This document shows, piece by piece, positions 1 through 64,000 of a stretch of DNA of 64,000 nt; position 1 is the stretch's first letter; each line of letters begins with the position of its first letter. The notes under the pieces are model-generated. The model worked only from the letters and a program-made list of their open reading frames with translations, had not been told where the DNA came from and searched no databases. Where the stretch lies: positions 18,566 through 82,565 of the forward strand of contig CAZBAS010000002.1 in the NCBI GenBank assembly GCA_964490395.1. Direction: 5' to 3'. Source of the DNA: an uncultured Candidatus Saccharibacteria bacterium (lineage in GTDB: Bacteria > Patescibacteriota > Doudnabacteria > UBA920). Position numbers and translations under genes: made by a program.

Positions 1-668
1 ATTTTCTCTATGCGTCTACCTTTTATACCATTGCTTTAGCTGTGTGGCTCGCGAACATACGCCGCAGCGCAGTTGCATATACCCTCTTGGCCATATATGT
101 ACTTTGTAACCTAGGTGCGTTTGTACACTACTGGCAAGATCTTAAGGTAACCGAAAAGCCAGGTATGAATGCAGCAGTGCACTATTTGCAAAGCCACGCC
201 CGACCAACCGACTACCTTATTGCCGGAACAAGTTTTGAATTCTTTAATTTAAAATATTACCTTACGCAAGTTCCTGCGCCCACAGGACAAACTGCAGCCC
301 CGCTCACTATGGCCTCTAAGGGGTTCTCACTTGAAGACTTAAGCGATGACGCGTCCCGCCCCGCGCCGGACGCCCCGCAAACAATTCAGTACTGGCCAAA
401 ACCCGTACTGTTCACAGGCGGCTCAACTTCCGTACACGACCTCCCTCACTTTGCCGGCACTGCAATTTTAACGGACGAAGACCTACTCCCCCATTTCGAG
501 GACAATGCCAAAACGGGAGAGACAGCCTGGCTAGTATGGACCAATGCCTTTGGCTCGAATAAACCAACCGTGCCAGCGAACTGGAAACAGCTGGACGAAG
601 CAGGTTTTGCTGAAGTCAGACCGTACGTTGGCACCTGGATTGTGGTGACGAAATACGAAGTGCAGTAA
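1..668 (+). CDS. Partial membrane glycosyltransferase-like protein (GT39/ArnT-like C-terminal periplasmic region); the 5' end lies outside the window.
   Basis: The open frame runs from window base 3 with no stop before 668. It has a hydrophobic N-terminal segment followed by a soluble domain. Only weak family resemblance; the next feature (683..719) is a hairpin terminator. Confidence 0.35.
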   Translation, partial: FLYASTFYTIALAVWLANIRRSAVAYTLLAIYVLCNLGAFVHYWQDLKVTEKPGMNAAVHYLQSHARPTDYLIAGTSFEFFNLKYYLTQVPAPTGQTAAPLTMASKGFSLEDLSDDASRPAPDAPQTIQYWPKPVLFTGGSTSVHDLPHFAGTAILTDEDLLPHFEDNAKTGETAWLVWTNAFGSNKPTVPANWKQLDEAGFAEVRPYVGTWIVVTKYEVQ

Positions 669-682
669 TACAATATCAAAAT

Positions 683-719
683 AAGACTGTAGATTTGTTT
701 TAAAGAAATCTACAGTCTT
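683..719. terminator. Bidirectional rho-independent terminator between convergent genes.
   Basis: Perfect 14-bp stem AAGACTGTAGATTT / AAATCTACAGTCTT with a 9-nt loop. It is followed by a T/A-run (ATTAATTATAATAAAAAAAA) and sits between the + gene ending at 668 and the - gene ending at 790. Confidence 0.7.
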
Positions 720-789
720 ATTAATTATAATAAAAAAAATGCGGCGAACCTTTGCTCGACGCATTTGAAATGCCTTACCCTGGCCGCAA

Positions 790-1188
790 TCAGAAGAAAT
801 TTTCAAAGACCCACCCGATTCCCATTGATCCTTGGATAGTAACCCAGATAATCAATGCGAATGTCGCAGCACTATCTGTGGCCATAAAGACCGGTGACCA
901 CCGGCCTTCAAACCACCGTTTCCAAAAGCTCACTTGGGTTGGAAAAAGACTATCTAATTCTCGTCTAATTTCTCCGACCAGTACCCAGAGCCATTTAATT
1001 ATGCCCAAAAGCAGAGCGGCCAAGGCCGAAAGGCTTGTGACTGGGCCAATGACCATATTGCTCCAACGAGCCCCAATATATGTGGGGGGCTGAGTTAATG
1101 AGTAAATAGCGAGGGCCACTAGCACCCAGAAGTACCATCTGGTAAGCAACCAGCGGATTTCAACTTCACCCGTAACTGGCATTGTCAT
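790..1188 (-). CDS. Hypothetical small integral membrane protein (3 predicted TM helices).
   Basis: 132-aa ORF with a GGGAGG Shine-Dalgarno 8 nt upstream of the ATG at 1188 and hydrophobic helices (WYFWVLVALAIYSL, LSALAALLLGIIKWLWVLVG). Preferred over the overlapping + ORF 752..1093, which has no SD or domain. Confidence 0.45.
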   Translation of the reverse strand: MTMPVTGEVEIRWLLTRWYFWVLVALAIYSLTQPPTYIGARWSNMVIGPVTSLSALAALLLGIIKWLWVLVGEIRRELDSLFPTQVSFWKRWFEGRWSPVFMATDSAATFALIIWVTIQGSMGIGWVFENFF

Positions 1189-1403
1189 AGGATTTCCTCC
1201 CCGAAATATGATAAAACTCTATGCAGAATAACATATTTCATTAGCTAAGTCAATATTTATCACTGTTAATATTGACAAACCTATAAATAATATGTATAAT
1301 ATAGAGTCTTATTTTAGCCATATCAGTGGCAGGATCTGGCCGCATATAACCATCAGGCATATGTGAGAATATAAGATTTAACAATAATTCGAAGTAAAGA
1401 TTT

Positions 1404-3110
1404 ATGTCACTCAAAACCATTATTCGTTCATACAAGCTCCTTACGCTCATAGTGAGCATAGCAGCTATAAGCGGCGCTACGTTCTACTGGACCAGCGCTC
1501 GCGCTACAGTAGACACTACTGCATTGCCCGACGGTACTGCAGGCCAAGCCTACTCATTTAAAATACAAGCAAGCGGCGGAAGCCAGCCCTATGAATTCGA
1601 AAAGTGGTACAACACGTACCCTGGCACTGAAATGACACTAAAGGCCGATGGGACTTTTTCTGGTACCCCAACTCAGGCAGGCACATGGGAACTGGGTATT
1701 CGCGTTACCGATGGGACCGGTCTTGGTGTATACAAAATACTTCCTTGGAAAGTAGTTAGCACCAGCACTACCACTGGCACCATCCGCATAGATGGTATAC
1801 AGGGATACAACCAGAACACTCAGCAATACAACAATACCGTTGCCACGCCAGATACCTATGTAGTGCTCTATGGCGCATTTGCGAGCAGCGGGAACCAGCT
1901 TGTTTCTACTGGCACCGTAAGTGGTACCATAGACTTTGAAAGCACTTCCCAAATAAACGTAAAACTTTCGAGTGGTACTGGTATTGCTACGTTTGCCATA
2001 CGCGCTAACGGCGTAGTTTCAAACAGCAAGAGCATAGGCGTTGGCACTGCTATCTCTACCACAACCAGCACACTTGCCATAAGTCCAGACACAACACTAG
2101 TTACTGGCGCTATCCCCGCTGGCGCGCCGCGTTACATTTTCGCTGCGTTCAAACTGCAAACAGGTAGCGCTCCCGTAACCATCACTTCCATTCGTGTAGT
2201 TTCTGAAACAAGCAGTACCAACCAGATCCGAAACATTATAGTTTCTAAAGATGGAAATGCAATTACCTCTAGTGTTGCCACCCTTACCAATTCCGATATA
2301 CCACTTTCCGCTGCGCTCACCATACCAGCAAATAGCACCGTCACTTTGGAAATAAGCGCTATAACCAATGACCAAGCAACTGGCCAGGTTCGTCTGGGCA
2401 TAGGCAGCATGCAGTTCAGCGGCACAGCACCTACCATAACCCCAGCCTTGCCTATCTACGGCCCTGTAGTGCCCATTGTAGCGGCTCCAACCCCTACCCC
2501 AGTCCCGGTCTCTGGTCAAATACTAGTTTCTACTAGTCCGGTAGCATGTACCGCTACCACCAGCACGGTATCTATAACAGTTACCGGTACAAATGGCACA
2601 CTCTATACCATTCGCCGCAACAACGAAACCTTTGCTACCATAACTGGCTCTGGCAGCGTGCAAGATACCATTTCTGTTGGCACTACAAAGAGCTACAGCT
2701 TGTTTGCAGGTAGCCAGCAAGTTGGTACTACTCAAACTATAATTGGTACACGCCAAGCTGGTTGTACTACCACCACTGGCGACCGATACGTACGTGTAGC
2801 AGGCGACCCAACTGTATACTGGGTTACCCCATGGAATGCTAAAATGCCAATTCTATCTGCGGAAGTATTTTACTCATACGGCAGTAAGTGGGAACAAGTG
2901 CAAATTATATCCCAGGAAGCGCTCGATGATATAGACGATGTAGAGTATATTAAACTCAAAGGCAACGCACGGGTATACAAAATAGACGGCGCAGTAAAAC
3001 GCTACGTCTCCCCTGCTGCAGCGCAGCGCCTAAACATAGACCCTGCAAAAGTAGTCACCGTAAACGAAACAGAGTTCTACTCCTACCGCACTGGCAAGAG
3101 CATACAATAG
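1404..3110 (+). CDS. Secreted or cell-surface protein with Ig-like/beta-rich repeats and a Pro/Thr linker.
   Basis: N-terminal signal peptide/TM (LLTLIVSIAAISGATF), Thr/Ser/Gly-rich beta-repeat composition and a PTPTPVPV linker. AT-rich promoter region upstream (1200-1400); hairpin terminator at 3149..3175. Confidence 0.6.
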   Translation: MSLKTIIRSYKLLTLIVSIAAISGATFYWTSARATVDTTALPDGTAGQAYSFKIQASGGSQPYEFEKWYNTYPGTEMTLKADGTFSGTPTQAGTWELGIRVTDGTGLGVYKILPWKVVSTSTTTGTIRIDGIQGYNQNTQQYNNTVATPDTYVVLYGAFASSGNQLVSTGTVSGTIDFESTSQINVKLSSGTGIATFAIRANGVVSNSKSIGVGTAISTTTSTLAISPDTTLVTGAIPAGAPRYIFAAFKLQTGSAPVTITSIRVVSETSSTNQIRNIIVSKDGNAITSSVATLTNSDIPLSAALTIPANSTVTLEISAITNDQATGQVRLGIGSMQFSGTAPTITPALPIYGPVVPIVAAPTPTPVPVSGQILVSTSPVACTATTSTVSITVTGTNGTLYTIRRNNETFATITGSGSVQDTISVGTTKSYSLFAGSQQVGTTQTIIGTRQAGCTTTTGDRYVRVAGDPTVYWVTPWNAKMPILSAEVFYSYGSKWEQVQIISQEALDDIDDVEYIKLKGNARVYKIDGAVKRYVSPAAAQRLNIDPAKVVTVNETEFYSYRTGKSIQ

Positions 3111-3148
3111 AAAAGAAGTTGCTAACTGCTAGTTATTAGCTTCTAGCA

Positions 3149-3175
3149 TAAAGCCCCGCAAGGGGCTTTTTTATT
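3149..3175 (+). terminator. Rho-independent terminator.
   Basis: AAAGCCCC GCAA GGGGCTTTTTTATT: an 8-bp GC-rich stem with a tetraloop followed by a T-run. Confidence 0.75.
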
Positions 3176-3221
3176 ATAGAAACATGCACGTTGTTTCTGT
3201 TGAGAATACCAATGTTAACCC

Positions 3222-3333
3222 TCTGTCATCCTCGCGTATGCGGGGATCCATATCGGCCCATTAGCCGATAACAGGATTGTTGTTTCGTTGCCCCCGGTGC
3301 GGGGGTGAATTCCCGCCTTCGCGGGAATGACAG
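3222..3333. repeat. About 110-nt GC-rich palindromic repeat element (MITE/REP-like) with terminal inverted repeats CTGTCAT...ATGACAG; copy 1.
   Basis: Contains the hairpins CTGTCATCCTCGCG-TAT-GCGGGGATCC, CCCCCGG-TG-CGGGGG and GAATTCCCGC-CTTC-GCGGGAATGACAG. The outer arms are mutually complementary and it is homologous to 30885..31035 in inverted orientation. It produces the classic spurious '...IPAKAGIH...' ORFs (3215..3403). Confidence 0.6.
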
Positions 3334-3588
3334 ACAAAAAATTGATATTAGAAATAAATGCGTTGACTCGCATGGCTAGAAACCGTAAACTGCATAAGCT
3401 CAAAAATCAAAATACGAAAGGAGGGCCTTACATGAAAAGCCCTGACAATTTCTTTGTAAGATTAGTTTGTATATTATTTATACTCCTAATCATCAAACTT
3501 CTATGGTTCGGCAACTAACTCCCCCACGCCGAACTTTTTTATTTGGGCAAAATGAAAACGGTAGTTGGCAGTCCTACCGCATATTGAA

Positions 3589-3729
3589 CTACAATGACCC
3601 GCATATGGCCAGTGCTGTTAGGACAAGTGCCGTGACAGCGGCACCAACTCCCAGCAGCACTATCATCTTACCCCCAGTACCACTTTGCCAGAGGGACACT
3701 TCGTCATTATTGTTGTTATGGTAACCCAT
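3589..3729 (-). CDS. Possible small membrane protein (46 aa, MGYHNNNNDEVSLWQSGTGGKMIVLLGVGAAVTALVLTALAICGSL).
   Basis: Strong SD (GAGGGGG) 4 nt upstream of the ATG and a single C-terminal TM helix. It lies immediately downstream of another small TM ORF (3741..3926) whose TGA overlaps the region. Confidence 0.3.
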   Translation of the reverse strand: MGYHNNNNDEVSLWQSGTGGKMIVLLGVGAAVTALVLTALAICGSL

Positions 3730-3740
3730 TCTTCCCCCTC

Positions 3741-3926
3741 TCATCTTTTGAAAGTAGCGACCGCAAAGATCACTACAAGTTGAACGAATAAGAATGCCAC
3801 GACTAGCAAACTCGCACATAGCGCAATTTGCTGGCCATCGGACAATCTCATACATCGCCGCATTAGGAGGTAGCAGCTCCTCAATATGCGACGTCCTTCC
3901 AAATTCGCATACAAGCCACCTCCCAA
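3741..3926 (-). CDS. Possible small membrane protein (TTG/ATG start uncertain).
   Basis: C-terminal hydrophobic helix (ALCASLLVVAFLFVQLVVIFAVATF) and a tandem arrangement with 3589..3729. No homology recognised. Confidence 0.2.
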   Translation of the reverse strand: MGGGLYANLEGRRILRSCYLLMRRCMRLSDGQQIALCASLLVVAFLFVQLVVIFAVATFKR

Positions 3927-4096
3927 TTGTTATGCTACACTTTGATAACCAAAAGCCGGATTGCGCATGCGTTCCGGCTTTTGTTTGATGTAAGTATAGC
4001 TATTAAATACCACTACAGCAACTAACCATGGGCACCATTGTAGCCGCTACAATGGTGCCCATGGTTTATGGGTTTAATGGCCTTACTCACGCCTCA

Positions 4097-4540
4097 TTAC
4101 TCATCCCTCACGCCTGTATTTAGCACCGCCTCTAGCGCCACCAACGCGTGGTCTGCGTCTAGGCCTATAATTTGTGATACAACCTGGGTGCGAATATTTG
4201 CATCAAAACTTTCAGCGCTGACTTTTTTAAGATGTTCAACAATGGCCTTGTCTATAACATGCGCTCGAATACTTACCCGGCGGAGCTCATCCCGCACAGC
4301 TTCCATATAGCGCGCCTCACCCCTTACAACAGTTTGCAAACCCATAGCGCACCCGTGCTCATCTAGTAAAGGTTTCTGTAACTGCGCATCGCGCTCCTGA
4401 AGCTGCTTCATAACCCACTCAGCTACATCTGGCACTTCATGAATAGGAACAATGGATAGCCCCAGCTCACCCAAAACAACATACCCCAGCAGCTGCCACT
4501 CTGTATTAAAAATTCCAATAACTTCTTCTTTCATAGCCAT
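4097..4540 (-). CDS. Hypothetical cytoplasmic protein.
   Basis: 147 aa from ATG (MAMKEEVIGIF...) with GGGAGGGG upstream. No family recognised. The palindromic motif AATACTAGACAGTATTCTAGTA lies about 90 nt upstream. Confidence 0.45.
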   Translation of the reverse strand: MAMKEEVIGIFNTEWQLLGYVVLGELGLSIVPIHEVPDVAEWVMKQLQERDAQLQKPLLDEHGCAMGLQTVVRGEARYMEAVRDELRRVSIRAHVIDKAIVEHLKKVSAESFDANIRTQVVSQIIGLDADHALVALEAVLNTGVRDE

Positions 4541-4687
4541 AACTATACCCAAATTTCCCCTCCCGCACAACCATCAAATATCATAATTAAATAAACCGTG
4601 AAGCATTTTATACCGCCCATTCCTTACCGTAATACTAGACAGTATTCTAGTAGAAGAAAAGAGATGTATTCTCTTAAATATAAAAAA

Positions 4688-4770
4688 ACACGGGCCTACA
4701 CATGCAGTCTGAGTCTATATCGTTGTAAGTGATATAGTCCCATACTACACGGTAGGCCCGCTGCTTATCG
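4688..4770 (-). terminator. Rho-independent terminator of the deacetylase gene.
   Basis: On the - strand: CGGGCCTAC...(nested GACTATATC/GATATAGAC)...GTAGGCCCG followed by TGTTTTTTTA. Confidence 0.6.
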
Positions 4771-4777
4771 CAAAAAG

Positions 4778-6313
4778 TTAGTTGCCCGTACGGCGCGGAG
4801 GACCGCCCCGATCACCGATAGGAGGCCTCCCAGGATTTACCTGCCGCCCCGGAACCGGATGTTGGAAGCCCTGAAACATATCTGGCCTGTCTCCATACTC
4901 TGACATGAACTCGTCATTGTTTAAGACCGGCAAACCCCAAAATTCGATATCGCGCATCAGGAACTCGAAATTCTGTTCTGATGTGCTATAGGGGTCACTT
5001 GGGTCGTCACAAATATTGTGTATGAGCCACGCAGTACACACCTTGTCCTGCGCGCTCCACATATTCATCATGTGGATTTTGTCCGGAGTCATATCACGTG
5101 TCAATGCACGAACTTTGATGCGCCACGGATGTGTACCGCGGCCATTTCCCCCATCGCTGGCATCTCTTTGAGTGTCAAAGAAGCAACCAGCAAGATAGTG
5201 CAAAAACGCGTTCAAATTACCCGACCCAAAAGGAAACGCCATATGATAGATTGGCGGCCCATCTGGCAGATTACAGTTCAGGATTTTGTCCGAGGTATCG
5301 AACTCCCAATTGATCCGTGCTATAGGATCTTTGAGATCTGGCAGCGGGATGTCATACTTGTGCGACACCCATGTGGCTGCTGCGAGCCACTCCGCATATT
5401 CGGCCTGCGTTTCAGATCCATTCAAAATCTTAGACATATCGGGGTGGGTAACCGTGTGGCTTCCAATATTCCCGCCGTCATTATAGATCTCGGCCAAGTC
5501 CGCCCACGAAATTCCACCGGGTTCGTTTGGGTTGCTAACCCAATCAATCCGGGGGAAAACATTCGCACGCCATTTACGAGGCTTCATGTACTTCCGGTAC
5601 ATGACGGGCTGTGAAGCATAACCATCATCGAAATGAATGGCGACACTTCCGCGCACGCGTTGATACTCCTTTACACTAACAGATTGAACTTCAACCGTTC
5701 CCACTGCGCGGATAAGACCAATAAAGATGTGGGCCTGCACGACTGGCTGCGGCACCTGAAATGCTTCCAGATGCACACTGATCTCGTGCCAGTCTGTGCT
5801 CTGAGTCGGATAGTTTGGATAATCAACAATCCATGCAGTCGTACCATCGGCCAAATCTAGTTTGACCTGCATGGTCAGACCCAAGTGCGGACTGTTTGGC
5901 CCATTTGGAGCGTCAGCCGGCGTGTCTTTGACCGGTCCAATTGATCGAACCGAGGCAGTAAAAGTCGTTGGGACGCCGATAGGCTGGTTGAGCACCAGGG
6001 TCTCATATGTTCCGGCGATATACAACTGACTATCAGCCTTAATCGAGAGAACACTTCCGCCGCCCGGCTTAGCTATTCTTGTGTAGCCGCCCCAGCCACC
6101 CCACGTTGGGAAGCCGTGTTGCCAATTCTGCGCCTCGGCACTGCTTGCGCCTGCCTGGGAAAAGTTGCCGTTAATGATCCGCTCGACGCCAGGTAAATAG
6201 CCTGGTGTCGGCTGTTGCTGCGCTGCTACCTTGTGTTGCATGCTGGGCGCGACCATACATGCGAGAAAAAGCAATGCCAGCGTGGCAAAGCCTACTAACT
6301 TTCTACGAGACAT
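4778..6313 (-). CDS. Secreted polysaccharide deacetylase (NodB/CE4 domain) with an N-terminal carbohydrate-binding-like domain.
   Basis: AGGAGG 6 nt upstream of the ATG (MSRRKLVGFATLALLFLAC... signal peptide). CE4 motifs HFDDGY and HTVTHPDM. The N-terminal domain resembles the CBM of 8955..10193 and 6662..7387. Confidence 0.7.
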   Translation of the reverse strand: MSRRKLVGFATLALLFLACMVAPSMQHKVAAQQQPTPGYLPGVERIINGNFSQAGASSAEAQNWQHGFPTWGGWGGYTRIAKPGGGSVLSIKADSQLYIAGTYETLVLNQPIGVPTTFTASVRSIGPVKDTPADAPNGPNSPHLGLTMQVKLDLADGTTAWIVDYPNYPTQSTDWHEISVHLEAFQVPQPVVQAHIFIGLIRAVGTVEVQSVSVKEYQRVRGSVAIHFDDGYASQPVMYRKYMKPRKWRANVFPRIDWVSNPNEPGGISWADLAEIYNDGGNIGSHTVTHPDMSKILNGSETQAEYAEWLAAATWVSHKYDIPLPDLKDPIARINWEFDTSDKILNCNLPDGPPIYHMAFPFGSGNLNAFLHYLAGCFFDTQRDASDGGNGRGTHPWRIKVRALTRDMTPDKIHMMNMWSAQDKVCTAWLIHNICDDPSDPYSTSEQNFEFLMRDIEFWGLPVLNNDEFMSEYGDRPDMFQGFQHPVPGRQVNPGRPPIGDRGGPPRRTGN

Positions 6314-6615
6314 AATTGTCCTCCTGCGTAAACATTGATGTAACAATTCTGCATTTTCCGCTCGATTCGAATCGAGATTTGCATGCTGTAAGCGGAAATG
6401 CCAGGGAGTTACGGTAACCCTGATCTGACTTCAGAAAATTTTGATCATTCCTGAAAAGACCAATAACTATAACATAAAATGCCATTTTTGGGAATACCCA
6501 GCATATATATTATTCCCCATTCTTAAGGGGTGTTTAGCTTCATTTTTACTTGACCATCAGCTCTCTTCCGGAATACTAGACAGTATTCTAGTAAAAATAT
6601 TGCCAATAGATAAAC

Positions 6616-6642
6616 AAAAAAGCACCCGGTGAGGGTGCTTTT
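6616..6642 (-). terminator. Rho-independent terminator (for the CBM gene on the - strand).
   Basis: AAGCACCC-GGTGA-GGGTGCTT with TTTTTTGTTT on the - strand. Confidence 0.65.
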
Positions 6643-6661
6643 GAGAGTTGTTTAGATAGAG

Positions 6662-7387
6662 CTAGCGAGGGCAGAGCCAGCGGAATGGGATTATGCAGCC
6701 GCGAGGTGGGATTGGAGTAGGTGTTGGCGTTGGTGCTGGAGCTACGTAGTCAGACATCATGGCTTCGGTTGCATCGGTGGTAGCTACTTCTTTTACGTTG
6801 AGGTCATCAAAGTAAGCGGTACCACTTGCGCGAATAATAGATGGTACTACAAATACATAATCTATGGGAGCGGAAATAAGGCTGCCAAGCTGAGCAGTGT
6901 TGAACCCTATCCACTTCCAGTCAAAGGTACCGGAGTTTGCAGTGGTGTTCCAGTATACTACCTGGCCATTGCGCAGGTGAATTTCTGCATACAAGGAAGC
7001 GCCAAAGTATGAACCAGGAGCCATGGTAACGTTCTCACCTTTTACGTACGCGCCAAGAAATACTGGCTCAATAGTTGTTTGGTTAAAATCTACGCGCTGG
7101 AAAGCACCTGCCATGCTGGCAGTAGATGTGCTTACCATTTTAGCGCCATACCAACCGGTATTTGGGCGACCAGCATACACTACACGAGTGTATCCAGTGC
7201 CAAAATTCTGCCAGTTATAGGCTTTGTCTGGCATACCCTGCTCAGAGCCATTCTCGTCCCAATATATACCTTCCTGCTCGAAACCAGCAGCAGAAAGTTG
7301 GTTACCAGCGGCATCTGTCTGCCCAATTGGCATAACTGCCCATACCAGCGTAAACGCGGTAACAAGTACTAAAATCTTCTTAAACAT
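6662..7387 (-). CDS. Secreted standalone carbohydrate-binding module protein (paralog of the N-domain of 8955..10193).
   Basis: Start at MFKKILVLVTAF (signal peptide). DKAYNWQNFGTGYTRV ... NSGTFDWKWIGFNT ... AYFDD matches DKAYDWQDFGGGYTRV ... NSGTFDWRWVGFNT ... AWFDD of the deacetylase at 8955..10193. It ends with a PTPTPTP linker. Confidence 0.6.
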   Translation of the reverse strand: MFKKILVLVTAFTLVWAVMPIGQTDAAGNQLSAAGFEQEGIYWDENGSEQGMPDKAYNWQNFGTGYTRVVYAGRPNTGWYGAKMVSTSTASMAGAFQRVDFNQTTIEPVFLGAYVKGENVTMAPGSYFGASLYAEIHLRNGQVVYWNTTANSGTFDWKWIGFNTAQLGSLISAPIDYVFVVPSIIRASGTAYFDDLNVKEVATTDATEAMMSDYVAPAPTPTPTPIPPRGCIIPFRWLCPR

Positions 7388-7618
7388 AATGTATCTGTAT
7401 TCTGCCTTTGCTAGGAAGTTAGCGACATAGCTATCTGAAATATCTCTAGATTGCTTTACTTCGCAGACTCGCTCGCAATGACAGTATGTATTGATTAATG
7501 TAAGCGACCCTGCATTGTAATGATAAATCCCCTTTTTGGCAAGTCTATAAAAAAAACCTCGCTGCAACGAAGATTCCACATATCTGTATGTGAAAATCAA
7601 CGCTGCAGCGATATTGCG

Positions 7619-7870
7619 CTACTGCGCGAATGGCCACCACCTAGCAAAGAAGGCGACGACCAAATATACGGCGACCAGTACCACTATCACCAGAACACGC
7701 GATGTCGGCTTAGCTGCCCCTGGACAAGCATGATTCCAGGAGTGGCCAATACAACATTTCAGCCCGCACTGATCGCAAATTGAATGAAAATCATTAGGAC
7801 AGGTGCCCGACCCGTCCTCGTACACATATTTGCAAGTCCCACCTTGAGCCGCTGGTCGGTTAGTCGCCAC
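7619..7870 (-). CDS. Small Cys-rich protein with a C-terminal membrane anchor.
   Basis: GGAGGT SD before a GTG start; 10 Cys in about 60 aa (CKYVYEDGSGTCPNDFHSICDQCGLKCCIGHSWNHAC) followed by a TM helix (VLVIVVLVAVYLVVAFF). Terminator hairpin plus T-run at about 7551-7605. Confidence 0.4.
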   Translation of the reverse strand: MATNRPAAQGGTCKYVYEDGSGTCPNDFHSICDQCGLKCCIGHSWNHACPGAAKPTSRVLVIVVLVAVYLVVAFFARWWPFAQ

Positions 7871-8079
7871 TATAATTACCTCCAAAAAAGTTTAGTTTGA
7901 TGTTAATAAAATCGGCAACTTTGTAGAGCATTGCCGACAGGAGTTAAAATTGTTTTTATTTCCAATTAGCAATACTATAACATATATACTTACTTTTGTA
8001 AAGGGTGATATGTAACCCGCTAAGATTGGCATCCTGCGATTGCTGGGGCACCAGACAGACCAAATTTACACACTGCATA

Positions 8080-8110
8080 CAAAAAACACTCCGGGATAGG
8101 AGTGTTTTTA
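8080..8110. terminator. Bidirectional terminator.
   Basis: AACACTCC-GGGATA-GGAGTGTT flanked by A-run/T-run. Confidence 0.6.
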
Positions 8111-8138
8111 AGTCTGGAAATCTTTTTTCTATGATGGA

Positions 8139-8897
8139 CTATTTCAAACCAAAGCTTGCGAGGAGCTTACCTGAGTAGTCGGTAATGTAGTACACGCGGT
8201 TGCCGCGCACAACGGCTAGGGCGGGTGCACCATCGAGCATATAGCGGAAGGCAAAGTAGCCTTGGAAGGTAATGTTTTCAAGCTTAGTAATGTTTGGGCT
8301 CAAAGCGAGCTGCTTGCCTAAGTCAGAAGGATCGTCCAGTAATAAATCTGCAACCTCTACCCGTGCGAGCAATGCATTTGCGCTGCTGCGGAACTCAACC
8401 ACTCGGTTGCCTTCTGCACCAGAGTTTACGGTAGTGCGCGCAGGCAACGTTATGCTAAAACCAGAAGCATCGGTATACACACGACTTGCGATTGTAGTGG
8501 TAGCGCCGAGTACAGTAGGAGCTGGAGTTGGAGCAGGCTTAGTAGCCACGGGCTTTGCAGGCTCAGTAACTACGTTTGGAGAGTCTGTGCTGGTGCTAGA
8601 TGTACGTGGAGCAGGTTCTGTAGCGCTTGGAGCTATAGATGGCGCCACTGCCACTGGAGAGCTTAACTGGGGCTCTACGGGGGCCTTAGCAACCTTTATA
8701 CCAGTACCCAGCTGCGGCCAGTGTCCATATACCACGTAGCCAAGTGCAAATGTAGCCACCAGCAAAATACACACAGTCACAATGCTACTGCGCACGCCAG
8801 AATCCTTGCTCGGTTGAACCGGGCTGACTATTTCCTCTATGGACATATTACCTGGATTCTCTTGGGGAGGGACCAGATTGCGTGGAAGGTCGGACAT
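8139..8897 (-). CDS. Membrane-anchored protein with a Pro/Thr/Ala-rich linker and a C-terminal globular domain.
   Basis: N-terminal TM (IVTVCILLVATFALGYVVY), low-complexity PAPT linker and a C-terminal domain. No family recognised. Confidence 0.5.
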   Translation of the reverse strand: MSDLPRNLVPPQENPGNMSIEEIVSPVQPSKDSGVRSSIVTVCILLVATFALGYVVYGHWPQLGTGIKVAKAPVEPQLSSPVAVAPSIAPSATEPAPRTSSTSTDSPNVVTEPAKPVATKPAPTPAPTVLGATTTIASRVYTDASGFSITLPARTTVNSGAEGNRVVEFRSSANALLARVEVADLLLDDPSDLGKQLALSPNITKLENITFQGYFAFRYMLDGAPALAVVRGNRVYYITDYSGKLLASFGLK

Positions 8898-8954
8898 ATA
8901 AGCGAAGCGCAGAATTAAGAAGTATGAATTACGAATTATGAATGAAGGCCAACA

Positions 8955-10193
8955 CTATCGGGCAACACCAAACTGCTGAAGGGCGTCGCTGTAGGTTTTT
9001 ACTGGTACACCACTTGCAGAAATGGACTGAAGAATTTGCTTAAACTGTGCCACTGGAGTGTGATAAATATCGTCACCAGTATTTGCTATATCGTGGAATA
9101 CAAACACTTCCCAGCGCTTTTGTGCCTGCGCCTCAGCGAGCCAGTTCTGAATGTCTGCCATGGTAGTCTGGGTAGTTATACCACGTACCTTTACGTCGTA
9201 TGGGAATGTTCCTTGTGGGTTACTCCCCTGTTCAAAGTTACGCATGGTCGTGTAATACTTCGCACCCTCACCCAAAATGTATGCGTTATACGCACCATAC
9301 GGAGTAGCAAACAGTTTTGGGCTCCACTTTGCTAGCGCAGCTTTGGAAGCTTCTAGCTCGGTTACAGCTTGAGCAGGAGTAATAGTGGTCATGTCTGTGT
9401 GGTTTACACTGTGAGACGCAATTTCCCAACCACTGGTGTAGAGTGCTTGTATTTGAGTACTCGTCATGTAGGTGGTGTCTTGGTCAGTGTAGCTGGTAAT
9501 AATACCGCTCACACCCTTGAAGCCATACACATCCATAGCTGGTTTTGCAGCGGTGAATGTGTTCGCTGGACCATCGTCGAACATAAGCGTTACTGCTGCT
9601 TGTGTTGGCTCAAAATCCGCTACAGTAACATCGTCAAACCAAGCAGTACCGCTGGCGTTGATAAGTGCAGGTACTACAAAAATATAATCTATAGGTCCGT
9701 TTATAAAAGAAACGCTTCCCGTGTTAAACCCAACCCAGCGCCAATCAAACGTACCAGAGTTTGCGATGGTGTTCCAGTACAGCGTACGGCCATCCATCAT
9801 GTGAATTTCTGCGTAGATGGACGCGCCAAAATATGAACCATTTACCATGTTCACATTGCTGCCCTTTACGTAGGCGCCAATGAACACTGGTTTCTGTACA
9901 GACTGGTGAAAGTCTACGCGCTGGTATCCACCAGCCATGGCATTCTGGGTAGCGTTCTGGAGCCGCATACTAAACTGACCAGTGTGGCCACCCGCAACAC
10001 GAGTATAGCCTCCGCCAAAATCCTGCCAGTCATATGCCTTGTCAGCACCGTTGCCAACCTGCTCAAATCCGCCATCGTTTAAGGGGTCAAGCATAGCAGC
10101 CTGGGCTGTGCGTGAAAACGAAGCAAGCGACAGCACCAGAAGGGCTACAACGAGCAAAACCTGCAATTTCTTTATCATGTTTTTAGAGCTCAT
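8955..10193 (-). CDS. Secreted polysaccharide deacetylase (CE4/NodB) with an N-terminal CBM.
   Basis: Signal peptide (LQVLLVVALLVLSLASFS); CE4 motifs MFDDGP and HSVNHTDM; N-terminal CBM paralogous to 6662..7387. Confidence 0.75.
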   Translation of the reverse strand: MSSKNMIKKLQVLLVVALLVLSLASFSRTAQAAMLDPLNDGGFEQVGNGADKAYDWQDFGGGYTRVAGGHTGQFSMRLQNATQNAMAGGYQRVDFHQSVQKPVFIGAYVKGSNVNMVNGSYFGASIYAEIHMMDGRTLYWNTIANSGTFDWRWVGFNTGSVSFINGPIDYIFVVPALINASGTAWFDDVTVADFEPTQAAVTLMFDDGPANTFTAAKPAMDVYGFKGVSGIITSYTDQDTTYMTSTQIQALYTSGWEIASHSVNHTDMTTITPAQAVTELEASKAALAKWSPKLFATPYGAYNAYILGEGAKYYTTMRNFEQGSNPQGTFPYDVKVRGITTQTTMADIQNWLAEAQAQKRWEVFVFHDIANTGDDIYHTPVAQFKQILQSISASGVPVKTYSDALQQFGVAR

Positions 10194-10262
10194 AAATTGT
10201 TATATAACAGACTATTATAGGATAAAAGGCATGTAGTGGCAAATGGAAGTTTGGGCGAAAAC

Positions 10263-11603
10263 CTAGGCACTAGTAGTAATAGTTCGCCGCGTGGGAGACA
10301 CCCAGGCACCTGTGGATTGGACCAAAAAGGTTCGCGGAAACGCCATAAGGAAGGTCCAGGCATCTATGTATTTCATAAAGAGAAACCCAAATCCGTACCA
10401 CAAGTACTGGGGCCTTCTAAATAGTATGGCTATAATAACCGACACTGCGTAGTCTATGGCAAAAAGCAACAACAGCCCTTTGAGTATGTTGTATTCTTGC
10501 GTAAACATGGTGTACAAGTCGTATACCCACGGGCTTACGTGACCAGCACCAAGGGCCGCAACCACTCCAATGAATACGAGTATTGCGGGAAGTAGTATAA
10601 GGCTGATGGTAGAAAGGAGTACTTCAGCAGAATACAAGAGTAGTGCTGCAGAAAATAAGCTCGGCCAAAACCCGTGACGCTTAAGTGTTTGCCAGTACCC
10701 TAGGTGCCAGCGGCGTACCTGCTTGTAGTAATCTCTGAGGTTATCTGGATCTTGTGTATTTCCATAGACACGAGGGTCCATAATAATTTTACCTAAGCGC
10801 TTACGGTGCACCTCAAAGGTCATGTTGTAATCTTCTATCACGAGTCCCCTCGCAGCTATATCTATGCGCGGTAAAATGCTTGCTCGGTATAAACTACAAA
10901 ACCCAGGAATAATAGGTGTTACAGACACGCCAAGCCAAGCCTGCGCATATTTAATAAGATACTGCACCAGAATGTACACACGTTCTCTGTGGGCCAGCAC
11001 AAACATGTTCCAAAAACCAGTGGTTGCTGGCTCCCATAGTGTTTTAGCAAAACCCGCCACTGCGGCTACGCGATCATCTTCCAGATAGGGCAAGGCATAG
11101 TCTAGATAGGTGGGACTAATGATAGTATCGGCATCTACAAACAGTACCCCTGCATAGCGCTGAGCAAGCTCAAAATGGTCTATGCCTTTTTTAAGCGCAC
11201 CTGCTTTACCAGAGTTTTCTGGCTCTAGCACATTCACGCCAAAACTTCGGGCTATGTCTGCGGTCTTGTCTTTAGACCCATCGGAGATGATGTAGATATT
11301 TTGCGGCGGCACTAGCACGAGGAGAGACCGTATAGACTTGGCTATAACCAATTCTTCGTTGTAGGCGGCCATGATAATAGCAACATCATGTTTGGTGAGG
11401 GTGCGCGTAGTAGAACGCTGAGGGACCAAACCTTTCACGGTAATTCGCAGGCCAGGAATGCGCGCAACTATTTCTACAAAAAATCGCACAACACCTATAC
11501 TTCCCCAAATGAGCAGGTTAAAACCGACAAGCGTAATAAGCTCATATATAAATGAGCTTGAATGAAACGGTACAAGTTTTACGAAAAAATCTAAACTAGG
11601 CAT
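10263..11603 (-). CDS. Family 2 processive glycosyltransferase (PgaC/cellulose/chitin-synthase-like) with N- and C-terminal TM segments.
   Basis: GT2 motifs: DVAIIMAAYNEE (DXD region), VLFVDADT and the Q/RxxRW-like RRWHLGYWQ. Multiple TM helices. Overlaps the upstream UXS gene by 8 nt (operon). Confidence 0.8.
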   Translation of the reverse strand: MPSLDFFVKLVPFHSSSFIYELITLVGFNLLIWGSIGVVRFFVEIVARIPGLRITVKGLVPQRSTTRTLTKHDVAIIMAAYNEELVIAKSIRSLLVLVPPQNIYIISDGSKDKTADIARSFGVNVLEPENSGKAGALKKGIDHFELAQRYAGVLFVDADTIISPTYLDYALPYLEDDRVAAVAGFAKTLWEPATTGFWNMFVLAHRERVYILVQYLIKYAQAWLGVSVTPIIPGFCSLYRASILPRIDIAARGLVIEDYNMTFEVHRKRLGKIIMDPRVYGNTQDPDNLRDYYKQVRRWHLGYWQTLKRHGFWPSLFSAALLLYSAEVLLSTISLILLPAILVFIGVVAALGAGHVSPWVYDLYTMFTQEYNILKGLLLLFAIDYAVSVIIAILFRRPQYLWYGFGFLFMKYIDAWTFLMAFPRTFLVQSTGAWVSPTRRTITTSA

Positions 11604-12555
11604 TTACCAGTCGAATTTTAAAATGTGCAATGGTGCGTGCCAAACCTTCTTCCAAACCTACGCTTGGTTTCCAGCCAAGGTTACGCACTTTGGTTGTATC
11701 GGGCAAGCGGCCAGAATGGTCGTGCGCCGGTCGCGGAACTGACACTATAGTACTTTGTGAACCAGTAAGTGCAAGTACCTGCTCAGCGAATGTTTTTATG
11801 GTAACTTGGTCAGTACCACCAACATTATAAGCTTCACCAGCAACACCATGCTCCATTACCAGTTCTACGCCGCTAATAACATCGTCTACATAGCAAAAGG
11901 TTCGGTTCTGAGACCCTTCACCTTGTATGGTTAAAGACTCACCGAGCAATGCTTGGCGAATGAATGTAGAAATAACGCGAGTATCACGGAGCACGTAGTT
12001 AGGACCATACGCATTAAAGAAACGCACTATTTTTCCGTCTACGCCGTACTTTTGCACGTAGAGACGAACATAGCTTTCTGCAACACGTTTTCCTTCTTCG
12101 TACGGAGCACGAAACCCAAGCGGGTCTACGTTGCCAGTGTACGTTTCGTTTTGCGGACTCACCTCTGGTTCGCCGTAGACTTCGGCAGAACTTGCGTGGA
12201 AAAACTTTGCCTTGTGCATGCGAGCGAGGTTAAGCAGATTGCGCACACCAAGCGTGCATGTGTCGAGCATAAGTTCGCCAAGTTTATCTGGTGCAATGTT
12301 TGGTACACCAGTAGGACAGGCAAAGTCGTATATGCGGTCAAAGGTATATGTTTTACCTAAGAATGCAACAAGTTCTGTATTACAAATATCCCCTTCTATA
12401 AATGTGAAGGACGCGTTCTGTTCTAGCGCCTGGATATTTTCAATTTCTCCCGTAATTAGGTTGTCTATTGCGACAACTGTGTGACCCTGGTTTAAAAAAT
12501 AGGCAGCAAAATTTGAGCCTAAGAAACCTGCACCCCCAGCTATAAGAATGTTCAT
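11596..12555 (-). CDS. UDP-glucuronate decarboxylase (UDP-xylose synthase)-like NAD-dependent epimerase/dehydratase.
   Basis: GGAGFLGS Rossmann motif and SSAEVYGEPEVSPQNETY...YEEGKR, characteristic of UXS-type SDR enzymes. Confidence 0.75.
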   Translation of the reverse strand: MNILIAGGAGFLGSNFAAYFLNQGHTVVAIDNLITGEIENIQALEQNASFTFIEGDICNTELVAFLGKTYTFDRIYDFACPTGVPNIAPDKLGELMLDTCTLGVRNLLNLARMHKAKFFHASSAEVYGEPEVSPQNETYTGNVDPLGFRAPYEEGKRVAESYVRLYVQKYGVDGKIVRFFNAYGPNYVLRDTRVISTFIRQALLGESLTIQGEGSQNRTFCYVDDVISGVELVMEHGVAGEAYNVGGTDQVTIKTFAEQVLALTGSQSTIVSVPRPAHDHSGRLPDTTKVRNLGWKPSVGLEEGLARTIAHFKIRLVNA

Positions 12556-12611
12556 AAAATCAGCATTAAAATGAATGACCGAGTATTATACTGAGTTTTA
12601 CAGAAAAAAGC

Positions 12612-12745
12612 AAGGGCCCCATGGTAAATCCATGTAAACATATAAGCATATAAGCATTTAAACAAAAGAGGGACCCCACAGAACGTCTAAATTCTGTTTG
12701 TTTACATGTTTAAATGCTTATATGTTTTAATGTTTACAAAAACCA
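12612..12745. repeat. Long AT-rich imperfect inverted repeat (arms about 30 nt: ...GTAAACATATAAGCATATAAGCATTTAAACAAA / TTTGTTTACATGTTTAAATGCTTATATGTTT).
   Basis: Direct read of the sequence; the arms are reverse complements separated by a loop of about 30 nt. It lies between the UXS start and the small basic ORF. Confidence 0.6.
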
Positions 12746-12799
12746 AAAACCGCCTAACAAGTAGGACGGTTTTAGGTAACTCTTGCGAGTAAGGAAGGA

Positions 12800-12883
12800 T
12801 TAAAGGCGCTTCTTCGAAGCCTTCTTTGTTGCCTTCTTTGCAACCTTTTTCTTGGCTGCTTTTTTGGTGGCTTTCTTTGCCAT
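12800..12883 (-). CDS. Possible tiny Lys/Ala-rich basic protein (MAKKATKKAAKKKVAKKATKKASKKRL).
   Basis: 27-aa ORF (34 aa from the upstream ATG) with GGGAGA 9 nt upstream. Followed on the - strand by a hairpin plus T-run terminator (12745-12775), and a large AT-rich region lies upstream. Histone H1-like composition; not in the ORF track (<60 aa). Confidence 0.3.
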   Translation of the reverse strand: MAKKATKKAAKKKVAKKATKKASKKRL

Positions 12884-13375
12884 TTTGCTAGTCTCCCGAG
12901 GCATAGACTGATTTTGGTCCATGCTCTTTAATTTTCTACTGCGCGTAAAAATGCGCTAGTAGCAACAGATAATTTCTTTCGGTGTTTCTTTCTAGTACAA
13001 GATATTCTTTGGTGTGGCGTGTTGCTCACACCAACCTTCGATATTTTATTTCAATCAAAGGTAGGATTTCTATTTCTATACTTCTACATGTTATAAAGAG
13101 TGGTAAGTTATTTTTGAAAAATATTTTTCAAATTTTTTCTCGCTCTTTATTTTTTGTAGGTGTCAATGTGCTTACATTAAAAATTATCGCGAAAAAAGTT
13201 TATTGTGTCAAGATACTACTGTTGATAACTTTTTTATAAAAAATATTTTCTACTTAATAAAAATATACAAAAATATATTTTGCAAAATATTTTTTCACTC
13301 GCACACAGTATAAAAGTAATTTGTGAGAATAATATGGCAAGATACGATACCATGTAACATATGGCATGTAACGAG

Positions 13376-13404
13376 TAACAAAAAACCGGACGAAGTCCGG
13401 TTTC
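13376..13404 (-). terminator. Rho-independent terminator of the atp operon.
   Basis: AAACCGGAC-GAAG-GTCCGGTTT followed by TTTTTTT on the - strand, 40 nt downstream of the atpC stop. Confidence 0.75.
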
Positions 13405-13450
13405 AACATGTTATATGTTACATGCCACCTGTTACATGCTTTGCACTCCT

Positions 13451-13906
13451 CTAATCTTCTCGCACCCCTTCACCGGTTATGGAAGTTCTCCGTCTATGTG
13501 CGTGCTTTCGCACTACCTGTAAATGAGAAAGATTTCTTTCAAGCGAAGCAGAAACTACTGCGTATTCTTCGGCAGACAGTGTCTGCTGCGTGAGACGTTC
13601 CTGTGCCCGAGCAACCGCCTCCGCAACTGCACGCTCATCTAGCTCATCTATGTGCTGCGCAGTATCCGCCAGCACAACTACCGTGTTACTTGGTTGAATT
13701 TGCAAAAAACCGCCCACAACACTTACCACCTGTTGCCCTGCCTCGGTATGGGCAATAAGCTCACCGGCAGAGAGTTCGGTCAGCATGGGAGCATGGTGCG
13801 GCAAGATGGTAATTTGCCCTGTCGTAGTAGGACACACTACACTCTCTACCTCTGCATCTACAATAGTGCGCTCAGGAGTTACTAATTGGAATTTAAAAGT
13901 GGCCAT
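13451..13906 (-). CDS. atpC: F1 ATP synthase epsilon subunit.
   Basis: Last gene of the atp cluster; N-terminal beta-sandwich followed by a helical hairpin, of typical epsilon length. Confidence 0.75.
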   Translation of the reverse strand: MATFKFQLVTPERTIVDAEVESVVCPTTTGQITILPHHAPMLTELSAGELIAHTEAGQQVVSVVGGFLQIQPSNTVVVLADTAQHIDELDERAVAEAVARAQERLTQQTLSAEEYAVVSASLERNLSHLQVVRKHAHRRRTSITGEGVRED

Positions 13907-14004
13907 AAAGTATCGATGCTAATATACGAATACATACTAATGATACAAATAATGCCCAATGTATTAATTCGTATAATTAGTACATTGGTATATTCGTATC
14001 GATA
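13907..14004. repeat. AT-rich imperfect inverted repeat at the atpD/atpC junction.
   Basis: AGTATCGATGCTAATATACGAATAC ... GTATATTCGTATCGATACT. Confidence 0.55.
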
Positions 14005-15500
<1,496 letters not shown>

Positions 15501-16595
15501 CTACTGCCCTTCCAACGCTATCTTCCCTGCCGTTATTTCACTCAACTCGGTTGTAATCTTATTTTGCCGCAGTTGGTTAAACGTAAGGGTTAAGTCTGCA
15601 ATTAAGTCTCCAGCACTTTCTGTTGCGTTCTTCATCATGATCATGCGGGCACTGTGTTCGGAGGCATCGCTTTCTAGCAGAGTCTGATAGAGCTGGCTTT
15701 CAAGAACTTTCGGAAGCAGGTGGCTGAGTACTTTTTCTGGAGATGGTTCTATGAGGTAGCCTGCTTGGTTCATACCACCCCTCGCCCCTCCTACCTTAGG
15801 AGGGGAACCGGAGGATACATCTGCGATTGAGGAACCACTATCGGCATTTTTTCCTCCCCTAACATAGGGGAGGCTAGGTGGGGTATCATTTTCGAGGCTC
15901 AGCGGCAACAGCTGCACTGTGCGTGCTTGTTGAGATAGTGTAGAAATAAAATGGTTATAGACTATATAAACGGAATTGTATTCCCCAGATATAAATGAGT
16001 CACTTATGAGACGCGCAACGGGAGCTATTTGGTCAATGGACGGGGTACTTTCGGACTTTGCAAAATCTGCCAGTACTCGGCGACGCATGCGTACAGCCAT
16101 GTCCATGGCTTTGCGACCCATAATAACGTACTCAAGGTTATCACGACCGTGCTGTTCCTCGAGTTTTTTAATCTGAACAAACAAGTTCGAGTTAAAACCG
16201 CCAACAAGTCCTTTATTTGTGGATATAACAACGACTAGTGCTTTTGTCGCAGAAGTGTTTGGTTGCATAAGAGCTGCGTAGTTCGTACCCTCTCTAACTC
16301 CCCCTACTCTAGGGGGAGAACCGGAAGAAACATCCGTGACGTAGGAACCACCCTCGGCATTTATTCCCCTCCTAGAATAGGAGGGGTTAAGGGCGGTAGG
16401 ATTCTCTGACGCCGATACCGTACCCCCCAAAGACCGCACCAAACTAAGCGCAAGCTCGCTATACGTGCGGCTGGCAACAGTTGCAGCCTGACTCTTGCGC
16501 ATTTTGGCAGCACTAATCATCTGCATAGCCCGCGTAACCTTGCGCGTGCTCTTGATAGATTTTATTCGGCGTGTGAGTTCTTGCGTACTTGGCAT
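15501..16595 (-). CDS. atpG: F1 ATP synthase gamma subunit carrying two in-frame insertions of about 35-40 aa derived from a palindromic repeat element.
   Basis: The conserved N-terminus (RRIKSIKSTRKVTRAMQMISAAKMRK) and C-terminus (SEHSARMIMMKNATESAGDLI...ELSEITAG) are present. It is 364 aa against about 290 typical. The extra segments ...SYVTDVSSGSPPRVGGVREG... and ...TPPSLPYVRGGKNADSGSSIADVSSGSPPKVGGARGG... are encoded by the repeat copies at 16299..16396 and 15785..15882. Confidence 0.85.
   Translation of the reverse strand: MPSTQELTRRIKSIKSTRKVTRAMQMISAAKMRKSQAATVASRTYSELALSLVRSLGGTVSASENPTALNPSYSRRGINAEGGSYVTDVSSGSPPRVGGVREGTNYAALMQPNTSATKALVVVISTNKGLVGGFNSNLFVQIKKLEEQHGRDNLEYVIMGRKAMDMAVRMRRRVLADFAKSESTPSIDQIAPVARLISDSFISGEYNSVYIVYNHFISTLSQQARTVQLLPLSLENDTPPSLPYVRGGKNADSGSSIADVSSGSPPKVGGARGGMNQAGYLIEPSPEKVLSHLLPKVLESQLYQTLLESDASEHSARMIMMKNATESAGDLIADLTLTFNQLRQNKITTELSEITAGKIALEGQ
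15785..15882. repeat. Hairpin-pair repeat element (RPE-like), copy A, inserted in-frame within atpG.
   Basis: CCCCTCCTA-CCT-TAGGAGGGG ... CCTCCCCTA-ACA-TAGGGGAGG-CTAGGTGGGG. It aligns with copy B at 16299..16396 and with the half copies at 20636..20675 and 36388..36425. Confidence 0.7.
16299..16396. repeat. Hairpin-pair repeat element (RPE-like), copy B, inserted in-frame within atpG.
   Basis: CTCCCCCTA-CTC-TAGGGGGAG ... CCCCTCCTA-GAA-TAGGAGGGG-TTAAGGGCGG. The shared core ...AACCGGA(G/A)GA(T/A)ACATC...GGAACCAC(T/C)(A/C)TCGGCATTT.. confirms homology with copy A. Confidence 0.7.
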
Positions 16596-16679
16596 AAACA
16601 GTTCGTAAAGTTTATAAAGCTGAAAGTTTATAAAGTCAGAAATTACTTTATGAACTTTAAAAGCATTATAAACTTTTAA
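16596..16679. repeat. AT-rich repeat/inverted-repeat element (GTTTATAAAG/TTCGTAAAG units) at the atpA/atpG junction.
   Basis: ...CGTAAAGTTTATAAAGCTGAAAGTTTATAAAGTCAGAAATTACTTTATGAACTTTAAAAGCATTATAAACTTTT; the same unit type occurs at 60520-60600. Confidence 0.6.
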
Positions 16680-18179
16680 CTACATAGTTTGCTTAAAATT
16701 CTCAATCGCTTCCTTAAGCTTTGCTTCGGTTTCTTCGTCGAGCTGTTTGGTGTCGCGGATGGTTTTGATGACTTCGCGGCCTTGGGTTGCCATGAACTCA
16801 TTAAACTTTTGCTGCCACTCGCCTATCTTTTCTACTGGTACGTCATCGGCATAGCCATTGTTTGCAGCATACAAGACTGCCACTTGGTACTCCATTGGTA
16901 CTGGAGCGTACTGGGGCTGTTTCAGAATTTCTGTCATGCGGCGACCAAGTTCTAGAGACTTGCGAGTCGCTTCATCTAAATCTGAACCAAACTGCGCAAA
17001 TGACTCAAGCTCGCGGAACTGGGCCAGTGCAAACTTCAGCTTGCCTGCCACTTTTTTCATGGCTTTGGTTTGCGCAGCACTACCTACACGGGACACAGAG
17101 ATACCAACGTTTAGCGCAGGACGAATACCTTTGTAAAACAGTTCGCTTTCAAGGAAAATTTGCCCATCAGTAATGGAAATAACGTTTGTTGGAATGTACG
17201 CAGACACATCCCCTGCTTGGGTTTCAATGATTGGCAGAGCGGTAATGGACCCACCACCAAAATCTGCGTTCAAGCTTGCAGAACGTTCAAGCAAACGAGA
17301 GTGGAGATAGAACACATCACCGGGGTACGCTTCACGTCCTGGTGGACGGCGAAGGAGCAATGATATTTCACGGTAGGCAACAGCTTGCTTAGATAAATCA
17401 TCGTACACAATAAGCACGTCTTTACCTTGGTCCATAAAGAACTCACCCATGGCACACCCCGCGTACGGAGCAAGATATTGCAATGCAGCAGATTCCGATG
17501 CAGCAGCAGAAACAACTATGGTGTACTTCATAGCGCCTCGCTCTTCAAGCTCGGCAACTATTTTTGCAACCTTACTTTCCTTTTGACCTATGGCAACATA
17601 AATACAAATCATGTTCTGGTCGTGCTGGTTCAGAATGGCGTCTATAGCAACAGCAGTTTTACCAGTTTGGCGGTCACCAATTATAAGCTCGCGTTGCCCG
17701 CGGCCAATAGGAATAAGGGCGTCTATAGCTTTTATACCTGTCTGCACTGGTTTTCGTACACCTTCACGGGTAATAACACCAGGAGCAATTTTTTCTACCG
17801 GGTAAAACTTTTCTGCTTTAATAGGACCTTTCCCGTCTTTTGGTTCACCAAGCGCAGAAAGCACGCGACCAATGTTTGCTTCGCCAACCGGCACAGATAA
17901 AATCTTCCCTGTGGCTTTAACCAGGTCACCCTGTTTTACTTTTTGGTAGTCGCTTAAAATAATGGCACCTACCGTGCGTTCTTCCAAGTTTAGCGCCACG
18001 CCGGTTATACCTTGGCCAAAGTCGAGCATTTCCATGCTGGCCACTTGGCGAAGACCAGAAATGCGCGCAACACCATCACCCACCTCAAGCACTGTACCAA
18101 CCTGGTCTACCTTAGGGTCTGCACTAAAACTGGTAAGTTTATTCTTTAACTGATCAATAATTTTTTCTGATGTAGTCAT
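16680..18179 (-). CDS. atpA: F1 ATP synthase alpha subunit.
   Basis: Walker A GDRQTGKT; 499 aa; strong family signature throughout. Confidence 0.95.
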
Positions 18180-18265
18180 ATGCCTTATTGCAAATTGTAG
18201 ATTTCAAATTGCAAATTGATTTCAGAATTAAATCTGCAATCTACAATTTGCAATCTGCAATTATA
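18180..18265. repeat. AT-rich inverted repeat (CAAATTG/AATCTACAA units) at the atpH/atpA junction.
   Basis: GCAAATTGTAGATTTCAAATTGCAAATTGATTTCAGAATTAAATCTGCAATCTACAATTTGCAATCTGCAATT. Confidence 0.65.
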
Positions 18266-18658
18266 TTACTCACTTAAATCTTTCTTTAATCGTTCGAGGT
18301 TCCCTTTGACGCTGGCGTCTATGAGCGTGTCGTCAACTCTGAGTACCATACCGCCCACAAGTTCGTTGTCCACTCTACTCCGTATTTCCATTTGGGGTCC
18401 AGCTACAGAGTTTAGCTCATCGAGTATGCCTTTATTTGCCGTTGCCTCTTTGGCGAATACTGCCTCGACCTCGGTAACTTCTCCAGCAATGAGTGACAGT
18501 TTTTCGAACTCTGCAACTATAGCTTCGTACTTATCGAGTTCGTTATTATCCTTTAAAACCCCAACCAGATTTTCTATAATCACATCTACATCTTCTGGTT
18601 TAGATTCTTGCAGGGCTAGTTGTAACGCTTGTGCGTATTCTTGTATGGTAGTTGCCAT
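18266..18658 (-). CDS. atpH: ATP synthase delta (OSCP) subunit, N-terminally shortened (130 aa).
   Basis: Sits between atpF and atpA. The C-terminal delta-like region (LVGGMVLRVDDTLIDASVKGNLERLKKDL) is present, but the protein is about 50 aa shorter than typical delta subunits. Confidence 0.65.
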   Translation of the reverse strand: MATTIQEYAQALQLALQESKPEDVDVIIENLVGVLKDNNELDKYEAIVAEFEKLSLIAGEVTEVEAVFAKEATANKGILDELNSVAGPQMEIRSRVDNELVGGMVLRVDDTLIDASVKGNLERLKKDLSE

Positions 18659-18747
18659 AAAACTTTTAAAAAGAATGCCTAATTCCTAATTTCTAATATC
18701 TAATTTCTGAATTCCTAACTTAGAAATTAGGAATTAGAGCTTAGACA
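18659..18747. repeat. AT-rich inverted repeat (CCTAAT/TTCTAAT units) at the atpF/atpH junction.
   Basis: GCCTAATTCCTAATTTCTAATATCTAATTTCTGAATTCCTAACTTAGAAATTAGGAATTAGAGCTTAGACATTAGCGC. Confidence 0.65.
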
Positions 18748-19323
18748 TTAGCGCTTGAGCGCGGCCAGCGCTTCTTCTGCCATCTGCTTATCCTTTGTAT
18801 CATCCAATTTCTCTCGCAATATCTTTTCTGTGGCTTGTATAACAATGTCTGCAAGTTGCCCCTTTGCTTCCTGAATCATGCGCACCTGTTCCTGCTCCAG
18901 CTTTTCTTTTCCATCTAGCACCACTGCTGCTTGTTCTTGCTTGGCTTTAGCCAGGAGTTCACTGCGCACTGCTTCCGCTTCTGTTTTTGCCTGTGTAACT
19001 ATATCTGCTGCTTCGGAACGCGCTTTGCCCATTTCCACTGCTTTCCACTTTTCAAATTCAAGCTTGTCTTTAGTAATGCTCTCGGCAGTTTTGAGCGAGT
19101 CTTCTATTTTCTGAGTTCGCTTCTGCAATGCTTTTGTGACTGGTGTGAACACCCACTTCCACAAGATGAACAATACAATAGAGAAGTTAACAAGCTGCGC
19201 TAAAAAGAGTTTCCAGCTTATACCAAACATACCTGCCAAATCCTGAGAAGGTTCAGCAGTAGTGGCGGCAGTGGCTACTTCTTCAGCTGCGTGAGCTATA
19301 TGTATAAAAAAATCCAAAACCAT
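18748..19323 (-). CDS. atpF: Fo ATP synthase subunit b.
   Basis: Single N-terminal TM (LFLAQLVNFSIVLFILWKWVF) followed by a long charged helical region rich in E/K/A; operon position. Confidence 0.75.
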   Translation of the reverse strand: MVLDFFIHIAHAAEEVATAATTAEPSQDLAGMFGISWKLFLAQLVNFSIVLFILWKWVFTPVTKALQKRTQKIEDSLKTAESITKDKLEFEKWKAVEMGKARSEAADIVTQAKTEAEAVRSELLAKAKQEQAAVVLDGKEKLEQEQVRMIQEAKGQLADIVIQATEKILREKLDDTKDKQMAEEALAALKR

Positions 19324-19419
19324 AACAGGGAAATTTCTAATTACTAATTCCTAATTTCTAATGCAATACGATTCTGACATTAGAAATTAGATATTAGGCA
19401 TTAGGAATTTTATTCTGTC
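19324..19419. repeat. AT-rich inverted repeat (TTCTAAT units) at the atpE/atpF junction, plus a small hairpin TTATTCTG-TCTTA-CAGAATAA.
   Basis: AATTTCTAATTACTAATTCCTAATTTCTAATG-CAATACGATTCTGA-CATTAGAAATTAGATATTAGGCATTAGGAATT. Confidence 0.65.
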
Positions 19420-19719
<300 letters not shown>

Positions 19720-20580
19720 CTAAACGGAAGGGGTGGGCTCTAGCAACTCCGCATCTTCCTTATGGCTCACTGCATCATGCTCGTGCACTTCTGTAGTTGC
19801 TATGGTCAAGTACACCAACGTAAGCAAGGAAAATACAGTCGCCTGCACCACACCTACCAAAAGCTCTAAAGCCATGAACGGAAGCGGAGCTACATATGCA
19901 ATAAGGGACGCAAGTACGGTCAATAGAACCTCGCCAGCAAATACGTTTCCAAATAAACGCAAAGAAAGGGAGGCCATTTTCGCCACTTCGGAAAACACTT
20001 CAATTATTCCTACCACAAACTCTATGAGCGAGATAAGAATTTTTGTTGGATTCATGCTCCGGACCGCTTTATAAATATCGCCAATCTTGATGAACTTGTT
20101 CGCGTACTTAAAAAACCCTATAGCGAAAATACCAATGATGTGGGAAGACACCACCACTAGTACAGCCATGGACAAGGTCATGTTAAGGTCGGTATTTGCT
20201 GGCCTAAACAGTGGGATAAGCTCTAGCTCGCCATGATGCATTTGCCACATACCAATAGAGCCTATGCCTGGCAAAAGTCCAATCCAGTTGGAAACGACAA
20301 TGAAGAAAAAGAGAGTTCCCACAATTGGCAAGAAGCGAAGAGTTTTTTTTCGGTCTCTGGTAACGCCGTCAAAATAGCCTAGAAGTATTTCTAAAATGGA
20401 TTCAAAAAAGTTTAACAAACCTTTTGGTGATTTGTTTGAGTATTTTTCCACTGCCCGCTTAATGCACCATGCAAAAATAGCAAAACCAACTACGGTCAAC
20501 AAAGAATTGATGTAGCTGTTTGTGACTGGAAAACTGCCGATATGGAAAATTGGTTCTGCTGCGAGAGGCGGAAGAGTCAT
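19720..20580 (-). CDS. atpB: Fo ATP synthase subunit a.
   Basis: Multi-TM; conserved R in SLSLRLFGNVFAGE; operon position. Confidence 0.85.
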   Translation of the reverse strand: MTLPPLAAEPIFHIGSFPVTNSYINSLLTVVGFAIFAWCIKRAVEKYSNKSPKGLLNFFESILEILLGYFDGVTRDRKKTLRFLPIVGTLFFFIVVSNWIGLLPGIGSIGMWQMHHGELELIPLFRPANTDLNMTLSMAVLVVVSSHIIGIFAIGFFKYANKFIKIGDIYKAVRSMNPTKILISLIEFVVGIIEVFSEVAKMASLSLRLFGNVFAGEVLLTVLASLIAYVAPLPFMALELLVGVVQATVFSLLTLVYLTIATTEVHEHDAVSHKEDAELLEPTPSV

Positions 20581-20613
20581 GGAGATGCGGAATGATGAAT
20601 GTAGAATTATGAA

Positions 20614-20934
20614 TTAGGATCCAGATTGATCCGGTCCGGTTCCTCCCCTTTCCAAGGGGAGGCTAGGAGGGGTGGAAGACTTGGTAAGCTCCTTACGGAT
20701 TTGATTTATCCTTCTACCAAGAAAGATAGTGCTGGTTATGAGTGCAAGTAAAATCCCGAGCAATGTATATAGGTGCTCATGGTGCGTACGACCATCGAGC
20801 CAGCGACCGCCTAAACCAAATACTACTACTGGTAGCGCAATAACAAAGCCAAATTCAGTTGCAAACCCTATCATGCGTTGCATGGTAAAAGCATAGGGCC
20901 TGGAATTTTCTATATTTTCGCTCACTTTTTCCAC
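20614..20934 (-). CDS. Small 2-TM protein upstream of atpB (AtpI/AtpZ-like) whose C-terminal tail (TPPSLPLERGGTGPDQSGS*) is encoded by a half copy of the RPE-like repeat.
   Basis: Position and topology resemble atpI. Nucleotides 20636..20675 (CCGGTTCCTCCCCTTTCCAAGGGGAGGCTAGGAGGGGTGG) match the second hairpin of the atpG copies and translate in the same frame as in atpG. Confidence 0.4.
   Translation of the reverse strand: MEKVSENIENSRPYAFTMQRMIGFATEFGFVIALPVVVFGLGGRWLDGRTHHEHLYTLLGILLALITSTIFLGRRINQIRKELTKSSTPPSLPLERGGTGPDQSGS
20636..20675. repeat. Half copy of the RPE-like hairpin element forming the 3' coding end of the atpI-like gene.
   Basis: CCTCCCCTTTCCAAGGGGAGG-CTAGGAGGGG; compare copy A's CCTCCCCTAACATAGGGGAGG-CTAGGTGGGG. 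Confidence 0.6.
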
Positions 20935-21032
20935 AAATTTGCCTTGTTTATGAGGAGTTTTACGTCCTTATCTTAACAAAAATCGGCCATTTTGGCAATA
21001 CCTTCATTTTTTGGGTGGGCAACAGTAAAACA

Positions 21033-21056
21033 CCCTTGCGGGTGTATTGTATGGGC
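21033..21056 (-). terminator. Rho-independent terminator downstream of tRNA-Thr.
   Basis: On the - strand: ACACCC-GCAA-GGGTGT followed by TTTTACTGTT. Confidence 0.55.
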
Positions 21057-21120
21057 AGCTGCCGGATTTGAACTGATCACCTGTCCGGTATACGCCGGAC
21101 CGCTCCGCCTGCCTATCGCC

Positions 21121-21196
21121 TGGAGCCGAAATCGGGAATCGAACCCGAGACCTACGCGTTACGAGTGCGTCGCTCTACCAACTGAGCTATTTCGGC
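21121..21196 (-). tRNA. tRNA-Thr (anticodon CGU).
   Basis: Manual fold. Acceptor GCCGAAA/TTTCGGC, D-arm GCTC-AGTTGGTA-GAGC, anticodon loop CTCGTAA (U33, CGT, A37), T-arm TCGGG-TTCGATT-CCCGA, encoded CCA. One A:C mismatch at 31:39. Confidence 0.85.
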
Positions 21197-21246
21197 GCTA
21201 GGCGACTGGCGGGCAGGTCTACCAGATGAGCTAAGCCAGCGCAAAT

Positions 21247-21759
21247 CTATTTATTGACAGTATAATATAGTTTAATCAATCCGCCGTCCATTTGTTCAAC
21301 CATATCAAAATGCAACTTCTGTAGCAGCTCAGTACCTGCAAATATCGGCATACCGCTTCCCAAGAACAAAGGGTGAACACTTATTATCACCTTATCAATA
21401 AGACCAGCTTGAATAAATGTAGCGTTTGTATGACTGCCACCAACCAATAACGCTCGCGCTATTCCATCATCCTCCATTTTCTGAACCATGGCTTTAGGAT
21501 CACCGCTCAGAAATTTAACAGATTCACCAACAGACTCTTTTGCCGTATCCGAAGTTACAACATAATTAACAACGTCGCGCATTGGATAAATCTCACCTTG
21601 GAACTGCTCAAAGGTTTTACGTCCTAAAATGATAGCACCCCGTTCTTTCGCAGCATTCTCAAACGACACAGCGTCAACTTCGGAAACCCAACCGGAACCG
21701 CCTTCGTTGGTGGCAATAAACCCATCTGCACTGGTTGCTATATATAATGTTACTTCCAT
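21247..21759 (-). CDS. Dihydrofolate reductase family protein (RibD C-terminal domain-like).
   Basis: MEVTLYIATSADGFIA...ILGRKTFE...LLVGGS pattern typical of the DHFR/RibD_C fold; 170 aa. Confidence 0.6.
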   Translation of the reverse strand: MEVTLYIATSADGFIATNEGGSGWVSEVDAVSFENAAKERGAIILGRKTFEQFQGEIYPMRDVVNYVVTSDTAKESVGESVKFLSGDPKAMVQKMEDDGIARALLVGGSHTNATFIQAGLIDKVIISVHPLFLGSGMPIFAGTELLQKLHFDMVEQMDGGLIKLYYTVNK

Positions 21760-21762
21760 AAG

Positions 21763-22011
21763 TTATATTGGTAAGAAATGTTTTCTTAGAAATGCTCTAC
21801 CTGAACCTGTTTTGAGATAATACTCGAATTCTTTTGCGGAACGTTCAGTGGTAAAACCTAGGTAGGTTACCAGCTTCCAAGGAGAAAACTTACTTGTGTA
21901 TTTAGACCCTCCCCAGTTGTGGGTTTGAATACGCGAACGCAAATCCTCAGAGTAGCCTACGTAGTGCTCTTTAGGATAATTGACACTCTGAAGTATATAT
22001 ACGTAATACAT
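21763..22011 (-). CDS. Small GIY-YIG nuclease family protein (YhbQ/UPF0213-like).
   Basis: Y-V-Y-I-L ... Y-V-G ... R...H motif pattern (MYYVYILQSVNYPKEHYVGYSEDLRSRIQTHN). 82 aa; paralog of 59651..59908. Confidence 0.7.
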   Translation of the reverse strand: MYYVYILQSVNYPKEHYVGYSEDLRSRIQTHNWGGSKYTSKFSPWKLVTYLGFTTERSAKEFEYYLKTGSGRAFLRKHFLPI

Positions 22012-22120
22012 CGTTCTGTGCTGGCGTAAGCCAGACGAAGCCGTATACTAATAGGCCCGCCTTCGCTAAAGCTTCGGCGCGCAGACTTCGCAAGACCTTT
22101 TTCAAAGCTCTTGCGAAGTC

Positions 22121-22194
22121 TGGAGCGGGATACGGGAATCGAACCCGTGTCTAAACCTTGGGAAGGTCTCATACTACCATTGTACTAATCCCGC
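22121..22194 (-). tRNA. tRNA-Gly (anticodon CCC).
   Basis: Manual fold. Acceptor GCGGGAT/ATCCCGC, anticodon stem AGACC/GGTTT, loop TTCCCAA, T-arm ACGGG-TTCGATT-CCCGT, U73, CCA encoded. Confidence 0.85.
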
Positions 22195-22338
22195 ACGTAG
22201 CTAGAGTATATTAATAAAATTTTGCTCGTTTGACTAGTAGCCCAAGAATTTGAGCAGTATTTAAACATGTAAAGATAAAACACCTAAGCAAGTAAGCCTT
22301 ACATGTTTAGATGTTTAGATGATTCTTTGTTTATATGA

Positions 22339-23169
22339 TTACTGTATGTACCATCGCACTGGCACTTTATCTTCTTCCTTAGCAAGCCATGTATCGTAGC
22401 CTTTTGGCACTAGCACTACTTCGTGAAGATTTACCAGGCGCTTGCCACTGTCGTCTGTGGTCTCCCCCACTACCTCAACTAGGTGTATGCCATAGCGCGT
22501 ATACACAGCAGTTGGTTTGTTCTTCGGCAAATTTTTTACCGCATCCCGGTACTCTGGAATAGCTTGGTCTAGATCCACAAAGCCAGTGTCGCCCGCAAAC
22601 CATTTTGTGGCGCTATCATCGCTATAGTCTTTTGCCAATTGTTCATAAGTGCTCCCGTTTGCAAGCGCACGCTGCACTGTTGCGAGCCTCGTTGCCAATG
22701 CCGGCTCCAAACCTGGCTGGCTTGCATACCAGGCTCTCAGTTTTGCATCTAGCGCGAAGCTTTTTGCAAGGGTGTCTTGGGCGTTGCTCTTCCCTGCAGA
22801 AGAGACCGCTTTAGTATATACTTCGTCTTTTTCTAGAGCCTTAGCTGCAGCAGCTATATCGGCGCCAGATACGCTCACTTTACCTTTCGCCACTACTTCA
22901 AGCTTGAGGGAGTCTGTGAGCGCTGCCGTGGACGTCTTACCCAGGAGAGGCGCCACATGGTCATACAAAGCCAAATCACTTGGAGATATGTGAACATCGC
23001 CCACCGTACCGAGCGGAAGGTGGAAAGCCTTGAACACCGAAAGTTTGGCTGGAGTAGCACTGCCACTATAGAGCCAAATGCCCACGGCCAAGCCTACAGC
23101 TAAGACAATCAAGAATGCCACTAAGCCAGTAAGAAATATTTGTAAGGGTGTTCGCTTTTTCTTTTCCAT
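22339..23169 (-). CDS. Membrane-anchored protein with a C-terminal parvulin-like peptidyl-prolyl isomerase domain (PrsA/SurA-like foldase).
   Basis: N-terminal TM (IFLTGLVAFLIVLAVGLAVGIWLY) and a C-terminal ...YRDAVKNLPKNKPTAVYTRYGIHLVEV parvulin-like signature. Confidence 0.45.
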   Translation of the reverse strand: MEKKKRTPLQIFLTGLVAFLIVLAVGLAVGIWLYSGSATPAKLSVFKAFHLPLGTVGDVHISPSDLALYDHVAPLLGKTSTAALTDSLKLEVVAKGKVSVSGADIAAAAKALEKDEVYTKAVSSAGKSNAQDTLAKSFALDAKLRAWYASQPGLEPALATRLATVQRALANGSTYEQLAKDYSDDSATKWFAGDTGFVDLDQAIPEYRDAVKNLPKNKPTAVYTRYGIHLVEVVGETTDDSGKRLVNLHEVVLVPKGYDTWLAKEEDKVPVRWYIQ

Positions 23170-23227
23170 AAGGTTATATAGGTAAAATCACAATTTGAGT
23201 TATAAAACTTGAGGACACAGCCAGGCG

Positions 23228-23602
23228 CTACTGCTCGCCAAAAAAATAATCCCACCACGCCCGCACATTACTTTGTTTTTTAGTTTCAGTGGTAGTAACT
23301 GCAGCATCCTTAGAAGGCATAAATACTACAGCAATCTCCCCTGGCTTTTTTAAATTCATTTGCTGTCGCGCGAGTCGCTCGGTGGCAGAAGTACTAGAAA
23401 GGTATTTCAGGGAGTCTTCCAGTTGGCCATTTTTTTCTTCAACAAGCTTTGCTTCGCTCTTCAGCGAATCTATTTGTCGCTGCACTTTTTGCCGCGACTT
23501 CCACTGGTGATACTGCGAAACGGACAAAAGGACCAAGCTCCCCACAAGCAGCACTACAACAAATCGGTTCGATATAAATGTAATGGTTTTACGGGTAGAC
23601 AT
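23228..23602 (-). CDS. Septum formation initiator-like protein (FtsB/DivIC/FtsL family).
   Basis: Start at MSTRKTITF. A single TM (VVVLLVGSLVLLSVS) is followed by a coiled-coil (IDSLKSEAKLVEEKNGQLEDSLKYL), the typical FtsB architecture. The upstream VTFVTFVT extension in the ORF track is encoded by a simple-repeat element and is probably non-coding. Confidence 0.45.
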   Translation of the reverse strand: MSTRKTITFISNRFVVVLLVGSLVLLSVSQYHQWKSRQKVQRQIDSLKSEAKLVEEKNGQLEDSLKYLSSTSATERLARQQMNLKKPGEIAVVFMPSKDAAVTTTETKKQSNVRAWWDYFFGEQ

Positions 23603-23708
23603 GTGTATGGTGACAAAAGTTACAAAAGTGACAAAAATATCGAATGCGGACATTATTCATTTTTGTCATTTTTATTTATTTTTGCTCATTTTTTTCATTT
23701 CTAGAACG

Positions 23709-24248
23709 TTATGGCACCCTCTGGTTCGGCATGCCATATTCTTGCATGTTATGAGCAGTGGGGCGGCCAGCCAGTGACTGTTCGTGCAGGCGCCAGAGAA
23801 ACTCTTTAACAATTGCAGGGCGCTGGACAGATTTAACAATAATAGGATCCACCCTGCCCACTACCTGCAAATCTATATTGCCGTAGCCAGTAAGCATGGA
23901 CCATGGACCAGTCGTTCGGAAGCTTACATTGAGAATGCGGTCAAGCGCGGTTTCGCTTACCTCTTGTTTAAATACATTCTCATGTGAGGTTTTTACAAAC
24001 CGTGCTGTGGTTACTATATATTTTTCTCGGCGCCACAAAATGAACTTCTCAGAAAACCAACCAAGGACCAACAGTACCCATATGCACAGCCAGAATTTTA
24101 AACTACCGACTAAAGCATATTTAGTTGCGTACCAGAACGGCACCACAAGCAGTACTACCGCAACGAACGCGGGGAACGCAAGAATAGCCGGGCTCTGCCT
24201 GAACACGGTCACCACTTCTTCGCCTGGCTGTAAAATAATACTCCGCAT
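23709..24248 (-). CDS. Membrane protein with 2 N-terminal TM helices and a C-terminal bacterial PH-like domain (YdbT/DUF304-like).
   Basis: Hydrophobic hairpin (AILAFPAFVAVVLLVVPFWY ... LKFWLCIWVLLVLGWF) followed by a soluble domain. Architecture call only. Confidence 0.45.
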   Translation of the reverse strand: MRSIILQPGEEVVTVFRQSPAILAFPAFVAVVLLVVPFWYATKYALVGSLKFWLCIWVLLVLGWFSEKFILWRREKYIVTTARFVKTSHENVFKQEVSETALDRILNVSFRTTGPWSMLTGYGNIDLQVVGRVDPIIVKSVQRPAIVKEFLWRLHEQSLAGRPTAHNMQEYGMPNQRVP

Positions 24249-24695
24249 ATATTCAAATATACAAATCTACAAATGACTACAAATATTAATCTGGATTATC
24301 CGTAGGCATTTGTAGATTTGTTCTATATGTAGATTTGGACAGTTACTTAATAACTGCTGTTCCCAAGGTCAGCACAAGCATGGCCAGCACCATAACGATG
24401 GCGAGCACACTGAATACTTTTTTAACTGTTTTCTGGTTTCGAATCATACTCAAACTATTATACCATAAACGCCTCTATTCCTAGCGTATGGGCAAGACGT
24501 GCGCCACCCGTCCATCGAAAACGCCACATGAGACATTCCAAAAGAACAAATACATCGCAACGCCCAAAATAGCAAGAAATCCTGAGTTTAGGTCTTGATG
24601 ATTTTAGCTTCGTGCTTATTTGTGATTTGTTATTTGAAATGTGGAACTCATACACCAAACCACAAGCTTTTCGCCTAATATACGAATATAAATTT

Positions 24696-26591
24696 TTATT
24701 TCTTCAAAATTGCTAAGAATGCTTCTTGTGGTATTTCCACTTTCCCAATTTTCTTCATGCGTTTTTTACCTTTTTTCTGTTTCTGTAGGAGCTTCATTTT
24801 ACGGGTAACGTCACCGCCATACAGGTAACCAGTTACGTCTTTACGCAGCGCGGAAATAGTTTCGCGTGCTATAACGCGGCCGCCAATGGCTGCTTGAATG
24901 GCTATTTCAAACTGTTGTCTTGGAATAAGCTCTTTAAGCTTCGTTACCAGCTCCCTACCTTCTACATCTGCCACAGAGCGGTGCATCATGGTGGAAAGCG
25001 CTTCCACTTTTTCATTCGCCACCAAAACATCTACTTTAACCAAATCTCCAGTGCGCAGTTCTAGAAAATCGTAGTTGAGCGAGGCATAGCCACTAGATAC
25101 GCTTTTTAGCTTATCGTAAAAATCTATAATAATGTTGCCGAGGGGCATTTCAAAATGCATATCCACGCGGTCTTCACCCAAATATTGTATGTCACCCGAT
25201 ATGCCACGACGTTTGGTAACAATATCTAATATAGGCCCTATGTAGTCAGATGGAGTAAGAATATTTACTTTCATCCATGGCTCCATAACCTGGGCTATAC
25301 TCGATGGATCGGGAAACTGCGCTGCGGACTGCACGGTAACTTCTTCACCCGAAGTTTTTATAACTTTAAACGCCACACTTGGTGCGGTTAAAATAAGGTC
25401 AAGATCGTACTCGCGGGTAAGACGCTCCTGCACTATATCCATGTGGAGCAGTCCTAAAAAGCCAGTGCGGAAACCAAACCCTATGCTTGGAATATGCTCA
25501 GGCTCAAACTCGAGCGAGGCGTCACTCAAGCGAAGTTTGTCCATGGCATCGCGAAGGTTTGGGTAATCATCACCTGAAACCGGAAAAATGGTCGCATACA
25601 CCATGGGCTTTACATGTTTGTACCCAGGCAATGCTTCGGTCTTAGCACGCTCGCTCAGTAGAGTTATAGTGTCACCCACACGAGCCTTAGAAACATCGCG
25701 GAGACCAGTGACTATATATCCCACCTCACCGCACTGAATGGCATCTGACTTTTCCATCTTTGGGTGGAAGTATCCCACTTCTAAACTTTCCGCTTCGGTT
25801 TTGCTCCCCAGGGTAAATATTTTTTGTCGGGGCAACAGTTTGCCATCAAAAATACGAACAAAACAAATTACACCGCGATGAATGTCGTATGCGGAATCAA
25901 AAATAAGCCCGCGCAGGTCGCCCGTTGGGTTTCCTTGTGGAGCAGGTACTCGCTCTACTATGGCGTCGAGTATGCCCAGAACACCCTCGCCGGTCTTACC
26001 CGATGCATACAAAATTTCATCGTCACTAAACCCAAACGCATCTTGCAGTTCTCGAGCGGTTTTTTCCCTGTCGCTATTTGGTAAGTCTATTTTATTAACA
26101 ACGGGAATAATTTTTAAATTATGTTCCAGCGCAAGATACGCGTTGGCTAATGTCTGCGCTTCTATGCCCTGTGTGCTGTCTACTACTAAAATTGCCCCTT
26201 CGCAGCAGGCAAGACTTCTCGAAACTTCATACGCAAAGTCCACGTGACCCGGAGTGTCTATCAAATTCAGAATATATTCTGAATTTGCAAATTTCAAATT
26301 CGAATCTTTAAATTCTAAAGGCTCTGAGCTGAGTGTTTTATTATTTTGTAAGTGGGATTCGTTTCGGATTTCGGATTTCGGATTTCGGTATTCATAGCTC
26401 ATGCGCGCTGGTTGAAGCTTGATGGTAATACCGCGCTCTCGCTCTAGGTCCATTTGGTCGAGTAGCTGGTCTTTCATTTCGCGCTTGCTCACGGTATGGG
26501 TCAACTCTAAAAGCCGGTCAGCCAATGTAGACTTACCGTGATCTATGTGAGCGATAATGCAAAAGTTGCGAATATTTTCTAAAGAAGACAT
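24696..26591 (-). CDS. lepA: Translation elongation factor 4 (LepA) with an in-frame low-complexity insertion of about 35 aa in the G domain.
   Basis: GHIDHGKST, DTPGHVDF, NKIDL and the conserved C-terminal LepA domain (YGGDVTRKMKLLQKQKKGKKRMK). The extra segment RNPKSEIRNESHLQNNKTLSSEPLEFKDSNLKFANSE lies between GITIK.. and NLIDTPGH and is encoded by the simple-repeat DNA at about 26270-26395. Confidence 0.9.
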   Translation of the reverse strand: MSSLENIRNFCIIAHIDHGKSTLADRLLELTHTVSKREMKDQLLDQMDLERERGITIKLQPARMSYEYRNPKSEIRNESHLQNNKTLSSEPLEFKDSNLKFANSEYILNLIDTPGHVDFAYEVSRSLACCEGAILVVDSTQGIEAQTLANAYLALEHNLKIIPVVNKIDLPNSDREKTARELQDAFGFSDDEILYASGKTGEGVLGILDAIVERVPAPQGNPTGDLRGLIFDSAYDIHRGVICFVRIFDGKLLPRQKIFTLGSKTEAESLEVGYFHPKMEKSDAIQCGEVGYIVTGLRDVSKARVGDTITLLSERAKTEALPGYKHVKPMVYATIFPVSGDDYPNLRDAMDKLRLSDASLEFEPEHIPSIGFGFRTGFLGLLHMDIVQERLTREYDLDLILTAPSVAFKVIKTSGEEVTVQSAAQFPDPSSIAQVMEPWMKVNILTPSDYIGPILDIVTKRRGISGDIQYLGEDRVDMHFEMPLGNIIIDFYDKLKSVSSGYASLNYDFLELRTGDLVKVDVLVANEKVEALSTMMHRSVADVEGRELVTKLKELIPRQQFEIAIQAAIGGRVIARETISALRKDVTGYLYGGDVTRKMKLLQKQKKGKKRMKKIGKVEIPQEAFLAILKK

Positions 26592-26715
26592 GTGGTGGTA
26601 AATATATAAAAAAACGTACGAACATTACGAATTAGATTCGTAGACATTCGTAGATTCGTCTCATTCGTCTTGTCCGACATAGCTCTAGCGACGTCGGAAG
26701 ATTCGGATAGCGCTG
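26592..26715. repeat. AT-rich repeat/inverted-repeat element (ATTCGTA units) at the murJ/lepA junction.
   Basis: ...ACGAACATTACGAATTAGATTCGTAGACATTCGTAGATTCGTCTCATTCGTC... Confidence 0.6.
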
Positions 26716-28371
26716 CTATTCTACCAATTTTAAGGCTTTTCCGCAAGCTCTTAAGACTTTTCTGATAATGCGTTCAAACAATTCCGCATCGGAAAGTTTC
26801 ACTGCTTTAGCCACCCCCACGTACACGAGCACCCCCGCGCCGCCAGACACACCCGCCTGCACCACAAGCCCAAGCCATGTGTGCGTATCTACCAAAGGCT
26901 CCACTGCATACAAGGCGCCGTATATGGTGAACGCGCATGCCAGTGTGGCGCTTAAAATTTTCCAGACCTCGCGAACCAACATATACTCTTCACGCGCGAG
27001 TACAACACCTTTGTCCGCACCGTCGCCCAAAAGCTCGGGCCTGAGCCAGGCATATAGCACTATCGCATTAAAGGTCATGCCCGCAGCATACCCAGCAGCA
27101 ACACCACTAATGCCATAGGTGGGCACACACAAAAGCGCCACCACAACAGTCACCAGAATAGAAAGAATATTACCAACCACAGGCGCCCACGTATTATGGC
27201 GCGCCAGGAGGGCCCGAGCGAATAATGGCACGAGTGATTGCCCTACCAAAGAAAACGTAAGTACTCCAAGCACTGCAAACGTTGCTCTGGTATCTTCCCA
27301 GCTAAACTGACCTGCACCATACAGTATACGGACTGCATGAGCGCGAAGCAGCAGCAGGGATACCGCTATGGGCAACATAAAAAACAATATGCGTACAATT
27401 GCCTGCCTTAATAGTAATGTGAACGCAGCTAAATCTTTTTTAGAATAGTGGTCAGATAGATGCGGGAATGTTGCTGTTGCTACGGCTATTGCAAATACCC
27501 CCACGGGCACGGCTTGTATATCGAACCCAAGAGAAAACACGGCAATACTACCCGCGGTAAGTAAAGAACCAAAAATGGATGCAAGTAATAAACTTACCTG
27601 AGAGAGATCCAACGTAAACAACCGAGGAACGTACAACTTAAGAATTGCCACCATGCCAGTATCAAAACTAAATACGGGCATAAAGCGAAACCCTGCCAAA
27701 TACAAATCCACAAGTTGGGTTATTACATGCGCAGTAGCACCTAAAATGACCCCGTAGCCTAGGCCGGCCAGGCCAAAGTGGGGGTAGAGCCAGACCACAC
27801 CTACTATGAGACCAAGATTGTAAGTAATGGGCGCAAAGCCCGCCCAAAAAAACCTCTTCACTGCATTGAGTGCGGTTGCAGCAACGTTTCCTACGGAAAG
27901 CAACACTTGCGCTATAAGAATAATCCGCGTAAGACTTGCCACTTCCCTGCTTGCTTCTGGACTAAACCCGGGAACCACAATGTGTACGAGCCATGGCGCA
28001 AGTAACGCAGCCAAACCGCAAAGCACTGCCATACACACGAACGTAATGTTCAGCAAGTTTGCCACGAGTCTCCGACCTTGGGTTTCATCTTCAAGTAAAT
28101 ACTGGGATATAATGGGCAACGCCGCAATGGACAAGGTACCCACTATAAGCACCCCCATAAGAAAGTCTGGGATGCGAAACGCCGCATAGTAGGTATCGAG
28201 CAGCTGGCCTGCGCCGAAGTGACTCGCAAATATGCGGATGCGCAAAAGCCCCACCACCCGTGAGGCAAGCGTAAGCACCGCAACAATAAAGGAAGACCAC
28301 CCAACTGTTGCGTAGACGGCAGATGTTGCAGAGGCTTTTATTTTGTTGTTACCAGCGCTGGATGGTTGCAC
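26716..28371 (-). CDS. murJ: Lipid II flippase MurJ (MviN family).
   Basis: 14-TM MOP-superfamily pattern; conserved N-terminal RIRIFASHFGAG and internal motifs; 551 aa. Confidence 0.8.
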   Translation of the reverse strand: MQPSSAGNNKIKASATSAVYATVGWSSFIVAVLTLASRVVGLLRIRIFASHFGAGQLLDTYYAAFRIPDFLMGVLIVGTLSIAALPIISQYLLEDETQGRRLVANLLNITFVCMAVLCGLAALLAPWLVHIVVPGFSPEASREVASLTRIILIAQVLLSVGNVAATALNAVKRFFWAGFAPITYNLGLIVGVVWLYPHFGLAGLGYGVILGATAHVITQLVDLYLAGFRFMPVFSFDTGMVAILKLYVPRLFTLDLSQVSLLLASIFGSLLTAGSIAVFSLGFDIQAVPVGVFAIAVATATFPHLSDHYSKKDLAAFTLLLRQAIVRILFFMLPIAVSLLLLRAHAVRILYGAGQFSWEDTRATFAVLGVLTFSLVGQSLVPLFARALLARHNTWAPVVGNILSILVTVVVALLCVPTYGISGVAAGYAAGMTFNAIVLYAWLRPELLGDGADKGVVLAREEYMLVREVWKILSATLACAFTIYGALYAVEPLVDTHTWLGLVVQAGVSGGAGVLVYVGVAKAVKLSDAELFERIIRKVLRACGKALKLVE

Positions 28372-28470
28372 AAATAAATTTCTAATTTTTAATTTTCAAT
28401 TTTTAATTACAATACACTCAAGTAAGCACTGGGCCGATTTTGAAAATTGTAAAATTAAAAATTGAAAATT
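28372..28470. repeat. AT-rich inverted repeat with a stem of about 24 bp at the DUF4012/murJ junction.
   Basis: AATTTTCAATTTTTAATTACAAT ... ATTGTAAAATTAAAAATTGAAAATT; the arms are reverse complements with one indel and the loop is about 32 nt. Confidence 0.65.
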
Positions 28471-30693
28471 CTACTGGGCTTGCATCACTGTTCCAAAAAA
28501 CCTATCTCTATCTATGTCTAACTCTTTAGTCAGCGAATGACCCGCCGCAGTACTGTCGGTTGCCCAGACAATAGTTCGACCTGGTGCGTCTACTCCATAG
28601 CTGAGCACATACGGGTTTGCTCCTGCTTGCTTTTGTACTGCAAGGCTTACCCGGTCAAGAGCCTCAATGGTAAATGGCAGTTCGTAGACAATTTCTAGTG
28701 TCTGACGCTGACCCCCCTCTAAGTTCACCCAATTACCAAAAAACGTTTTACCGGCTTCTTGCCCCACAAGCATACCACTTGCTACTTCTTTAACTGTGTG
28801 CGATTCCCACTCTGCTACTTTTGGATGCGGCTCTGCAGTAGTCCCATATTTTACATCTAAATCCATGTAAGAGAAACCCTTGCTACTTATGAGCTTGCTG
28901 CCCTCTGGCACGTAAATACGCATGAAGTCTTTATTTTCCAAACCTTTCACGTGTGGCAGGGGGTTACTTCTTACTATGGTCAGAGTGTTCGTGAGCACGC
29001 CAGTACTGGAAACAGCGGTCTTAAGCTGCACGCTTTGGCTCATGGCAAGGTCGGTTTTTGTACCACCCAAATTGGTAGAAACAATGCTTAGGTAGTCGCG
29101 AGCTGTATCCACCAAACGACCATCCCAGGAAAGACTGCGGAGCTTTTCTGCAAGCACGCCGTCACGCGCGTACATTTGTATATCTTTAGAGGCAAAAGAT
29201 TTCTGCAAACTCAGTAACACCGAAGGCATGTCTTCTTTGGGAAAAGACGCGAGCTTATTTAGAAAGATAGGAAAGAACTCCGACAACATTTTTTTGGGTT
29301 TATTCTCTTCCTTGTCGTACTGGAGCGATGTTTCTACTTGGGTTACTTCTATGAAATTATCTGCATCCAGAGGCGTGGTATACCCAGGCACGCTTATAGG
29401 GCCAGTTAACTTGAGCAAGTTTGTTGCGAGTTGCGGAGTAATGGCTACGACCACATCGGGCGTTACATGCGCCTCTTCTTCGTAGAACGTGCTCAAGACT
29501 TCCGCAGACTCAGGAAAAGACGCGAACCAGTTGCTATCACGCATATACCACCGGTTATTTACCGCAAACAGTGGGAGGGGTGGAGTATATTTAGATACAA
29601 GCTGCCCGTCTAAATCGTATATGCTACTAATAGTTTGCTTTACTATGGTGCCGTTTTCTACATCAAACGCCCCATAGGTTCCAGGGAACCCACCCGAGGG
29701 CCTAAGCTCATTGCTATTCTGAAGCAGCACCAGAATGTGCTTATGACCGCTCGACAACGCAACTATTACGTCGAGCGCGCTTCCCACCGTTTCTAGTGAG
29801 CCATCGAGGAGCAACAACTCAGTACGAGCTTGCTCAAATTTTTGCCTCGCCCCTTCGGGCACGTGTGCGCTATTTACTTTGCTGCTGCTCGTTGCTGCTT
29901 CGTGAATAGCTTGGCGAACTGCGGCGAACTCCGCCTGCACGCCTACAATGCTTTCACCCCCATTGTCTGCATGAAAACCAGTGGCGTCCATGTGCAGCGC
30001 CTTAAGCGCTGCAAATAATTTTGTTAAGTGTACTGCCGCTTCGCTTCCCGCGCTACCCGCACGCAATAAATTTTGCGCGTCTTTCCCCGCAGGAAGCACG
30101 CTTGCGGTTGCCTGTATAAGCACATTCGTATCCCCTACTAGCTTTTGGCTGTCTTGAAACGAACGAAGTGCAAGCTCGAATTTACTTTGCGCTTCTTCCA
30201 AATTTTCGCTCGCCAGTTTATCTTTCCCTTGCTCAAGCTTACTCACTGCATTGGTTGCTTGCCCTAGCACCCGGCCTTTTATGTGAAGGCCTTCAGCAAG
30301 CAAGGTACCCACGGAGACAAGCGCGAAGCACGACACCGATACTGCAAAAAAGAGCGCCAGGCCATAGGCAAATTGTGCCTGCCCTGCCCGTGCGCGCATG
30401 CGCGGAATATGTCCAAATGTTTGCGCAATGTCACGCAAAAATAAATGCCACACATATACCAAAGCGCGGGCAATTGTTTTTGGGGGCCAAAGCACAGCAA
30501 GTCCTGCTGCGTGGCACACGGTACTCACGAGCCACACAAGCCCGCCGCCAATGCTCAGCAATGCAAGGCCAATAGCATACGGCAACCAGAGCACTGCATG
30601 CACCATACGCACAAAAAAACTGCGCTGCTGTTTAGGAGCAGTACTTTGCAGCCGTATCTGAATTTCTCTATTTTTTTTGGCTAAAAGATGCAT
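28471..30693 (-). CDS. DUF4012 domain-containing membrane-anchored protein.
   Basis: N-terminal TM segments followed by a large extracytoplasmic domain containing the DUF4012 signature ...NSNELRPSGGFPGTYG... Confidence 0.65.
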   Translation of the reverse strand: MHLLAKKNREIQIRLQSTAPKQQRSFFVRMVHAVLWLPYAIGLALLSIGGGLVWLVSTVCHAAGLAVLWPPKTIARALVYVWHLFLRDIAQTFGHIPRMRARAGQAQFAYGLALFFAVSVSCFALVSVGTLLAEGLHIKGRVLGQATNAVSKLEQGKDKLASENLEEAQSKFELALRSFQDSQKLVGDTNVLIQATASVLPAGKDAQNLLRAGSAGSEAAVHLTKLFAALKALHMDATGFHADNGGESIVGVQAEFAAVRQAIHEAATSSSKVNSAHVPEGARQKFEQARTELLLLDGSLETVGSALDVIVALSSGHKHILVLLQNSNELRPSGGFPGTYGAFDVENGTIVKQTISSIYDLDGQLVSKYTPPLPLFAVNNRWYMRDSNWFASFPESAEVLSTFYEEEAHVTPDVVVAITPQLATNLLKLTGPISVPGYTTPLDADNFIEVTQVETSLQYDKEENKPKKMLSEFFPIFLNKLASFPKEDMPSVLLSLQKSFASKDIQMYARDGVLAEKLRSLSWDGRLVDTARDYLSIVSTNLGGTKTDLAMSQSVQLKTAVSSTGVLTNTLTIVRSNPLPHVKGLENKDFMRIYVPEGSKLISSKGFSYMDLDVKYGTTAEPHPKVAEWESHTVKEVASGMLVGQEAGKTFFGNWVNLEGGQRQTLEIVYELPFTIEALDRVSLAVQKQAGANPYVLSYGVDAPGRTIVWATDSTAAGHSLTKELDIDRDRFFGTVMQAQ

Positions 30694-30884
30694 GGAAAAT
30701 GCACTGCGCTATTTATAATCACACCTAAACCTAGAGTGCATGTAATTACTAAAATTATACCACGCTTTCCTGCTTCAACTGCTATGTATTTCACCACATA
30801 TTGAGAAAAAACCAGCATGCCCTATTCCCAATTATCAAAATCCGCCAGAAGCTCCCACAAGCCCTGGCGGATTGTTTTTATTTT

Positions 30885-31035
30885 CTGTCATTCCCGTGCA
30901 GACTCGCCTCGCTGGAGCTATGGCGAAGCGGGCGGGAATCCAGTCGGCCTACCAGCCGACACGAGGATATGTAGAAATCAATCAATGCTCGCTTATGGAT
31001 GGGCTGGATTCCCGCATGCGCAAGAATAACAAACG
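30885..31035. repeat. GC-rich palindromic repeat element, copy 2 (homolog of 3222..3333, opposite orientation, with a 31-nt loop insertion).
   Basis: CTGTCATTCCCGTGCA[...]GCGGGAATCCAG, GTCGGCCTACCAGCCGAC, ...GGATTCCCGCATGCGCAAGAATAACA. It aligns arm by arm with the reverse complement of copy 1 and lies between the DUF4012 start and the ftsW stop. Confidence 0.6.
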
Positions 31036-31040
31036 CGATA

Positions 31041-32174
31041 TTACCCTTTCACCTGCTTGCTTACATTCAGAAGTATGCCAACTGCAGTAAGGTTTACTAT
31101 GAGCGCGCTACTGCCATAGCTAAAGAATGGGAGGGGTATACCAGTTAGTGGCAAGAGGCCAATGGTAGCACCTATGTTTATAATCACCTGCAGCGTAATC
31201 ATGGCAGTGAGGCCTGCGGCAAGGAGCCGACCAAACAAGTCAGGCGCATTGGCTGCCACTTGAAAACCACGAATAAAGAAAAAAGTGAATACTGCGAATA
31301 TACCCAGCACGCGAACAAGTCCAAGCTCTTCCGCCACTACCGCAAACACCGAGTCACCCAATACTTCGGGAAGATAGTTGTGTTTTTGTCTTGACTGGCC
31401 ATAGCCAAGGCCCCAGACACCACCAGAACCAACAGCCATAAGCGCTTGGCTTATTTGATACCCCGCACCCTTTGGGTCTAGCTCAGGGTTTAAAAAAGTA
31501 AACAAGCGAGCAGCGCGGTATGGCTCAAGTTTAATAAGCAACAACAGCAAACCTGCCCCAGCCACTATAAGACCAACAATCCATCTCCACGGCACCCCAG
31601 CAGCTATTATCATTACGAGCGCTGTACCCAAAAGAGCAATCATAGTACCAAAGTCTGGTTGCCATAAAATGAGTAACGCAAATAAACCTATAATCGCAAG
31701 CATTGGAAATACCCCGGACATAAAGTCATGCAAATGCTCCTTCCGACTTGCAGCCCAGGCAGCGCAGTAGACAATAATGGCTAGCTTGGCAAGTTCAGCA
31801 GGCTGAAAAAACAAAGGACCCACATGAATCCACCTGCTTGCCCCGCCAGCAGAAAAACCAATGCCTGGGAGTTTCACCATAACCAGCAGTATGAGTGACC
31901 CGCCAATAATATACGGCACTAACTTTTGCCACCAGTGATAGTCAATCTTGTAACAAATGTATAGAGAAAGGAGGCCAAGACCTGCACCTTGCAATACTTG
32001 GCTACGTAAAAAATGAGTAGTATTGCCAAACCGTTCCAGGGATTCAACCGTAGAAACTGAGTACAGCATTATAAGCCCAATAACCAAAAGCAGACCCGCC
32101 GAAGCTGCGAGCCATACATCTGCACTCCCGCCCTTTTTTACTATTCGTTTTTGTTTATTATATTCGTGAACCAT
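31041..32174 (-). CDS. ftsW: SEDS-family peptidoglycan glycosyltransferase FtsW.
   Basis: 10-TM SEDS pattern and conserved motifs; located directly downstream of murD, as in dcw clusters. Confidence 0.8.
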   Translation of the reverse strand: MVHEYNKQKRIVKKGGSADVWLAASAGLLLVIGLIMLYSVSTVESLERFGNTTHFLRSQVLQGAGLGLLSLYICYKIDYHWWQKLVPYIIGGSLILLVMVKLPGIGFSAGGASRWIHVGPLFFQPAELAKLAIIVYCAAWAASRKEHLHDFMSGVFPMLAIIGLFALLILWQPDFGTMIALLGTALVMIIAAGVPWRWIVGLIVAGAGLLLLLIKLEPYRAARLFTFLNPELDPKGAGYQISQALMAVGSGGVWGLGYGQSRQKHNYLPEVLGDSVFAVVAEELGLVRVLGIFAVFTFFFIRGFQVAANAPDLFGRLLAAGLTAMITLQVIINIGATIGLLPLTGIPLPFFSYGSSALIVNLTAVGILLNVSKQVKG

Positions 32175-32176
32175 GG

Positions 32177-33589
32177 TTATACGTATTTTTTAGCAGCATC
32201 CCTAAACAACTCCCCTCGTTCTTTGTAGTTTTTAAACATACCAAACGAAGCACAAGCAGGACTCAAGAGCACTACATCGCCGGGCTGTGCCAGCTCGTGA
32301 ACTTGGGCAAATATTTCTACCATATTTGTAGCACCTCGTTTTAATGCGCCACCATAGCCAGCCGTCTCAAGTGCGCGAGCAATGCGCTGAGCGGTAACAC
32401 CAATGAGTATTACCCCTCGCACGTGCCCACCAGATGCAATGCGCTCTGCAAGGGCAGTGAAATCTGAGTTCTTTTCAGACCCGCCCAAAATTAGAACGGT
32501 AGGAGCACTAAACGATTCCAGCGCAGCTATGGCACTCTCTGGCACAGTGGATATAGAGTCATTGTAAAATTGCACTTTGCCATACTCTCCTACATACTCA
32601 AGCCTATGCTCGAGCCCAGTAAATGCCACTACCGTCTTTTCAATAATTGACAAAGGCGCGCCGGCAATCTCTGCCGCAAGGCTAGCTGCGCATATGTTCT
32701 CTAAATTATGTGCGCCAGGAAGCAACCTTTCTCTTACACTAAATACACCATTCTCTGGTAGTCCCAGTATGTGCACCGATTCATCCTCAGCATACGCTCC
32801 ACGCTCCACTGTATGATATCTGCTAAATGAAAATTTTAGACCTTTACCCTGCGCCCCTATAGCCTGACTTGCCGGGTAATCATCTGAATAAATAGCGAAA
32901 TCACTTGTTCCCTGATACGCAACAATAGCGCTCTTCGCCCTATGATACTCGGCCAAGTCTGCATGGTGATCTAAGTGCTCCTGCGTGACCATGAGGCACA
33001 CACCTATATGTGGACTACGAGTAAGGTCTTGCAATTGAAAACTAGAAAGTTCAAAAACAACGATATCTACAGCAGTGAGCAGCGGTAATATATCCAAAGG
33101 ATCTTGCTTGCCAATGTTGCCAGTAACGAATATGCGAGTGCTTGTTTGTATAAGATTATTTTCGGCACGGGCGGAGCACGCAGCTTCTAAAATGCCCGCA
33201 ATAAGCGTGGCAGTTGTACCCTTCCCTTTAGTTCCGGTAATACCGATAATGGGCGCGGGGCAATGGTCGAAAAAGAATTTTGTTTGACTAGTTATAACAA
33301 TACCGTGCATCTCTGCTGCAACTAACGCAGGGTGCAACCTCCGCACGCCTGGACTTCGAAATAGCACCGTGCAGTCATCAAAGGACGATAAAACCTCACC
33401 AAAGCTGAATACAAAGCCATCCGCCTCAAGCGAAACCAACTCTGCTTCTGTGAATGCACTGCGGGCTTGCTCATCGTATACTCGCGCAGCAAGCCCATGC
33501 TGCTTTAAAAATCGAGCAACAGCCTGGCCCTCTTTACCAAATCCTACAATACCCACCCGGGCCTTTTTTAAATCTTCAACAGTAAGCAT
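32177..33589 (-). CDS. murD: UDP-N-acetylmuramoyl-L-alanine--D-glutamate ligase.
   Basis: Mur ligase motifs GITGTKGKGTT and DSISTVPESA...; 470 aa; context between mraY/aminoacylase and ftsW. Confidence 0.9.
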   Translation of the reverse strand: MLTVEDLKKARVGIVGFGKEGQAVARFLKQHGLAARVYDEQARSAFTEAELVSLEADGFVFSFGEVLSSFDDCTVLFRSPGVRRLHPALVAAEMHGIVITSQTKFFFDHCPAPIIGITGTKGKGTTATLIAGILEAACSARAENNLIQTSTRIFVTGNIGKQDPLDILPLLTAVDIVVFELSSFQLQDLTRSPHIGVCLMVTQEHLDHHADLAEYHRAKSAIVAYQGTSDFAIYSDDYPASQAIGAQGKGLKFSFSRYHTVERGAYAEDESVHILGLPENGVFSVRERLLPGAHNLENICAASLAAEIAGAPLSIIEKTVVAFTGLEHRLEYVGEYGKVQFYNDSISTVPESAIAALESFSAPTVLILGGSEKNSDFTALAERIASGGHVRGVILIGVTAQRIARALETAGYGGALKRGATNMVEIFAQVHELAQPGDVVLLSPACASFGMFKNYKERGELFRDAAKKYV

Positions 33590-33628
33590 AGTTGTCCTAT
33601 AACTAATTCAGAAAAACCGAAAGCAATA

Positions 33629-35206
33629 TTACACCTTCCTCAAAAATGTGCCGCTGCGGATGCCGGTGAGCTGACCTTCGGAGGCTGCGAGTGCACCATT
33701 TACCCAGACTTTGTGAATACCTTGCGGCGAACGGTATGGGTTTTGGATGGTTGCGCGGTCATGGGTATGGAGCGGGTCGAACAAGACTAAATCTGCAACC
33801 GAGCCCACACTCACCTGCCCGCGATCTGGCAAACCCCAAATACGCGCCGGCAAGCTAGTAAGCTTAGCGATTGCGGTTTCTAATGAAATTCGCTTGGAAC
33901 GTTTCATAAGCGAAATAAAGTTACTGGTAGTGCCAAAGCAGCGAGGATGTACTAGCTTGCTTACGTGTTGGCCCTGGTGGAGTAGCGGGAAGCCGCCACC
34001 ATCCGTAGCGACCACAGACAGCGGATGTGCGAGTAGCTCCTCTACCTGGTCTGCATGCAGGCAGTGGTCAAACACAAGCACTTCTGTGCCACCGTTTTTT
34101 AGCACCTCGAGCAGCGCTTCTTCACTAGACACGCCAAGGTTTTGGGCAATTTGTCCCATGGTTTTACTGACTACGCGCATATTGAAGCTCGTAGACGCCA
34201 CAATTAAGTCAGCAACAGGGTTTTGGCTTGCGTGTAAATGCGCTAAAACTTTTTTATACTGCGCAGGGTCGTTCAATATTGTAAGCATGGCGCTGCGTCC
34301 GCCACCTGTGGCCCATTTTGGTAAATAGGTGTAGAGTGGCTGCCACGTAGATGTATAGGGGTAGACATCAAAACTTACGTCCGCGCCCATATGTACTACA
34401 TTTTCTATGCGCGCTAGCACTTCGGAAAGCTGGCTCCAGTTTGTTTTGCCCCGAACTTTGAAGTGTGAAAGTTTAAGCCGAGAGCCAGACTTTTGCGCCA
34501 CCTCTAGCGCCTCTTCTACGCTTTCGGGCAAGCCTTCTGCTTCATTACGCAAATGCACCGAAAGCAGAGCATTGTACGCAGTAACAACTTTTGCAAGTTC
34601 GTACAGTTCAAGTTCACTTACTGCAAATTCATGCGCGTACGACAGCCCAGTAGAAAGCCCAAACGCCCCCGCCTGTAAACTTTCCTCCAATGCGCGGCCA
34701 AGTATTTCTACTTCCTCAGAACTTAAACTCCGTTGCTGGTCCCCTACCAGCCCGCGACGAAGCGTGCTTAATCCAACCAAGCTTCCCACATTGGTACCAA
34801 AATTCTGGCTACTGAGTGTATCTGCAAACTCTGCAAAACTAGACCAGTTAAAATTGCTACTGGTAAGGTCGTGCCATTTTTGTGAGGACTTAAGCGCGTT
34901 GCGAGACAGCAGTGGCGCAAGGCTGGTACCGCAATTACCTACCAAAACAGAAGTTATACCCTGAAGGACAAGGCTGTCGAGATTGGGAGAATCAAATAAA
35001 GACCAGTAGCTATCGCTATGGTTTTGTACATCTATAAACCCAGGAGCGAGCACTAACCCTTCTGCTTCTATTACCTCTTTTGCTTTAACCGGTATGTCTA
35101 GGGCTATGTCTATAATAATGCCATCGGTAATGCCAATATCGGCCACAAAGCTTTCCTGCCCTGTGCCATCTATTACTGTTGCTCGTTTTATTAAAAGATC
35201 GTACAT
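33629..35206 (-). CDS. Amidohydrolase-family N-acyl-D-amino-acid deacylase (D-aminoacylase)-like.
   Basis: Metal-dependent amidohydrolase motifs (GFIDVQNHSD..., ...HCLHAD...) and a length of 525 aa, consistent with the D-aminoacylase subfamily. Confidence 0.65.
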   Translation of the reverse strand: MYDLLIKRATVIDGTGQESFVADIGITDGIIIDIALDIPVKAKEVIEAEGLVLAPGFIDVQNHSDSYWSLFDSPNLDSLVLQGITSVLVGNCGTSLAPLLSRNALKSSQKWHDLTSSNFNWSSFAEFADTLSSQNFGTNVGSLVGLSTLRRGLVGDQQRSLSSEEVEILGRALEESLQAGAFGLSTGLSYAHEFAVSELELYELAKVVTAYNALLSVHLRNEAEGLPESVEEALEVAQKSGSRLKLSHFKVRGKTNWSQLSEVLARIENVVHMGADVSFDVYPYTSTWQPLYTYLPKWATGGGRSAMLTILNDPAQYKKVLAHLHASQNPVADLIVASTSFNMRVVSKTMGQIAQNLGVSSEEALLEVLKNGGTEVLVFDHCLHADQVEELLAHPLSVVATDGGGFPLLHQGQHVSKLVHPRCFGTTSNFISLMKRSKRISLETAIAKLTSLPARIWGLPDRGQVSVGSVADLVLFDPLHTHDRATIQNPYRSPQGIHKVWVNGALAASEGQLTGIRSGTFLRKV

Positions 35207-35338
35207 ATATATTTTTTGACGAATCTACGAATGAACAAATATTGCAAATGGCTACGAATCTGGGACCTAGATAACGTCGCGCATTCGTAGCAATTCGTTA
35301 TCATTCGTTCATCCGCAGATTCGTCAACATTCTCTTTA
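35207..35338. repeat. Nested AT-rich inverted repeat built from ACGAAT/ATTCGT units (GACGAATCTACGAATGAACAAAT ... ATTCGTTCATCCGCAGATTCGTC; inner GCTACGAAT/ATTCGTAGC).
   Basis: Direct read of the sequence; the same unit type occurs at 26592..26715 and 13907..14004. Confidence 0.6.
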
Positions 35339-36376
35339 TTACCCTAAGAAATATACAATTATACCAATTATGGCCAACACGGAGGCAAATATCCAAGCGC
35401 GCATAGTCACTTTTGTTTCAGGCCAGCCCAGCGCTTCAAAGTGATGGTGAATGGGAGCAGAGAGAAATATTTTTTTCTTAAATACTTTTTTGGAAAATAT
35501 TTGGAGCACGGTTGTAACTGCTTCCAAGACAAAGACAAAACCAATTATAGGAAGCAGTGCTATGGAGTTAGTAAGGAATGCGACTATGGCAAGGAGTACC
35601 CCCAGCCCCATGGACCCTGTATCCCCCATAAAAAACCGCGCCGGGTATACATTGAACCACAAAAATGCAAGCAAACTTCCTGCCACCACGCCAATGAGTG
35701 CAGCTAAATTCTCTTGCCCGCGCACATACGCTATAAGCCCAAAGGCAAAAAACGCTATAAGTAGCGTACCACCGGCAAGCCCGTCCAGTCCGTCTGTTTG
35801 GTTTACGGCAAAGCTTGTGGCTATAACAACCAGTATGAAAAATGGGATAAACACCCAGCCAAGGTGTAGCGAACCTGCAAATGGTATGTGTACTGCCTCG
35901 AAACCCAGTTTAAAATAAAACCACCATGCACCTATAGCAGCAACAATGGCGTACAAAATAACTTTGAAGCGAAACGGAAACCCGCGCCCCTGGTGACCCA
36001 TGCGGTTTATATCAAGGAGGTCATCGGCAAGGCCTACCACTGCAGCACCCACAAAGGCGCCCAAAGGGAGCAAAGTTTCGCGACGGGTAAGAATGTTGAG
36101 GTTATGAAAAACATCAAGCCCGACTACTCTATCTAAAAACCAAAACGCAGAAATAATAACGCAGGTAATACCCCACACGAGGAGGCCGCCCATGGTCGGA
36201 GTCCCCTTTTTTGCAGCATGCATTTTGGTAAAGAGCGGAGTTTCTTTGGAATCGCGAATGTTTTTACCCAGCTTATATTTATAGAGGAAATACGTTAGCA
36301 GCGGCGTTGTGCCAAGCGCTAAGATGAACGAAATAGAAGTAAGTGAAAATATCTTTGTCAGTACCAAATCTGTCAT
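35339..36376 (-). CDS. mraY: Phospho-N-acetylmuramoyl-pentapeptide transferase.
   Basis: MraY signature motifs (DDLLDIN..., ...VNQTDGLDGLAGG..., FMGDTGS) and 10 TM helices. Confidence 0.9.
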   Translation of the reverse strand: MTDLVLTKIFSLTSISFILALGTTPLLTYFLYKYKLGKNIRDSKETPLFTKMHAAKKGTPTMGGLLVWGITCVIISAFWFLDRVVGLDVFHNLNILTRRETLLPLGAFVGAAVVGLADDLLDINRMGHQGRGFPFRFKVILYAIVAAIGAWWFYFKLGFEAVHIPFAGSLHLGWVFIPFFILVVIATSFAVNQTDGLDGLAGGTLLIAFFAFGLIAYVRGQENLAALIGVVAGSLLAFLWFNVYPARFFMGDTGSMGLGVLLAIVAFLTNSIALLPIIGFVFVLEAVTTVLQIFSKKVFKKKIFLSAPIHHHFEALGWPETKVTMRAWIFASVLAIIGIIVYFLG

Positions 36377-36387
36377 ATATTCTCTTT

Positions 36388-36425
36388 TTCTCCCCCTCCT
36401 TTCTAGGGAGGGGTTAGGGGAGGTG
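36388..36425. repeat. Half copy of the RPE-like hairpin element in the mraY 5' leader.
   Basis: CCCCTCC-TTTCTAG-GGAGGGG-TTAGGGGAGG matches copy B's CCCCTCCTAGAATAGGAGGGGTTAAGGGCGG. In the mraY orientation it supplies a GGAGGGGG SD-like sequence about 18 nt upstream of the ATG. Confidence 0.55.
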
Positions 36426-36634
36426 AAATGTAGAATTTATAATAAATACGGACCTTCGCAACTGCAATTGAGGAATACCTAAATCAATCTTCTCAGAAAT
36501 AACTGTATTAATTATACCACAAACCTTGAAATTCCCCGCTAAACCTGCTAAAGTAACCAGTCGCAAACAAAACCACCCCCATAAAAACCAACCGCGGCCC
36601 CGCCGCACATCCGCTCCCTAAAAAGGAGCAGCCA

Positions 36635-37321
36635 ATGGAGGCAACACCGATGAAACGACTTTCTACACTAGTAATGCTCGCGCTCGGCTTTTGCTACTTT
36701 TTAATTTGTGGCCAATCCGTCCTGGCGCAGGATGGGATCACCGCAAAATTCGAAACCACGAACGGTAAAGAGCACGCCACATATGCAATTGGAAGTTGTA
36801 TTGTGAGCGCTAGCGGCAACCCGCCAGTATGGTCAATTCAGAACAAACAATCCAGCTCAGTCCAGAAGGACTGCGATGCGTTGTTCGAAAACTTACCCGA
36901 CCATGTCAGCGAACAACTGCGCAACCGTATCCCAAAACAGGTCCCCTTGCCTATTACAGGTGTGCTTGCAGCCGTGTTCCAATACGATGAGTTATCGTTT
37001 CGTTGGCTGCACAACACAGCCGACAAACATCTGCTGGACGCTTTTCTACTAACCTCCACAGACGGACAGGCAAGAAAATCCACCCTGGGCATGGAGCAGC
37101 GGTACAATACCGCCGAAACAGCCCTGAATGCAAACTCGTGGCACCAAGTAAAGATTCTCAAAGTAGAGATCGAGGGTGCGACTGCCACGGTAACAACGAG
37201 CGAAACATTTTATTGGGAATCGAACATACGGGTTCGAGACCACAAAGAAAACCAGCAACAAGTGTATAAGCTGGTTTTCAAGAACGGATTCTGGCTCGTT
37301 GATTACAACGCGCCAGTCTAA
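36635..37321 (+). CDS. Secreted hypothetical protein.
   Basis: AAGGAG SD 7 nt upstream of the ATG; signal peptide (MKRLSTLVMLALGFCYFLICGQSVLAQ); no family recognised. Hairpin plus T-run at about 37330-37400. Confidence 0.55.
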   Translation: MEATPMKRLSTLVMLALGFCYFLICGQSVLAQDGITAKFETTNGKEHATYAIGSCIVSASGNPPVWSIQNKQSSSVQKDCDALFENLPDHVSEQLRNRIPKQVPLPITGVLAAVFQYDELSFRWLHNTADKHLLDAFLLTSTDGQARKSTLGMEQRYNTAETALNANSWHQVKILKVEIEGATATVTTSETFYWESNIRVRDHKENQQQVYKLVFKNGFWLVDYNAPV

Positions 37322-37502
37322 AGTCGAAACCGCCCCGCCTCAGATATCACTAGCATACGCTACATATCTGTCCGCGGGGTTTATCTTTTTTATATTGTAT
37401 GATTGACCGCTCCCCTTTTTTAATGCATAATCCTTAGTTGCCACGGCGCAACTCGCAATTATCAAAACGTAATTTAACCATTTCTAAGCCGAAGGAGGGC
37501 CC

Positions 37503-38084
37503 ATGAAATTCTTATTGCTACTTTTTACGCTACCAAACGAAGTACTTGAAGAAACTCTCCGCAAGCTCAACGCGGAGATAGCAGATAACAATCAACTGCT
37601 TTTCCAGGGAGTGTTCGTCATATTCGCGCTCGTCGTTTTTGTATTTACTCAATACATAAAAAATGACGTAGAGAACATCACGAAAGCACAACGGCTTGTC
37701 CATAAGCGTTTACGGGCACTCCTCTTGGCACTTGTACTTTCAGGAGTATGGTTTGTCGCTCGCCAAGAGCTACTCATCCACTCGCCGGGTACCTACGCGC
37801 AGAAGATCGAGGTCGTACTAAACGACATACACATAGAACACGATCCTACCTACGAGCTATCTGGGTGGGAAACTGATAGAAAAAAACAGCGGGTCAGATT
37901 TCCGCTTCTACTGCTATCAAACATTCTGTCTACGAGCGCTATTGCATACGTAGCCTATGGGCTCGTACGCAAACCACGTGAGCGTAGTTACTTGCGAGCA
38001 TGCGTTGGTTGGGTAGCGTATATGTGCCTGCTACTAGCCGGCCTTAGTGCAGTTTTCATTGCCGCCATATATGGCGGACAATAA
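37503..38084 (+). CDS. Hypothetical membrane protein (4 TM).
   Basis: GGAGGG SD; hydrophobic helices; terminator at 38092..38130. Confidence 0.5.
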   Translation: MKFLLLLFTLPNEVLEETLRKLNAEIADNNQLLFQGVFVIFALVVFVFTQYIKNDVENITKAQRLVHKRLRALLLALVLSGVWFVARQELLIHSPGTYAQKIEVVLNDIHIEHDPTYELSGWETDRKKQRVRFPLLLLSNILSTSAIAYVAYGLVRKPRERSYLRACVGWVAYMCLLLAGLSAVFIAAIYGGQ

Positions 38085-38091
38085 GAAAAGC

Positions 38092-38130
38092 AAAGCCCAC
38101 GCAGCATTCTCTGCGTGGGCTTTCTCATTT
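38092..38130 (+). terminator. Rho-independent terminator.
   Basis: AAAGCCCACGCAG-CATTCTC-CTGCGTGGGCTTT followed by a T-rich stretch. Confidence 0.75.
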
Positions 38131-38229
38131 TCAATATATGCTGCTTACTCAGCAACTACAAAAGGCCGAATTTTCTAAACTCTTGCCACTTATGAGATTC
38201 GTCCATTTCTAACCCCTCCACCTCTCTCC

Positions 38230-38271
38230 AAATTACGGTTTCACTCACAAATGTGAGTGAAACCGTAATTT
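38230..38271. promoter_or_regulatory. 42-nt perfect palindrome abutting the stop codon of the PaaX-like gene.
   Basis: AAATTACGGTTTCACTCACA-AA-TGTGAGTGAAACCGTAATTT; paired with the near-identical palindrome at 38966..39001. Confidence 0.7.
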
Positions 38272-38934
38272 CTATAATAACTTCTTTTGTTTAAAAAATC
38301 GAAGAAGTCTTTCTTTATCCTGAACGTCTAATCTTATAATTTCCATTACAGTGACGAAGTGTGCTACATGATACTGGATAGCAATGTGCCCCAACTCTTT
38401 TCTGGGATCGAACGGATGGATCCATAATGTACGTTGCAAAGAATAGAATTGCAATTCACGCAGTTTGGCTCGAAGCATATCTGCGCCAGCTCGATATTCC
38501 CTCGTAGGTATGTCTGCAGCCACCAACCACCAGGTGCCAGCCCAATGCGCGGGTTTAGTAATTTGATAAATTCCCTTGTTCAAATCGCGGAGACGACCTT
38601 GCCCCTTCTCGGTCAAACGTGCAAGTAACTTGCCTCCTTTTTCTTCAATAATAATTTGTCCTGACTGTTTTAAGTAATATACCGCCCTTACTAACTTTTG
38701 TGCCTGCTCTGAATGTCGTAACGGTCTCTTGTATCTACGTCGCAAAAAAGGCGCTAAAACCTTAAGTGTATTCGGAGCTGTTAACAGCATCCCCACAGCA
38801 CCCGCCATTCCTGCAATGATCAAAACATTCATTGCCACAGTTTTAACGCGCTCAGAAGTAAGCAGGGCCTCAAGATTTTGCAGTGAATCTCCGGGGGCTT
38901 TTCGCACCTGCTTTGTTATAGGCATCCGAACCAT
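38272..38934 (-). CDS. PaaX-family-like winged-helix transcriptional regulator (short form, 220 aa), paralog 1.
   Basis: wHTH region (VRAVYYLKQSGQIIIEEKGGKLLARLTEKGQ) and a PaaX-type central domain (WAGTWWLVAADIPTRE...LRELQFYSLQRTLWIHPF; compare E. coli PaaX WDGKWLLLLSEGLD...GFGALAPSL, from memory). Similar to 44770..45294. Confidence 0.5.
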   Translation of the reverse strand: MVRMPITKQVRKAPGDSLQNLEALLTSERVKTVAMNVLIIAGMAGAVGMLLTAPNTLKVLAPFLRRRYKRPLRHSEQAQKLVRAVYYLKQSGQIIIEEKGGKLLARLTEKGQGRLRDLNKGIYQITKPAHWAGTWWLVAADIPTREYRAGADMLRAKLRELQFYSLQRTLWIHPFDPRKELGHIAIQYHVAHFVTVMEIIRLDVQDKERLLRFFKQKKLL

Positions 38935-38965
38935 AAGACGTTATCTTTTTATATTGTTGCTCAAT

Positions 38966-39001
38966 TTACGATTCCACTCACATTTGTGAGTGGAATCGTA
39001 A
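38966..39001. promoter_or_regulatory. 36-nt perfect palindrome 32 nt upstream of the PaaX-like start codon.
   Basis: TTACGATTCCACTCACA-TT-TGTGAGTGGAATCGTAA. It differs from 38230..38271 only by compensatory changes in both arms (G>A, T>C). Confidence 0.7.
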
Positions 39002-39059
39002 TAATTGTAAATTAGCGTGGTGAGACTTTTACCCACAGATACATGTGCCGATTTTCGAA

Positions 39060-39548
39060 TTATCGTGTAAGGGCAAGGATACTGTTACCAATTATAGGCT
39101 CGGCCGTAGGAGCAAACACCGTAATGCGGCCATTGGCGTCTTGGAATAGACGGTAGCCGGTGGTATAGGTGGTGCCGTTCCAACTCGTTCCGTTGCTCGG
39201 GTCTACTGGTAGTTCAGAAATGTATGACGGTACCAAACACGAACGCAGGTCTAGCTCGCCGGTGCCGTTACCAATAATACTTCCCGCTGTCCCGGTAGCC
39301 ACTGTGCCGGTTGGAAAGGTAATCCCAGCACAATTAAACTGCCCTTTATTCTCTGCTATGCGCTGGCCTACACTATTGAGCAGTGCGTTCAAATCGCTCG
39401 ACCGCTGCGTATTGCGCATATTTGCAAATTGCCGCGCCGGGTTAACAGCTATAAGTACTATCGCGGCAAGCGCCGCAAGCAAACCTATAGAGACCAAAAT
39501 TTCAATGAGCGTAAAACCATTTTGAGTAGAAACGTGAGAACTTTGCAT
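39060..39548 (-). CDS. Type IV major pilin (prepilin with N-terminal cleavage/methylation domain).
   Basis: Leader plus QNGFTLIEILVSIGLLAALAAIVLIA (class III signal with G-F-T-L-I-E) followed by a variable C-terminal domain containing Cys; 162 aa. Confidence 0.75.
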   Translation of the reverse strand: MQSSHVSTQNGFTLIEILVSIGLLAALAAIVLIAVNPARQFANMRNTQRSSDLNALLNSVGQRIAENKGQFNCAGITFPTGTVATGTAGSIIGNGTGELDLRSCLVPSYISELPVDPSNGTSWNGTTYTTGYRLFQDANGRITVFAPTAEPIIGNSILALTR

Positions 39549-39578
39549 ATACTTCGTTTTTTAATTTTAATTAGTTTT

Positions 39579-39616
39579 ATGTTCGCAATTTAAGCGGCCG
39601 CTTAAATTGCGAACAT
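39579..39616. promoter_or_regulatory. 38-nt perfect palindrome in the pilin promoter region.
   Basis: ATGTTCGCAATTTAAGC-GGCCGC-TTAAATTGCGAACAT, 31 nt upstream of the pilin ATG. It has the same GCGGCCGC centre as the palindrome at 45308..45349. Confidence 0.7.
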
Positions 39617-39644
39617 GAGGATGCGTTACGGGAAGATTCTGTAT

Positions 39645-40079
39645 TTAGGGAGGTTCTGACTCCATGGTTACGGTAAAATTTGCTTGATCCAAGTTCGCGA
39701 GAAGATTTGTCTCCGCGCCTACCACCGCAGCATGAGTGCGAACTTCCCACGTGCCGCCTGTATTTTGCACACTTACTATGTCGCATGAATTATCTTCTAC
39801 CGCTATCGAGCGTGCACTTGGGTACACAGAAGCTTTCAACTGTAGGACAGCCAGACGAACACAACTATCGGCAAGAGTATAGCTTTGTTCTTTTGCCCAG
39901 GCCTGCAGCGAGCTTTGTCCGCTATTCCACACAACGAGCGCATGGCTGGATATAAGCATGCTCACTATGGCCGACATAAGTATTACACAGATGAGTGCAA
40001 TATACCCTTCGTCAAAGTGAGTGCTATTTGGCTTAAGGGAAAAAGATGTGCCTATGTATATTTTCATTATCAACTCCAA
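39645..40079 (-). CDS. Putative minor pilin/pilus assembly protein (PilX-like N-terminal hydrophobic segment).
   Basis: N-terminal hydrophobic helix (YIALICVILMSAIVSMLISSHALVVW) in the pilus gene cluster. The prepilin motif is degenerate. Confidence 0.35.
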   Translation of the reverse strand: MELIMKIYIGTSFSLKPNSTHFDEGYIALICVILMSAIVSMLISSHALVVWNSGQSSLQAWAKEQSYTLADSCVRLAVLQLKASVYPSARSIAVEDNSCDIVSVQNTGGTWEVRTHAAVVGAETNLLANLDQANFTVTMESEPP

Positions 40080-40500
40080 TAGTAACTATTAATTCTCTAT
40101 TCGGTTCACTGTACGTAAACGCTGGCATTCCTTGCGTTAACTGAGTTAGGTGTGTGGGAAGCAAGTCTACCGCACCACTGCCTGCATACGAAAGGGTCAG
40201 CATAGTATGCTCTATGCGAATATTCACCGGAGAGCCAATTCCTATATGCACATTTGTAAATACAACGCCGTCAGGAGTGGTTACAATAGACTGTGCCCCC
40301 GTGCCGAGCCAGCGTAATTTTGCTATTACAAAATCCACATCCTCTTGCGTACGAATATCTGCGCTCGTCTTATCCATGTTTCCCATAAGGCCAAATAGTG
40401 CTGCCCACGAGCCCACACACAGAACCGACAACAGTCCAACATATACAATTATTTCTAGGAGCGTAAACCCGGTCGCACAGGGAGACCTCTTATGAATCAT
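40033..40500 (-). CDS. Type IV pilus pseudopilin (minor pilin).
   Basis: ATGFTLLEIIVYVGLLSVL prepilin N-terminal methylation motif; 155 aa. Confidence 0.65.
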   Translation of the reverse strand: MIHKRSPCATGFTLLEIIVYVGLLSVLCVGSWAALFGLMGNMDKTSADIRTQEDVDFVIAKLRWLGTGAQSIVTTPDGVVFTNVHIGIGSPVNIRIEHTMLTLSYAGSGAVDLLPTHLTQLTQGMPAFTYSEPNRELIVTIGVDNENIHRHIFFP

Positions 40501-40510
40501 GGATATATAC

Positions 40511-41932
40511 TTAGTTACTTATCAAAGATATGCCGCTGCCATGGGGCGCAAAAACCACATTGTCCTGATAGTCCACTCTTCCGCTATTTGCAATGATGTT
40601 TGACGTACTACACGAGGTAACAGTAGCTATTTCCGTAACCGAACATACCAAAAGTGGCGCAGTAGTATCGGAAGTAGTCATAATGAGTGTGGCGTTACTA
40701 ACTACAAAACCATTTACTACACTGCCAGACTTAAGCTTTGCGTTATACGAAGAGAGAAACACTGGGTGCTGGGGGTCAGTTACGGACAACGCAATCACTG
40801 TAGGCTCCCCTGTTACTTGCTGTCTTGCAATCCACATAATGTTTCCCGCGGCAAATAGCGCGGTTGCGCTACCACTCCCCTGGGCGTCGAACAAAGAAAA
40901 ATCTGTAATGTGTGTTGCATCGGTAACATTCAACACTTGCAGTTCTGAATTGTTTGCCGAAGATGCAATGTACGCCAGAAGCTTTAGACTGCCGCCCACA
41001 ACCTCTTCCCGCACAACTATGGTACGTACGCTATGGTTTACGGCCCTACTACCTAAAAAAACTGGGCTCAAAGGATTGCTTACATCAAATATATAAAACT
41101 CTGAGCCAGCAGTTTCATACGTGCCAATATAGGCGCGGTTTCGAAATACAAAAATACTTCTCCCTTCCGGAAAGGAGCCAGATGCGCTCGGCAAACTGCG
41201 TGAAGCAACCAGCACTGGATGGGCCGGAGTGGATACATCAACAACTTGAAATTGTAATGTACTACTATTCTGGACTGCATACGCATAGGACCCGGCAACA
41301 TCAACTGCAAATAAACCACTGCCTGTATGTAAACTAGAGAGTACCTGCAAAGAAGATGGAATGGTTGTGTCAATGACAAATAAATCTGCGTCCGCAGCTT
41401 GAGAACTTGTCCCCACCGCAACTGCCAGTCGTGCGGAATTTCTTTCCACCACATCAACACCATGTATTTGAAGTCTCGTGGGACCGAGTGGAACTGTGCC
41501 CACAATGTGTGCGCTACTCCAGCCTCCTACCAACCCCACCACTGGACAATCGTAGCCGCTCTCCTCCACCGACTGCGTACTCGTTACTGTAGTTGCTATC
41601 TCGGCAGAAGCAGGATGCGGCATGCTCCAGCCCACACGGGATACCGCTGTAGCCGTGCATAACGTGGACACATGGAGTGCCCTCTCCATGGTAAATGGCG
41701 CATGTGCCAATACCGCTGGCGGAACCCCTTGGAGCGGACCAGTATACGCGCGAACCCGCGCTGCATCACCGCTCAATATATCTCGTGCTTCAGTAGCCAA
41801 ATGTCTCGCCGCCACTGCATCTTGCAAACCAAACACCATTCGCGCAGATGCCGCAAGCACTGTTGCCATAACAGCTAAGGCCACCAGAAATTCAATGCTT
41901 AAACTACCATATTGTGACCCCATGTGTTTCAC
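40511..41932 (-). CDS. Large pseudopilin-like protein (473 aa) with a beta-rich C-terminal domain; candidate pilus tip/adhesin subunit.
   Basis: N-terminal GSLSIEFLVALAVMATVLAA (G...E at +5) prepilin-like helix followed by a long Ser/Thr/Val-rich domain. Confidence 0.45.
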   Translation of the reverse strand: MKHMGSQYGSLSIEFLVALAVMATVLAASARMVFGLQDAVAARHLATEARDILSGDAARVRAYTGPLQGVPPAVLAHAPFTMERALHVSTLCTATAVSRVGWSMPHPASAEIATTVTSTQSVEESGYDCPVVGLVGGWSSAHIVGTVPLGPTRLQIHGVDVVERNSARLAVAVGTSSQAADADLFVIDTTIPSSLQVLSSLHTGSGLFAVDVAGSYAYAVQNSSTLQFQVVDVSTPAHPVLVASRSLPSASGSFPEGRSIFVFRNRAYIGTYETAGSEFYIFDVSNPLSPVFLGSRAVNHSVRTIVVREEVVGGSLKLLAYIASSANNSELQVLNVTDATHITDFSLFDAQGSGSATALFAAGNIMWIARQQVTGEPTVIALSVTDPQHPVFLSSYNAKLKSGSVVNGFVVSNATLIMTTSDTTAPLLVCSVTEIATVTSCSTSNIIANSGRVDYQDNVVFAPHGSGISLISN

Positions 41933-42384
41933 TATTCTATTGCTCCTTCAGAATTTATATGAATGGATGTAGTGTGGCCATTGCTTTCCATAGTAACGGT
42001 TGTATCGGTGCTCCGAGCAGACAAGGGCGCAAATATCACCACTAGAGGCTCTGGCACATGGTTAACGGTACCGGAGAGCGTTGTTGTTTCATTTGTTGGT
42101 AACCCTTCTGTAAAAGTTTCTCCTTGGAAGAGTACATATTTTGTATCATCTATGTACACGCCATACCCGCCCTGACCAATGTGCGCGTACGCACGGCTCC
42201 GTGCCGCAAGCAGAAGTTCTGTAAGCATGTCTCGCTGCGAAATCAAACCCTCAGTGCGCACATAGCCTATGCCCATGGGTACGGTAGCAGCAAGAAGCAC
42301 CGCCAAGAGCCCTATGGCCAATAATATTTCTGCATAGGTAAAGCCCTGTGTTTTTTCAAAAATGAATCGCCTGCGTAATCCCAT
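41932..42384 (-). CDS. Type IV pilus pseudopilin (GspH/FimT-like).
   Basis: Leader MGLRRRFIFEKTQG followed by FTYAEILLAIGLLAVLLAATV. The ORF track start at 42414 is also possible. Confidence 0.6.
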   Translation of the reverse strand: MGLRRRFIFEKTQGFTYAEILLAIGLLAVLLAATVPMGIGYVRTEGLISQRDMLTELLLAARSRAYAHIGQGGYGVYIDDTKYVLFQGETFTEGLPTNETTTLSGTVNHVPEPLVVIFAPLSARSTDTTVTMESNGHTTSIHINSEGAIE

Positions 42385-43441
42385 ATATAGGTGTGATAAT
42401 GGCAATGGCAACAAAGCCCACTACAAGCCCCACCACCAGCAACAATGCAGGCTCAAACAGCACGGTTACTTTTTTGGTCAATTCTTCTGTTTCTTCTTGC
42501 AGCATAAGAGCGCAGTACGCAAGACTTTCTGTGAGCGTGCCCGCCTGTTCTCCTACCTGAAGTAATTGGGTTACGTGCAAAGGAAATAAAGCCGGATACC
42601 ATTGCAAGCTTGCGGCCAGCGACGCACCATCAAGTACCCGTTCATGCACCTTACTCAGTGCAGTACGATATACCATATGCTGCATGCTCTGCGCAGTCTT
42701 CTCTAAGGCGCGAGCGAGCGGTACTTCTGCCTTGAGTAAAACCGCCAAAGTTCGGCATATGTGCCAATTCTGATATTGGACAAGATACGACCGAATAATG
42801 GGTACTCGCAAAATAGCGCGATACCACAGAGTACGGGTTTTTTGAGCATGGGCTACCATATACACAGCTACCAAAGCCAAACCCAAGCAGAGCAGAAGTG
42901 CTATGAAATCTTTAGTCACCGTTGTGTATATACCAAGCAAGATGCGTGTTGTGAGTGGTAGCTTAAAATGAAGACTACTAAATATGGGCATTAGTTTTGG
43001 AAACACATAGAGGAGAAGAAGCAGTGCCACGGCGCACGCAATCACGAACACAAAGAGCGGGTAGACTAAGGCAGACCATATTTTTCTTCGCATTGTTTGC
43101 TGCTGGCCCAACTGTTCTGTTACATATCGTAAATGTTCAGGAAGCATGCCAGTTTGCTCCCCCACCTCTATAAGATGGAGTGTGAGAGGACTCACGACGT
43201 TTCCACAATCTGCGAGCCCTGCAGCAAGACTTCTACCACTACTCACCGCCCCCACCAAACTACCTATCACTTCCGCAACACCACCCTTGGCCTGCACCGA
43301 AAGTAAACGCAAAGATTCGAGCAAGGGCACTCCAGCAGTGACGAGTGTTGAAAGTCTTTTTATGAGTAAGAGTTGCTCTGTAACGGAAATGCGCATGGAA
43401 AACACCTCATTGCTTAATAATGTTTCAATCGGACAGTACAC
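42356..43441 (-). CDS. pilC: Type IV pilus/T2SS inner-membrane platform protein PilC (GspF family).
   Basis: Two GspF repeats with 3 TM segments; conserved ...LLESL..., ...GE..G.L and L...L motifs; 361 aa. Confidence 0.85.
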   Translation of the reverse strand: MYCPIETLLSNEVFSMRISVTEQLLLIKRLSTLVTAGVPLLESLRLLSVQAKGGVAEVIGSLVGAVSSGRSLAAGLADCGNVVSPLTLHLIEVGEQTGMLPEHLRYVTEQLGQQQTMRRKIWSALVYPLFVFVIACAVALLLLLYVFPKLMPIFSSLHFKLPLTTRILLGIYTTVTKDFIALLLCLGLALVAVYMVAHAQKTRTLWYRAILRVPIIRSYLVQYQNWHICRTLAVLLKAEVPLARALEKTAQSMQHMVYRTALSKVHERVLDGASLAASLQWYPALFPLHVTQLLQVGEQAGTLTESLAYCALMLQEETEELTKKVTVLFEPALLLVVGLVVGFVAIAIITPIYGITQAIHF

Positions 43442-44624
43442 GTATTATTTCCTCAGGGGTAGTAATTTGCGCACACATCTTTTCTGCTCCGTCTATTGCC
43501 ATGGCTCGCATACCCTCTCCTATAGCCTGACGAGTAATTTCAGAGGCAGGCACTCTCCGAAGAATGAGCCCTCGAATACTAGGCGTAACATGTAAAATTT
43601 CAAAAAGCGCCACCCTCCCTTTGTAGCCGCTACCCCGACACTCTACGCAGCCAACTGCTTTAACCCCTGTAACAACTTCTTTTTCCGGTATACACGACCG
43701 TACAATGGGTGGTAAATCACGGACTGCATACGAACAAAGTTCTTTGCACGCACTACACACGGTACGAACTAGTCGCTGGGCAATAATTACGCTCACGGTA
43801 GAACTCACGAGATATGGCTCAACCCCCAGATCGAGCAAACGCAACAAAGTAGTTGCGGCATCGTTGGTATGAATGGTCGAAAGTAGTAAGTGTCCGGTTA
43901 GCGCTGTGTTAGTGGAAAGACGAGCAGTTTCGCCATCGCGAATTTCCCCCACCATAATAATGTTAGGATCTTGTCTTAAAATACTCCGCAGACCAGTGGT
44001 AAACGTAAGGTTTGTTCGAGGGTTCACTTGAATCTGGCAAGTCCCAGCAATGGCATACTCTATTGGATCCTCAACTGTAATAACGGACACAGTGGCACGG
44101 TGCACCAGTTGCAACAGCGCATATAGTGTTGTGGTCTTACCGCTCCCCGTTGGTCCACTAGCCAAGATCATGCCATGGGGTTTATGCAGCACCAGTTCCA
44201 AGCGAAGTCTATCTGCCTCACTCATCCCAAGAGCCGTGAGCGTCTTAAATCCAAACTCTTGGCTGAGCAGTCTTAACACGGCTCGTTCACCATAATACGT
44301 AGGACTTATGGCAACACGTACATCAACAGGATGATGTGCAATAGAAATGCGAAAGCGGCCATCTTGGGCCGCTTGGTGTTCGTCTGTGCGTAGTTCAGAC
44401 AATACTTTTATTTTGCTAATGAGGGCAGGAAGGTGATGCACGGTCATGTGTACGACATCTTCCAACTCACCATCTATGCGGAACCGGATGCGAACGTCAT
44501 CAGCAGTAGGATCCACATGCACATCTGAGGCACGCATACTCATGGCCTGGTGCAATAGCGCATCAATGCCTTCTGTGACAGAGAAGTTTTGTGTATCTTC
44601 AAAAATTTCTTGCAATGACTTCAT
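43425..44624 (-). CDS. pilB: Type IV pilus assembly ATPase PilB (GspE family), short form (399 aa) lacking the long N-terminal domains of typical PilB/GspE.
   Basis: Walker A GPTGSGKTTT, Asp box, His box and tetracysteine motif (CSACKELC...CVECRGSGYKGR); overlaps pilC by 17 nt. Confidence 0.85.
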   Translation of the reverse strand: MKSLQEIFEDTQNFSVTEGIDALLHQAMSMRASDVHVDPTADDVRIRFRIDGELEDVVHMTVHHLPALISKIKVLSELRTDEHQAAQDGRFRISIAHHPVDVRVAISPTYYGERAVLRLLSQEFGFKTLTALGMSEADRLRLELVLHKPHGMILASGPTGSGKTTTLYALLQLVHRATVSVITVEDPIEYAIAGTCQIQVNPRTNLTFTTGLRSILRQDPNIIMVGEIRDGETARLSTNTALTGHLLLSTIHTNDAATTLLRLLDLGVEPYLVSSTVSVIIAQRLVRTVCSACKELCSYAVRDLPPIVRSCIPEKEVVTGVKAVGCVECRGSGYKGRVALFEILHVTPSIRGLILRRVPASEITRQAIGEGMRAMAIDGAEKMCAQITTPEEIIRVLSD

Positions 44625-44731
44625 AACATAGCACTTGGGCGCTCAAACTTTTCCTCACAATATCAAGCAGATGAAGAAAAAACAAAAAAGTTATCCACTT
44701 TTCTAGCGACCAAACACCTACGCTCAAACGA

Positions 44732-44771
44732 AAATACAACGTTTTTCGTGGCCACGAAAAACGTTGTATTT
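44732..44771. promoter_or_regulatory. 40-nt perfect palindrome overlapping the stop codon of the PaaX-like paralog 2.
   Basis: AAATACAACGTTTTTCGTGG|CCACGAAAAACGTTGTATTT. Confidence 0.7.
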
Positions 44772-45294
44772 AGAGATCAAAACGGTGGCGCAAATCTGCA
44801 TCATCGTCGAGCCGCTCAACGGTCAAAAGCCTTATGTACTGGAGTAAACCAGAGGTCTTTAGATACTCCATGGCAGCTGCATTAAACGCATACGGACCTA
44901 TATAAACACTAGCTTGTAGTTTTACAAACGATAGTTCACGCAAGTGATAAACCAAAAGCGAACGCAGGTGCGCTGCGGACTCTGGAATATCAAACACGAG
45001 CACCCTCCATTTTTTGTCCCACTGCCCAACTTGCACCACACCAAACGTGGAAAGCAGGATCCTTACTTTTCCTTGTCTGGTTAAAGTTATAAAGCGCTTA
45101 CCATCTTTATCTCGCCAGCGAATATAGCCTTTTTGGTATAAATAGTACACAGTCCGCTTTAGGTGCCCACTCGTAGTAAGCCCTTCGTGATAAACTTGCT
45201 GGATGCTTCTGCCTTTCATTCCAAATACTAAACACCGCGTATCATGCACGGCAGTCAGTATTTTGTGCGCAAGCTGCGCAGTCTCTGCATGCAT
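44770..45294 (-). CDS. PaaX-family-like winged-helix transcriptional regulator (short form, 174 aa), paralog 2.
   Basis: VYYLYQKGYIRWRDKDGKRFITLTRQGK wHTH and WDKKWRVLVFDIPE...LRELSFVKLQASVYIGPY central domain; paralogous to 38272..38934. Confidence 0.5.
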   Translation of the reverse strand: MHAETAQLAHKILTAVHDTRCLVFGMKGRSIQQVYHEGLTTSGHLKRTVYYLYQKGYIRWRDKDGKRFITLTRQGKVRILLSTFGVVQVGQWDKKWRVLVFDIPESAAHLRSLLVYHLRELSFVKLQASVYIGPYAFNAAAMEYLKTSGLLQYIRLLTVERLDDDADLRHRFDL

Positions 45295-45307
45295 ACTAAC
45301 CCTTTCT

Positions 45308-45349
45308 AAAATACCACGTTTTCTGCGGCCGCAGAAAACGTGGTATTTT
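45308..45349. promoter_or_regulatory. 42-nt perfect palindrome 14 nt upstream of the PaaX-like paralog 2 start codon.
   Basis: AAAATACCACGTTTTCTGCGG|CCGCAGAAAACGTGGTATTTT. It is related to 44732..44771 by compensatory substitutions in both arms. Confidence 0.7.
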
Positions 45350-45350
45350 G

Positions 45351-45941
45351 TTACTGTCCTAAAATCTTATTTTTCAGCTCAGACATTTTGGCGGGGTCGA
45401 GTTTTGCCTCGAGGAACTGGCACCTGAGTTCGCGGTCGTAGAAGTTTGGGGCGGAGACTATTTCTACCAATTCATCAAATGTAACTTCCGCGGTTTCTAC
45501 TCGTTCGTCTGCCTGCTGGACCCAGTTCTCTCTCCTCTGCGCATTACGAGCAACGAATGCGTATATGACCCATTCGAGTTTTGGGTGCATATGCCATGCA
45601 TCCAGCAAACTCCAGCCGTCCGATACATACCCTGTCTCTTCTAATAGTTCCCTCTTTGCTGCCTCCAGCGCATCTTCACCCTCGTCTACCCTACCACCCG
45701 GCGGGGTTATATATACTTCCGTACCCGGTTGCTGCTCACGCGAGATGAGAATAGTTTTTTGTGGAGTAACCGCAAATATATGTACTGTGTCTGGCCGTTT
45801 TATTTTTTCAAACGTCCGCGTCTTACCATCGAACCCTTCTTGCTGCCACTGATACACATCGAAAATCTGCCCCTTAAACACGAGCTCCGCGCTATCTGGC
45901 ATAGGTTGTTTTGATTGTGGTCTATCCATATGCTTTACCAA
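45351..45941 (-). CDS. NUDIX hydrolase.
   Basis: Nudix box GGRVDEGEDALEAAKRELLEETG; 196 aa. Confidence 0.7.
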   Translation of the reverse strand: MVKHMDRPQSKQPMPDSAELVFKGQIFDVYQWQQEGFDGKTRTFEKIKRPDTVHIFAVTPQKTILISREQQPGTEVYITPPGGRVDEGEDALEAAKRELLEETGYVSDGWSLLDAWHMHPKLEWVIYAFVARNAQRRENWVQQADERVETAEVTFDELVEIVSAPNFYDRELRCQFLEAKLDPAKMSELKNKILGQ

Positions 45942-47884
45942 ATCTTAGCGCGCTTCTCGGGAGCAATGTACATAGGGTCTTCAGGAGTTATACCAAAGGC
46001 ATCGTAGAACCTGTCTACATTTTTTAGTACTCCATTTACTCTAAACTTAGCAGGAGCATGGGGATCTGTAAGCACTTGTTCACGAAGTTTTTGTTCTCGT
46101 TGATTCTCCGCATTGTACAAGGCCATGCTCAAGAAAAATCTTTGTATTGGGGTGAACTTTTCAGACTCACCTTCCGCTGCGCCTTCGGACAAAGCACGTC
46201 GCTCTAATGCGTCTAAGGCAATCTCTACCCCACCAATATCGGAAGTGTTTTCACCGAGCGTAGTAGTTCCGTTGAGTGTTAAGTCCGGAAACACGTGAAA
46301 ATTATTTGCCTGGTCAACAAGCACAGCACAACGGGCCTTAAAGTTTTCTATGTCACGTTCGGAACGCCACGAAATCATATTGCCGTTTATATCGAACTGA
46401 CCACCATGATCATCAAACCCGTGGGTCATTTCGTGACCAATCACCGAACCAATCGCTCCGTAGTTTTCCGCGTCCCCTGCCTGCATGTCAAAAAATGGGG
46501 GCTGAAGAATGCCAGCAGGAAATACAATTTCATTTAAATTGTACCAGTTGTAAGCATTTACATCTTGAGGCTCCATTAGCCATTCTTCTTTATCTACGGG
46601 AGAGCCAAGCTTACGGAAATTCTTTTCAACCTCAAAACGCCTTGCCTCCAATACATTCAGGAGATAGTTATCAGGAGTAACTGTAAGGGACGAATAGTCG
46701 CGCCACTTATTTGGGTAGCCAATTTTAACCCGTGAGGCATGCAGCTTGGCAATTGCCTTTTGCCTTGTCTCCGCCTCCATCCACTCGGTTTTATTGATTC
46801 GCTGTTCAAAGGCTACACGCAAGTCATTTACCAACACTTCCATACGTTCCTTTGCTGCGGGTGGAAAATGTTTATCAACAAATAATTTACCAAGCGGCTC
46901 ACCCACGCTTAAATGCATCATAATAACAACCCGCTTCCAGCGAGGCTGGATAACCTCGGCGCCGCTCAAAACTTTTCCATAGAACAAAAACCGAGCTTCT
47001 TCAAATCGTTCGCCCATGCACGCCGATGCTACGCGTAGTACGTGCCAACGAAGGTAATTTTTCCATGTGTCGAGCGATTTACTTGCGAGAAGTTCATTCA
47101 CCGCTGCAAAAAACTTCGGCTGGTCTACTATGTATTCATGAGGCAATGATAGGTTTTGCGCTGCAAAAAAAGCATCCCACGCTATATTAGGCGTTAACTC
47201 TTTCAATGCCTCCAGACTGAACTTGTTGTATATCGCTTCTAGATCGTGCGCCTCTGTTCTGGTCATGGACGCCTCAGCCAACACAGTTTCAATGGACAAG
47301 ACGTCTTCGACTAGCTTTTCGGTATTTTCCCAGCCCATGAGCGCAGCCATGCGTGGTATGTGAATACGGTACTCCGAACGTATGGTTTCCATATCCGCAC
47401 CCTCACGGAAATAATAGTCACGGTCGGGCAGCCCTAAACCGCTCTGTCGAAATCTAAAAATATACTGCTCGCTGTTTTTATCATCTACATCAATAAAATG
47501 CTCCCAAGGCACTGACCACCCATATTTCTGCATTTTTGCCATGTACGCAATGAGGCCAGCTGCATCCTCCACGCGATCAAGTTCATCAATCCACGATTGA
47601 AGGTACGGTACAGTAACTTCCTCGGGCCTGCTTGGATCTATGGCAGATATATAAAACGACGCAAGCATTCGCTCATGCGACCCTTCAGCCAAATCTGTAC
47701 GCTTGGACAGTTCTTCTAAAATATCATTAAGACGTAACCAGTTATCTTCCCTTACACGTAAAAAAGTGCCCCAGCGACTTTCAGATGCTGGCATGGGATT
47801 TGCAGCGAGCCACCCGCCCACAGCATAATCGTAAAAATCTTCTTTTGGGTTTTTGGTAGTATCTAATTGGCTCCGCGTGTTCAT
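45935..47884 (-). CDS. M13-family zinc metallopeptidase (PepO/neprilysin-like).
   Basis: HExxH (VIGHEMTHGFDD), ENxxDxGG (GENTSDIGG) and N-terminal M13 motifs; 649 aa with no signal peptide evident. Confidence 0.85.
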   Translation of the reverse strand: MNTRSQLDTTKNPKEDFYDYAVGGWLAANPMPASESRWGTFLRVREDNWLRLNDILEELSKRTDLAEGSHERMLASFYISAIDPSRPEEVTVPYLQSWIDELDRVEDAAGLIAYMAKMQKYGWSVPWEHFIDVDDKNSEQYIFRFRQSGLGLPDRDYYFREGADMETIRSEYRIHIPRMAALMGWENTEKLVEDVLSIETVLAEASMTRTEAHDLEAIYNKFSLEALKELTPNIAWDAFFAAQNLSLPHEYIVDQPKFFAAVNELLASKSLDTWKNYLRWHVLRVASACMGERFEEARFLFYGKVLSGAEVIQPRWKRVVIMMHLSVGEPLGKLFVDKHFPPAAKERMEVLVNDLRVAFEQRINKTEWMEAETRQKAIAKLHASRVKIGYPNKWRDYSSLTVTPDNYLLNVLEARRFEVEKNFRKLGSPVDKEEWLMEPQDVNAYNWYNLNEIVFPAGILQPPFFDMQAGDAENYGAIGSVIGHEMTHGFDDHGGQFDINGNMISWRSERDIENFKARCAVLVDQANNFHVFPDLTLNGTTTLGENTSDIGGVEIALDALERRALSEGAAEGESEKFTPIQRFFLSMALYNAENQREQKLREQVLTDPHAPAKFRVNGVLKNVDRFYDAFGITPEDPMYIAPEKRAKIW

Positions 47885-47903
47885 ATAATTTATGGTGTTA
47901 ATT

Positions 47904-48407
47904 CTATCGTACCCAACATTTGCGGGTGTCGGTAAATTTATCTAAAATCACAATTCCTTGGGTATGGTCGTATTCGTGTTGAATAATCTTTGCCAGAAGT
48001 CCGGTAGCCTTAAGAGTGAATGGTTGTAAGTTTTCATCGAACGCCCTCACCTCCACTTCTGCTGGACGCTTAACTGGGCCAAACAGTGTTGCTCGGGCCA
48101 CACTCCCACAGCCTTCTTCTAATATAGTTTGCTTGGATGACTTTTTAGTGATCTTCGCGTTTATGAATACCCGGAAGCCATCTAAATCCTTGGACTTGCG
48201 GCTTTTAGTTTTCCGCACCTCACTCACAAACATTTGCAAACCTACCCCAATTTGCGGCGCTGCTATGCCGACTAAATCTGTAGCCACCATAGAGTCACGC
48301 AAATCTTTGATAAGCTTTTTTATTCCTGCTTTGTCTTGTAGGTTCACGGGTTTCGCCTTCGCGCGAATAACCGCCTCCCCTACCTGGGATATTTTCTTTA
48401 TTGCCAT
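47904..48407 (-). CDS. def: Peptide deformylase.
   Basis: Motifs GIAAPQIG, EGCGS and QHEYDHTQG (HExxH). Confidence 0.85.
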   Translation of the reverse strand: MAIKKISQVGEAVIRAKAKPVNLQDKAGIKKLIKDLRDSMVATDLVGIAAPQIGVGLQMFVSEVRKTKSRKSKDLDGFRVFINAKITKKSSKQTILEEGCGSVARATLFGPVKRPAEVEVRAFDENLQPFTLKATGLLAKIIQHEYDHTQGIVILDKFTDTRKCWVR

Positions 48408-48457
48408 ATATATTATAAAAAATACTAGACAGTATTAAAGTAAACTACATGCGTATA

Positions 48458-49111
48458 TTATCTTTTTGCATAGACACAAAGTTCCGGTGCGTTAACAGCA
48501 GAAAGCCAAGCCCGGCAGAAGTGCTCGACGGTTTCCACCCGCGCTGCTCGAGGTGTGACAGGGCGAGGATCGTGAAAAACTACAGACGAATCGGTTACCT
48601 CTAACACAACTACACGATGTAGGGAGAAGCCTGTTTTTCCATCTAGAGCCCGAGCATCTAGCACCACTTCGCACACAGCCCCTTGCGCAATCGCATGTTG
48701 CAAGTCAGCAAATGTGGGCTTTCTTCTTACATACACAAAGCCTGGCTTATCAAAAATCTGCGGAATGAGAGCACTCAAAGCGTGGATATCATGCGTGGCA
48801 TTGAGATAAAAATCATATTCTTCTTTAGGAACCGATTCTTTAAGCCCAGTCAAACCACGCAAAGCCCACGCCTCATAGTCTATAAGGTCATAGTCGGTTA
48901 TGGTAATACCCTCCTGTAAAAGAAAATCCCAAAATTTGAACCCCCACACCGCCTTGCCAGGATGCCAATCTACAATTATAGCAACTTCATCAATGCTGAC
49001 ATGTAGGTTAAAATAGCTCGCAACCATAGCATGTGAAGCAAGGGCACAACTATAATCATCTGGCGGTTGTATATAAGGAATTTCCAACATATTGCTTACA
49101 TAGCATATCAA
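48458..49111 (-). CDS. Papain-like cysteine peptidase, C39-like domain protein.
   Basis: IPYIQPPDDYSCALASHAMVASYF matches the C39-like catalytic Cys region; His/Asp candidates lie downstream (HRVVVLEV). Confidence 0.4.
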   Translation of the reverse strand: MICYVSNMLEIPYIQPPDDYSCALASHAMVASYFNLHVSIDEVAIIVDWHPGKAVWGFKFWDFLLQEGITITDYDLIDYEAWALRGLTGLKESVPKEEYDFYLNATHDIHALSALIPQIFDKPGFVYVRRKPTFADLQHAIAQGAVCEVVLDARALDGKTGFSLHRVVVLEVTDSSVVFHDPRPVTPRAARVETVEHFCRAWLSAVNAPELCVYAKR

Positions 49112-49140
49112 AAAGTCGTCATTTTGACGACTTGATTGTT

Positions 49141-49845
49141 TTAAGCCAATACCTTGTCTAATTGCTCGCGTATGCTAGCATTCGAGATAAAATTATGCGG
49201 TCTAAGAGTGGCCCCACCAGCATACTCGTCTACACCCTCTCCAAAATACTGCTGCATAACTTCCTCGTATGGACGCTTTTCCCAGCTCTGTGCTTTGTAG
49301 ACATCATCAACACTAGCGAGCAAAGCATTGAGCTCCGCCGCACTGGCTTCTAAGTGATAGGCGTATACGGTCTGGAATTCATTGGTTGTAGAATTCTCGT
49401 GTGTTCCGAGCTGGTGCAACTGCTCTGCGTATATGCGTGCATGAGGCACAGCAGTTTCCTCAGCAACCTTGGCAAGAGCCAATTCATCTAGCGGCACCGC
49501 CTCATAGTGGTCACCAGAAAGCACAGCTCTTCGCTGCGCAGCCACACTTGCCAGGTCTAATTTATTTGGCTCCCAGCGCATGGCGCTACTTCGCTTTTGC
49601 AAAAATATATTCCGCTGAGCATCGTACAGCATTACCAAGATAGAATCGTGAGGAAATAATTTTCTAAACTCGTCTACTATAACAGCGCTCCCTGCATGGT
49701 CCATGTATGCATAGTGCTCTACCGTTTCACCCTCCGTGCTTGTGTACACAAGCACATCACCAACACCTCGTACAAGATTATACTCTTGAGGTAATAGAAT
49801 TGGAGTAACAACTCCTGGTAAAAAATGCTCGGCAAAATTTTTCAT
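49141..49845 (-). CDS. Hypothetical protein (possible degenerate Nudix-like fold).
   Basis: ORF with a plausible start; weak REx2EE-like segment (LALAKVAEETAV) but no canonical Nudix box. Confidence 0.35.
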   Translation of the reverse strand: MKNFAEHFLPGVVTPILLPQEYNLVRGVGDVLVYTSTEGETVEHYAYMDHAGSAVIVDEFRKLFPHDSILVMLYDAQRNIFLQKRSSAMRWEPNKLDLASVAAQRRAVLSGDHYEAVPLDELALAKVAEETAVPHARIYAEQLHQLGTHENSTTNEFQTVYAYHLEASAAELNALLASVDDVYKAQSWEKRPYEEVMQQYFGEGVDEYAGGATLRPHNFISNASIREQLDKVLA

Positions 49846-49859
49846 CTTAGAGTGGTGTA

Positions 49860-50333
49860 TTAATATCCAGTAGGTGGTTTTGTCTTTGGACCTAGGTGCA
49901 CTAAATGCAGTGCTTCTATGCTTTGTAGCATGACGGCTAAATCTTTTTTTAGCTCTTCGGTATTTAGACCTTGTTCAGCCACTTTTTCCAGTACGTAGGT
50001 TTCCGTTTTATCAAAATCGTTTTTAAATTTTGTATTTACATCTTTCCACGCAATGCCCGAGAGTGCCTTGGCCCATGTTTCTTGGTACGAGATAGTCCCT
50101 TGTGCGCACAAGAACGTTATGGCTGGATAGCCAAGATACCCCTGCCAGTAAGAGCCATTATCATTGCACATAATTGCAGAGGTTTCTGGGTCATACGTTA
50201 CAGTATAAAATTTACCACGACTCGAAGAGTACACTTTCGCGGTATTACCATCTATCTCTATGCGACCATCCCCCAATGCCCCCAACGCTTCGTAGAGTTT
50301 AATAATAGGTGGAGTTTTCCAGGTAAGAGCCAT
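49860..50333 (-). CDS. Hypothetical protein.
   Basis: 157-aa ORF tightly packed in the minus-strand gene run; no family recognised. Confidence 0.35.
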   Translation of the reverse strand: MALTWKTPPIIKLYEALGALGDGRIEIDGNTAKVYSSSRGKFYTVTYDPETSAIMCNDNGSYWQGYLGYPAITFLCAQGTISYQETWAKALSGIAWKDVNTKFKNDFDKTETYVLEKVAEQGLNTEELKKDLAVMLQSIEALHLVHLGPKTKPPTGY

Positions 50334-50357
50334 ATATATTATATAAGTAATGAAATA

Positions 50358-50984
50358 TTATAGTAATGTATTTTCTACAGACTGTATACCCACCGGCGCC
50401 GGGGACAAAGCAGCCTTAATGCGAGCGTCTATTTGCTGTAAATCATGTTCGCTATGGAAATCCATCCCAGTGCGGTCAATGACCAATGCTCCATACTCTG
50501 CCGCCAACTGAATAAAATTTTCCTGCACACGCACTGCTTGTTCGGCAATGGAAACTACTTCCTCCGACACCCTCCCCCGCTGCGCAATGTACGCTGCAAG
50601 AATTTCTGGCTTTGCCACTAGCACCACAGTTAGGTCTGCAGGCGTTACTTCAAGCTGCACAATAAGATCCTGAAGCTCTTGAGTATGCGCATTTGGAGAT
50701 ATGGCTGCATAACTACGAATGGTTATAGGGCTGGCATTGTCTACAAAACTATTTGTTCCCAAAGTAGAGATGGCATGGGCGCACTGAAGCGATGCCATGT
50801 ACTGCCCCACAAACCAGCGCTCGCGCCCTACCGGGTCTTCGGTAATTAAGTTACTCGTTACCACTTCTGGGAACACGCCCTCCTCACCTTCAAAAAAAGC
50901 CGGCGCCCTGTTTAGTGCTGCAAGCTGCCGCACCAAGGTAGATTTCCCCACCCCCGCGCAACCAATTATAGATATGACTGCCAT
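50358..50984 (-). CDS. P-loop NTPase/kinase (deoxynucleoside-kinase-like or AAA-family).
   Basis: Walker A GCAGVGKST at the N-terminus; 208 aa. Confidence 0.5.
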   Translation of the reverse strand: MAVISIIGCAGVGKSTLVRQLAALNRAPAFFEGEEGVFPEVVTSNLITEDPVGRERWFVGQYMASLQCAHAISTLGTNSFVDNASPITIRSYAAISPNAHTQELQDLIVQLEVTPADLTVVLVAKPEILAAYIAQRGRVSEEVVSIAEQAVRVQENFIQLAAEYGALVIDRTGMDFHSEHDLQQIDARIKAALSPAPVGIQSVENTLL

Positions 50985-51044
50985 ACGGTTTAGTTAAAAG
51001 TGTATAAAGTTCTTACTGTTTGTAAAGTCAGAGATCAGAAGTGC

Positions 51045-51653
51045 CTAATGCACCTTTACACCCAATTCGCCCAAGCGAGACATAAATGCATCGAACGTTG
51101 TGTAATGTAATGTTTCAATGCCAAGCTTTGTCGCGGTTTCTATGGCAGCATCGTAGTCATCCGCATAAAATATTTCGCCTGCAGACACCCCCGATTTTTC
51201 AATAAGCGCTTCAAATAATTCTTTTTGTGGTTTTATAGCTCCTACCTCGCTCGATATGACCGAAACATCAAAGTTATCGAGAAAACCAAAGCGCTTGTGC
51301 AGACCGTTAATACGCGCAGGGAAATTATTGGTACAGATGAGTGTTTTATACCCACGGCCCCGCACTTTTTTTACTACAGCAACCACATCGTTATCTACTT
51401 CGTATCCCTGTATAAGCAGGTCAATAATTTCTTGTGCTGACATGGAAAGTTTCCACTCAGCAAGAGCCCATGACCAGAACTCTTCGTCCGTCATGGCACC
51501 AGTCTTATACTGGAAATTCATTTCATCACTCGACAAAAACACCCGCCTTGCCTCTTCCTCGCTTACCCCCAACTCGCCCAAACTCTTTATAAAGTTTGAT
51601 TTACCCTTCACAAAATACACACCATCTAAATCAAATGTAATTGCTTTTATCAT
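51045..51653 (-). CDS. HAD-superfamily hydrolase.
   Basis: Motif I FDLDGV, motif II/III pattern (...CTNN..., ...ADD...); 202 aa. Confidence 0.7.
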   Translation of the reverse strand: MIKAITFDLDGVYFVKGKSNFIKSLGELGVSEEEARRVFLSSDEMNFQYKTGAMTDEEFWSWALAEWKLSMSAQEIIDLLIQGYEVDNDVVAVVKKVRGRGYKTLICTNNFPARINGLHKRFGFLDNFDVSVISSEVGAIKPQKELFEALIEKSGVSAGEIFYADDYDAAIETATKLGIETLHYTTFDAFMSRLGELGVKVH

Positions 51654-51658
51654 AGCTA

Positions 51659-52138
51659 TTACTTTATTGGGTTTGTAGTAAAGTATTGCAGCAGCCCATG
51701 AATGTACGGCTTGCGCTGCTCCGGAGTAGACACTTCGGTATTATAGACAAAGTTTGTCCAATCATCGTTCTCAAAACGGGGATATACGTGGAGATGATAA
51801 TGAAATGCATGCTGGTTACTTGCTGGCTCATTGTTTTGTAACAGAGTAACACCGTCGCACTTTCTCACTTCTTTAAGTGCAACTGCCAATTGTCGTGCAA
51901 CACTCATAATGCGCGCGGCGAGCCCATCGGGCAATGTGTACACGTTCTCAAAATGTTCATTCGGGACAATAATTAAGTGCCCAGGGTTGTTCTTTACAAA
52001 TTTAGAATTTACAAAAACACTCACCATGGAATCTCGGTATATCAAATCTTCTATCTTAAGCATGGTCGCTTCGCTCTCGACGCCGTCTACGCCTAAACAA
52101 ATAGGACAATTATAGTTTTCCGGTGCATGATTATACAT
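51659..52138 (-). CDS. HIT-family nucleotide hydrolase/transferase.
   Basis: Histidine triad HYHLHVYPR; 159 aa. Confidence 0.7.
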   Translation of the reverse strand: MYNHAPENYNCPICLGVDGVESEATMLKIEDLIYRDSMVSVFVNSKFVKNNPGHLIIVPNEHFENVYTLPDGLAARIMSVARQLAVALKEVRKCDGVTLLQNNEPASNQHAFHYHLHVYPRFENDDWTNFVYNTEVSTPEQRKPYIHGLLQYFTTNPIK

Positions 52139-52142
52139 ATAT

Positions 52143-53216
52143 CTAAAATTTCTTCTTACTTTCCATTTCCTTACTCGGCGTAAACTTCAAATCTATACTC
52201 ATTAGCACATATGCCTTCTCTACCGCAACCGATAGCGCTTCAAAATCTTTGTAGCCACCTTCTTTTATTCTAGCCACCACTTCGTCCATCTCGATATCAA
52301 ATTCCGCAACAGTAGGATTATGTGCGCTAAAAAAATTCTTTAGTGCCCGCCCAAGCCTTTTGTTTTGCAACTCTACGAACTTCTTCATTGTATATTCGGG
52401 GCTACTCTCTTCCAGCGGCACGCCACTGGCTGGCTTAGACCTTTCCCACAATTCATTCAGCGTCTCCCGCACCGTAATAACCGGATTACTTGTACCCGTT
52501 ACGGAAATGCTGTTGGCCGCTACTTCCATATCACCTCCATAATCTTTCATTGCCCGCATCACATCTTCAGATTCATTATACAACTCATTATACGCAGCCC
52601 AAGGCTCACGACCTTCTTGGACATGGAAAGAAATAGTTCCATATGGAGTTACCACGTGACTCTCTGCATTCTTATATTTATACGCAGCGTACGCGTTCAT
52701 CATTACGTCAGAATGTGCCCACCGGGAATCGTTAAAATAGGGCAAGTACGCCATCCACGTCTCGTGTGAAAGCAAGCGTTTACTTTCAATATCCTTACGA
52801 ATCTTTTCTTCCTCCGCTTTTGCTTCTGTTATTTTAGGTAAGACAGCAGATCCGACTCTGTATAAGTCAATTACAGCATCAGAGCTATTTGCTTCTTTAT
52901 TTATAACTGTGAGCAAACGACTAAAGTGTACAACGTCTTTATCTTCACCGTCGCTTTTTTCCTTATGGCCATCGTAGCTATCCACTGCCCATGCCTCTTT
53001 TTTATTATGAATGTACAAGGCAGTATTAATTTCCGGACGTGCGTGCCCAGCAAACTCCAAGAGCTGCGCTTCACCTTTTTCCTGACTCTGCGTCCGATCA
53101 AACTCAGCTGACCGCTCTTTTTTCTCCTGTTTCACATTTTGCCCAAACGCCGTATGCTCAACGGCAAACATTCCTGTTGCCATACCCGCACCAACCATGA
53201 ACTCTCTTCTATTCAT
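52143..53216 (-). CDS. Tat-signal secreted hypothetical protein.
   Basis: Twin-arginine motif MNRREFMVGAGMATGMFA; 357 aa, Glu/Lys-rich; no family recognised. Confidence 0.5.
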   Translation of the reverse strand: MNRREFMVGAGMATGMFAVEHTAFGQNVKQEKKERSAEFDRTQSQEKGEAQLLEFAGHARPEINTALYIHNKKEAWAVDSYDGHKEKSDGEDKDVVHFSRLLTVINKEANSSDAVIDLYRVGSAVLPKITEAKAEEEKIRKDIESKRLLSHETWMAYLPYFNDSRWAHSDVMMNAYAAYKYKNAESHVVTPYGTISFHVQEGREPWAAYNELYNESEDVMRAMKDYGGDMEVAANSISVTGTSNPVITVRETLNELWERSKPASGVPLEESSPEYTMKKFVELQNKRLGRALKNFFSAHNPTVAEFDIEMDEVVARIKEGGYKDFEALSVAVEKAYVLMSIDLKFTPSKEMESKKKF

Positions 53217-53228
53217 ACAATGTCCCAG

Positions 53229-53609
53229 TTACTGGCTTAACTGCAAGATATCACTTGGCTTTATTTGCTCTATCTGCTGAGGTGTTACGTGCGCGGTGGA
53301 AAAGAGTGACTTGGTAAATAAGCTAATGAGTACAAGTGACACTACTGTGAGGATGATGCACATGTACGCAGCATGGTGACCATCATCATAGTCCGAAAAA
53401 TAAAACTTGATAGCAAAAATAAGACCAAACGGTGGGGCACCAAGCGCAATGGCAAAAGCCAGCCGTTTCTGGTTAGTAGGCACCAAATTGCTTTGGTGGT
53501 TCTGCAGCACATTTGCCATAAGCGCGGCTACATCTACATTCTTATTTTCTTTAGCCAGCTGTGCTATTTCGGAAACTTGATCTTCTAATTTGCGTTCTGA
53601 AGTTTGCAT
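53229..53609 (-). CDS. Hypothetical membrane protein (2 TM).
   Basis: Hydrophobic segments LAFAIALGAPPFGLIFAI and YMCIILTVVSLVLISLF. Confidence 0.4.
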   Translation of the reverse strand: MQTSERKLEDQVSEIAQLAKENKNVDVAALMANVLQNHQSNLVPTNQKRLAFAIALGAPPFGLIFAIKFYFSDYDDGHHAAYMCIILTVVSLVLISLFTKSLFSTAHVTPQQIEQIKPSDILQLSQ

Positions 53610-53693
53610 AAAATTAGTATAGCTCCTTTAGCGCTCACTGCAAAAAACCTAATATATATTGAAAAAATTACTTACTGTGGGCCTGCATCTTAT

Positions 53694-54614
53694 TCAGACA
53701 TTTTTTTGCAACACAGTGACCATGTAGCAAAACAGTCCTTGACGCATGCTTTCAGGCATAAGGTATCCGGCAGGCGCATTATAGACAACCGCTGACGGTA
53801 GCACTAGCCGTACGAGCTTTGCAAGGAGCGGATGATTGAAAAATAAAGCGGCCAATTTTTCAAAGCGCTCCATACTGGGGATAACAAACAACGATACATC
53901 TTGTTCATCGGCTACGGTAAACCCTACTTCTTTTGCAGTAGAGCGAAACGAAAGGAACGGCTCAAACCGCTCCACGCTCATACCTTTTTCTACCAGCCCC
54001 TTCACTTCGCGCTCATCGGTAGATAAGTCGCTATCTACTTTCTTTGCATACCCATCCACCACTATACACACACCGCCGGGTTTTAGCACCCGGTACACTT
54101 CCGTAAGGACCAGCTGTTTACGGATACTGTGACAGAGAGCTTCTATGACAAATACCACGTCGAAAGAAGCATCCTTAAACTGACTTAGATCATGGTAGTC
54201 CCCCTTGCTTGGAAAAAAATTTTCAAGCAACCGCGCCTTCTTTTGGGCCAGACTTAACTGCGCGCTCGAAATATCTATTCCGTAAAATTTCGCATCCGGT
54301 CTCTGTCCGGCAATGTACGCCGAATTAGCACCCCTCCCGGTTGCAAGTTCCAGCACCTGTGCGCCTGGCACCCACGGTATATATCGCGCTACTATTCGAG
54401 AATGTTCACGCAAATCATCCTCGCTATACACCCCGCTTCGGCTTATACCCATATGCAGAAACCCTGAGCGAGTATGAAAGAGCGAGTACATCCATTTATT
54501 TATTTTGTAATAATGTTGTATGTACTCTACGCCTGCTTCTGTGCGGAGAATTTTCTCAACGTCAAAAACTTTTCGTATCTGTGCCAGTCTTTCTCTAAAT
54601 GAGCGTGCGGCCAT
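53694..54614 (-). CDS. Class I SAM-dependent methyltransferase.
   Basis: Motif I VLELATGRGANSAYI and motif post-I/II ...LKPGGVCIVVD. Confidence 0.7.
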   Translation of the reverse strand: MAARSFRERLAQIRKVFDVEKILRTEAGVEYIQHYYKINKWMYSLFHTRSGFLHMGISRSGVYSEDDLREHSRIVARYIPWVPGAQVLELATGRGANSAYIAGQRPDAKFYGIDISSAQLSLAQKKARLLENFFPSKGDYHDLSQFKDASFDVVFVIEALCHSIRKQLVLTEVYRVLKPGGVCIVVDGYAKKVDSDLSTDEREVKGLVEKGMSVERFEPFLSFRSTAKEVGFTVADEQDVSLFVIPSMERFEKLAALFFNHPLLAKLVRLVLPSAVVYNAPAGYLMPESMRQGLFCYMVTVLQKNV

Positions 54615-54651
54615 ATGACAGTATTGTTATGTATAAAAGTGCGGCAGCGCT

Positions 54652-55509
54652 TTAGATACTACTTGCAAGCAATGCTTGTACGGCCTCCAAAAGCATGCGA
54701 TCTTGCTCATACTCCACATTGAGCGTGCGGTTGTAGAATTCGTACCGCCCTGCCGTTGAGTTACGCACCAACTCTACCACAACCCTTGCATATGCTTCCG
54801 TTGTTTCTCTTGATGGCAATGAGATATATCTATGGTTAAATACCAGACGCAATAAAAGCTGAGTAGGCACCCAATGCTCAAAAAACTGTGGAGCATGTAT
54901 TTGGCGAGCAACAATGGCTAGCACAGTAGGAGTGCCGCTTAACAAAGCTTTAAACAATCTCCTATTGCCATCTATAACTCTTAGCTTAGACTCTGTCTCT
55001 ACAACCAAAATAGGAAAATGGTTACGCTCTACGGTTTCGGCTTCTGCAGAGTGTAGATATTGTTCTGCCTGACTACGTACGTTACTGCCTGCAGGGGTGT
55101 GTAAAAAATCAGACACTGCTTTGGCTGAGGGCCTCTTGCCAAGGGTTGCAAATTCTTGGAAAGTGGTGCCGAACCACAGCTCTTCTACGCTTTGGTCTAC
55201 TTTTTCAATGCTCATGTTACGTGACGTAAGCCAAGGGACAATGTGTTTTAATTTAAAGCCCCCAGAAATTGCATCTACGCCATTCCAAAAGTCTCTCACT
55301 GGCGCAAGGAGTTTGCTTTCGTCAAACCACTGAGTGACGTCGCTATCTATAGTCTCCCACAGAGCAACATCGCGCACATGCGGAAATAATTTTCTTAGCT
55401 CATGCTGCACATATCCCACCGCAACTTCTCGGCGAATCGGATCGTATAAATGTGGCAAATATTCTTCTGTATGTTGCATATATTTAGATGTTACAAGTAA
55501 TATATTCAC
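54652..55509 (-). CDS. Hypothetical protein (possible ParB/sulfiredoxin-like segment).
   Basis: 285-aa ORF; RVIDGNRRLFKALLSG weakly resembles the ParB/Srx fold motif; low confidence. Confidence 0.35.
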   Translation of the reverse strand: MNILLVTSKYMQHTEEYLPHLYDPIRREVAVGYVQHELRKLFPHVRDVALWETIDSDVTQWFDESKLLAPVRDFWNGVDAISGGFKLKHIVPWLTSRNMSIEKVDQSVEELWFGTTFQEFATLGKRPSAKAVSDFLHTPAGSNVRSQAEQYLHSAEAETVERNHFPILVVETESKLRVIDGNRRLFKALLSGTPTVLAIVARQIHAPQFFEHWVPTQLLLRLVFNHRYISLPSRETTEAYARVVVELVRNSTAGRYEFYNRTLNVEYEQDRMLLEAVQALLASSI

Positions 55510-56140
55510 CCTCGCCTACAATGCTTACAGCGTTATCCACCACCTCAAGCGCAGATTGGTCATCGAGCGCATATAATGGCTGGCCAATCTCGCGCGCCAC
55601 TTGCTCTACATAGTCTTTACGAACCTTAGTGAAGTAGGGAGAATTTAAGTGTGGACGAAATTGGAAGTCAACAAAGCCCAAACCTTTATTACTGGCTGGT
55701 TGGCCATTTTCTTCCTCATATATTTTAGACTGACTCACTAGAATCTCACGAGAAGCCACCATACTTCCTGCACTAATACCCACATACACCCTGGTTTGTA
55801 GTAAACCGCTCAGCAATTCGGCTAATCCGGACTTATGTAATTGGGAAGCTAAATAGTAGGTATTGCCCCCACCAAACAGTAATACATGCGCCATTTCTAA
55901 ACGAGGTAACCAGACTTCCTTCGGTAGTGCTGCAATATCTACTATGTCTACCATGTTAAACCCTAGTGCACCACAACGAGAAAAATCATCTATAAGCCAA
56001 GATTTATCTCCCTCTTCCATGTTTGCGGCAGTGGGCACGAATACTAAATTGGTTTCAGAAAAAGGCCTTCCCAGTAGCCGCTGCAAAGAACTTATTATGG
56101 TAGGATTTGTGAGTCCTGCAGATGTGAGTAGTAACTTCAT
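55484..56140 (-). CDS. Peptidase E-like (S51 family, class I glutamine amidotransferase-like fold).
   Basis: LLFGGGNTYYL and the nucleophile motif GISAGSMV; 218 aa. Confidence 0.6.
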   Translation of the reverse strand: MKLLLTSAGLTNPTIISSLQRLLGRPFSETNLVFVPTAANMEEGDKSWLIDDFSRCGALGFNMVDIVDIAALPKEVWLPRLEMAHVLLFGGGNTYYLASQLHKSGLAELLSGLLQTRVYVGISAGSMVASREILVSQSKIYEEENGQPASNKGLGFVDFQFRPHLNSPYFTKVRKDYVEQVAREIGQPLYALDDQSALEVVDNAVSIVGEGEYITCNI

Positions 56141-56895
56141 ACAATGTATCCTGTATGCTCCCTTCGCTTGCGCAAAGAGAACAAGAGTATAAGCAGCACA
56201 CTAAATAACGCTGCCAGCCATGCAACATCGGTTACAAAATCTTGATGGTTTTGGTAGAACCACTGTGCGTCAGTAGGTGGTACAGGAGTTTTTTCTCTAT
56301 CTAACGGAAGCTGTATATCGCTTACCAGAGCAAGACTCAAACACCCTGTTCTTTCTTTTTGCAGTCTTTTCAAGGACACGGCAAACGCGTTGGTAGGATA
56401 TATTTGCACGCACCGCATGTGCGTATCTATAACGTATGCAGTATTTCCTACAAAGCCAATATTTCCATAATCGCCGCCATAGTTAATCCACCACTGCAGC
56501 GCTGCTTCTTCTGGAAACCGTGGTGCAGGGATAAGTTTTAAACGCGGCGTATCGAGCGATGTTACTCTGCGTATATCGTACGCAAGGTTGTACTCTATAC
56601 CTTCTTTGTTTACGGAAACATACACATAGTCGAACGGCTTAAGCTTATTCCACTCTGGGTGAATATGCGTTTCGTGTACTCGAATGGTGCCGTACATAGG
56701 TGCGCCCGTGAGTACTTCACTTACGGCAATGTCTGCCACTGTGCCATCTATGCGCAGCACCGTACCGAGCACAAGCGCATACTGTAAATGATTATGCGTC
56801 ATGCACCAGTCTGGTGTGCATGCAGCCGCAGTAAGCGGCTGACCCAGAAAGAGAAGGAGCGCGAGTACACCAACGAAGCGATATAGAGAAATCAT
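56137..56895 (-). CDS. Secreted/membrane-anchored hypothetical protein with a C-terminal TM.
   Basis: N-terminal signal (LYRFVGVLALLLFLGQPLTAAAC) and a C-terminal TM (VAWLAALFSVLLILLFSL). Confidence 0.45.
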   Translation of the reverse strand: MISLYRFVGVLALLLFLGQPLTAAACTPDWCMTHNHLQYALVLGTVLRIDGTVADIAVSEVLTGAPMYGTIRVHETHIHPEWNKLKPFDYVYVSVNKEGIEYNLAYDIRRVTSLDTPRLKLIPAPRFPEEAALQWWINYGGDYGNIGFVGNTAYVIDTHMRCVQIYPTNAFAVSLKRLQKERTGCLSLALVSDIQLPLDREKTPVPPTDAQWFYQNHQDFVTDVAWLAALFSVLLILLFSLRKRREHTGYIV

Positions 56896-56955
56896 ACAAG
56901 GGAGAAAGTGCTTTCATCATATCAAAAAATCGCCCAGAGGGCGATTTTGTGAGCG

Positions 56956-58824
56956 CTATAAATCTATAATAATAGGCATTATCATAGGCCGGCGTTCGGT
57001 TTTCTTGAATAAATACTCACCCACATCGTCGCGAATGCGTTGCTGGAGGGTGGATTGGCTCATTTCTACATTTGAACGACCCTGGCTCTCAACCATTTTC
57101 CGCACTTCGTGTTTTACCTCACGAATAATGTCTTCGTTACCCTTCATGTAAATAAACCCACGGGAAATTATGTCTGGCTGGTTTACCAGCTTACCAGTCT
57201 TACGGTCTATGGACACTATAATTACAAACATACCATCCTGCGCCATAACCTTGCGGTCTCGCAGCACTACTTCGCCTATGTCCCCTATACCCAGACCGTC
57301 TACATACACATACCCAGAAAAGACCTTGCCCGCTTTTTTCGCCACACCAGCTGCGTCTATTTCTAGTACATCGCCGTTGTCCAAAATAGGAATTCGTTCT
57401 GCAGGCATACCTATGCCCAGTCCTATTTTCGAATGAGCAATAAGCATGTGATGTTCGCCATGAATAGGCACCAAATACTTTGGACGAAGCAAGCTCAGAA
57501 TAATTTTGTGTTCTTCTTGCTGCGCATGCCCGGAAGTGTGAATGTCGAGCATCTTATTGTATATCACTCTGGCGCCTTCACGAGTGAGGTTGTCTATAAC
57601 CTCTACAATGGACCGTTCATTACCCGGAATAGGTGAAGCCGAAATAACCGCAGTATCCCCTGGCTTAATCTGTATGGAACGGTGGTCGCCGCGGGCCATA
57701 CGCGCAAGACCAGCAGACTCTTCACCCTGCGCACCGGTAGTCATAATGATGACCTGGTTGTCGGGTAGCTTGCTAATTTGCTCTGGCTTGATAATGGTTT
57801 TTGGTTGAAACTTTAAGTACCCAAGCGATATACCAAGCTCCACGTTGTTTATCATAGAGCGACCTACCACAGCAACTTTGCGGTTGTATTTTGCAGCGAT
57901 GTTTAGCACTTGCTGCATGCGAGCAAAAAGCGAAGAGAACGATGCAAAAATAATGCGCCCTGGAGCTTCATCGAAGATACGGTCTATGGTACCGCCTATT
58001 TCCGACTCCGATGCAGTATAGCCAGGCTTAGCTGCGTTGGTGGAATCGCTCATAAACGCGAGCACACCTTCTGCGCCGTATTTTGCTATTTTAGAAAACT
58101 CAGCCGGAGCCTCACCAACAGGAGTATGGTCTATTTTCCAGTCACCACTGTGTACCACTTGGCCAATAGGCGTGGTAATAGATAGTCCTACCGAATCTGG
58201 AATGTTGTGATTTACCCCGTAGAAGCGCACCTTGAAACTACCAAGCGGTACCATGTCGTCTTTTGACACTGTATTAATGCGCACCTGTTCGGCCATGTTG
58301 AACTCTTCCAAACGTTTTTGGATAAGACCTGCAGTAAGCGGCAAGGTATAGATAGGCGGATTACCAATTTTTGGCAAAATGTACGGCACTGCACCCATGT
58401 GGTCCATATGCCCATGGGTAATAAAAATACCGCGAATGTTTTGCTTGCGCTCTTCTAAGTAAGTAACATCGGGAATTATGTAATCTATGCCGGGAGTGGT
58501 TTCGTCGGGAAACGCAAACCCTACGTCAACAATTATAATATCGTCGCCGTATTCATAGACCATCATGTTCGCACCGACTTGCTCGAGACCGCCGAGTGGA
58601 ATTATGCGAAGGTTACGAGAAGTGTTTGGCCGAGTAGTCGCGCCTGCTGTTTGTACGGCAGGAGTACGTCCAGACCTAACAGTGGGAAGAACACTCGTAG
58701 AAGGTTTTTTAGGAAACGGCCTGGAACGACCGCCAACACTGCCGGAGCGTGGCGCTGAAGAATTGGGTTTATTCATAAATAATTTTATATCCTCAAATGA
58801 AACTCGCCTTCTACGCAACAACAA
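56956..58824 (-). CDS. rnj: Ribonuclease J (beta-CASP metallo-beta-lactamase RNase) with an N-terminal basic, low-complexity extension.
   Basis: HGHMDHMG motif, beta-CASP region and a C-terminal domain. The first about 70 aa are disordered and Arg/Pro/Ser-rich; the true start may be the internal Met at about 58776. Confidence 0.88.
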   Translation of the reverse strand: MLLRRRRVSFEDIKLFMNKPNSSAPRSGSVGGRSRPFPKKPSTSVLPTVRSGRTPAVQTAGATTRPNTSRNLRIIPLGGLEQVGANMMVYEYGDDIIIVDVGFAFPDETTPGIDYIIPDVTYLEERKQNIRGIFITHGHMDHMGAVPYILPKIGNPPIYTLPLTAGLIQKRLEEFNMAEQVRINTVSKDDMVPLGSFKVRFYGVNHNIPDSVGLSITTPIGQVVHSGDWKIDHTPVGEAPAEFSKIAKYGAEGVLAFMSDSTNAAKPGYTASESEIGGTIDRIFDEAPGRIIFASFSSLFARMQQVLNIAAKYNRKVAVVGRSMINNVELGISLGYLKFQPKTIIKPEQISKLPDNQVIIMTTGAQGEESAGLARMARGDHRSIQIKPGDTAVISASPIPGNERSIVEVIDNLTREGARVIYNKMLDIHTSGHAQQEEHKIILSLLRPKYLVPIHGEHHMLIAHSKIGLGIGMPAERIPILDNGDVLEIDAAGVAKKAGKVFSGYVYVDGLGIGDIGEVVLRDRKVMAQDGMFVIIVSIDRKTGKLVNQPDIISRGFIYMKGNEDIIREVKHEVRKMVESQGRSNVEMSQSTLQQRIRDDVGEYLFKKTERRPMIMPIIIDL

Positions 58825-59017
58825 GCAGCCGCCAGGGCCGCTCTATAGAATATACCTGTTAGTATTGGCGAAGGATAAACAAATAAGAAGCAAAGTTTAT
58901 CTAAAAACATTGACTCTTATTTGCATACCTCTCTATGTATTATACAGATAAGTGGTACTATTAGCAAGCACAAACCCCTCCGGGGTCTCACATTCTATAC
59001 CGTAGCTACAGACCCAC

Positions 59018-59560
59018 CTACCCGACAAACTTAGTTACCTGCGCAGCCAATGACTGGTAGTTAACAGCCTCAAAACTGGTAGTATCTACTTCGCACACTG
59101 TCCCAATACCCACCGCCTCATGTTGGCCCAAGTCAACATACCTACCCTCTAAAAAAGTATCTACGTGTCCAGGGTGCCGCTCGCCCGAAGTGACCCTACA
59201 CTTTGCACGATTGAGCAAAATTTCTTCTGGGGCATGGCAGTGCAGCTCTAAGACTTCGGCTTGATATGCATCAACCAATTTTTGCACATGTGCAGTATCC
59301 AATTGCGGTTTGAAATTTGCTTCGGCAATGACACTTCTACCAGCCCTGAGCTCTTTCTCTATAGAGAAAAATAATAATCTAATGGCAGCAACACCAAGCT
59401 TCTTTGACCACTCCTTATCTGACCAACCCAAACTATCAAACAGCTGCTCTTTTATTTCATCCTTACAAAAATAGGGAATTCTAGTAGCTTCAGATATAAA
59501 CTTGGCTAAATATGTTTTTCCCGACCCAGTAGGTCCGGAGACTATAATGAGCTTACTCAT
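59018..59560 (-). CDS. P-loop kinase (AAA/zeta-toxin/chloramphenicol-phosphotransferase-like).
   Basis: Walker A SGPTGSGKTY at the N-terminus; 180 aa. Confidence 0.5.
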   Translation of the reverse strand: MSKLIIVSGPTGSGKTYLAKFISEATRIPYFCKDEIKEQLFDSLGWSDKEWSKKLGVAAIRLLFFSIEKELRAGRSVIAEANFKPQLDTAHVQKLVDAYQAEVLELHCHAPEEILLNRAKCRVTSGERHPGHVDTFLEGRYVDLGQHEAVGIGTVCEVDTTSFEAVNYQSLAAQVTKFVG

Positions 59561-59650
59561 ATAGGTACAATAGCAAATTTACTTAATGTGACTCTACTTT
59601 ACCCCCCATACAAAATAATCGCACACATGTGCGGTGATTTTGCGCAAGTA

Positions 59651-59908
59651 CTAAAGTGCCAAATAATTTCTAAGCTGCTTGTGTAAATAAACTCTGCCGG
59701 AGCCGCTCTTCAAAAACTTCTCACGCCCGAGAGCGTCGGCTTTGAGCCAATATGCTTCGTAGTAAATAAGCCTCCACTCCAGTTTTCTTGCTGTAGTGCG
59801 GGCACCAGTTCCGTTATTGTGCCTGGCAACCCGGGCGCGAAGATCGCCTGTTTGTCCAATATACCAACTTTTGTCTTGCTGGCATTCCAGGAGATATACG
59901 TAGTGCAT
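59651..59908 (-). CDS. Small GIY-YIG nuclease family protein (YhbQ/UPF0213-like), paralog 2.
   Basis: MHYVYLLECQQDKSWYIGQTGDLRARVARHN...; same family as 21763..22011. Confidence 0.7.
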   Translation of the reverse strand: MHYVYLLECQQDKSWYIGQTGDLRARVARHNNGTGARTTARKLEWRLIYYEAYWLKADALGREKFLKSGSGRVYLHKQLRNYLAL

Positions 59909-59961
59909 ATTTTTTGGCCCCGTAAAGCTTGCCTAACGGCTTCGCCACGGGGCTCACGTAA

Positions 59962-60046
59962 AACTCGCTCGAGAACTTACCCATCATTGTAGCAAGCTTT
60001 TGTGGGGCTTGCCACGTGACGAGTGAGTCTTCGAGCGAGTTTTACG
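59962..60046. repeat. Large hairpin (16-bp perfect stem CGTAAAACTCGCTCGA / TCGAGCGAGTTTTACG, loop of about 52 nt) between tRNA-Trp and the GIY-YIG gene.
   Basis: Direct read; the loop contains TTGCTACAATGATGGG (a possible -10 in GIY-YIG orientation). Confidence 0.6.
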
Positions 60047-60120
60047 TGGCAGGGGGTGTAGGAATCGAACCCACGCGAGCGGTTTTGGAGACCGCCGTAC
60101 TACCACTATACGAACCCCCC
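60047..60120 (-). tRNA. tRNA-Trp (anticodon CCA).
   Basis: Manual fold. Acceptor GGGGGGT/ACCCCCT, anticodon stem GCGGT/ACCGC, loop CTCCAAA, T-arm GTGGG-TTCGATT-CCTAC, G73, CCA encoded. Confidence 0.85.
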
Positions 60121-60199
60121 AAGCCGCCCGGGGGCGGAATGACCAAATTCCTAACGTCCAATTTCATTAGACATTAGGAATTGGAAATTGGATATTTTC

Positions 60200-60367
60200 T
60201 TATTTCGTTTCTCTGTGCAAAGTTTTCTTCTTGCAGTGCTTACAAAACTTTTGGAATTCTAAGCGCTTGCGGTTGTTTGCAGTAGCACTTTTCTTGTTGC
60301 GGCGAGACTGGTAGTTCAAGTGCTTGCACACGGTACACTCGAGGTGTATGAGACGTTCTTGGGACAT
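60200..60367 (-). CDS. rpmG: 50S ribosomal protein L33.
   Basis: 55-aa [58 protein letters not shown] with the L33 Cys4 zinc-ribbon pattern (C..C...C..C) and the classic context next to tRNA-Trp. Below the 60-aa ORF-track threshold, so found manually. Confidence 0.8.
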
Positions 60368-60609
60368 ATCTTAATGACCTTTGACGCTTAACAAATGACA
60401 TCTAGCCACTATATACAATAGCAAGCTAATGACCAAATGTAAGTGGTTAATTGTTTTACTTCGCCTTACAGTGCCATATATGTTTCGCTACACTATATAT
60501 AACACTCCAGGCATTACTTAGTTTATAAAGTTCGTAAAGTGAAAAGTTAGTAAAGTAAAACAAATGTCTAACTTTATAAACTTTAAAAACTTAATGAACT
60601 CAATACTCG

Positions 60610-60665
60610 CTCCGCTAAGCGGAAGCTGGACCCGCTAAGCGGGTCTGTCACCACGCTAAGCGTGG
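60610..60665. repeat. Three tandem short stem-loops, each with a GCTAAGC core (CTCCGC-TAA-GCGGAAG, GACCCGC-TAA-GCGGGTC, CACCACGC-TAA-GCGTGGTG), directly 3' of tRNA-Thr.
   Basis: Direct read of the sequence. Confidence 0.6.
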
Positions 60666-60741
60666 TGGAGCCGGCTGTCGGACTCGAACCGACCACCTAC
60701 GGTTTACAAAACCGTTGCTCTACCGGATGAGCTAAGCCGGC
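60666..60741 (-). tRNA. tRNA-Thr (anticodon UGU).
   Basis: Manual fold. Acceptor GCCGGCT/AGCCGGC, D-arm GCTC-ATCCGGTA-GAGC, anticodon stem ACGGT/ACCGT, loop TTTGTAA, T-arm GTCGG-TTCGAGT-CCGAC, CCA encoded. Confidence 0.85.
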
Positions 60742-60892
60742 CAAATGTATTACACGCTATTTGAAACCATGTGTACCGTTACTGCGAGGCAGTTACCGGA
60801 TATCCGCCAGCTGGCGGACGGCCAAATGTGCGTACCCACTGGCTAGACACGCACAAGAACTGTACCACAATCCCCTCCTCATGTCCAGAAGC

Positions 60893-61210
60893 TTATGGCT
60901 TACCTTTGGTATAATCTGTTTCACCCAACACCTGAATACGGCGCCTAAATCGCAGATACCGCACAGCCCCCATGGCCATTATGCCTACACCAAGTATTAC
61001 TAACATCATACCCGTACTTCTCAAAAGTACATCGTGGAAGAGGTTAAAACCAGTCACCCCAGAGACCAATGTAGTTAAGCCGGTACGGTAATACGCCAAA
61101 AGGGAACGTTCATTTGAAAGCCGTGTTCGGTCTAGGGCTAAATAATCCCGAATAATTAAATCGTCTCTGGGACTTACGGTAGGTTTCCACCGAGGGAACT
61201 GTAATTTCAT
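60893..61210 (-). CDS. DUF202 (YidH-like) domain membrane protein.
   Basis: AAGGAG SD 9 nt before the ATG (MKLQFPRWK); signature RDYLALDRTRLSNERSLLAYYRT followed by two TM helices. Confidence 0.65.
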   Translation of the reverse strand: MKLQFPRWKPTVSPRDDLIIRDYLALDRTRLSNERSLLAYYRTGLTTLVSGVTGFNLFHDVLLRSTGMMLVILGVGIMAMGAVRYLRFRRRIQVLGETDYTKGKP

Positions 61211-61380
61211 GTTTTTCTTCTCCTTTTTAGTATTTCTATACATAACTATACTAAAATTATATGAAAAATATACCTGTTACTATCTTTTCCGGAAAAATAT
61301 TGTATACTATATAGTAGTTATCTGGGTATCCGCCTTGAAAGAAACACCAACGAGTACAGAACGATTGGATAACACTTTCC

Positions 61381-63411
61381 ATGGAAACACTTGAAACAAA
61401 TGTTGCCAAAATTCAAATAGGCAACAGTAAACAAACAAATACCTACGTTACCACTCTTGCAGAGCGCACGGTTCATGAAGACTGCGAGCTCTTTGCCGTA
61501 GTCGCACTCCCCCTTTTAAACCCCGCAGCAGCCGATGATTGCGAACGCATAGGCAGCGGCATACTAGGAGCACTGCGTCGTTGTTTTAAGCGAAGCGCAA
61601 ACGAGAATACGTTCGAAGTCGCGTTGGGTGAAATAAACGATGAAATAGGCAAACTTGCAAGCCTTGGCCAGCATAACTGGACCGGCAAAATTTCTGCTGT
61701 TATTGGCGTACGTCTGGGCAGCCGTTTTTATGCTGCTGCAACTGGTAAGGCAAGCGCCCTGCTCATGCGCGCGGGTGAATTTAACGAAATCACAGAAACC
61801 TCAAATCCCAAGCACGTCCTAAAAACCTTTGACACTTTTTCCGCAGGAAAAATAAAGGTTGGTGACGTGCTTATTATCACTACTGCTGAGTTGTTTAACC
61901 ACGTATCTATAGATCGCATAAAGAATATTCTCAGTCAAAATACTTTGGAAATTGCTGCACAGGAAATGGTGCGCATCATAGAAGACACTGCGGGTCCTGA
62001 AGTGGCTTTCGGCACTCTACTGCTCCAGGAAACCGAACCGCTTATTGCAAGCAGTGAAGGCATTCAAACCAGCGACTTTACAGCCCAGCCTGGTAAAAAT
62101 AAATTACTAGACGGTCTTTCGGACAAAGCAAAGCAGGTCATGAGTCGCGAGTCGGCACTAAAAATATGGCAAGCGGTCCGGACCGCTACCAAGCGCCGTC
62201 CCAACCTGAGTATGAAAAAACTTTCGGGCATGGCCCTTGCCGGCGGGGCATCGGGACTTTCACGCATTAAAGAACAAGCCCAAAATTATAAAAATATAGA
62301 CTTTAAAGCCCCGGTCTCCATGTTTCGTGGGTTCAGTAAGTCTAAAAAGTTTTTCGCTATTTCCGTACTCGTACTACTACTCGCTCTGGTTATAAATCTT
62401 TTTGTTGCTCGGGGTAAGCGAAACGACAGCAGCTCCGCCACAACTTTTGAACAAAATAAAACTGCAATTGTAAAAATACTCAGCGACGCAGACAGCAAAC
62501 TGGTATTTAAAGATGAGCTCGCCGCAAGCACCTTAGTAAACGAAGCGCGCGAAAAAACCCAGGGACTCGCGCCCGCAAACACAACGCAAGAAGGTGCAAA
62601 GGCGGACTTAGAAAAACAAGTTGCGGAGCTCACCCAGCGCATTAACAAAATAGAAACTCCAGCCATAACGGCTCTTGCCACACTTAGCAGTGCTGGTAAC
62701 CTTATTGCACTTCCAAATGTTCTTGCAACTGCTACAGGTAAAGTAGTAGTAAGCTATAACACGAACACTAAAACCACGGAAGACGGTACTCTGCGAACGA
62801 ATACGGATATAGTAGACAGCGCCTACGTATCCGATACCCAAGTCTTGGTATTCGACGGACAAGGGCTCAATATGTGGAACTATAGTAAAGGTACTAACGG
62901 TCCGGAATTTTTCCTCAATGTCCCAAAAGCAGCTGACTTTATAGGCTTTGTTCGTTATCCCACGAACAATCGGGCCTATACGGCAGATAAAACCTTGGGC
63001 CAGGTTATTAGCTATCTCATAACTGGCAGCACCATTAGTAAACCACTCGTATCAGTAAAAGATAGCGCCATAAAAGATGCACAGGACCTGGCAGTAGATG
63101 GCAGCGTCTACGTCCTCACCACCACAGGAATACACAAATATACCGCTGGCAAACCAGTTGCATTTACTTTCCCTGTACTCGCCGAAGCCTTCTCGGGCAA
63201 AGGCAAGCTATACACAGATGCAAAATCTAAAAACCTATACGTGCTCGATAGCAACGGCCGAATAATAATTACCGACAAAACCGGCAAGCTTACAAAAATC
63301 CTCCAAAGCGACAACCTCAAAGGAGCAAGCGACTTCACCGTAGACGAAGCAACAAAAGCAATGTACATTCTCCGTTCTGGTAGTTTGCTCAAAGTAGATT
63401 TCTCTTTATAA
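61381..63411 (+). CDS. Large membrane protein: N-terminal cytoplasmic domain, single TM, C-terminal extracytoplasmic beta-rich domain.
   Basis: 676-aa ORF with a TM at about residue 320 (FFAISVLVLLLALVINLFVA); no confident family (possibly a PP2C/SpoIIE-like N-domain); terminator hairpin at 63426..63462. Confidence 0.5.
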   Translation: METLETNVAKIQIGNSKQTNTYVTTLAERTVHEDCELFAVVALPLLNPAAADDCERIGSGILGALRRCFKRSANENTFEVALGEINDEIGKLASLGQHNWTGKISAVIGVRLGSRFYAAATGKASALLMRAGEFNEITETSNPKHVLKTFDTFSAGKIKVGDVLIITTAELFNHVSIDRIKNILSQNTLEIAAQEMVRIIEDTAGPEVAFGTLLLQETEPLIASSEGIQTSDFTAQPGKNKLLDGLSDKAKQVMSRESALKIWQAVRTATKRRPNLSMKKLSGMALAGGASGLSRIKEQAQNYKNIDFKAPVSMFRGFSKSKKFFAISVLVLLLALVINLFVARGKRNDSSSATTFEQNKTAIVKILSDADSKLVFKDELAASTLVNEAREKTQGLAPANTTQEGAKADLEKQVAELTQRINKIETPAITALATLSSAGNLIALPNVLATATGKVVVSYNTNTKTTEDGTLRTNTDIVDSAYVSDTQVLVFDGQGLNMWNYSKGTNGPEFFLNVPKAADFIGFVRYPTNNRAYTADKTLGQVISYLITGSTISKPLVSVKDSAIKDAQDLAVDGSVYVLTTTGIHKYTAGKPVAFTFPVLAEAFSGKGKLYTDAKSKNLYVLDSNGRIIITDKTGKLTKILQSDNLKGASDFTVDEATKAMYILRSGSLLKVDFSL

Positions 63412-63425
63412 AAAGACAATAGTAA

Positions 63426-63462
63426 AAGCGGCTGGCACACGAAGTCCAGCCGCTTTGTTATT
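63426..63462. terminator. Bidirectional rho-independent terminator.
   Basis: AAGCGGCTGG-CACACGAAGT-CCAGCCGCTT followed by TGTTATT, between convergent genes. Confidence 0.65.
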
Positions 63463-63478
63463 CTCGTTCTTGTTTGGC

Positions 63479-63934
63479 CTATGCCGCTTTCTGCCGCAGC
63501 CGCGCTTTCGACTCACGCTCTTCGTACTTCTGAGCACGAAGATACATTCGAGTTGCCTCAATGGCTTTCCCGATTTCCGTGAGTGCACCTTGCGGACTAC
63601 GCCCGAACGCAGTCACCCAGTATGCAAGCGCCCGCAGTGTTCGCTCTCTGTCGAGTGGCAAAGAGATGTCGTTCAAACGACCAAGCAGCTCCGCGAACGG
63701 ATTGCCGCCAGCCCGAGGCCAGCTCTCTTGAGCGGTGTGTAAGGCTTTCTCTACAGCTCGTAGCAAAATTTCTAAGGCGTCGTTGTGTTCATAAAGAAAC
63801 TCAAACGCCAAATTATCTGCCACGCTCTGCCCAGGAGCCTCCACAAGCTTAACTGCGACAAATGAGTGACCGCTTTTTGCTACCACTTCGTACCCAGCAT
63901 GGGTAGAAGGAAGCCAAATACGGTACTTAACCAA
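63479..63934 (-). CDS. Hypothetical protein (alpha-helical); the gene may extend to or beyond the window edge.
   Basis: 151-aa ORF from the ATG at 63934; no family recognised. Confidence 0.35.
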   Translation of the reverse strand: MVKYRIWLPSTHAGYEVVAKSGHSFVAVKLVEAPGQSVADNLAFEFLYEHNDALEILLRAVEKALHTAQESWPRAGGNPFAELLGRLNDISLPLDRERTLRALAYWVTAFGRSPQGALTEIGKAIEATRMYLRAQKYEERESKARLRQKAA

Positions 63935-64000
63935 GTTGTTTTTCAGGCTGACATATGCACCACTGCTTTGTTGAACTTCTACTTCAGAAACGAAGCAGGT

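Follow-up and report, generated by a model that had tools for sequence, protein, structure and literature searches.

Why does a gene for an amidohydrolase stand between mraY and murD, when few gene orders in bacteria are as conserved as that of the dcw cluster and the inventory of cytoplasmic steps in peptidoglycan synthesis is regarded as complete? The question was raised by a 64-kb stretch of DNA, the whole of which was analyzed and is called the window here. On its minus strand, mraY, a gene for a 525-aa amidohydrolase, murD, ftsW, a DUF4012 gene, murJ, and lepA follow one another (Table 1). A preliminary description had interpreted the amidohydrolase as a D-aminoacylase-type enzyme, encoded on the same strand as mraY and murD with short spacers, that might supply or recycle D-Glu. 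Our analysis agrees with the described position: the three open reading frames (ORFs) lie in this order, with spacers of 132 nt between mraY and the amidohydrolase gene and of 39 nt between the latter and murD, and the order without the additional gene, murF-mraY-murD-ftsW, is seen in E. coli K-12. The gap between the murD stop codon and ftsW is 2 nt. An exact look-up of the amidohydrolase sequence found no record, and public pipelines label the protein simply D-aminoacylase or amidohydrolase.

Table 1. Features of the mraY–lepA block in the window.
Feature	Coordinates	Strand	Basis and remarks
mraY (phospho-MurNAc-pentapeptide transferase)	35339..36376	-	TIGR00445, 211.8 bits (cut-off 192), and Glycos_transf_4; first gene of the conserved block
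Spacer between mraY and amidohydrolase, 132 nt	35207..35338	-	Contains a long near-perfect hairpin
D-aminoacylase-fold protein, 525 aa, dcw-embedded clade	33629..35206	-	Pfam Amidohydro_3/Amidohydro_1; PDB phmmer; AF2 and Foldseek; residue patterns
murD	32177..33589	-	TIGR01087, 345 bits (cut-off 212)
ftsW (SEDS glycosyltransferase)	31041..32174	-	TIGR02614, 356 bits (cut-off 337.5)
DUF4012 protein	28471..30693	-	PF13196, 91.9 bits; in the conserved Doudnabacteria block
murJ (lipid II flippase)	26716..28371	-	TIGR01695, 238.6 bits (cut-off 235.55); position conserved
lepA (EF4)	24696..26591	-	TIGR01393, 880.8 bits; position conserved; closes the syntenic block

Gene order in Patescibacteria and transcription of the block

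The mraY-amidohydrolase-murD order was repeated in four close relatives, and the gene order was identical in every sufficiently long Doudnabacteria/Patescibacteria locus that was fetched (about 80), so the arrangement is not a feature of chance or of the assembly. At least 563 matching stretches were present in species-representative genomes. The median spacers in the Doudnabacteria loci were 12 and 2 nt, and overlaps of 1 or 4 nt were frequent. In more distant relatives among the Patescibacteria, the gene (X below) adjoins mraY, murD, murI, murL-murD2, or ftsW, and the order variants included mraY-murI-X-pgeF-murD, mraY-murI-X-pgeF-murL::murD2, mraY-murL-murD2-X-ftsW, and X-murL-murD2. X-murD also occurred as an isolated pair, with unrelated genes on its 5' side, and about 12 loci read mraY-X-ftsW-murG, with no murD nearby. 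All these variants keep a dcw or D-Glu-step neighbor of the amidohydrolase gene, and a gene for an S11 DD-carboxypeptidase often lies 5' of mraY. In a neighbor-joining tree, the dcw-context members formed one clade, apart from 30 canonical non-dcw relatives, whose genes lie in non-wall contexts. With its co-directional adjacency in many genomes and its operon-like spacing, the gene has the characteristics of a dcw component. Many ultra-small Patescibacteria have the clade as a fixed part of their cell-wall gene cluster, and the adjacency of the gene tracks the D-Glu step in whatever form this step takes. Our literature search found no description of the clade or its synteny, and this dcw-embedded clade with a D-aminoacylase fold is undescribed. 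A recent horizontal insertion of the gene was also considered, and was rejected because the G+C content resembles that of the neighboring genes and the synteny is ancient.

The hairpin in the spacer between mraY and the amidohydrolase gene (inverted repeat I11; arms at 35216-35240 and 35303-35327, with ACGAAT-like repeats) had an RNA folding energy of -59.6 kcal/mol (z = -8.2). It is conserved in one relative (L090), absent from a second with a 45-nt spacer (L004), and different in a third (L086); hairpins of a similar kind also occur within the ATP synthase operon. An Rfam scan of positions 31000-37500 matched nothing, the hairpin included. We considered the hairpin as a terminator that would isolate the amidohydrolase gene from mraY, and rejected this role because no U-tract follows it. 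About 135 nt 5' of mraY (roughly 36519-36511) is an extended -10 motif, TGGTATAAT, and the counts in the promoter/terminator scan were no higher than in shuffled sequences. The lack of a U-tract terminator in the spacer is indirect evidence for co-transcription, and the amidohydrolase gene, embedded between mraY and murD, is probably co-expressed with both genes.

Fold, active site, and selection

The D-aminoacylase type proposed in the preliminary description was supported by both sequence and predicted fold. In a phmmer search of the PDB, the best solved relatives were D-aminoacylases, among them 9g5m (E = 1.4e-61), 1m7j (1.2e-60), and 3gip (1.7e-57); identity to the solved D-aminoacylases was 27–29% at E values of about 1e-61. 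An AF2 model of the protein (pLDDT 86.9) matched the D-acylases 9g5m, 1v4y, 1m7j, 3gip, and 9kb1 in Foldseek at E values of about 4e-45, with TM scores of 0.81–0.83 (query) and 0.88–0.91 (target), and the next family was allantoinase (E of about 1e-21 to 2e-21). The modeled structure has the three parts of the subtype V fold, a beta-sandwich, a (beta/alpha)8 barrel, and a mobile alpha/beta insertion. Judged from sequence and model, the window protein belongs to subtype V of the amidohydrolase superfamily (D-aminoacylase / N-acyl-D-amino-acid deacylase). Dihydropyrimidinase-related proteins (CRMPs) were among the weaker sequence and fold matches. Among the 150 best representatives, the only fusions were tandem duplications of the amidohydrolase; none joined it to MraY or a Mur ligase.

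The residues of the active center in the window are Q61-x-H63, C92, H218, H248, and D402. Of these, C92 (in a GNCG motif), H218, and H248 align to the beta-site ligands Cys96, His220, and His250 of AfaDacyl, and D402 aligns to its general base, Asp366. The alpha-site HxH motif (His67 and His69 in AfaDacyl) is absent, and the window reads Q61-N62-H63. Gln61 was invariant, and never His, in 182 Doudnabacteria sequences; the first His was gone in 46 of the 51 dcw-context relatives and kept in all 30 canonical non-dcw relatives. Activity could survive this loss, since in D-acylases the beta-metal activates and the second metal attenuates (PMC12149444; title of 1v4y). The window protein had the complete catalytic set, as did 142 of the 182 Doudnabacteria sequences (78%). 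At the position of D402, Asn or Ser was found in 40/182 Doudnabacteria sequences and Asn, Ser, Ala, or Gly in 19/51 other dcw-context members. The position of Cys92 was Ser or Ala in 39/182 Doudnabacteria sequences, where the Asp-less lineages usually had the Cys replaced too.

The carboxylate-binding (c-site) residues of solved D-acylases are the Tyr of the YPY motif, an Arg, and a Lys (PMC12149444). The corresponding residues of the window protein, K250, Y282, and R422, were invariant in Doudnabacteria, and 50 of the 51 dcw-context members had K-(Y/F/S)-R, with Arg replacing Lys250 in the remaining one. The window protein resembles the solved D-aminoacylases in its three-part fold, its beta-site and general base, its c-site, and Tyr190, which is also present. 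In contrast, it has Gln for the first His of HxH, which is never His in Doudnabacteria, and its clade has a fixed dcw-operon context and many members without the Asp or Cys. Furthermore, a helical insert of about 45 residues, which aligns to no solved structure, replaces the short side-chain-pocket (r-site) segment, and clade-specific residues have been added, namely K110, W111, R151, H192, and R304 in the window. Lys or Arg at position 110 occurred in 98% of the dcw-context members, and the frequencies in this clade and in the canonical relatives were 90% versus 0% for R151, 84% versus 0% for H192, and 82% versus 0% for R/K304. The dcw-embedded protein thus appears to have a remodeled, often catalytically silenced, D-aminoacylase site.

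The dN/dS values of the amidohydrolase were 0.03–0.08, Asp-less and MurD2/MurL lineages included, and the value was 0.03 in near relatives with MurD2/MurL replacing murD. In 78% of the Doudnabacteria copies, the beta-site and the Asp were invariant across saturated synonymous divergence. Because the Asp has been lost in 40/182 and 19/51 sequences while purifying selection continued, deacylation cannot be the conserved function of the clade. The absence of the Asp from 20–37% of members fits poorly with hydrolysis being what matters, and the strict retention of the C, H, H, and D residues in most Doudnabacteria fits poorly with binding alone.

The D-glutamate step

Pfam scans of all ORFs detected no murI or D-amino-acid transaminase gene within the window. 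Similarly, a tblastn search with E. coli MurI found no match in 1.45 Mb of Doudnabacteria loci, in which only about 1.6 would be expected by chance placement, so few that the empty result is uninformative. When the database was searched with a Patescibacteria MurI, no Doudnabacteria label appeared among the 120 best relatives, and about nine close clusters were followed by Chloroflexota at about 40% identity. However, a typical murI directly adjoins the amidohydrolase gene in six related loci (L094, L130, L100, L101, L179, and L180). The possible lack of a glutamate racemase, raised in the preliminary description, therefore fails as a general explanation of the association.

The window retains a canonical murD: its product has Lys and Ala at the positions of E. 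coli K348 and A414, which are Arg and Pro in MurD2, and is 47% identical to the MurD of the related locus L001 but shares only 29% identity with the MurD2-like ligase of L004. In two close relatives (L004 and L090), murD is replaced near the amidohydrolase gene by murL and a gene for a MurD2-like ligase, whose MurD2 signature positions hold Arg and Pro. Locus L179 encodes MurL and MurD2 as a fusion (MurL::MurD2), in which the four positions compared are occupied by Glu, Arg, Pro, and Tyr. MurD2/MurL is a two-enzyme D-Glu route described in Xanthomonas that starts from L-Glu, and the amidohydrolase is outside the described pathway (PMC8788868). The route thus occurs in Patescibacteria, far beyond its reported range, and it and canonical murD have replaced one another among near relatives; therefore, the D-Glu step is directly testable in Patescibacteria.

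The N-acyl-D-glutamate deacylase Bb3285 of Bordetella bronchiseptica (3GIP/3GIQ) shares the family, the fold, and the carboxylate-binding Lys and Arg with the window protein, and a D-Glu-type ligand would suit the gene context. Nevertheless, Bb3285 is not the closest solved relative: it ranked seventh of eight (phmmer) and eighth of eight (profile search) among the solved D-acylase-family sequences, and no particular affinity of the window protein for this N-acyl-D-Glu deacylase was recovered. The specificity residue of Bb3285 (EC 3.5.1.82) is Arg295 of the alpha/beta domain, which pairs with the gamma-carboxylate of D-Glu. The segment after YPY (profile positions 287–332) never aligned to 3gip or to other solved D-acylases, and the clade-specific R/K304 could be an equivalent of Arg295. 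OngB, a GlcNAc1A de-N-acetylase (9KB1), was equally similar to the window protein (E = 4.9e-58; TM 0.83) and extends the activity of the family to N-acetyl carboxylates other than amino acids, but its own pathway is the oxidative catabolism of chitin, and none of the genes of that pathway lie near the window amidohydrolase.

Possible roles of the protein

Our best explanation, which we hold tentatively, is that the protein is a cytoplasmic handler, either an editor or a binder, of the N-acyl-D-Glu end of UDP-MurNAc-peptides. The clade probably deals with the D-glutamate-bearing wall precursor rather than with a simple supply of D-glutamate. The amidohydrolase would be expressed from the mraY promoter along with mraY, murD, and ftsW, and its retained pocket (K250, Y282, and R422) would grip the free alpha-carboxylate of an N-acylated D-amino acid. 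The clade has lost the inhibitory alpha-metal histidine (Gln61 in the window) and gained the basic and aromatic residues K110, W111, R151, H192, and R/K304 together with the helical insert. Gene context and residue conservation suggest that the ligand is the N-acyl-D-glutamate end that arises from the MurD (or MurD2+MurL) step. Family, fold, synteny, residue patterns, and selection are results of the analysis, whereas ligand, catalysis, and role in the cell are inferred. Since the beta-site and the general base are intact, the window copy is probably a mononuclear zinc amidase; it may take off the residue at position 2, either of precursors that are aberrant or in surplus or of scavenged muropeptide fragments, in a role akin to that of PgeF at position 1. 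In lineages in which isosteric Asn (or Ser) stands in for the Asp (and, in Doudnabacteria, usually also for the Cys), the pocket would still bind the ligand but not cleave it. Unless the enzyme discriminates, hydrolysis of what MurD has made would be futile. Because about 12 loci lack a nearby murD, the link could also be with MraY and the lipid-linked steps, not with the D-Glu step.

Much of the same context would suit D-Glu salvage, in which N-acyl-D-Glu, or L-Ala-D-Glu from scavenged muropeptides, is hydrolyzed and the D-Glu passes to MurD, or through MurI to the L-Glu pool for MurD2/MurL. The family includes an N-acyl-D-Glu deacylase (3gip), murD adjoins the gene in the window and in most loci, murI adjoins it in the six loci named above, the catalytic set of the window is intact, and the searches of Doudnabacteria detected no murI. 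We nevertheless consider salvage unlikely: a salvage hydrolase without its chemistry should decay, yet the Asp-less copies are under purifying selection and the gene is kept at low dN/dS in MurD2/MurL lineages; murD does not adjoin in about 12 loci; Bb3285 was the least similar solved D-acylase in the profile search; and the extra clade-specific basic residues suggest a ligand larger and more anionic than a dipeptide. From the original idea of D-Glu supply or recycling, the embedding in the wall operon and the repeated adjacency to murD, murI, and murL-murD2 stand, whereas the frequent loss of the Asp under selection and the persistence of the gene in MurD2/MurL lineages count against it. Somewhat unlikely, in our judgment, is a purely non-catalytic partner, that is, a pseudoenzyme (scaffold, chaperone, or regulator) that binds the precursor and/or MraY/MurD and in which the metal ligands are structural or ligand-binding only. 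The isosteric replacements (D to N, C to S, and H to Q/N/R) with retention of the carboxylate site, the strong purifying selection on such variants, the tight spacing to mraY and murD, which fits translational coupling, and the existence of non-catalytic members of the superfamily, such as CRMPs, are consistent with a partner of this kind, but the conservation of the full beta-site and Asp in the window and in most Doudnabacteria copies and the absence of fusions to MraY or Mur ligases among the 150 best representatives argue against it.

The other end of the precursor could also be the target, if the protein were a cytoplasmic DD-carboxypeptidase or dipeptidase, coupled to MraY, that acts on UDP-MurNAc-pentapeptide or D-Ala-D-Ala (both N-acyl-D-Ala). 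This would fit the retention of the mraY-X pair in several clades even without murD (L095, L097, L099, and others), the DD-carboxypeptidase gene often present before mraY, and the preference of characterized D-acylases for neutral D-amino acids (PMC12149444). It is very unlikely, given that isolated X-murD pairs without mraY exist, that the gene adjoins murI and murL-murD2, and that a basic residue 304 in the side-chain segment points to an acidic side chain more than to a methyl group. A metabolic deacylase that merely hitch-hikes in the cluster, with no part in wall synthesis, would agree with the plain pipeline labels and with the non-wall contexts of the canonical relatives; we regard it as scarcely credible and disfavor it, because the synteny spans hundreds of species and several order variants, always with mraY, murD, murI, murL, or ftsW.

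A broader and rather doubtful form of the preferred reading, a handler of the N-acyl-D-Glu end, would give the clade an almost universal place in Parcubacteria-type Patescibacteria, as a previously unrecognized accessory factor for the cytoplasmic part of peptidoglycan synthesis. The protein, an enzyme or pseudoenzyme derived from a D-aminoacylase, would proofread UDP-MurNAc-peptides at position 2 (D-Glu) or hand this position on. To our knowledge, no editing factor is known for this position of peptidoglycan precursors. If true, the accessory factor would be the second precursor-editing or chaperoning system after PgeF, and would serve either D-Glu route (MurI+MurD or MurD2+MurL). PgeF (YfiH), the peptidoglycan editing factor, is a cytoplasmic amidase; it proofreads UDP-MurNAc-peptides by removing residues that were ligated in error (PMC12280929), an editing that the proposed role of the amidohydrolase resembles. 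However, the fold of PgeF (Cu-oxidase_4) is unrelated, and its site of action is position 1 (L-Ser or Gly). In three of the related loci (L094, L179, and L180), the next gene 3' of the amidohydrolase gene belongs to the PgeF family.

Gene order around the amidohydrolase gene

The preliminary description had placed an N-acyl-D-amino-acid deacylase gene between mraY and murD, and our analysis supports this position to the exact base. The seven genes from mraY to lepA are all co-directional on the minus strand of the window, with spacers of 132 nt between mraY and the amidohydrolase gene and 39 nt between the latter and murD; for comparison, the E. coli order is murF-mraY-murD-ftsW, with no gene in between.

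A pattern scan of species-representative genomes yielded at least 563 stretches that code for a relative, of which 80 loci were kept. All were Candidatus Doudnabacteria or Patescibacteria MAGs, bar one mislabelled contig, and the order mraY, amidohydrolase, murD, ftsW, DUF4012, murJ, lepA was found in every locus of sufficient length except two murL-murD2 loci. The median spacers were 12 nt (mraY-amidohydrolase) and 2 nt (amidohydrolase-murD), with overlaps of 1 or 4 nt at many of these junctions, and the block was sometimes interrupted by accessory genes (toxin-antitoxin pairs, a pilin, a giant surface protein). The Doudnabacteria-type amidohydrolase-murD-ftsW run also occurs on a 3.3-kb contig (L069, JBLMZH010000068.1) that bears the label of an Acidobacteriaceae MAG; the label is probably due to bin contamination.

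When 1.84 billion representatives were searched exhaustively, full-length relatives (∼525 aa) formed a continuum from 656 to 277 bits. Among the fetched loci, 51 relatives from outside Doudnabacteria had adjoining wall genes in several arrangements (X, amidohydrolase): S11-mraY-X-ftsW-murG; S11-mraY-murI-X-pgeF-murD-ftsW-murG-murC (L094, L180); S11-mraY-murI-X-pgeF-murL::murD2-ftsW-murG (L179); mraY-murL-murD2-X-ftsW (L102, L104); X-murL(-murD2) (L106, L127, L128); mraY-X-dnaG (L097); and bare X-murD pairs with unrelated upstream genes (GAPDH, RNase III or M50 protease). The named members were Moranbacteria, Sungbacteria and Parcubacteria-group MAGs. In a crude neighbour-joining tree, all 65 of the 65 proteins from this division and cell wall (dcw) context formed one clade, apart from 30 canonical relatives without wall genes nearby. 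Two relatives, P0125 (1077 aa) and P0132 (955 aa), are tandem duplications in one ORF, which may be explained by genuine fusion or by the merging of gene calls.

Coordinates of the features in the window and, where a locus is named, in the loci of relatives
Feature	Coordinates	Strand	Match or remark
mraY	36376..35339	minus	TIGR00445, 211.8 bits, over cut-off
amidohydrolase, 525 aa	35206..33629	minus	Amidohydro_3 / Amidohydro_1
murD	33589..32177	minus	TIGR01087, 345 bits
ftsW	32174..31041	minus	TIGR02614, 356 bits
DUF4012 protein	30693..28471	minus	PF13196
murJ	28371..26716	minus	TIGR01695
lepA	26591..24696	minus	TIGR01393
Hairpin sites	35216-35327, 28377-28470, 24261-24321, 19659-19718, 19331-19410, 15419-15497, 13351-13438, 12631-12738, 4010-4080, 59955-60048		
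Secreted paralogues	4778-6346, 6662-7600, 8955-10193		
Family-2 glycosyltransferase	10263-11603		
NAD-dependent sugar epimerase/dehydratase	11596-12555		
GIY-YIG domain ORFs	21763-22011, 59651-59908		small
PaaX_M domain ORFs	38272-38934, 44770-45294		Cas2-like
Type IV pilus genes	39060-44624		T2SSE, T2SSF, pilins
murD of L086	L086:4610-6022		
MurD2/MurL pathway genes	L004:11609-14175, L090:4268-6835, L179:10083-12602		
murI-amidohydrolase-pgeF block	L094:7209-10306, L179:7001-10086, L180:7001-10115		

Family assignment and metal centre

The closest solved relatives of the window protein were all eight distinct D-aminoacylase-family PDB sequences, including 9g5m (1.4e-61), 1m7j (1.2e-60), OngB 9kb1 (4.9e-58) and the N-acyl-D-Glu deacylase 3gip (1.7e-57), whereas the PDB sequences of dihydroorotase, hydantoinase and allantoinase matched more weakly (∼1e-7). 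An AlphaFold2 model (pLDDT 86.9) gave TM scores against solved D-aminoacylases of 0.81–0.83 (query) and 0.88–0.91 (target), with E ∼4e-45, and the next family followed at 2e-21. No NCBIfam model reached its cut-off for this protein, and public pipelines label its relatives “amidohydrolase family protein,” “D-aminoacylase” or “N-acyl-D-amino-acid deacylase.” Because the N-terminus has no signal peptide or membrane segment, the protein is predicted to be cytoplasmic. We regard it as a novel form within a known enzyme family rather than as a new kind of system; our literature searches gave no account of the clade, of its synteny in the dcw cluster or of the degenerate metal centre.

Solved D-acylases have a Cys-bridged metal centre in which the beta-metal (Cys96, His220, His250) activates and the alpha-metal (His67, His69, Asp366) attenuates (PMC12149444; title of 1v4y); Asp366 is the general base, and the substrate carboxylate is gripped by Tyr (YPY motif), Arg and Lys (PMC12149444). 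In the window protein, HxH is replaced by Q61-N62-H63, and C92, H218, H248, D402, Y190, K250, Y282 and R422 are retained. Gln61 was invariant in the 182 distinct Doudnabacteria sequences (182/182), 142 of which share the residue pattern of the window; in the other 40, D402 is Asn or Ser, accompanied by C92 to Ser or Ala in 39 and by loss of H218 in 7. Among the 51 other dcw-context proteins, the first His was absent in 46 (Thr, Asn, Leu, Gln or Ser) and the Asp in 19, the second His was Arg, Gln or Ala in some, and just two had a fully canonical centre, compared with HHCHHD in 30/30 canonical relatives. The carboxylate triad was present in every dcw-context member but one (Arg for Lys250). Clade-specific residues were K/R110 (98%), W111 (98%) and Y292, together with R151 (90% vs. 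0% in canonical relatives), R/K304 (82% vs. 0%) and H192 (84% vs. 0%, Pro there). Profile positions 287–332, a helical insert right at the site of the side-chain-pocket residue of the solved enzymes, aligned to no solved D-acylase. The K110/W111 loop is of low confidence in the model, as might be expected of a mobile lid.

Synonymous sites were saturated between close relatives, with a dN of 0.06–0.10, and dN/dS was 0.08 and 0.07 in the Asp-less pairs L103/L107 (THCHHN) and L120/L122 (NQCHHN). The amidohydrolases, including the Asp-less lineages, are functional proteins and not decaying genes.

The D-Glu step and candidate roles

The preliminary description had suggested that the enzyme could supply or recycle D-Glu in an organism that may lack a glutamate racemase. 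The amidohydrolase is indeed linked to the D-Glu step, but a supply of D-Glu for want of murI was not supported. There is no murI or Aminotran_4 gene within the 64-kb window. A typical MurI (DSGVGG, ACNTA and GCTH motifs; 101 bits against E. coli MurI) is encoded directly beside the amidohydrolase in relatives, and the association is thus independent of racemase absence. In one lineage, murI, the amidohydrolase gene and pgeF (Cu-oxidase_4) form a conserved block between mraY and murD.

The ligase next to the amidohydrolase varies among the closest relatives of the window. L086 (amidohydrolase 84% identical) has a canonical murD, as in the window, whereas L004 (91%) and L090 (89%) have murL and a MurD2-like ligase in its place, the alternative route that ligates L-Glu and then epimerises it. 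At signature positions separating MurD2 from MurD (PMC8788868), these ligases have Arg and Pro, and the window MurD has Lys and Ala. Since dN/dS between the L004 and L090 amidohydrolases was 0.03 (dS > 2), selection on the protein has persisted in a lineage in which L-Glu is ligated and then epimerised in place. L179 weakens this argument somewhat, since its locus combines murI, the amidohydrolase gene and pgeF with a MurL::MurD2 fusion, and racemisation of salvaged D-Glu would in principle be possible there. If MurD2/MurL organisms lack a racemase, murI would not be expected in L179. A 2021 review placed MurD2/MurL only in Xanthomonadales, a few Alphaproteobacteria and Micromonosporaceae; in these Patescibacteria the genes also occur in L102, L104, L106, L127 and L128, and some loci encode a single 839-aa fusion. 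At the positions of E. coli D182 and K319, the window MurD has Glu and Ile, respectively. It is only 71% identical to that of L086, compared with 84–95% for the flanking mraY, amidohydrolase and ftsW; the D-Glu ligase thus changes more rapidly than its neighbours or is swapped more frequently.

Three features, namely the conserved carboxylate site, the basic residues gained by the clade and the unchanging neighbourhood, point to the same ligand, which would be the N-acyl-D-Glu terminus of a D-Glu-bearing wall precursor, because the proposed precursor is itself an N-acyl-D-glutamate. With beta-site and Asp intact, the window protein would probably be a mononuclear metallo-amidase whose substrates would be scavenged fragments or position-2 precursors that are aberrant or in excess, and Asp-less orthologues would bind without cleavage. 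PgeF, whose gene adjoins the amidohydrolase gene in one lineage, is a proofreading amidase for position 1 (PMC12280929). Our tentative reading, held at somewhat below even confidence, is that the protein handles the N-acyl-D-Glu terminus by cleaving or, in Asp-less forms, binding it.

Between a fifth and a third of the clade has lost the catalytic base, which is difficult to square with any role based on hydrolysis alone. D-Glu salvage, which would suit the match to 3gip and the gene set of L179, is unlikely in view of this loss and of the selection in L004/L090. A purely non-catalytic partner would accommodate the Asp-less forms and is a possibility, if a rather doubtful one, beside the intact beta-site and Asp of the window protein. 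Specificity for D-Ala ends is very improbable next to the D-Glu link. We regard a mere hitch-hiker as extremely improbable given the constant neighbourhood.

Spacer hairpins and other genes in the window

The mraY-amidohydrolase spacer folds into an almost perfect hairpin (−59.6 kcal/mol, z = −8.2) that is common to L090, missing in L004 and different in L086. We do not take it for an operon boundary because no U-tract follows it and similar repeat-built hairpins fill many other co-directional spacers, including inside the ATP synthase operon. Degenerate short motifs in tandem (ACGAAT.., CTAATnT.., ACAAAT..) make up the arms of these long hairpins, and no Rfam match was found in the stretch 31000–37500; the hairpins may act in RNA processing or RNA stability, or may be REP-like repeats. 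Upstream of mraY, at a distance of ∼135 nt, there is an extended −10 motif, TGGTATAAT; promoter-like and terminator-like matches in the window were not above shuffled controls.

Elsewhere in the window are two small GIY-YIG ORFs, and two PaaX_M ORFs on either side of type IV pilus genes. The window also encodes three secreted paralogues with a common N-terminal domain that has no Pfam match; two of them carry a polysaccharide deacetylase domain, and their genes lie beside those of the glycosyltransferase and the sugar epimerase/dehydratase.

Follow-up and report, generated by a model that had tools for sequence, protein, structure and literature searches.

The PaaX repressor of Escherichia coli has TGATTC-N27-GAATCA as its operator and autorepresses its own promoter, Px (PMC9493321). 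In the lac, gal, and deo systems, a second, auxiliary operator may be located within the coding region or past it and is often the stronger of the two. We compared these arrangements with a locus in a 64-kb stretch of DNA from an ultra-small bacterium of the Patescibacteria, here called the window, in which two genes for PaaX-like proteins, each set between two long perfect palindromes, bracket a group of type IV pilus genes. The palindrome-bracketed layout recurs throughout a large and undescribed protein family, and the palindromes are most likely each protein's own binding sites. The features of the locus are listed below (palindromes are unstranded).

38230-38271, unstranded: Pal1, perfect, arms of 20 bp, 2-nt centre (AA); putative stop-proximal cognate site of paralog 1
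38272-38934, minus strand: paralog 1, 220 aa, Cas2-like PaaX_M domain (PF20803, E = 1.3e-11)
38966-39001, unstranded: Pal2, perfect, arms of 17 bp, 2-nt centre (TT); putative start-proximal cognate site of paralog 1
39060-39548, minus strand: major pilin-like gene, class III signal peptide, N_methyl (PF07963, E = 2.8e-6)
39579-39616, unstranded: Pal3, perfect, arms of 19 bp, no centre gap, GCGGCCGC-centred; solo, near the pilin gene
39645-44624, minus strand: pilus genes, T2SSE (E = 1.5e-115), T2SSF (E = 4.6e-46), N_methyl, LVIVD
40511-41932, minus strand: LVIVD protein, within the pilus genes, with pseudopilins
42356-43441, minus strand: pilC, part of the pilus gene set
43425-44624, minus strand: pilB, part of the pilus gene set
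44657-44698, minus strand: candidate pilB promoter region, invariant columns of the four-genome alignment A3
44732-44771, unstranded: Pal4, perfect, arms of 20 bp, no centre gap, TGGCCA-centred; putative stop-proximal cognate site of paralog 2
44770-45294, minus strand: paralog 2, 174 aa, winged helix and Cas2-like PaaX_M domain (PF20803, E = 1.4e-16)
45308-45349, unstranded: Pal5, perfect, arms of 21 bp, no centre gap, GCGGCCGC-centred; putative start-proximal cognate site of paralog 2

An exhaustive palindrome scan over the whole window recovered all five perfect palindromes claimed in the initial annotation, coordinates included, along with a sixth that it had missed (4024-4066, 21-bp arms, 1-nt centre) and that adjoins no PaaX-like gene. 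Both regulator ORFs likewise stand as described. Pal1 abuts the stop codon of paralog 1, Pal4 overlaps that of paralog 2 by 2 nt, and Pal5 lies 1 nt past the stop of a NUDIX gene. The placement of Pal2, Pal5, and Pal3 ahead of paralog 1, paralog 2, and the pilin ATG holds, but the gaps measure 31, 13, and 30 nt, each 1 nt less than claimed. All differences within the Pal1/Pal2 and Pal4/Pal5 pairs are mirrored in both arms, and Pal3 and Pal5 do share GCGGCCGC, as had been noted. Ten seeds (inverted repeats with a 13-bp arm and a loop of 2 nt or less) occur in the window, compared with none in 100 simulated first-order Markov versions of it. The predicted DNA hairpin of Pal1 has a ΔG of -19.6 kcal/mol (z = -10.6). 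Ordinary terminator-like hairpins of the window have arms of 10-13 bp and loops of 3-8 nt; the terminator scan called none of the five palindromes, which lack a U-tract. A sigma-70-type scan found no promoters overlapping the palindromes, and the sites of each paralog in the 64 kb were confined to the flanks of its own gene.

Neither protein is a true PaaX. Both combine a winged helix with a Cas2-like PaaX_M domain and lack PaaX_C; the earlier label fits the central domain (PF20803) but not the whole protein. Paralog 1 scores 37.7 bits against the TIGR02277 PaaX equivalog (cutoff 264.55) and belongs to its own subfamily of ~220-aa proteins; its N-terminus contains a hydrophobic stretch, and the winged helix is presumed to lie in this region. 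Paralog 2 keeps the Cas2-type motifs FDIPE and LQASV, and its residues W92, W96, D102, I103, P104, and Q127 are invariant in alignment A1. The AF2 model of paralog 2 (pLDDT 84) has PaaX as its top Foldseek match (8a39, 5.9e-5), and its C-terminal half matches Cas2 (5zyf). This predicted fold agrees with the winged helix and PaaX_M domain anticipated in the initial annotation, with a Cas2-like C-terminal half, but PF07848 gives no match. Family members retain the Cas2 FDIP/QxSV motifs, both of which are lost in E. coli PaaX; the PF09827 (Cas2) score is 13.9 bits, under the Pfam threshold of 23.8, and some homologues do score for this family. Because a pure DNA binder has no need of the active site-like Asp of Cas2, its retention counts against reading the palindromes as operators. 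Searches of Pfam and NCBIfam returned no match to HUH, tyrosine, serine, or DDE recombinase-type families, no relatives were found on viral contigs, and no CRISPR array was found in the window.

For comparison, we collected 80 related Patescibacteria loci (1.21 Mb); zones extending up to 200 nt around the family genes cover 6.5% of this sequence. These zones contain 57 of 81 loop-less perfect palindromes with arms of at least 13 bp (binomial p = 9e-49) and show no enrichment of looped hairpins (10/106, p = 0.15). Among the 47 closest homologues, 41 have a palindrome scoring at least 12 and 28 have palindromes at both ends, with median positions 21 nt ahead of the start and +1 from the stop. 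The paralog-1 subfamily members L083 and L085 display the identical layout, and the paralog-1 orthologue in L085 is followed, 1 nt past its stop, by a CACAAATGTG-centred perfect palindrome. Solo copies exist as well: of 46 long palindromes with the family core that a DNA-first search recovered from metagenomes, only ~12 adjoin a family gene. Genomes carry many family paralogs, each with a private site, and adjacency suggests that the neighboring protein is the binder. Thirteen of 35 downstream neighbors are convergent, and the stop-proximal site therefore cannot just be the operator of the next gene.

The site profile, computed over 27 gene-bracketing pairs, reveals a common plan in which a conserved CG-NN-CG core is followed by an A/T-rich spacer and, 12-18 bp from the dyad, by a distal block specific to the gene. 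Identity between upstream and downstream sites runs at 0.93-0.96 over positions 1-4, drops to 0.57-0.61 in the A/T-rich positions 10-11, and is back at 0.80-0.93 over positions 12-16. Degenerate sites (L005, L046, L047, L029, and L004) keep the core and distal block intact in both arms around an asymmetric spacer, as does the miaA site of L214. Such constraint follows position rather than pairing and suggests that a protein dimer binds the sites, as opposed to hairpin formation. The loop length is 0 in 58 of 67 in-zone inverted repeats and the central bases are symmetric; since a hairpin does not need symmetry that reaches the dyad, this counts for duplex binding. Several observations count against the operator reading, namely that no covariation of the distal block with the predicted recognition helix was detected (rho 0.06, n.s.), that sigma-70-type promoters overlapping the palindromes were not found, that the sites of each paralog in the 64 kb are limited to its own flanks, a regulator of itself alone being unsatisfying, and that the solo palindromes of the metagenome search look like dispersed selfish elements. 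Site pairs are 557-849 bp apart from centre to centre with no helical phasing (R 0.08), which leaves looping without positive support.

Over 960 comparisons, the two arms of a site mismatch 20 times, and upstream and downstream sites differ 161 times. The spacers of perfect sites are mirrored even though a gene's two sites differ in them, which suggests symmetrization by template switching, a known mutational process that homogenizes and extends inverted-repeat arms (PMC7202029, PMC8794818, PMC13100816). The templated maintenance of symmetry proposed for the window is thus borne out family-wide by the mismatch counts and the spacer profile. Paralog-2 orthologues with 60-87% protein identity conserve synteny, position, core, and the up- and down-specific distal blocks, and every substitution in their sites is mirrored. 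Pal4 is identical at 40/40 positions in L088 and shows mirrored substitutions in L091 and L001; the orthologous up-site in L091 retains the distal block ATACCAC, and the orthologous down-sites retain ATACAAC.

We put at about even the chance that these palindromes are operators of a module in which a minimal PaaX-like dimer binds two cognate sites around its own gene. The protein, an N-terminal winged helix joined to a Cas2-like dimerization domain without the effector-binding PaaX_C, would form a symmetric dimer on duplex DNA. The binding site would be the 36-42-bp dyad, with the CG-rich core on the two-fold axis, the A/T-rich spacer, and the paralog-specific block 12-18 bp out, and one site of the cognate pair would lie on each side of the gene. 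Occupancy of the start-proximal site, ~20 nt ahead of the ATG, would cause autorepression. The stop-proximal site, on or at the stop codon and usually the stronger, could serve as a roadblock or auxiliary operator, aiding start-site occupancy and curbing transcription that leaves or enters the unit. The result would be a self-contained, self-limiting module among housekeeping genes, its neighbors here being the NUDIX gene and pilB (paralog 2) or the pilin gene and a terminator (paralog 1). Exact mirror symmetry, even at positions that the protein would not read, may be maintained by template switching, in which a hairpin lets one arm serve as the template for correcting its partner. Dimer operators with autoregulation are the best supported part of the circuit first proposed, given the two-part, dyad-symmetric, paralog-specific sites with a PaaX-box-like span; its extension to the pilus genes is not supported.

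A rather unlikely but serious alternative, modeled on REP/RAYT, treats the palindromes as small duplicative or selfish elements and the wHTH-Cas2-like protein as a domesticated, vertically inherited processing enzyme that cuts or nicks the CG-NN-CG dyad, with its gene flanked by its own elements and the solo palindromes as non-autonomous copies. Bracketing by cognate palindromes whose specificity differs per paralog, the confinement of each paralog's sites in the 64 kb to its own flanks, the retained FDIP Asp and QxSV motifs, and the homologues that score for PF09827 all fit such an enzyme, as does the upstream site of the close relative L088, where 39 nt are inserted exactly at the dyad. Solo palindromes with the same core occupy tight operon junctions, as in L142, where a 44-bp palindrome takes up most of a 57-nt gap, or lie in frame inside miaA, uvrC, recG, and tsaD, which recalls the Rickettsia palindromic elements. 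One metagenome has the arm type GTAACAC-TTTTT-CACGG at several loci, a 250-kb contig carries it twice, and paralog-1 relatives occur in differing contexts among related genomes. However, no recombinase-type family is matched in Pfam or NCBIfam, and Cas2 alone is not known to have transposition or integration activity. Solo loop-less palindromes outside gene zones number about one per 47 kb, roughly equal to the gene-flanking ones rather than 10-100 times as many, and arms are mostly unique instead of forming identical-copy families. Position and synteny are stable among the 60-87% identical orthologues, the miaA palindrome is ancient and fixed in position across orthologues, degenerate sites keep core and distal block without uniform decay, and viral-contig relatives were not found. 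The IS200/IS605-like cassettes suggested initially find no support in the absence of an HUH match in Pfam or NCBIfam and of relatives on viral contigs, the stable synteny, the lack of extra palindrome copies in the window, and the symmetric centre.

We consider improbable a dedicated type IV pilus circuit of two paralogs and three operator types, in which paralog 2 would control pilB-pilC via Pal4 and one paralog the pilin gene via Pal3. The pilus locus contains pilB, pilC, pilin-like genes, and the LVIVD protein in an order identical in L001 and L091, and the order NUDIX-palindrome-paralog 2-palindrome-pilB-pilC is common to four genomes. L001 shares a CGGCC-centred palindrome upstream of its pilin gene, an imperfect Pal3 orthologue (TTCACATTCTTAACGG|CCATTAAGAATGTGAA) ~26 nt from it, and GCGGCCGC is present in both Pal3 and Pal5. 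Yet the distal block of Pal3 (TTGCGAAC), a site of the same class, matches neither paralog, which counts against the suggested pilin control by either regulator, and L091 lacks a Pal3 orthologue. The candidate pilB promoter, judged by sequence conservation, is made up of a GTGGATAA box at 44691-44698 and, 32 nt before the pilB ATG, an extended -10-like element, TTGATATTGT, at 44657-44666. Both are downstream of Pal4, whose dyad is ~100 nt upstream of the -10-like element. Only 4 of 84 family genes have a pilus gene within 6 kb, the usual neighbors being unrelated housekeeping genes such as CysRS, HisRS, ComEC, FtsA, and EF-G. Paralog 1 adjoins the pilin gene in this genome only, its relatives elsewhere lying in unrelated contexts, and the two-regulator bracket is present here but absent at the orthologous loci L001 and L091. 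The layout is not pilus-specific, and the pilus link is lineage-specific.

Very improbable is an RNA-level role that does without the adjacent protein, in which the transcribed 17-21-bp perfect hairpins would be RNase III sites, mRNA stabilizers, or factor-independent terminators: all five lie in same-strand gene strings with very short gaps and would be transcribed, they are predicted to form highly stable hairpins (-16.5 to -20.1 kcal/mol as DNA), their stems are close in length to a minimal RNase III substrate, and some, such as that of L142, include a possible ribosome-binding stretch, but the four central, would-be loop bases are symmetric, no sense-strand excess of G:U-compatible mismatch types was found, there is neither a U-tract nor a terminator call at any of them, whereas the scan does place a canonical terminator 106 nt past Pal1, a gene's two sites agree in sequence and not in structure alone, with a core conserved family-wide, degenerate sites lose spacer pairing and keep core and distal blocks, and sites persist beside convergent downstream genes.

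Set beside described systems, the operator module resembles PaaX of E. coli and Pseudomonas, which shares the winged helix followed by a Cas2-like central domain (PF20803), the top structural match (8a39), and widely spaced inverted half-sites over ~39 bp, bound by a dimer in PaaX and probably so here; autorepression of the protein's own promoter, known for PaaX, is proposed here. The family differs in lacking PaaX_C, a PF07848 match, nearby paa genes, and a TIGR02277 score anywhere near the cutoff, in keeping the FDIP/QxSV motifs, and in having a palindromic spacer with a conserved CG-NN-CG core, sites at both gene ends, and many paralogs per genome with private sites. Cas2/VapD-type ferredoxin-fold nucleases share the fold of the C-terminal half, weakly its sequence, and the β1 FDIP Asp and QxSV motifs, whereas the wHTH fusion, the sub-threshold PF09827 score, and repeats that form two long perfect palindromes around a gene rather than an array (none being found in the window) set the family apart.

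REP/RAYT (TnpA-REP) systems likewise have a single-copy, vertically inherited gene between cognate palindromic elements of its own, whose sequence differs per gene family and which resemble palindromes in other intergenic regions. Here, however, there is no HUH/Y1 match, copy number is very low, arms are mostly unique, and the palindromes are perfect, loop-less, and centre-symmetric, of duplex rather than hairpin type. Like lac O1/O2/O3, gal OE/OI, and deo, the module pairs a promoter-proximal site with another cognate site at a distance of hundreds of bp, but that site is at the regulator's own stop codon and shows no helical phasing. Rickettsia palindromic elements also have members in frame, as the solo palindromes do in miaA, uvrC, recG, and tsaD at positions kept across orthologues; those elements are about 100-150 bp long with a repeated consensus, whereas the palindromes described here span 34-44 bp, combine a conserved 6-8-bp core with variable arms, and are associated with a protein family.

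Inverted-repeat scanning of the whole window, together with direct reading of positions 38000-45600, recovered five perfect palindromes around two PaaX-like genes, here termed paralog 1 and paralog 2, exactly where the initial annotation had placed them. Both ORFs also lie as it described, and only its distances needed correction, each being 1 nt too large.

38230-38271: Pal1, near the stop of paralog 1; arms 20 bp, centre 2 nt
38272-38934, minus strand: paralog 1, 220 aa
38966-39001: Pal2, near the start of paralog 1; arms 17 bp, centre 2 nt
39579-39616: Pal3, upstream of the pilin gene; arms 19 bp, no centre
44732-44771: Pal4, near the stop of paralog 2; arms 20 bp, no centre
44770-45294, minus strand: paralog 2, 174 aa
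45308-45349: Pal5, near the start of paralog 2; arms 21 bp, no centre

In 100 Markov simulations, no simulated window contained even a palindrome with 13-bp arms. The ordinary terminator-like hairpins of the window have arms of 10-13 bp and loops of 3-8 nt. The hexamer CGGCCG shows neither the excess nor the avoidance of a restriction-type site (5 observed versus 6.1 expected), and Rfam returned no family at the palindromes or within positions 3000-4800.

Further repeats were seen in the window. A sixth long perfect palindrome, overlooked by the initial annotation, occupies 4024-4066 (AACCATGGGCACCATTGTAGC-C-GCTACAATGGTGCCCATGGTT, arms 21 bp), 30 nt past the stop of a 157-aa ORF (4097-4570, minus strand) that has no Pfam or NCBIfam match. 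It borders a ~1-kb stretch (3111-4096) that lacks both a convincing ORF and an Rfam match, has a centre other than CGGCCG, and adjoins no PaaX_M gene. A 29-nt repeat, CCGTAATACTAGACAGTATTCTAGTAGAA, has copies at 4627-4655, 6568-6596, and 48417-48445, each preceding the start of a minus-strand gene; it contains the inverted repeat AATACT-AGAC-AGTATT and may be a promoter or operator motif that these genes have in common. At four intergenic places (15418-15497, 18680-18749, 19331-19409, and 60152-60196), degenerate 7-nt units of the TTAGAAATTAGGAATTAGA type form clusters.

The only Pfam match of either protein is PF20803 (PaaX_M), the Cas2-like central domain of PaaX, which scores above gathering in both (E 1.3e-11 and 1.4e-16). 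Both proteins end directly after this domain, and neither matches PaaX_C (PF08223, the phenylacetyl-CoA effector domain) in Pfam or, at E <= 0.1, the PaaX N-terminal family PF07848. The N-terminal region gives weak sequence matches to AspA and MarR winged helix-turn-helix (wHTH) domains, and an AF2 model of paralog 2 (pLDDT 84) folds this half as a helix plus β-wing. Foldseek ranks PaaX (8a39) as the best match to the model: the whole chain aligns to 8a39 and 3kfw, the N-terminal half to wHTH proteins, and the C-terminal half to Cas2 (5zyf and 5xvn). The family alignment contains an invariant W..W....FDIP...LQ.SV signature, which corresponds to the Cas2 β1-Asp and QxSV pattern and includes the invariant D102 within FDIPE. 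In E. coli PaaX this signature is gone and the segment reads LLLSEGLD...LAPSL, whereas the family keeps it. Close to their N-terminus (residues ~33-55), paralog 1 and its subfamily also have a hydrophobic stretch of 21 residues, AMNVLIIAGMAGAVGMLLTAP, which could be a membrane anchor or merely the first helix of the winged-helix domain.

The family comprises 4,008 clusters (50% identity, E <= 1e-10), mostly of 170-200 aa; all named hits are from Patescibacteria, with several members per genome. A phage or mobile origin was dropped when the viral_contigs search found no relatives, as were a role in defence (PADLOC gave just weak Cas2 hits) and a link to CRISPR (the 64-kb window contains no repeat array). 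Our literature search found no paper that joins PaaX with Cas2 or describes this family or such palindromes in Patescibacteria.

To place the arrangement in a wider context, we examined the window plus 80 loci selected for protein similarity, together 1.21 Mb with 86 family genes, for loop-less, perfect palindromes with arms of at least 13 bp. Zones within 200 nt of a family gene make up 6.5% of this sequence and hold 57 of the 81 palindromes (p 9e-49); looped hairpins show no enrichment around family genes in the same 1.21 Mb. The gene-palindrome layout is thereby confirmed and extends to the family at large. Among the 47 closest homologs, 41 have a palindrome scoring at least 12 and 28 have one on both sides. 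The palindrome near the start codon (up site) ends a median of 21 nt ahead of it, and that near the stop (down site) begins a median of 1 nt past it, often overlapping the last codons. Centers are CGGCCG (52), CGATCG (8), or TGGCCA (4), with CGGTCG types in remoter members. Arms vary from gene to gene, and the two sites of one gene are alike; each member seems to have a cognate site of its own on both flanks of its gene. The paralog-1 subfamily shows the layout at two further loci (L085 and L083, with centers CACAAATGTG or CGCAATTGCG), and no palindromes were found at two others (L081 and L086). Neighbors at the other loci examined are housekeeping genes, including Na+/H+ exchanger-x-CysRS, HisRS, ComEC, Mur ligase, FtsA, and EF-G.

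Some genomes carry a third identical or near-identical copy of a gene's palindrome past the next gene (L045, 997-1034 and 2518-2555; L168, 1074-1109 and 2535-2568; L003, 9692, ~10536, and 10943), so the bracket can take in a neighbor too: in L045 this is a GT2 glycosyltransferase, and in L168 a homologous gene of 463 aa. Independent short-read contigs terminate within the down palindrome (L089, 8533-8558; L090, 3′ end). Assemblies appear to be broken by these perfect palindromes, and their frequency in MAGs is therefore probably underestimated.

Alignment of 27 up/down pairs from the two-fold center, or dyad, reveals a site in two parts, a core and a distal block.

Identity by position from the dyad in 27 up/down pairs
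Positions 1-4 (start of core): arm versus arm 0.96-1.00; up versus down 0.93-0.96
Positions 10-11 (A/T-rich spacer, ~90% A/T): arm versus arm 0.89-0.96; up versus down 0.57-0.61
Positions 12-16 (distal block): arm versus arm 0.91-0.96; up versus down 0.80-0.93
Positions ~20 onward: both comparisons at background

Arm-versus-arm identity is at least 0.87 at every one of positions 1-16. Degenerate sites, including the miaA site of locus L214, keep the core and distal block on both arms and have an asymmetric spacer; such position-specific survival is the mark of a sequence read by a protein rather than of one that must pair. Symmetry runs through the central bases, with 58 of 67 in-zone repeats having a loop of 0. 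On the sense strand, arm mismatches are not biased toward G:U types, and sites remain where the downstream gene is convergent (13/35). These three properties argue for a symmetric dimer that would bind duplex DNA over an RNA or single-strand hairpin. The RNA-hairpin reading is among the weaker ones. Nor do the sites look like intrinsic (bidirectional) terminators, whose G+C-rich stem closes on a loop of 3-8 nt and is followed by a U/T tract: in-zone repeats mostly lack a loop, and a consensus terminator scan of the window called none of the five palindromes and found a canonical terminator at 38092-38123, just past Pal1.

PaaX represses its own promoter, and the distal blocks, 12-18 bp from the dyad, have the same span as its E. 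coli operator, TGATTC-N27-GAATCA (PMC9493321). Center-to-center distances show no helical phasing (R 0.08, p 0.8) and so lend no support to DNA looping. In Mantel comparisons the core tracks the Cas2-like domain with a rho of 0.50 that is confounded by phylogeny, and the distal block shows no significant correlation with the recognition helix (rho 0.06).

The symmetry of the arms extends beyond what would be recognized. In perfect sites, the two members of a gene's pair have different spacers, each mirrored within its own site; 960 comparisons gave 20 arm-arm mismatches versus 161 up-down differences. We compared the paralog 2 locus across four genomes: the window, L088 (87% identical), L091 (60%), and L001/L089 (65% and 61%). 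All substitutions are mirrored save one A/G variant in L089. Both the window and L091 keep ATACCAC in the up site and ATACAAC in the down site, indicating that the arms of one site evolve in concert while the two sites do not homogenize each other. Template switching homogenizes and extends inverted-repeat arms (PMC7202029, PMC8794818, PMC13100816), and we infer that its hairpin-templated form is the simplest cause of the mirroring. The L088 down site is identical to Pal4 (40/40), and its ortholog of Pal5 (L088, 95-175) is interrupted precisely at the dyad by a 39-nt insertion, with GCGATCGC created at one junction and GCGGCCGC retained at the other; with contig coverage of just 1.1x, this insertion may be an artifact.

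The initial annotation had further suggested, as one of two readings, that the two regulators form a circuit controlling the type IV pilus. The order NUDIX-Pal-paralog 2-Pal-pilB-pilC-...-pilin is kept in L001 and L091, and in L088 and L089 as far as the contigs reach, making paralog 2 a stable pilus-operon neighbor in this lineage. Four genomes conserve two elements in the gap from Pal4 to pilB (44657-44698, minus strand): a GTGGATAA box and a sequence like an extended -10, TTGATATTGT (pattern TTGnTATnGT). Together they are a candidate promoter for pilB, perhaps with a factor site upstream; the Pal4 dyad lies ~100 nt upstream of this likely promoter. Pal3 has an imperfect ortholog upstream of the L001 pilin and none upstream of that in L091, and its distal block is unlike that of either paralog. 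Beyond the sites already described, the window offers, for either paralog or for Pal3, only chance-level matches with 2-3 mismatches. Paralog 1 sits beside pilin in this genome only, its relatives lying between UvrD-like and HhH-GPD genes or elsewhere; no "empty site" was found, in that the UvrD/HhH-GPD and TP_methylase/FBP_C neighbors of those relatives are not in the window. Pilus genes occur within 6 kb of 4 of 84 family genes, and pilus association was rejected as a family trait. Given the housekeeping neighbors and the findings on Pal3 and paralog 1, the circuit is not supported as such. The pilus locus is probably not under a special two-regulator control, and a pilus-specific reading is likewise among the weaker ones.

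Palindromes of this kind also occur alone. A metagenome search for the core TTTT[GC]ACGGCCGT[GC]AAAA, blind to protein and retaining perfect arms of at least 14 bp, returned 46 sites. A family gene adjoins about 12; the remainder precede or separate genes such as LeuRS, IleRS, DnaK, and MreB. At L142 the palindrome takes up most of a 57-nt junction whose two flanking genes share a strand; a sequence motif alone marks the downstream gene as ABC-transporter-like. CGGCCG-centered perfect palindromes even lie in frame inside MiaA, UvrC, RecG, and TsaD-like genes (L111, 2886-2921; L213, 6161-6198; L212, 510-529; L151, 5180-5213; L166, 3286-3319; L149, 9089-9122), where the encoded peptides are of the form x[HRDN]-G-R-[EQ]-x. 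In many Patescibacteria orthologs of MiaA the site falls in the same loop, and its arms, from degenerate to 19 bp, differ by genome. One arm type, (C)GTAACAC-TTTTT-CACGG, recurs at unlinked sites on one 250-kb contig (L126, 8444-8497; L161, 4148-4189) and in one metagenome (L098, L112, L170). It precedes LeuRS in L126 and MreB in L112, and in L170 it separates ArgRS from IleRS; these sites form a small regulon or else a family of small repeats. Outside the gene zones, solo loop-less palindromes (arm of at least 13 bp) number 24 in 1.21 Mb, or ~1 per 47 kb. Roadblock-type sites inside genes are known, and the solo palindromes may be further operators enlarged by template switching.

The likeliest mechanism, in a judgement that we consider evenly poised, is that two cognate sites bracketing their own gene would act as paired operators of a minimal PaaX-like dimer, template switching keeping up the symmetry of the arms. 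Its main rival, a REP/RAYT-like enzyme with its associated elements, we consider unlikely. Solo palindromes do resemble dispersed selfish ones, the family retains Cas2 motifs, and the sites of each paralog in 64 kb are found only at the flanks of its own gene; against this, solo sites are few, arms are for the most part unique, positions are stable between orthologs, decay is position-specific, and no recombinase-type family was matched. We consider it quite improbable that the wHTH-Cas2-like proteins go beyond repression and work as site-specific DNA enzymes, which would recognize and cut or nick the CG-NN-CG dyad, thereby giving rise to perfect palindromes, in-frame ones included, as well as maintaining them and at times spreading them. 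If true, Patescibacteria would have a counterpart of REP/RAYT systems built on the Cas2 fold, and this would be the first stand-alone DNA-level function of a Cas2-like domain outside CRISPR; the retained Cas2 motifs raise the question of a catalytic role.

Patescibacteria (CPR) account for a large share of bacterial diversity and have very few regulators with known DNA targets. Palindrome-bracketed genes are of real interest for their biology, if less exotic than first proposed. If each gene does have its cognate site on both flanks, as it appears, the specificities of hundreds of family proteins could be read directly from sequence and other targets then searched genome-wide. The family also offers a natural experiment in the concerted evolution of palindrome arms.

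Several known systems invite comparison. IS200/IS605 elements, which the initial annotation had offered as a model for hairpin cassettes, have imperfect subterminal hairpins read as single strands, whereas the dyads here are loop-less and of duplex type, synteny is stable, and neither TnpA (HUH) nor TnpB was matched; this reading is not supported. REP/RAYT systems likewise consist of a gene flanked by its own cognate palindromes, but their protein is HUH/Y1 transposase-like, whereas Pfam and NCBIfam match PaaX_M/PaaX-like families alone here. Their elements reach tens to hundreds of copies per genome; in the 64 kb no further copies of either paralog's half-site occur, and arm types recur in one metagenome. 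With Cas2 the proteins share the ferredoxin-like fold and the conserved β1 Asp, although PF09827 scores 13.9 bits, below its threshold of 23.8. As for PaaX, the paralogs have neither PaaX_C nor an equivalog-level score (TIGR02277, 37.7 and 17.0 bits versus a curated cutoff of 264.55), and what both share with it is the central PaaX_M domain.

Follow-up and report, generated by a model that had tools for sequence, protein, structure and literature searches.

Bare GIY-YIG nuclease genes with matching hairpins at the 3' ends of tRNA and tmRNA genes in several bacterial phyla

The window analyzed here, that is, the whole 64-kb stretch of DNA, encodes two small GIY-YIG proteins, at loci 1 and 2, and each of these genes lies behind a tRNA gene and a large hairpin, which raises the question of what ties such a nuclease gene to the end of a tRNA gene. 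The initial annotation described this order, with all parts co-oriented, at both loci, and our reanalysis confirms it, coordinates included. These are the only GIY-YIG genes in the window, so that two of its four tRNAs carry both of them, which already makes chance improbable. The tRNA genes, the nuclease genes and rpmG are located as follows:

21121..21196, minus strand: tRNA-Thr(cgt), the fourth tRNA of the window (ARAGORN and Rfam tRNA model).
21763..22011, minus strand: GIY-YIG gene 1, 82 amino acids, with a YLKTGSG motif (Pfam PF01541, homologs).
22121..22194, minus strand: tRNA-Gly(ccc), the left junction of the locus 1 cassette (ARAGORN and Rfam tRNA model).
59651..59908, minus strand: GIY-YIG gene 2, 85 amino acids, with a C-terminal FLKSGSG motif, of the Slx1/UPF0213 branch (Pfam PF01541, homologs).
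60047..60120, minus strand: tRNA-Trp(cca), the 3' CCA of which is the left junction of the locus 2 cassette (ARAGORN; Rfam tRNA model, 58.6 bits).
60200..60367: rpmG, the gene for L33 (Pfam search).
60666..60741, minus strand: tRNA-Thr(tgt) (ARAGORN and Rfam tRNA model).

The Pfam search identified a PPIase gene and a RibD_C-like gene next to the locus 1 cassette, and genes for an AAA_33 kinase and RNase J next to that of locus 2; neither in the cassettes nor among these adjoining genes was a tyrosine or serine recombinase gene found.

The two proteins, which share 38% identity, match PF01541 with E-values of 8e-14 (ORF 21763-22011) and 7e-15 (ORF 59651-59908), and their two scores, 55.4 and 52.1 bits, both far exceed the cut-off of 22.6. 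Across 22 aligned sequences, Y5, Y16, G18, R26, H30 and E63 are invariant, and the catalytic Y, Y, R, H and E are among these residues. The best matches, in sequence as well as in structure, are to the UPF0213/Slx1 group, which includes BH0048 of B. halodurans (1zg2), EF2693 of E. faecalis (1ywl) and the nuclease domain of eukaryotic Slx1, and with which the window proteins share the predicted fold and the catalytic residues: the profile search against PDB yielded E-values of 2e-13 for 1zg2 and 2.5e-8 for Slx1, and with the AlphaFold model of GIY-YIG 2 (pLDDT 90), Foldseek ranked 1zg2 first and Slx1 entries next, with I-TevI and UvrC far behind. Both ORFs stop after the catalytic domain, with no accessory or DNA-binding domain, similar to the 'minimal variant' described as a GIY-YIG domain without an accessory domain (PMC1564403). 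Judged by sequence and model, the two proteins are thus bare GIY-YIG domains of the Slx1/UPF0213 type. Unlike other members of that group, they contain a conserved C-terminal E-x-[YF]-LK[ST]GSG, the signature of a subfamily of about 4,900 clusters (50% identity, E <= 1e-10). Among bacterial proteins of unknown function, the stand-alone GIY-YIG proteins of the UPF0213/Slx1-like kind rank with the commonest.

Homing endonuclease was considered as a label for the family and set aside as too strong. An 80-residue domain to which no DNA-binding module is attached makes an unlikely sequence-specific homing enzyme; TIGR01453 gives the window proteins 15.9 bits against a cut-off of 56; PHROGs contain no match for either of them, and NCBIfam, PHROGs and PADLOC returned nothing meaningful. 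A tblastn search with the locus 1 protein detected no copies in 72,556 plasmids or 50,697 phages.

The repeated placement next to tRNAs, pointed out in the initial annotation, is real and general across phyla. Our survey covered 80 homologous loci, which belong to Patescibacteria, Verrucomicrobia, Bacteroidota and Alphaproteobacteria. At 64 of them, a same-strand tRNA or tmRNA gene ends 31 to 358 nt upstream of the GIY-YIG gene (60 detected with ARAGORN, plus three tmRNAs and one truncated tRNA from Rfam), compared to about two expected (binomial P about 5e-87 against a background of 2.5%). No co-oriented tRNA or tmRNA gene was found 360 to 3000 nt upstream at any surveyed locus. At least 22 different tRNA and tmRNA genes are used by the cassettes, and the junction is exact to the base: in dozens of loci, the first base of the cassette directly follows CCA, or the cassette and the final tRNA bases overlap. 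A hairpin abuts the 3' end of 51 of the 68 tRNAs that precede a GIY-YIG gene but only of 4 of the 53 other tRNAs in the same loci (Fisher P = 1e-14). In tRNA clusters that are otherwise conserved, the position of the cassette varies (Met|Met-Asp vs Met-Asp|, and also between Arg and His). The tRNA is absent at 16 of the 80 loci, six of them Verrucomicrobia loci that have the hairpins.

The leaders between tRNA and nuclease gene hold two families of covarying hairpins, class I (CG-TG...TTTA-CG) at locus 2 and class II (with a GAA/GAA internal loop) at locus 1. These and the other leader and flank elements of the two loci are:

22021..22034, minus strand: small hairpin CTGGC-TTAC-GCCAG, which recurs in the tRNA flanks of the relatives L099 and L097.
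22056..22081, minus strand: class II hairpin in sense orientation, CGCGCC-GAA-GC-TTTA-GC-GAA-GGCGGG (pattern match).
22082..22122, minus strand: near-perfect hairpin CAGACTTCGCAAGA...TCTTGCGAAGTCTG, arms 22082-22100 and 22104-22122 (19 nt, 95% complementary).
59610..59640, minus strand: terminator-like hairpin with a T-run, 3' of ORF 59651-59908, conserved in the orthologous cassette of L101.
59917..59953, minus strand: class I hairpin in sense orientation, GCCCCG-TG-[GCGAAGCCGTTAGGCAAGC]-TTTA-CGGGGC (pattern match; model R1, 31.6 bits).
59955..60048, minus strand: large imperfect hairpin, arms 59955-59986 and 60017-60048 (32 nt, 84% complementary; repeat search).
59986..60015, minus strand: promoter-like GTGGCA-18-TACAAT with TG ahead of the -10 box, within the hairpin loop (consensus match only).
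60011..60050, plus strand: class I hairpin, inverted relative to the gene (pattern match; model R1, 32.5 bits, E = 7e-4).

At locus 2, the leader folds at -82 kcal/mol (z = -11; none of 200 shuffled sequences is as stable). The large hairpin overlaps the inverted class I copy, the outer helix of which, GCCACG/CGTGGC, is built with the discriminator and CCA of tRNA-Trp, so that the gene strand reads CCA|CGTAAAA...TCACGTGGC; the sense copy ends 8 nt ahead of the ATG and, in the orthologous cassette of L101, shows a compensatory change to GCCGCG/CGCGGC. The locus 1 leader (z = -4.6) likewise has its first hairpin start inside the CCA of tRNA-Gly; folding and comparison of loci identify it as a proximal hairpin of the class II type, CTTCGC/GCGAAG. 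Of the motifs that the initial annotation considered to be shared by the two leaders, a class II-like core, GC-GAA-GCC-GTTA-GGC-AA-GC, is indeed present in the inner part of the locus 2 hairpin, but the leaders themselves belong to the two different families.

Class I patterns were matched 75 times, compared to about 12 times in shuffled sequences, and alignment A2 includes a covarying pair that was not imposed by the search pattern (AU 17, GC 13). The covariance model R1 has 82 matches in 570 kb, none of them farther than about 660 nt from a GIY-YIG gene; relatives that lack such a gene have no match. For class II, the corresponding counts are 74 and about 10, with covariation in alignment A3; model R2 has 85 matches, 68 of them less than 400 nt from the gene in surveyed loci and a 69th in the locus 1 leader of the window, where the 22056..22081 hairpin scores 38.9 bits (E = 8.5e-6), the fourth-best match overall. 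Of the two leaders in the window, R1 matches only that of locus 2 and R2 only that of locus 1. Rfam, searched at gathering thresholds and at E <= 1 with the window, both leaders and 31 loci, returned only tRNA, tmRNA and unrelated elements, so both covarying motifs are new relative to this database.

The clade of the protein is tied to the class of the hairpin: W2-like proteins occur with class I at 36 loci and W1-like proteins with class II at 28, with 5 discordant loci (P = 6e-14), and both cognate pairs coexist in the single genome analyzed here. Orientation, too, follows a pattern, the copy that adjoins the tRNA being inverted and the copies ahead of or behind the gene being sense. Upstream of the gene, 42 class I hairpins are inverted and 27 are sense; among the class II hairpins that abut a tRNA, 27 are inverted and 9 are sense. 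Pairs of class II hairpins also occur solo behind tRNAs that no gene follows, and no decayed gene remnants were found beside them.

Comparison of relatives reveals both relocation and stability. The cassettes behind tRNA-Trp (in the window and in L101) and behind tRNA-Gln (in L001 and L102) can be aligned with each other, starting at the nucleotide that follows CCA and continuing through the stop codon. The relative L097, with an RNase J that is 96% identical and an identical tRNA-Trp, has no cassette; instead, an intrinsic terminator directly follows the CCA. Thus, at the homologous tRNA-Trp site, the cassette is present in the window and L101 and absent in L097, a single example, in which the empty site represents replacement (a terminator and a 559-aa ORF versus the cassette) rather than clean insertion or excision. 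Locus 1, by contrast, is syntenic in L099 and L100, with the same tRNA-Gly arrangement in both, and L099 encodes an orthologue of GIY-YIG 1 that is 80% identical and lies in the same context; in the Bradyrhizobium group, the copies behind tRNA-Ala(GGC) are also stably placed, with common flanking genes on either side. No near-identical copies of the cassette were found at different sites. The site-specific insertion suggested in the initial annotation accordingly gains from the common left junction behind tRNA-Trp and tRNA-Gln and from the empty site, and is weakened by placement that is stable in part. Such stable, ancient synteny, named there as grounds for rejection, holds for locus 1 and for the Bradyrhizobium group but not throughout, and mobility, if real, would be slow.

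The nuclease gene and its matching hairpins apparently constitute a widespread, previously undescribed module in several bacterial phyla; the literature that we searched describes neither tRNA or tmRNA adjacency with cognate hairpins for UPF0213 nor stand-alone GIY-YIG genes adjacent to tRNAs. On balance, we consider it probable that the cassette is a site-specific, slowly mobile, homing-like DNA element, selfish or domesticated, with a nuclease that recognizes its own hairpins in the form of folded DNA. The cassette, of about 0.35-0.45 kb, begins exactly at the 3' end of the tRNA or tmRNA gene and consists of an inverted imperfect hairpin, the outer helix of which pairs with the last tRNA bases, usually N73-CCA; usually a second, sense hairpin of the same family; and the gene for a bare Slx1/UPF0213-type GIY-YIG nuclease of 80-85 amino acids with the C-terminal LK[ST]GSG. 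We infer that the hairpins act as DNA and that the nuclease binds or cuts them, reading them as hairpins or cruciforms in the manner of a structure-specific nuclease. Breaks or nicks at the hairpins would then drive maintenance of the cassette at tRNA 3' ends and, more speculatively, its occasional copying there. Against the mobile-element reading count the stable placement, the lack of near-identical copies and of copies in the phages and plasmids searched, the loci without a tRNA, the solo class II hairpin pairs, the missing DNA-binding module and an empty site that represents replacement; the catalytic residues that remain intact across thousands of clusters fit a host function equally well.

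Several known systems share part of this organization. T4-like phages also have free-standing genes for GIY-YIG homing endonucleases among their tRNA genes, as in the case of SegB in the T4 tRNA gene cluster (PMC2330249), and the presence of these genes at a fixed site also varies between relatives; the role proposed for them is preferential inheritance of the region. The Seg and I-Tev proteins, however, have DNA-binding domains, are more than twice as long and phage-borne, and have no hairpin modules described. In the REP/RAYT (REPIN) and IS200/IS605 systems, as in the cassette, the enzyme gene is flanked by inverted, cognate, imperfect hairpins with conserved unpaired bases, which probably act as folded single-stranded DNA, and the enzyme clade covaries with the hairpin family. 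The enzyme in these systems is an HUH/Y1 transposase, whereas the only gene of the cassette encodes the GIY-YIG protein, and REPs are dispersed genome-wide, whereas the cassette hairpins in the sequences searched lie no more than a few hundred bases from the gene, at tRNA ends; the 64-kb window shows no dispersal, with just two class I copies, both at locus 2, and a single good solo copy of class II. Integrase-mediated genomic islands, too, target tRNA and tmRNA 3' ends, with a junction at which the final bases of the RNA gene are overlapped yet kept intact; unlike these islands, the cassette has no integrase gene and is only about 0.4 kb long, and inspection of locus 2 by eye revealed no direct repeat of the 3' part of the tRNA at the far end.

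A rather unlikely alternative places the function at the RNA level, in housekeeping or addiction: the nuclease gene would be co-transcribed with the tRNA or tmRNA, the CCA-pairing hairpin would be a structure of the precursor RNA, and the GIY-YIG protein would release the 3' end of the tRNA or process its own mRNA. The common strand and short distance at 64 of 80 loci are compatible with this scenario, as are a first hairpin that starts from the mature 3' end and forms base pairs with it, the fact that tmRNA and tRNA have only the tRNA-like 3' domain in common, the stable placement in the Bradyrhizobium group, and the fusion of an Slx1-like domain to TrmH, a tRNA methyltransferase (PMC1564403). 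The proximal hairpins of the window have no U-run, which makes read-through plausible; no terminator-like site lies between the tRNA and the GIY-YIG gene at either window locus, and the true terminator at the empty site of L097 has no counterpart in the cassette of the window. Yet 16 of the 64 loci do have a terminator-like site in this position, although about half of these sites are no separate terminators but class I hairpins with the TTTTA that belongs to them, and many loci have a -10 box directly ahead of the ATG ((T)GnTATAAT, a few bases ahead, in related cassettes). A single model fits both orientations, unpaired TG and TTTA bases included, which argues for DNA rather than RNA, because on RNA the two orientations would be two unrelated loops. 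The P2 helices are 98% Watson-Crick and nearly free of G-U pairs (5 G-T among 369 pairs, too few for a comparison of G-T with A-C between strands), and the apical loops are mostly C-GNA-G triloops, a type of stable DNA mini-hairpin (PMC13037366), not GNRA or UNCG loops. A trans-acting tRNA enzyme has no need to adjoin 22 different tRNAs, and we know of no GIY-YIG RNase.

Still less probable is a passive safe haven, whereby tRNA 3' flanks tolerate insertions and gather palindromic repeats of the REP or terminator-like kind, and GIY-YIG genes merely survive there, with no functional link to the hairpins. The solo class II hairpins, the other hairpins behind the two remaining tRNAs of the window and the partial resemblance of the class I motif to a weak terminator all speak for this explanation; a base-exact junction across unrelated tRNAs speaks against it, given that a safe haven does not demand abutment to CCA. 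Furthermore, every class I hairpin found in 570 kb has a GIY-YIG gene nearby, 0 of the 53 other tRNAs of the surveyed loci carry such a hairpin, and the hairpin class follows the protein clade even inside one genome. Coincidence of two unrelated small ORFs behind tRNAs, for which nothing speaks except that the window alone is a small sample, has a negligible probability and is already refuted by the survey, with the same arrangement at 64 of 80 independent homologous loci.

As a tentative extension of the mobile-element reading, the cassette may represent an unrecognized class of minimal bacterial mobile elements, about 0.4 kb in size, with cognate imperfect DNA hairpins, moved or maintained by an 80-residue Slx1-type nuclease that would read folded DNA in tRNA and tmRNA genes, at their acceptor/CCA end; in an equally tentative variant, it would be an addiction module in which the hairpin locks the tRNA 3' end and only the encoded nuclease releases it. 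If so, this would be a third way for selfish DNA to exploit tRNA genes, besides integrases and group I/II introns. The fixed grammar of the loci, in which the end of a tRNA or tmRNA is followed by an inverted hairpin, a sense hairpin and the gene for the nuclease, and in which the hairpin class switches along with the protein clade, offers the first concrete candidate substrate for the family and makes its function testable in culturable Bradyrhizobium and Mesorhizobium. Should the hairpins indeed be folded DNA, the cassette would be a minimal nuclease-plus-site system that bears on tRNA genes as rearrangement hot spots and could offer a very small structure-guided nuclease.

A further claim of the initial annotation, that the locus 2 cassette interrupts a conserved neighborhood in which secE-nusG should follow tRNA-Trp, finds no support: in L097, tRNA-Trp is followed by the terminator and the 559-aa ORF, and a second genome with the order rpmG, tRNA-Trp and GIY-YIG also lacks secE-nusG at that place. 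In the window, tblastn with E. coli queries detected no genes for NusG, L11, L1 or EF-Tu, an absence that is weaker evidence than a match would have been. A metagenome scan for L33 yielded 12 loci, all of them distant (<=58% identity) and lacking a GIY-YIG gene, and has little bearing on synteny. A tie between the cassette and the neighboring P-loop kinase was also considered and rejected, the kinase being present in relatives without the cassette.

Both GIY-YIG genes in the window lie behind a tRNA gene followed by a hairpin. This pattern, recognized in the initial annotation with coordinates that proved right on re-check, is borne out by ARAGORN, Rfam, Pfam, and repeat and fold analysis; it exemplifies a general and apparently undescribed module, for which no prior description was found in the open-access literature. 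The window contains four tRNA genes, all on the minus strand (ARAGORN, with Rfam in agreement), and no third GIY-YIG gene in its 64 kb. The two GIY-YIG proteins share 38% identity. The hairpin arms are 19 nt long with 95% complementarity at locus 1 (tRNA-Gly and GIY-YIG gene 1) and 32 nt long with 84% complementarity at locus 2 (tRNA-Trp and gene 2), and the fold z-scores of the leaders are -4.6 and -11, respectively.

Genes of the two loci
21121-21196, minus: tRNA-Thr(cgt) (ARAGORN, Rfam)
21763-22011, minus: GIY-YIG gene 1, ORF of 82 aa, far over the Pfam GIY-YIG cut-off
22121-22194, minus: tRNA-Gly(ccc) (ARAGORN, Rfam)
59018-59560: AAA_33-type P-loop kinase (Pfam), 3' of locus 2 and followed by RNase J
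59651-59908, minus: GIY-YIG gene 2, ORF of 85 aa, far over the Pfam GIY-YIG cut-off
60047-60120, minus: tRNA-Trp (ARAGORN, Rfam)
60200-60367: rpmG
60666-60741, minus: tRNA-Thr(tgt) (ARAGORN, Rfam)

A profile search identified ~20,000 clusters (50% identity) at E <= 1e-3 and 4,924 at E <= 1e-10; the homologs, from Patescibacteria and other phyla, are nearly all stand-alone proteins of 80-130 aa. Genomic context was surveyed in one genome per species using the C-terminal motif [FR]E[YKR][YF]LK[TS]GSG, so that the adjacency result is valid for the motif-bearing subfamily, not for all UPF0213 proteins. The resulting 80 loci come from Patescibacteria, Verrucomicrobia, Bacteroidota, Alphaproteobacteria (Bradyrhizobium, Mesorhizobium and others) and some MAGs labelled Gammaproteobacteria. 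For 60, ARAGORN places the end of a same-strand tRNA or tmRNA gene 31-358 nt 5' of the start codon, and in none of the 80 does such an end lie 360-3000 nt upstream; Rfam recovers four more that ARAGORN missed, three tmRNAs plus a tRNA truncated at a contig end, and the count becomes 64, nine of which are tmRNA loci. Three of the other 16 loci have less than 300 nt of upstream sequence. Against a background of ~2.5% (the remaining tRNAs of the same loci), the adjacency has P ~5e-87. At least 22 RNA genes are used, namely Met, four Ser isoacceptors, Ala, Arg, Leu, Gln, Asn, Asp, Trp, Lys, Glu, Pro, Val, Tyr, Ile, Phe, Gly and tmRNA.

The hairpin modules, first recognized by reading 60 intergenic sequences, form two families, neither of which is represented in Rfam. 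Class I, the family of locus 2, is found in Patescibacteria and Verrucomicrobia and consists of a 6-bp outer helix with CG at its inner end, an unpaired TG, a variable inner hairpin, an unpaired TTTA, CG and the return strand of the helix; a regular expression detects 75 copies versus ~12 after shuffling. In the alignment of 36 copies, 12 additional kinds of pair occur in the outer helix, and the inner helix covaries at its first pair, which the regular expression leaves unconstrained (AU 17, GC 13, GU 2, other 2). The class I covariance model, R1, has 82 matches at E <= 1 in 570 kb, every one within ~660 nt of a GIY-YIG gene; exactly two fall in the window, both at locus 2, and none in relatives without a GIY-YIG gene. 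Class II, the family of locus 1, occurs in Alphaproteobacteria, Bacteroidota and some Verrucomicrobia and Patescibacteria, and combines a 6-7-bp helix, a symmetric internal loop of the GAA/GAA type (variants GTA/GAA and ATA/GAC), GC...GC and a small loop. Its regular expression detects 74 copies versus ~10 after shuffling, the alignment shows covariation at 7 of 10 pairs, and the covariance model, R2, has 85 matches, 68 of them within 400 nt of the gene in surveyed loci.

Hairpins in the leaders of the two loci
22056-22081: class II, locus-1 leader, the 69th gene-near R2 match and fourth-best of all
59917-59953: class I, locus-2 leader (R1)
60011-60050: class I, locus-2 leader (R1)

The motifs initially described as shared between the two leaders are real to the extent that several class I copies, the window's among them, contain the class II core GA-GC...GC-GA in their inner hairpin; the leaders themselves belong to separate families. 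In six loci of Chthoniobacterales (Verrucomicrobia; L018, L029, L030, L031, L033, L038), class I hairpins flank the gene on one side or on both, with no tRNA nearby, in L029 as three tandem copies. Because these copies keep the hairpins without a nearby tRNA, the gene-hairpin link is more basic than the tRNA link.

A hairpin of either class abuts the 3' end of 51 of the 68 tRNAs preceding a GIY-YIG gene, compared with none (class I) and four (class II) of the 53 remaining tRNAs in the same loci (Fisher P = 1e-14). The tRNA-proximal hairpin is inverted relative to the gene and its outer helix borrows the terminal bases of the tRNA, the junction (slash) being N73-CCA/CG-TAAA...CA-CGTGG in class I and CCA/GCC-TTC-GC...GC-TTC-GGCTGG in class II; where CCA is not encoded, the overlap moves to the final acceptor bases, as in ...CCGCC/TTCGC (tRNA-Ser) and ...CTCCAC/GAAAAG (tmRNA). 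The first bases after the tRNA are CGTAAA in 16 loci and CGAAAA in five. The second copy, closer to the gene, is in sense orientation, and some loci (L020, L022, L036) have an extra sense copy 3' of the gene that reaches as far as the opening bases of the tRNA that follows. Class I copies are 42 inverted and 27 sense upstream, and 7 sense and 1 inverted downstream; the class II copies that abut a tRNA comprise 27 inverted and 9 sense.

When loci were classed by hairpin family and by closeness of the protein to gene 2 or gene 1, 36 combined a gene 2-like protein with class I, 28 a gene 1-like protein with class II, three had both classes and five were discordant (P = 6e-14, in a comparison confounded by taxonomy); even so, within the window's genome alone each paralog has its own hairpin class. 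In a PDB profile search, UPF0213 BH0048 (1zg2, E = 2e-13) ranks first, followed by Slx1; the AlphaFold model (pLDDT 90) also matches 1zg2 and Slx1 best, with I-TevI and UvrC far behind. The catalytic residues are invariant among the aligned homologs, the GIY-YIG proteins have no DNA-binding domain, and PHROG and PADLOC searches returned no family. Stand-alone Slx1-like domains represent the minimal GIY-YIG form, and a fusion of such a domain to a TrmH-like tRNA methyltransferase is on record (PMC1564403). The explanation we favor, with moderate confidence, is a slowly mobile cassette that would be placed site-specifically where a tRNA or tmRNA gene ends, and whose Slx1-type mini-nuclease would act on the cassette's own hairpins, folded as DNA.

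Homologs of gene 2 with 79-84% identity lie behind tRNA-Trp (L101, with tRNA-Thr and rpmG before it as in the window) and tRNA-Gln (L001, L102-L104). Four cassettes at tRNA-Trp and tRNA-Gln are alignable from the base after G73-CCA across both hairpins and the ORF, with homology ending close to the stop codon, and the window (GCCCCG/CGGGGC) and L101 (GCCGCG/CGCGGC) differ by a compensatory change in the sense hairpin. The relative L097 has the same tRNA-Trp sequence and an RNase J that is 96% identical in protein and ~83% in DNA; its gene order is tRNA-Thr, rpmG, tRNA-Trp, intrinsic terminator, a 559-aa ORF, kinase and RNase J. The tRNA-Trp site is empty, with neither a GIY-YIG gene nor a class I hairpin, and similarity to the window stops right after CCA and restarts at the kinase start codon. 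Placement also varies within conserved tRNA clusters (after the first Met, after Asp, or between Arg(tct) and His). The insertion next to tRNA genes suggested initially is thereby partly supported. Locus 1 is syntenic in L099 and L100 (PPIase, tRNA-Gly, GIY-YIG, tRNA-Thr, ATP synthase genes). In the Bradyrhizobium group, the copies at tRNA-Ala(GGC) have common flanking genes on both sides, and tblastn with the locus-1 protein found no copies in 72,556 plasmids and 50,697 phages; together with the locus-1 synteny, these findings disfavor fast mobility.

The main rival reading, an RNA-level role in processing of the tRNA 3' end, appears rather unlikely, and we infer that the hairpins act as DNA. 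Inverted and sense copies match one model, unpaired bases included, which favors DNA because a transcript would carry two differing loops. The inner helices contain 363 Watson-Crick, 5 G-T and 1 A-C pairs, with 22 other mismatches outside these classes; G-U pairs are usually commoner in structured RNAs. Between the sense copy and the ATG lie anywhere from 5 to ~100 nt, a poor fit to a translational operator. The apical loops are for the most part C-GNA-G or C-ANA-G triloops, and triloops of this type form extraordinarily stable DNA mini-hairpins (PMC13037366). At locus 1 and locus 2, no terminator-like site lies between tRNA and GIY-YIG gene; such a site is present in 16 of 64 loci, about half being a class I hairpin with its own TTTTA. 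Co-transcription of the two is possible but cannot by itself account for the placement. Locus 2 has a promoter-like GTGGCA-18-TACAAT within the hairpin (consensus match) and a terminator-like hairpin 3' of the ORF, and related cassettes carry a TGnTATAAT box a few bases 5' of the ATG.

The initial view that locus 2 interrupts a secE-nusG neighborhood is not supported: L097 has no cassette and likewise no secE-nusG after tRNA-Trp, and in L026 rpmG, tRNA-Trp and GIY-YIG precede unrelated genes; the window encodes no NusG, L11, L1 or EF-Tu (tblastn, approximate E. coli queries). The secE-nusG operon is not displaced by the cassette.

Several hairpins occur apart from the genes. A solo class II hairpin at 26673-26698 (plus; TCCGAC-ATA-GC-TCTA-GC-GAC-GTCGGA; R2 29.9 bits) lies between two minus-strand genes, remote from tRNA and GIY-YIG genes. 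Inverted and sense class II pairs follow tRNA-Thr(tgt) in L097 (938-1054) and tRNA-Thr(cgt) in L099 (2687-2804), and neither a GIY-YIG gene nor a detectable remnant lies behind them; they may be non-autonomous copies, or else sites that are served in trans. In some leaders (L016, 2711-2904; L021; L047, 2393-2610), whole hairpin modules of ~110 nt are duplicated in tandem, pointing to local recombination or slippage at the structures. Directly 3' of tRNA-Thr(tgt), three tandem mini-hairpins, each with loop CTTAG (60609-60665, minus), precede rpmG, not a GIY-YIG gene; the first again reads CCACG...CGTGG from the base after CCA. AT-rich direct and inverted repeats (AAGTTTATAAAGTT type) lie at 60517-60594, between this tRNA and rpmG.

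Next to the two loci, a RibD_C-like gene (21247-21759, minus) separates GIY-YIG gene 1 from tRNA-Thr. This gene is missing from syntenic L099, where the stop codon of the GIY-YIG gene falls within the 5' end of the tRNA-Thr that follows (2614-2623). L093 and L097 have an extra 141-142-aa ORF between kinase and RNase J, the latter 606 aa long; no such ORF is present in the window (56956-58824, minus), where the longest ORF for RNase J (622 aa, TTG start) is probably over-extended. The tRNA-Thr(cgt) gene (21121-21196, minus) is flanked by an imperfect inverted repeat (21107-21132 / 21189-21214) and, within 21060-21242 (minus), lies between a 23-nt tRNA-Thr-like 5' fragment (21218-21242), close to the 5' end of tRNA-Thr(cgt) in L099, and a T-arm-like remnant, as if nested in a decayed tRNA gene; excising the insert yields a weak cloverleaf (ARAGORN, relaxed settings).
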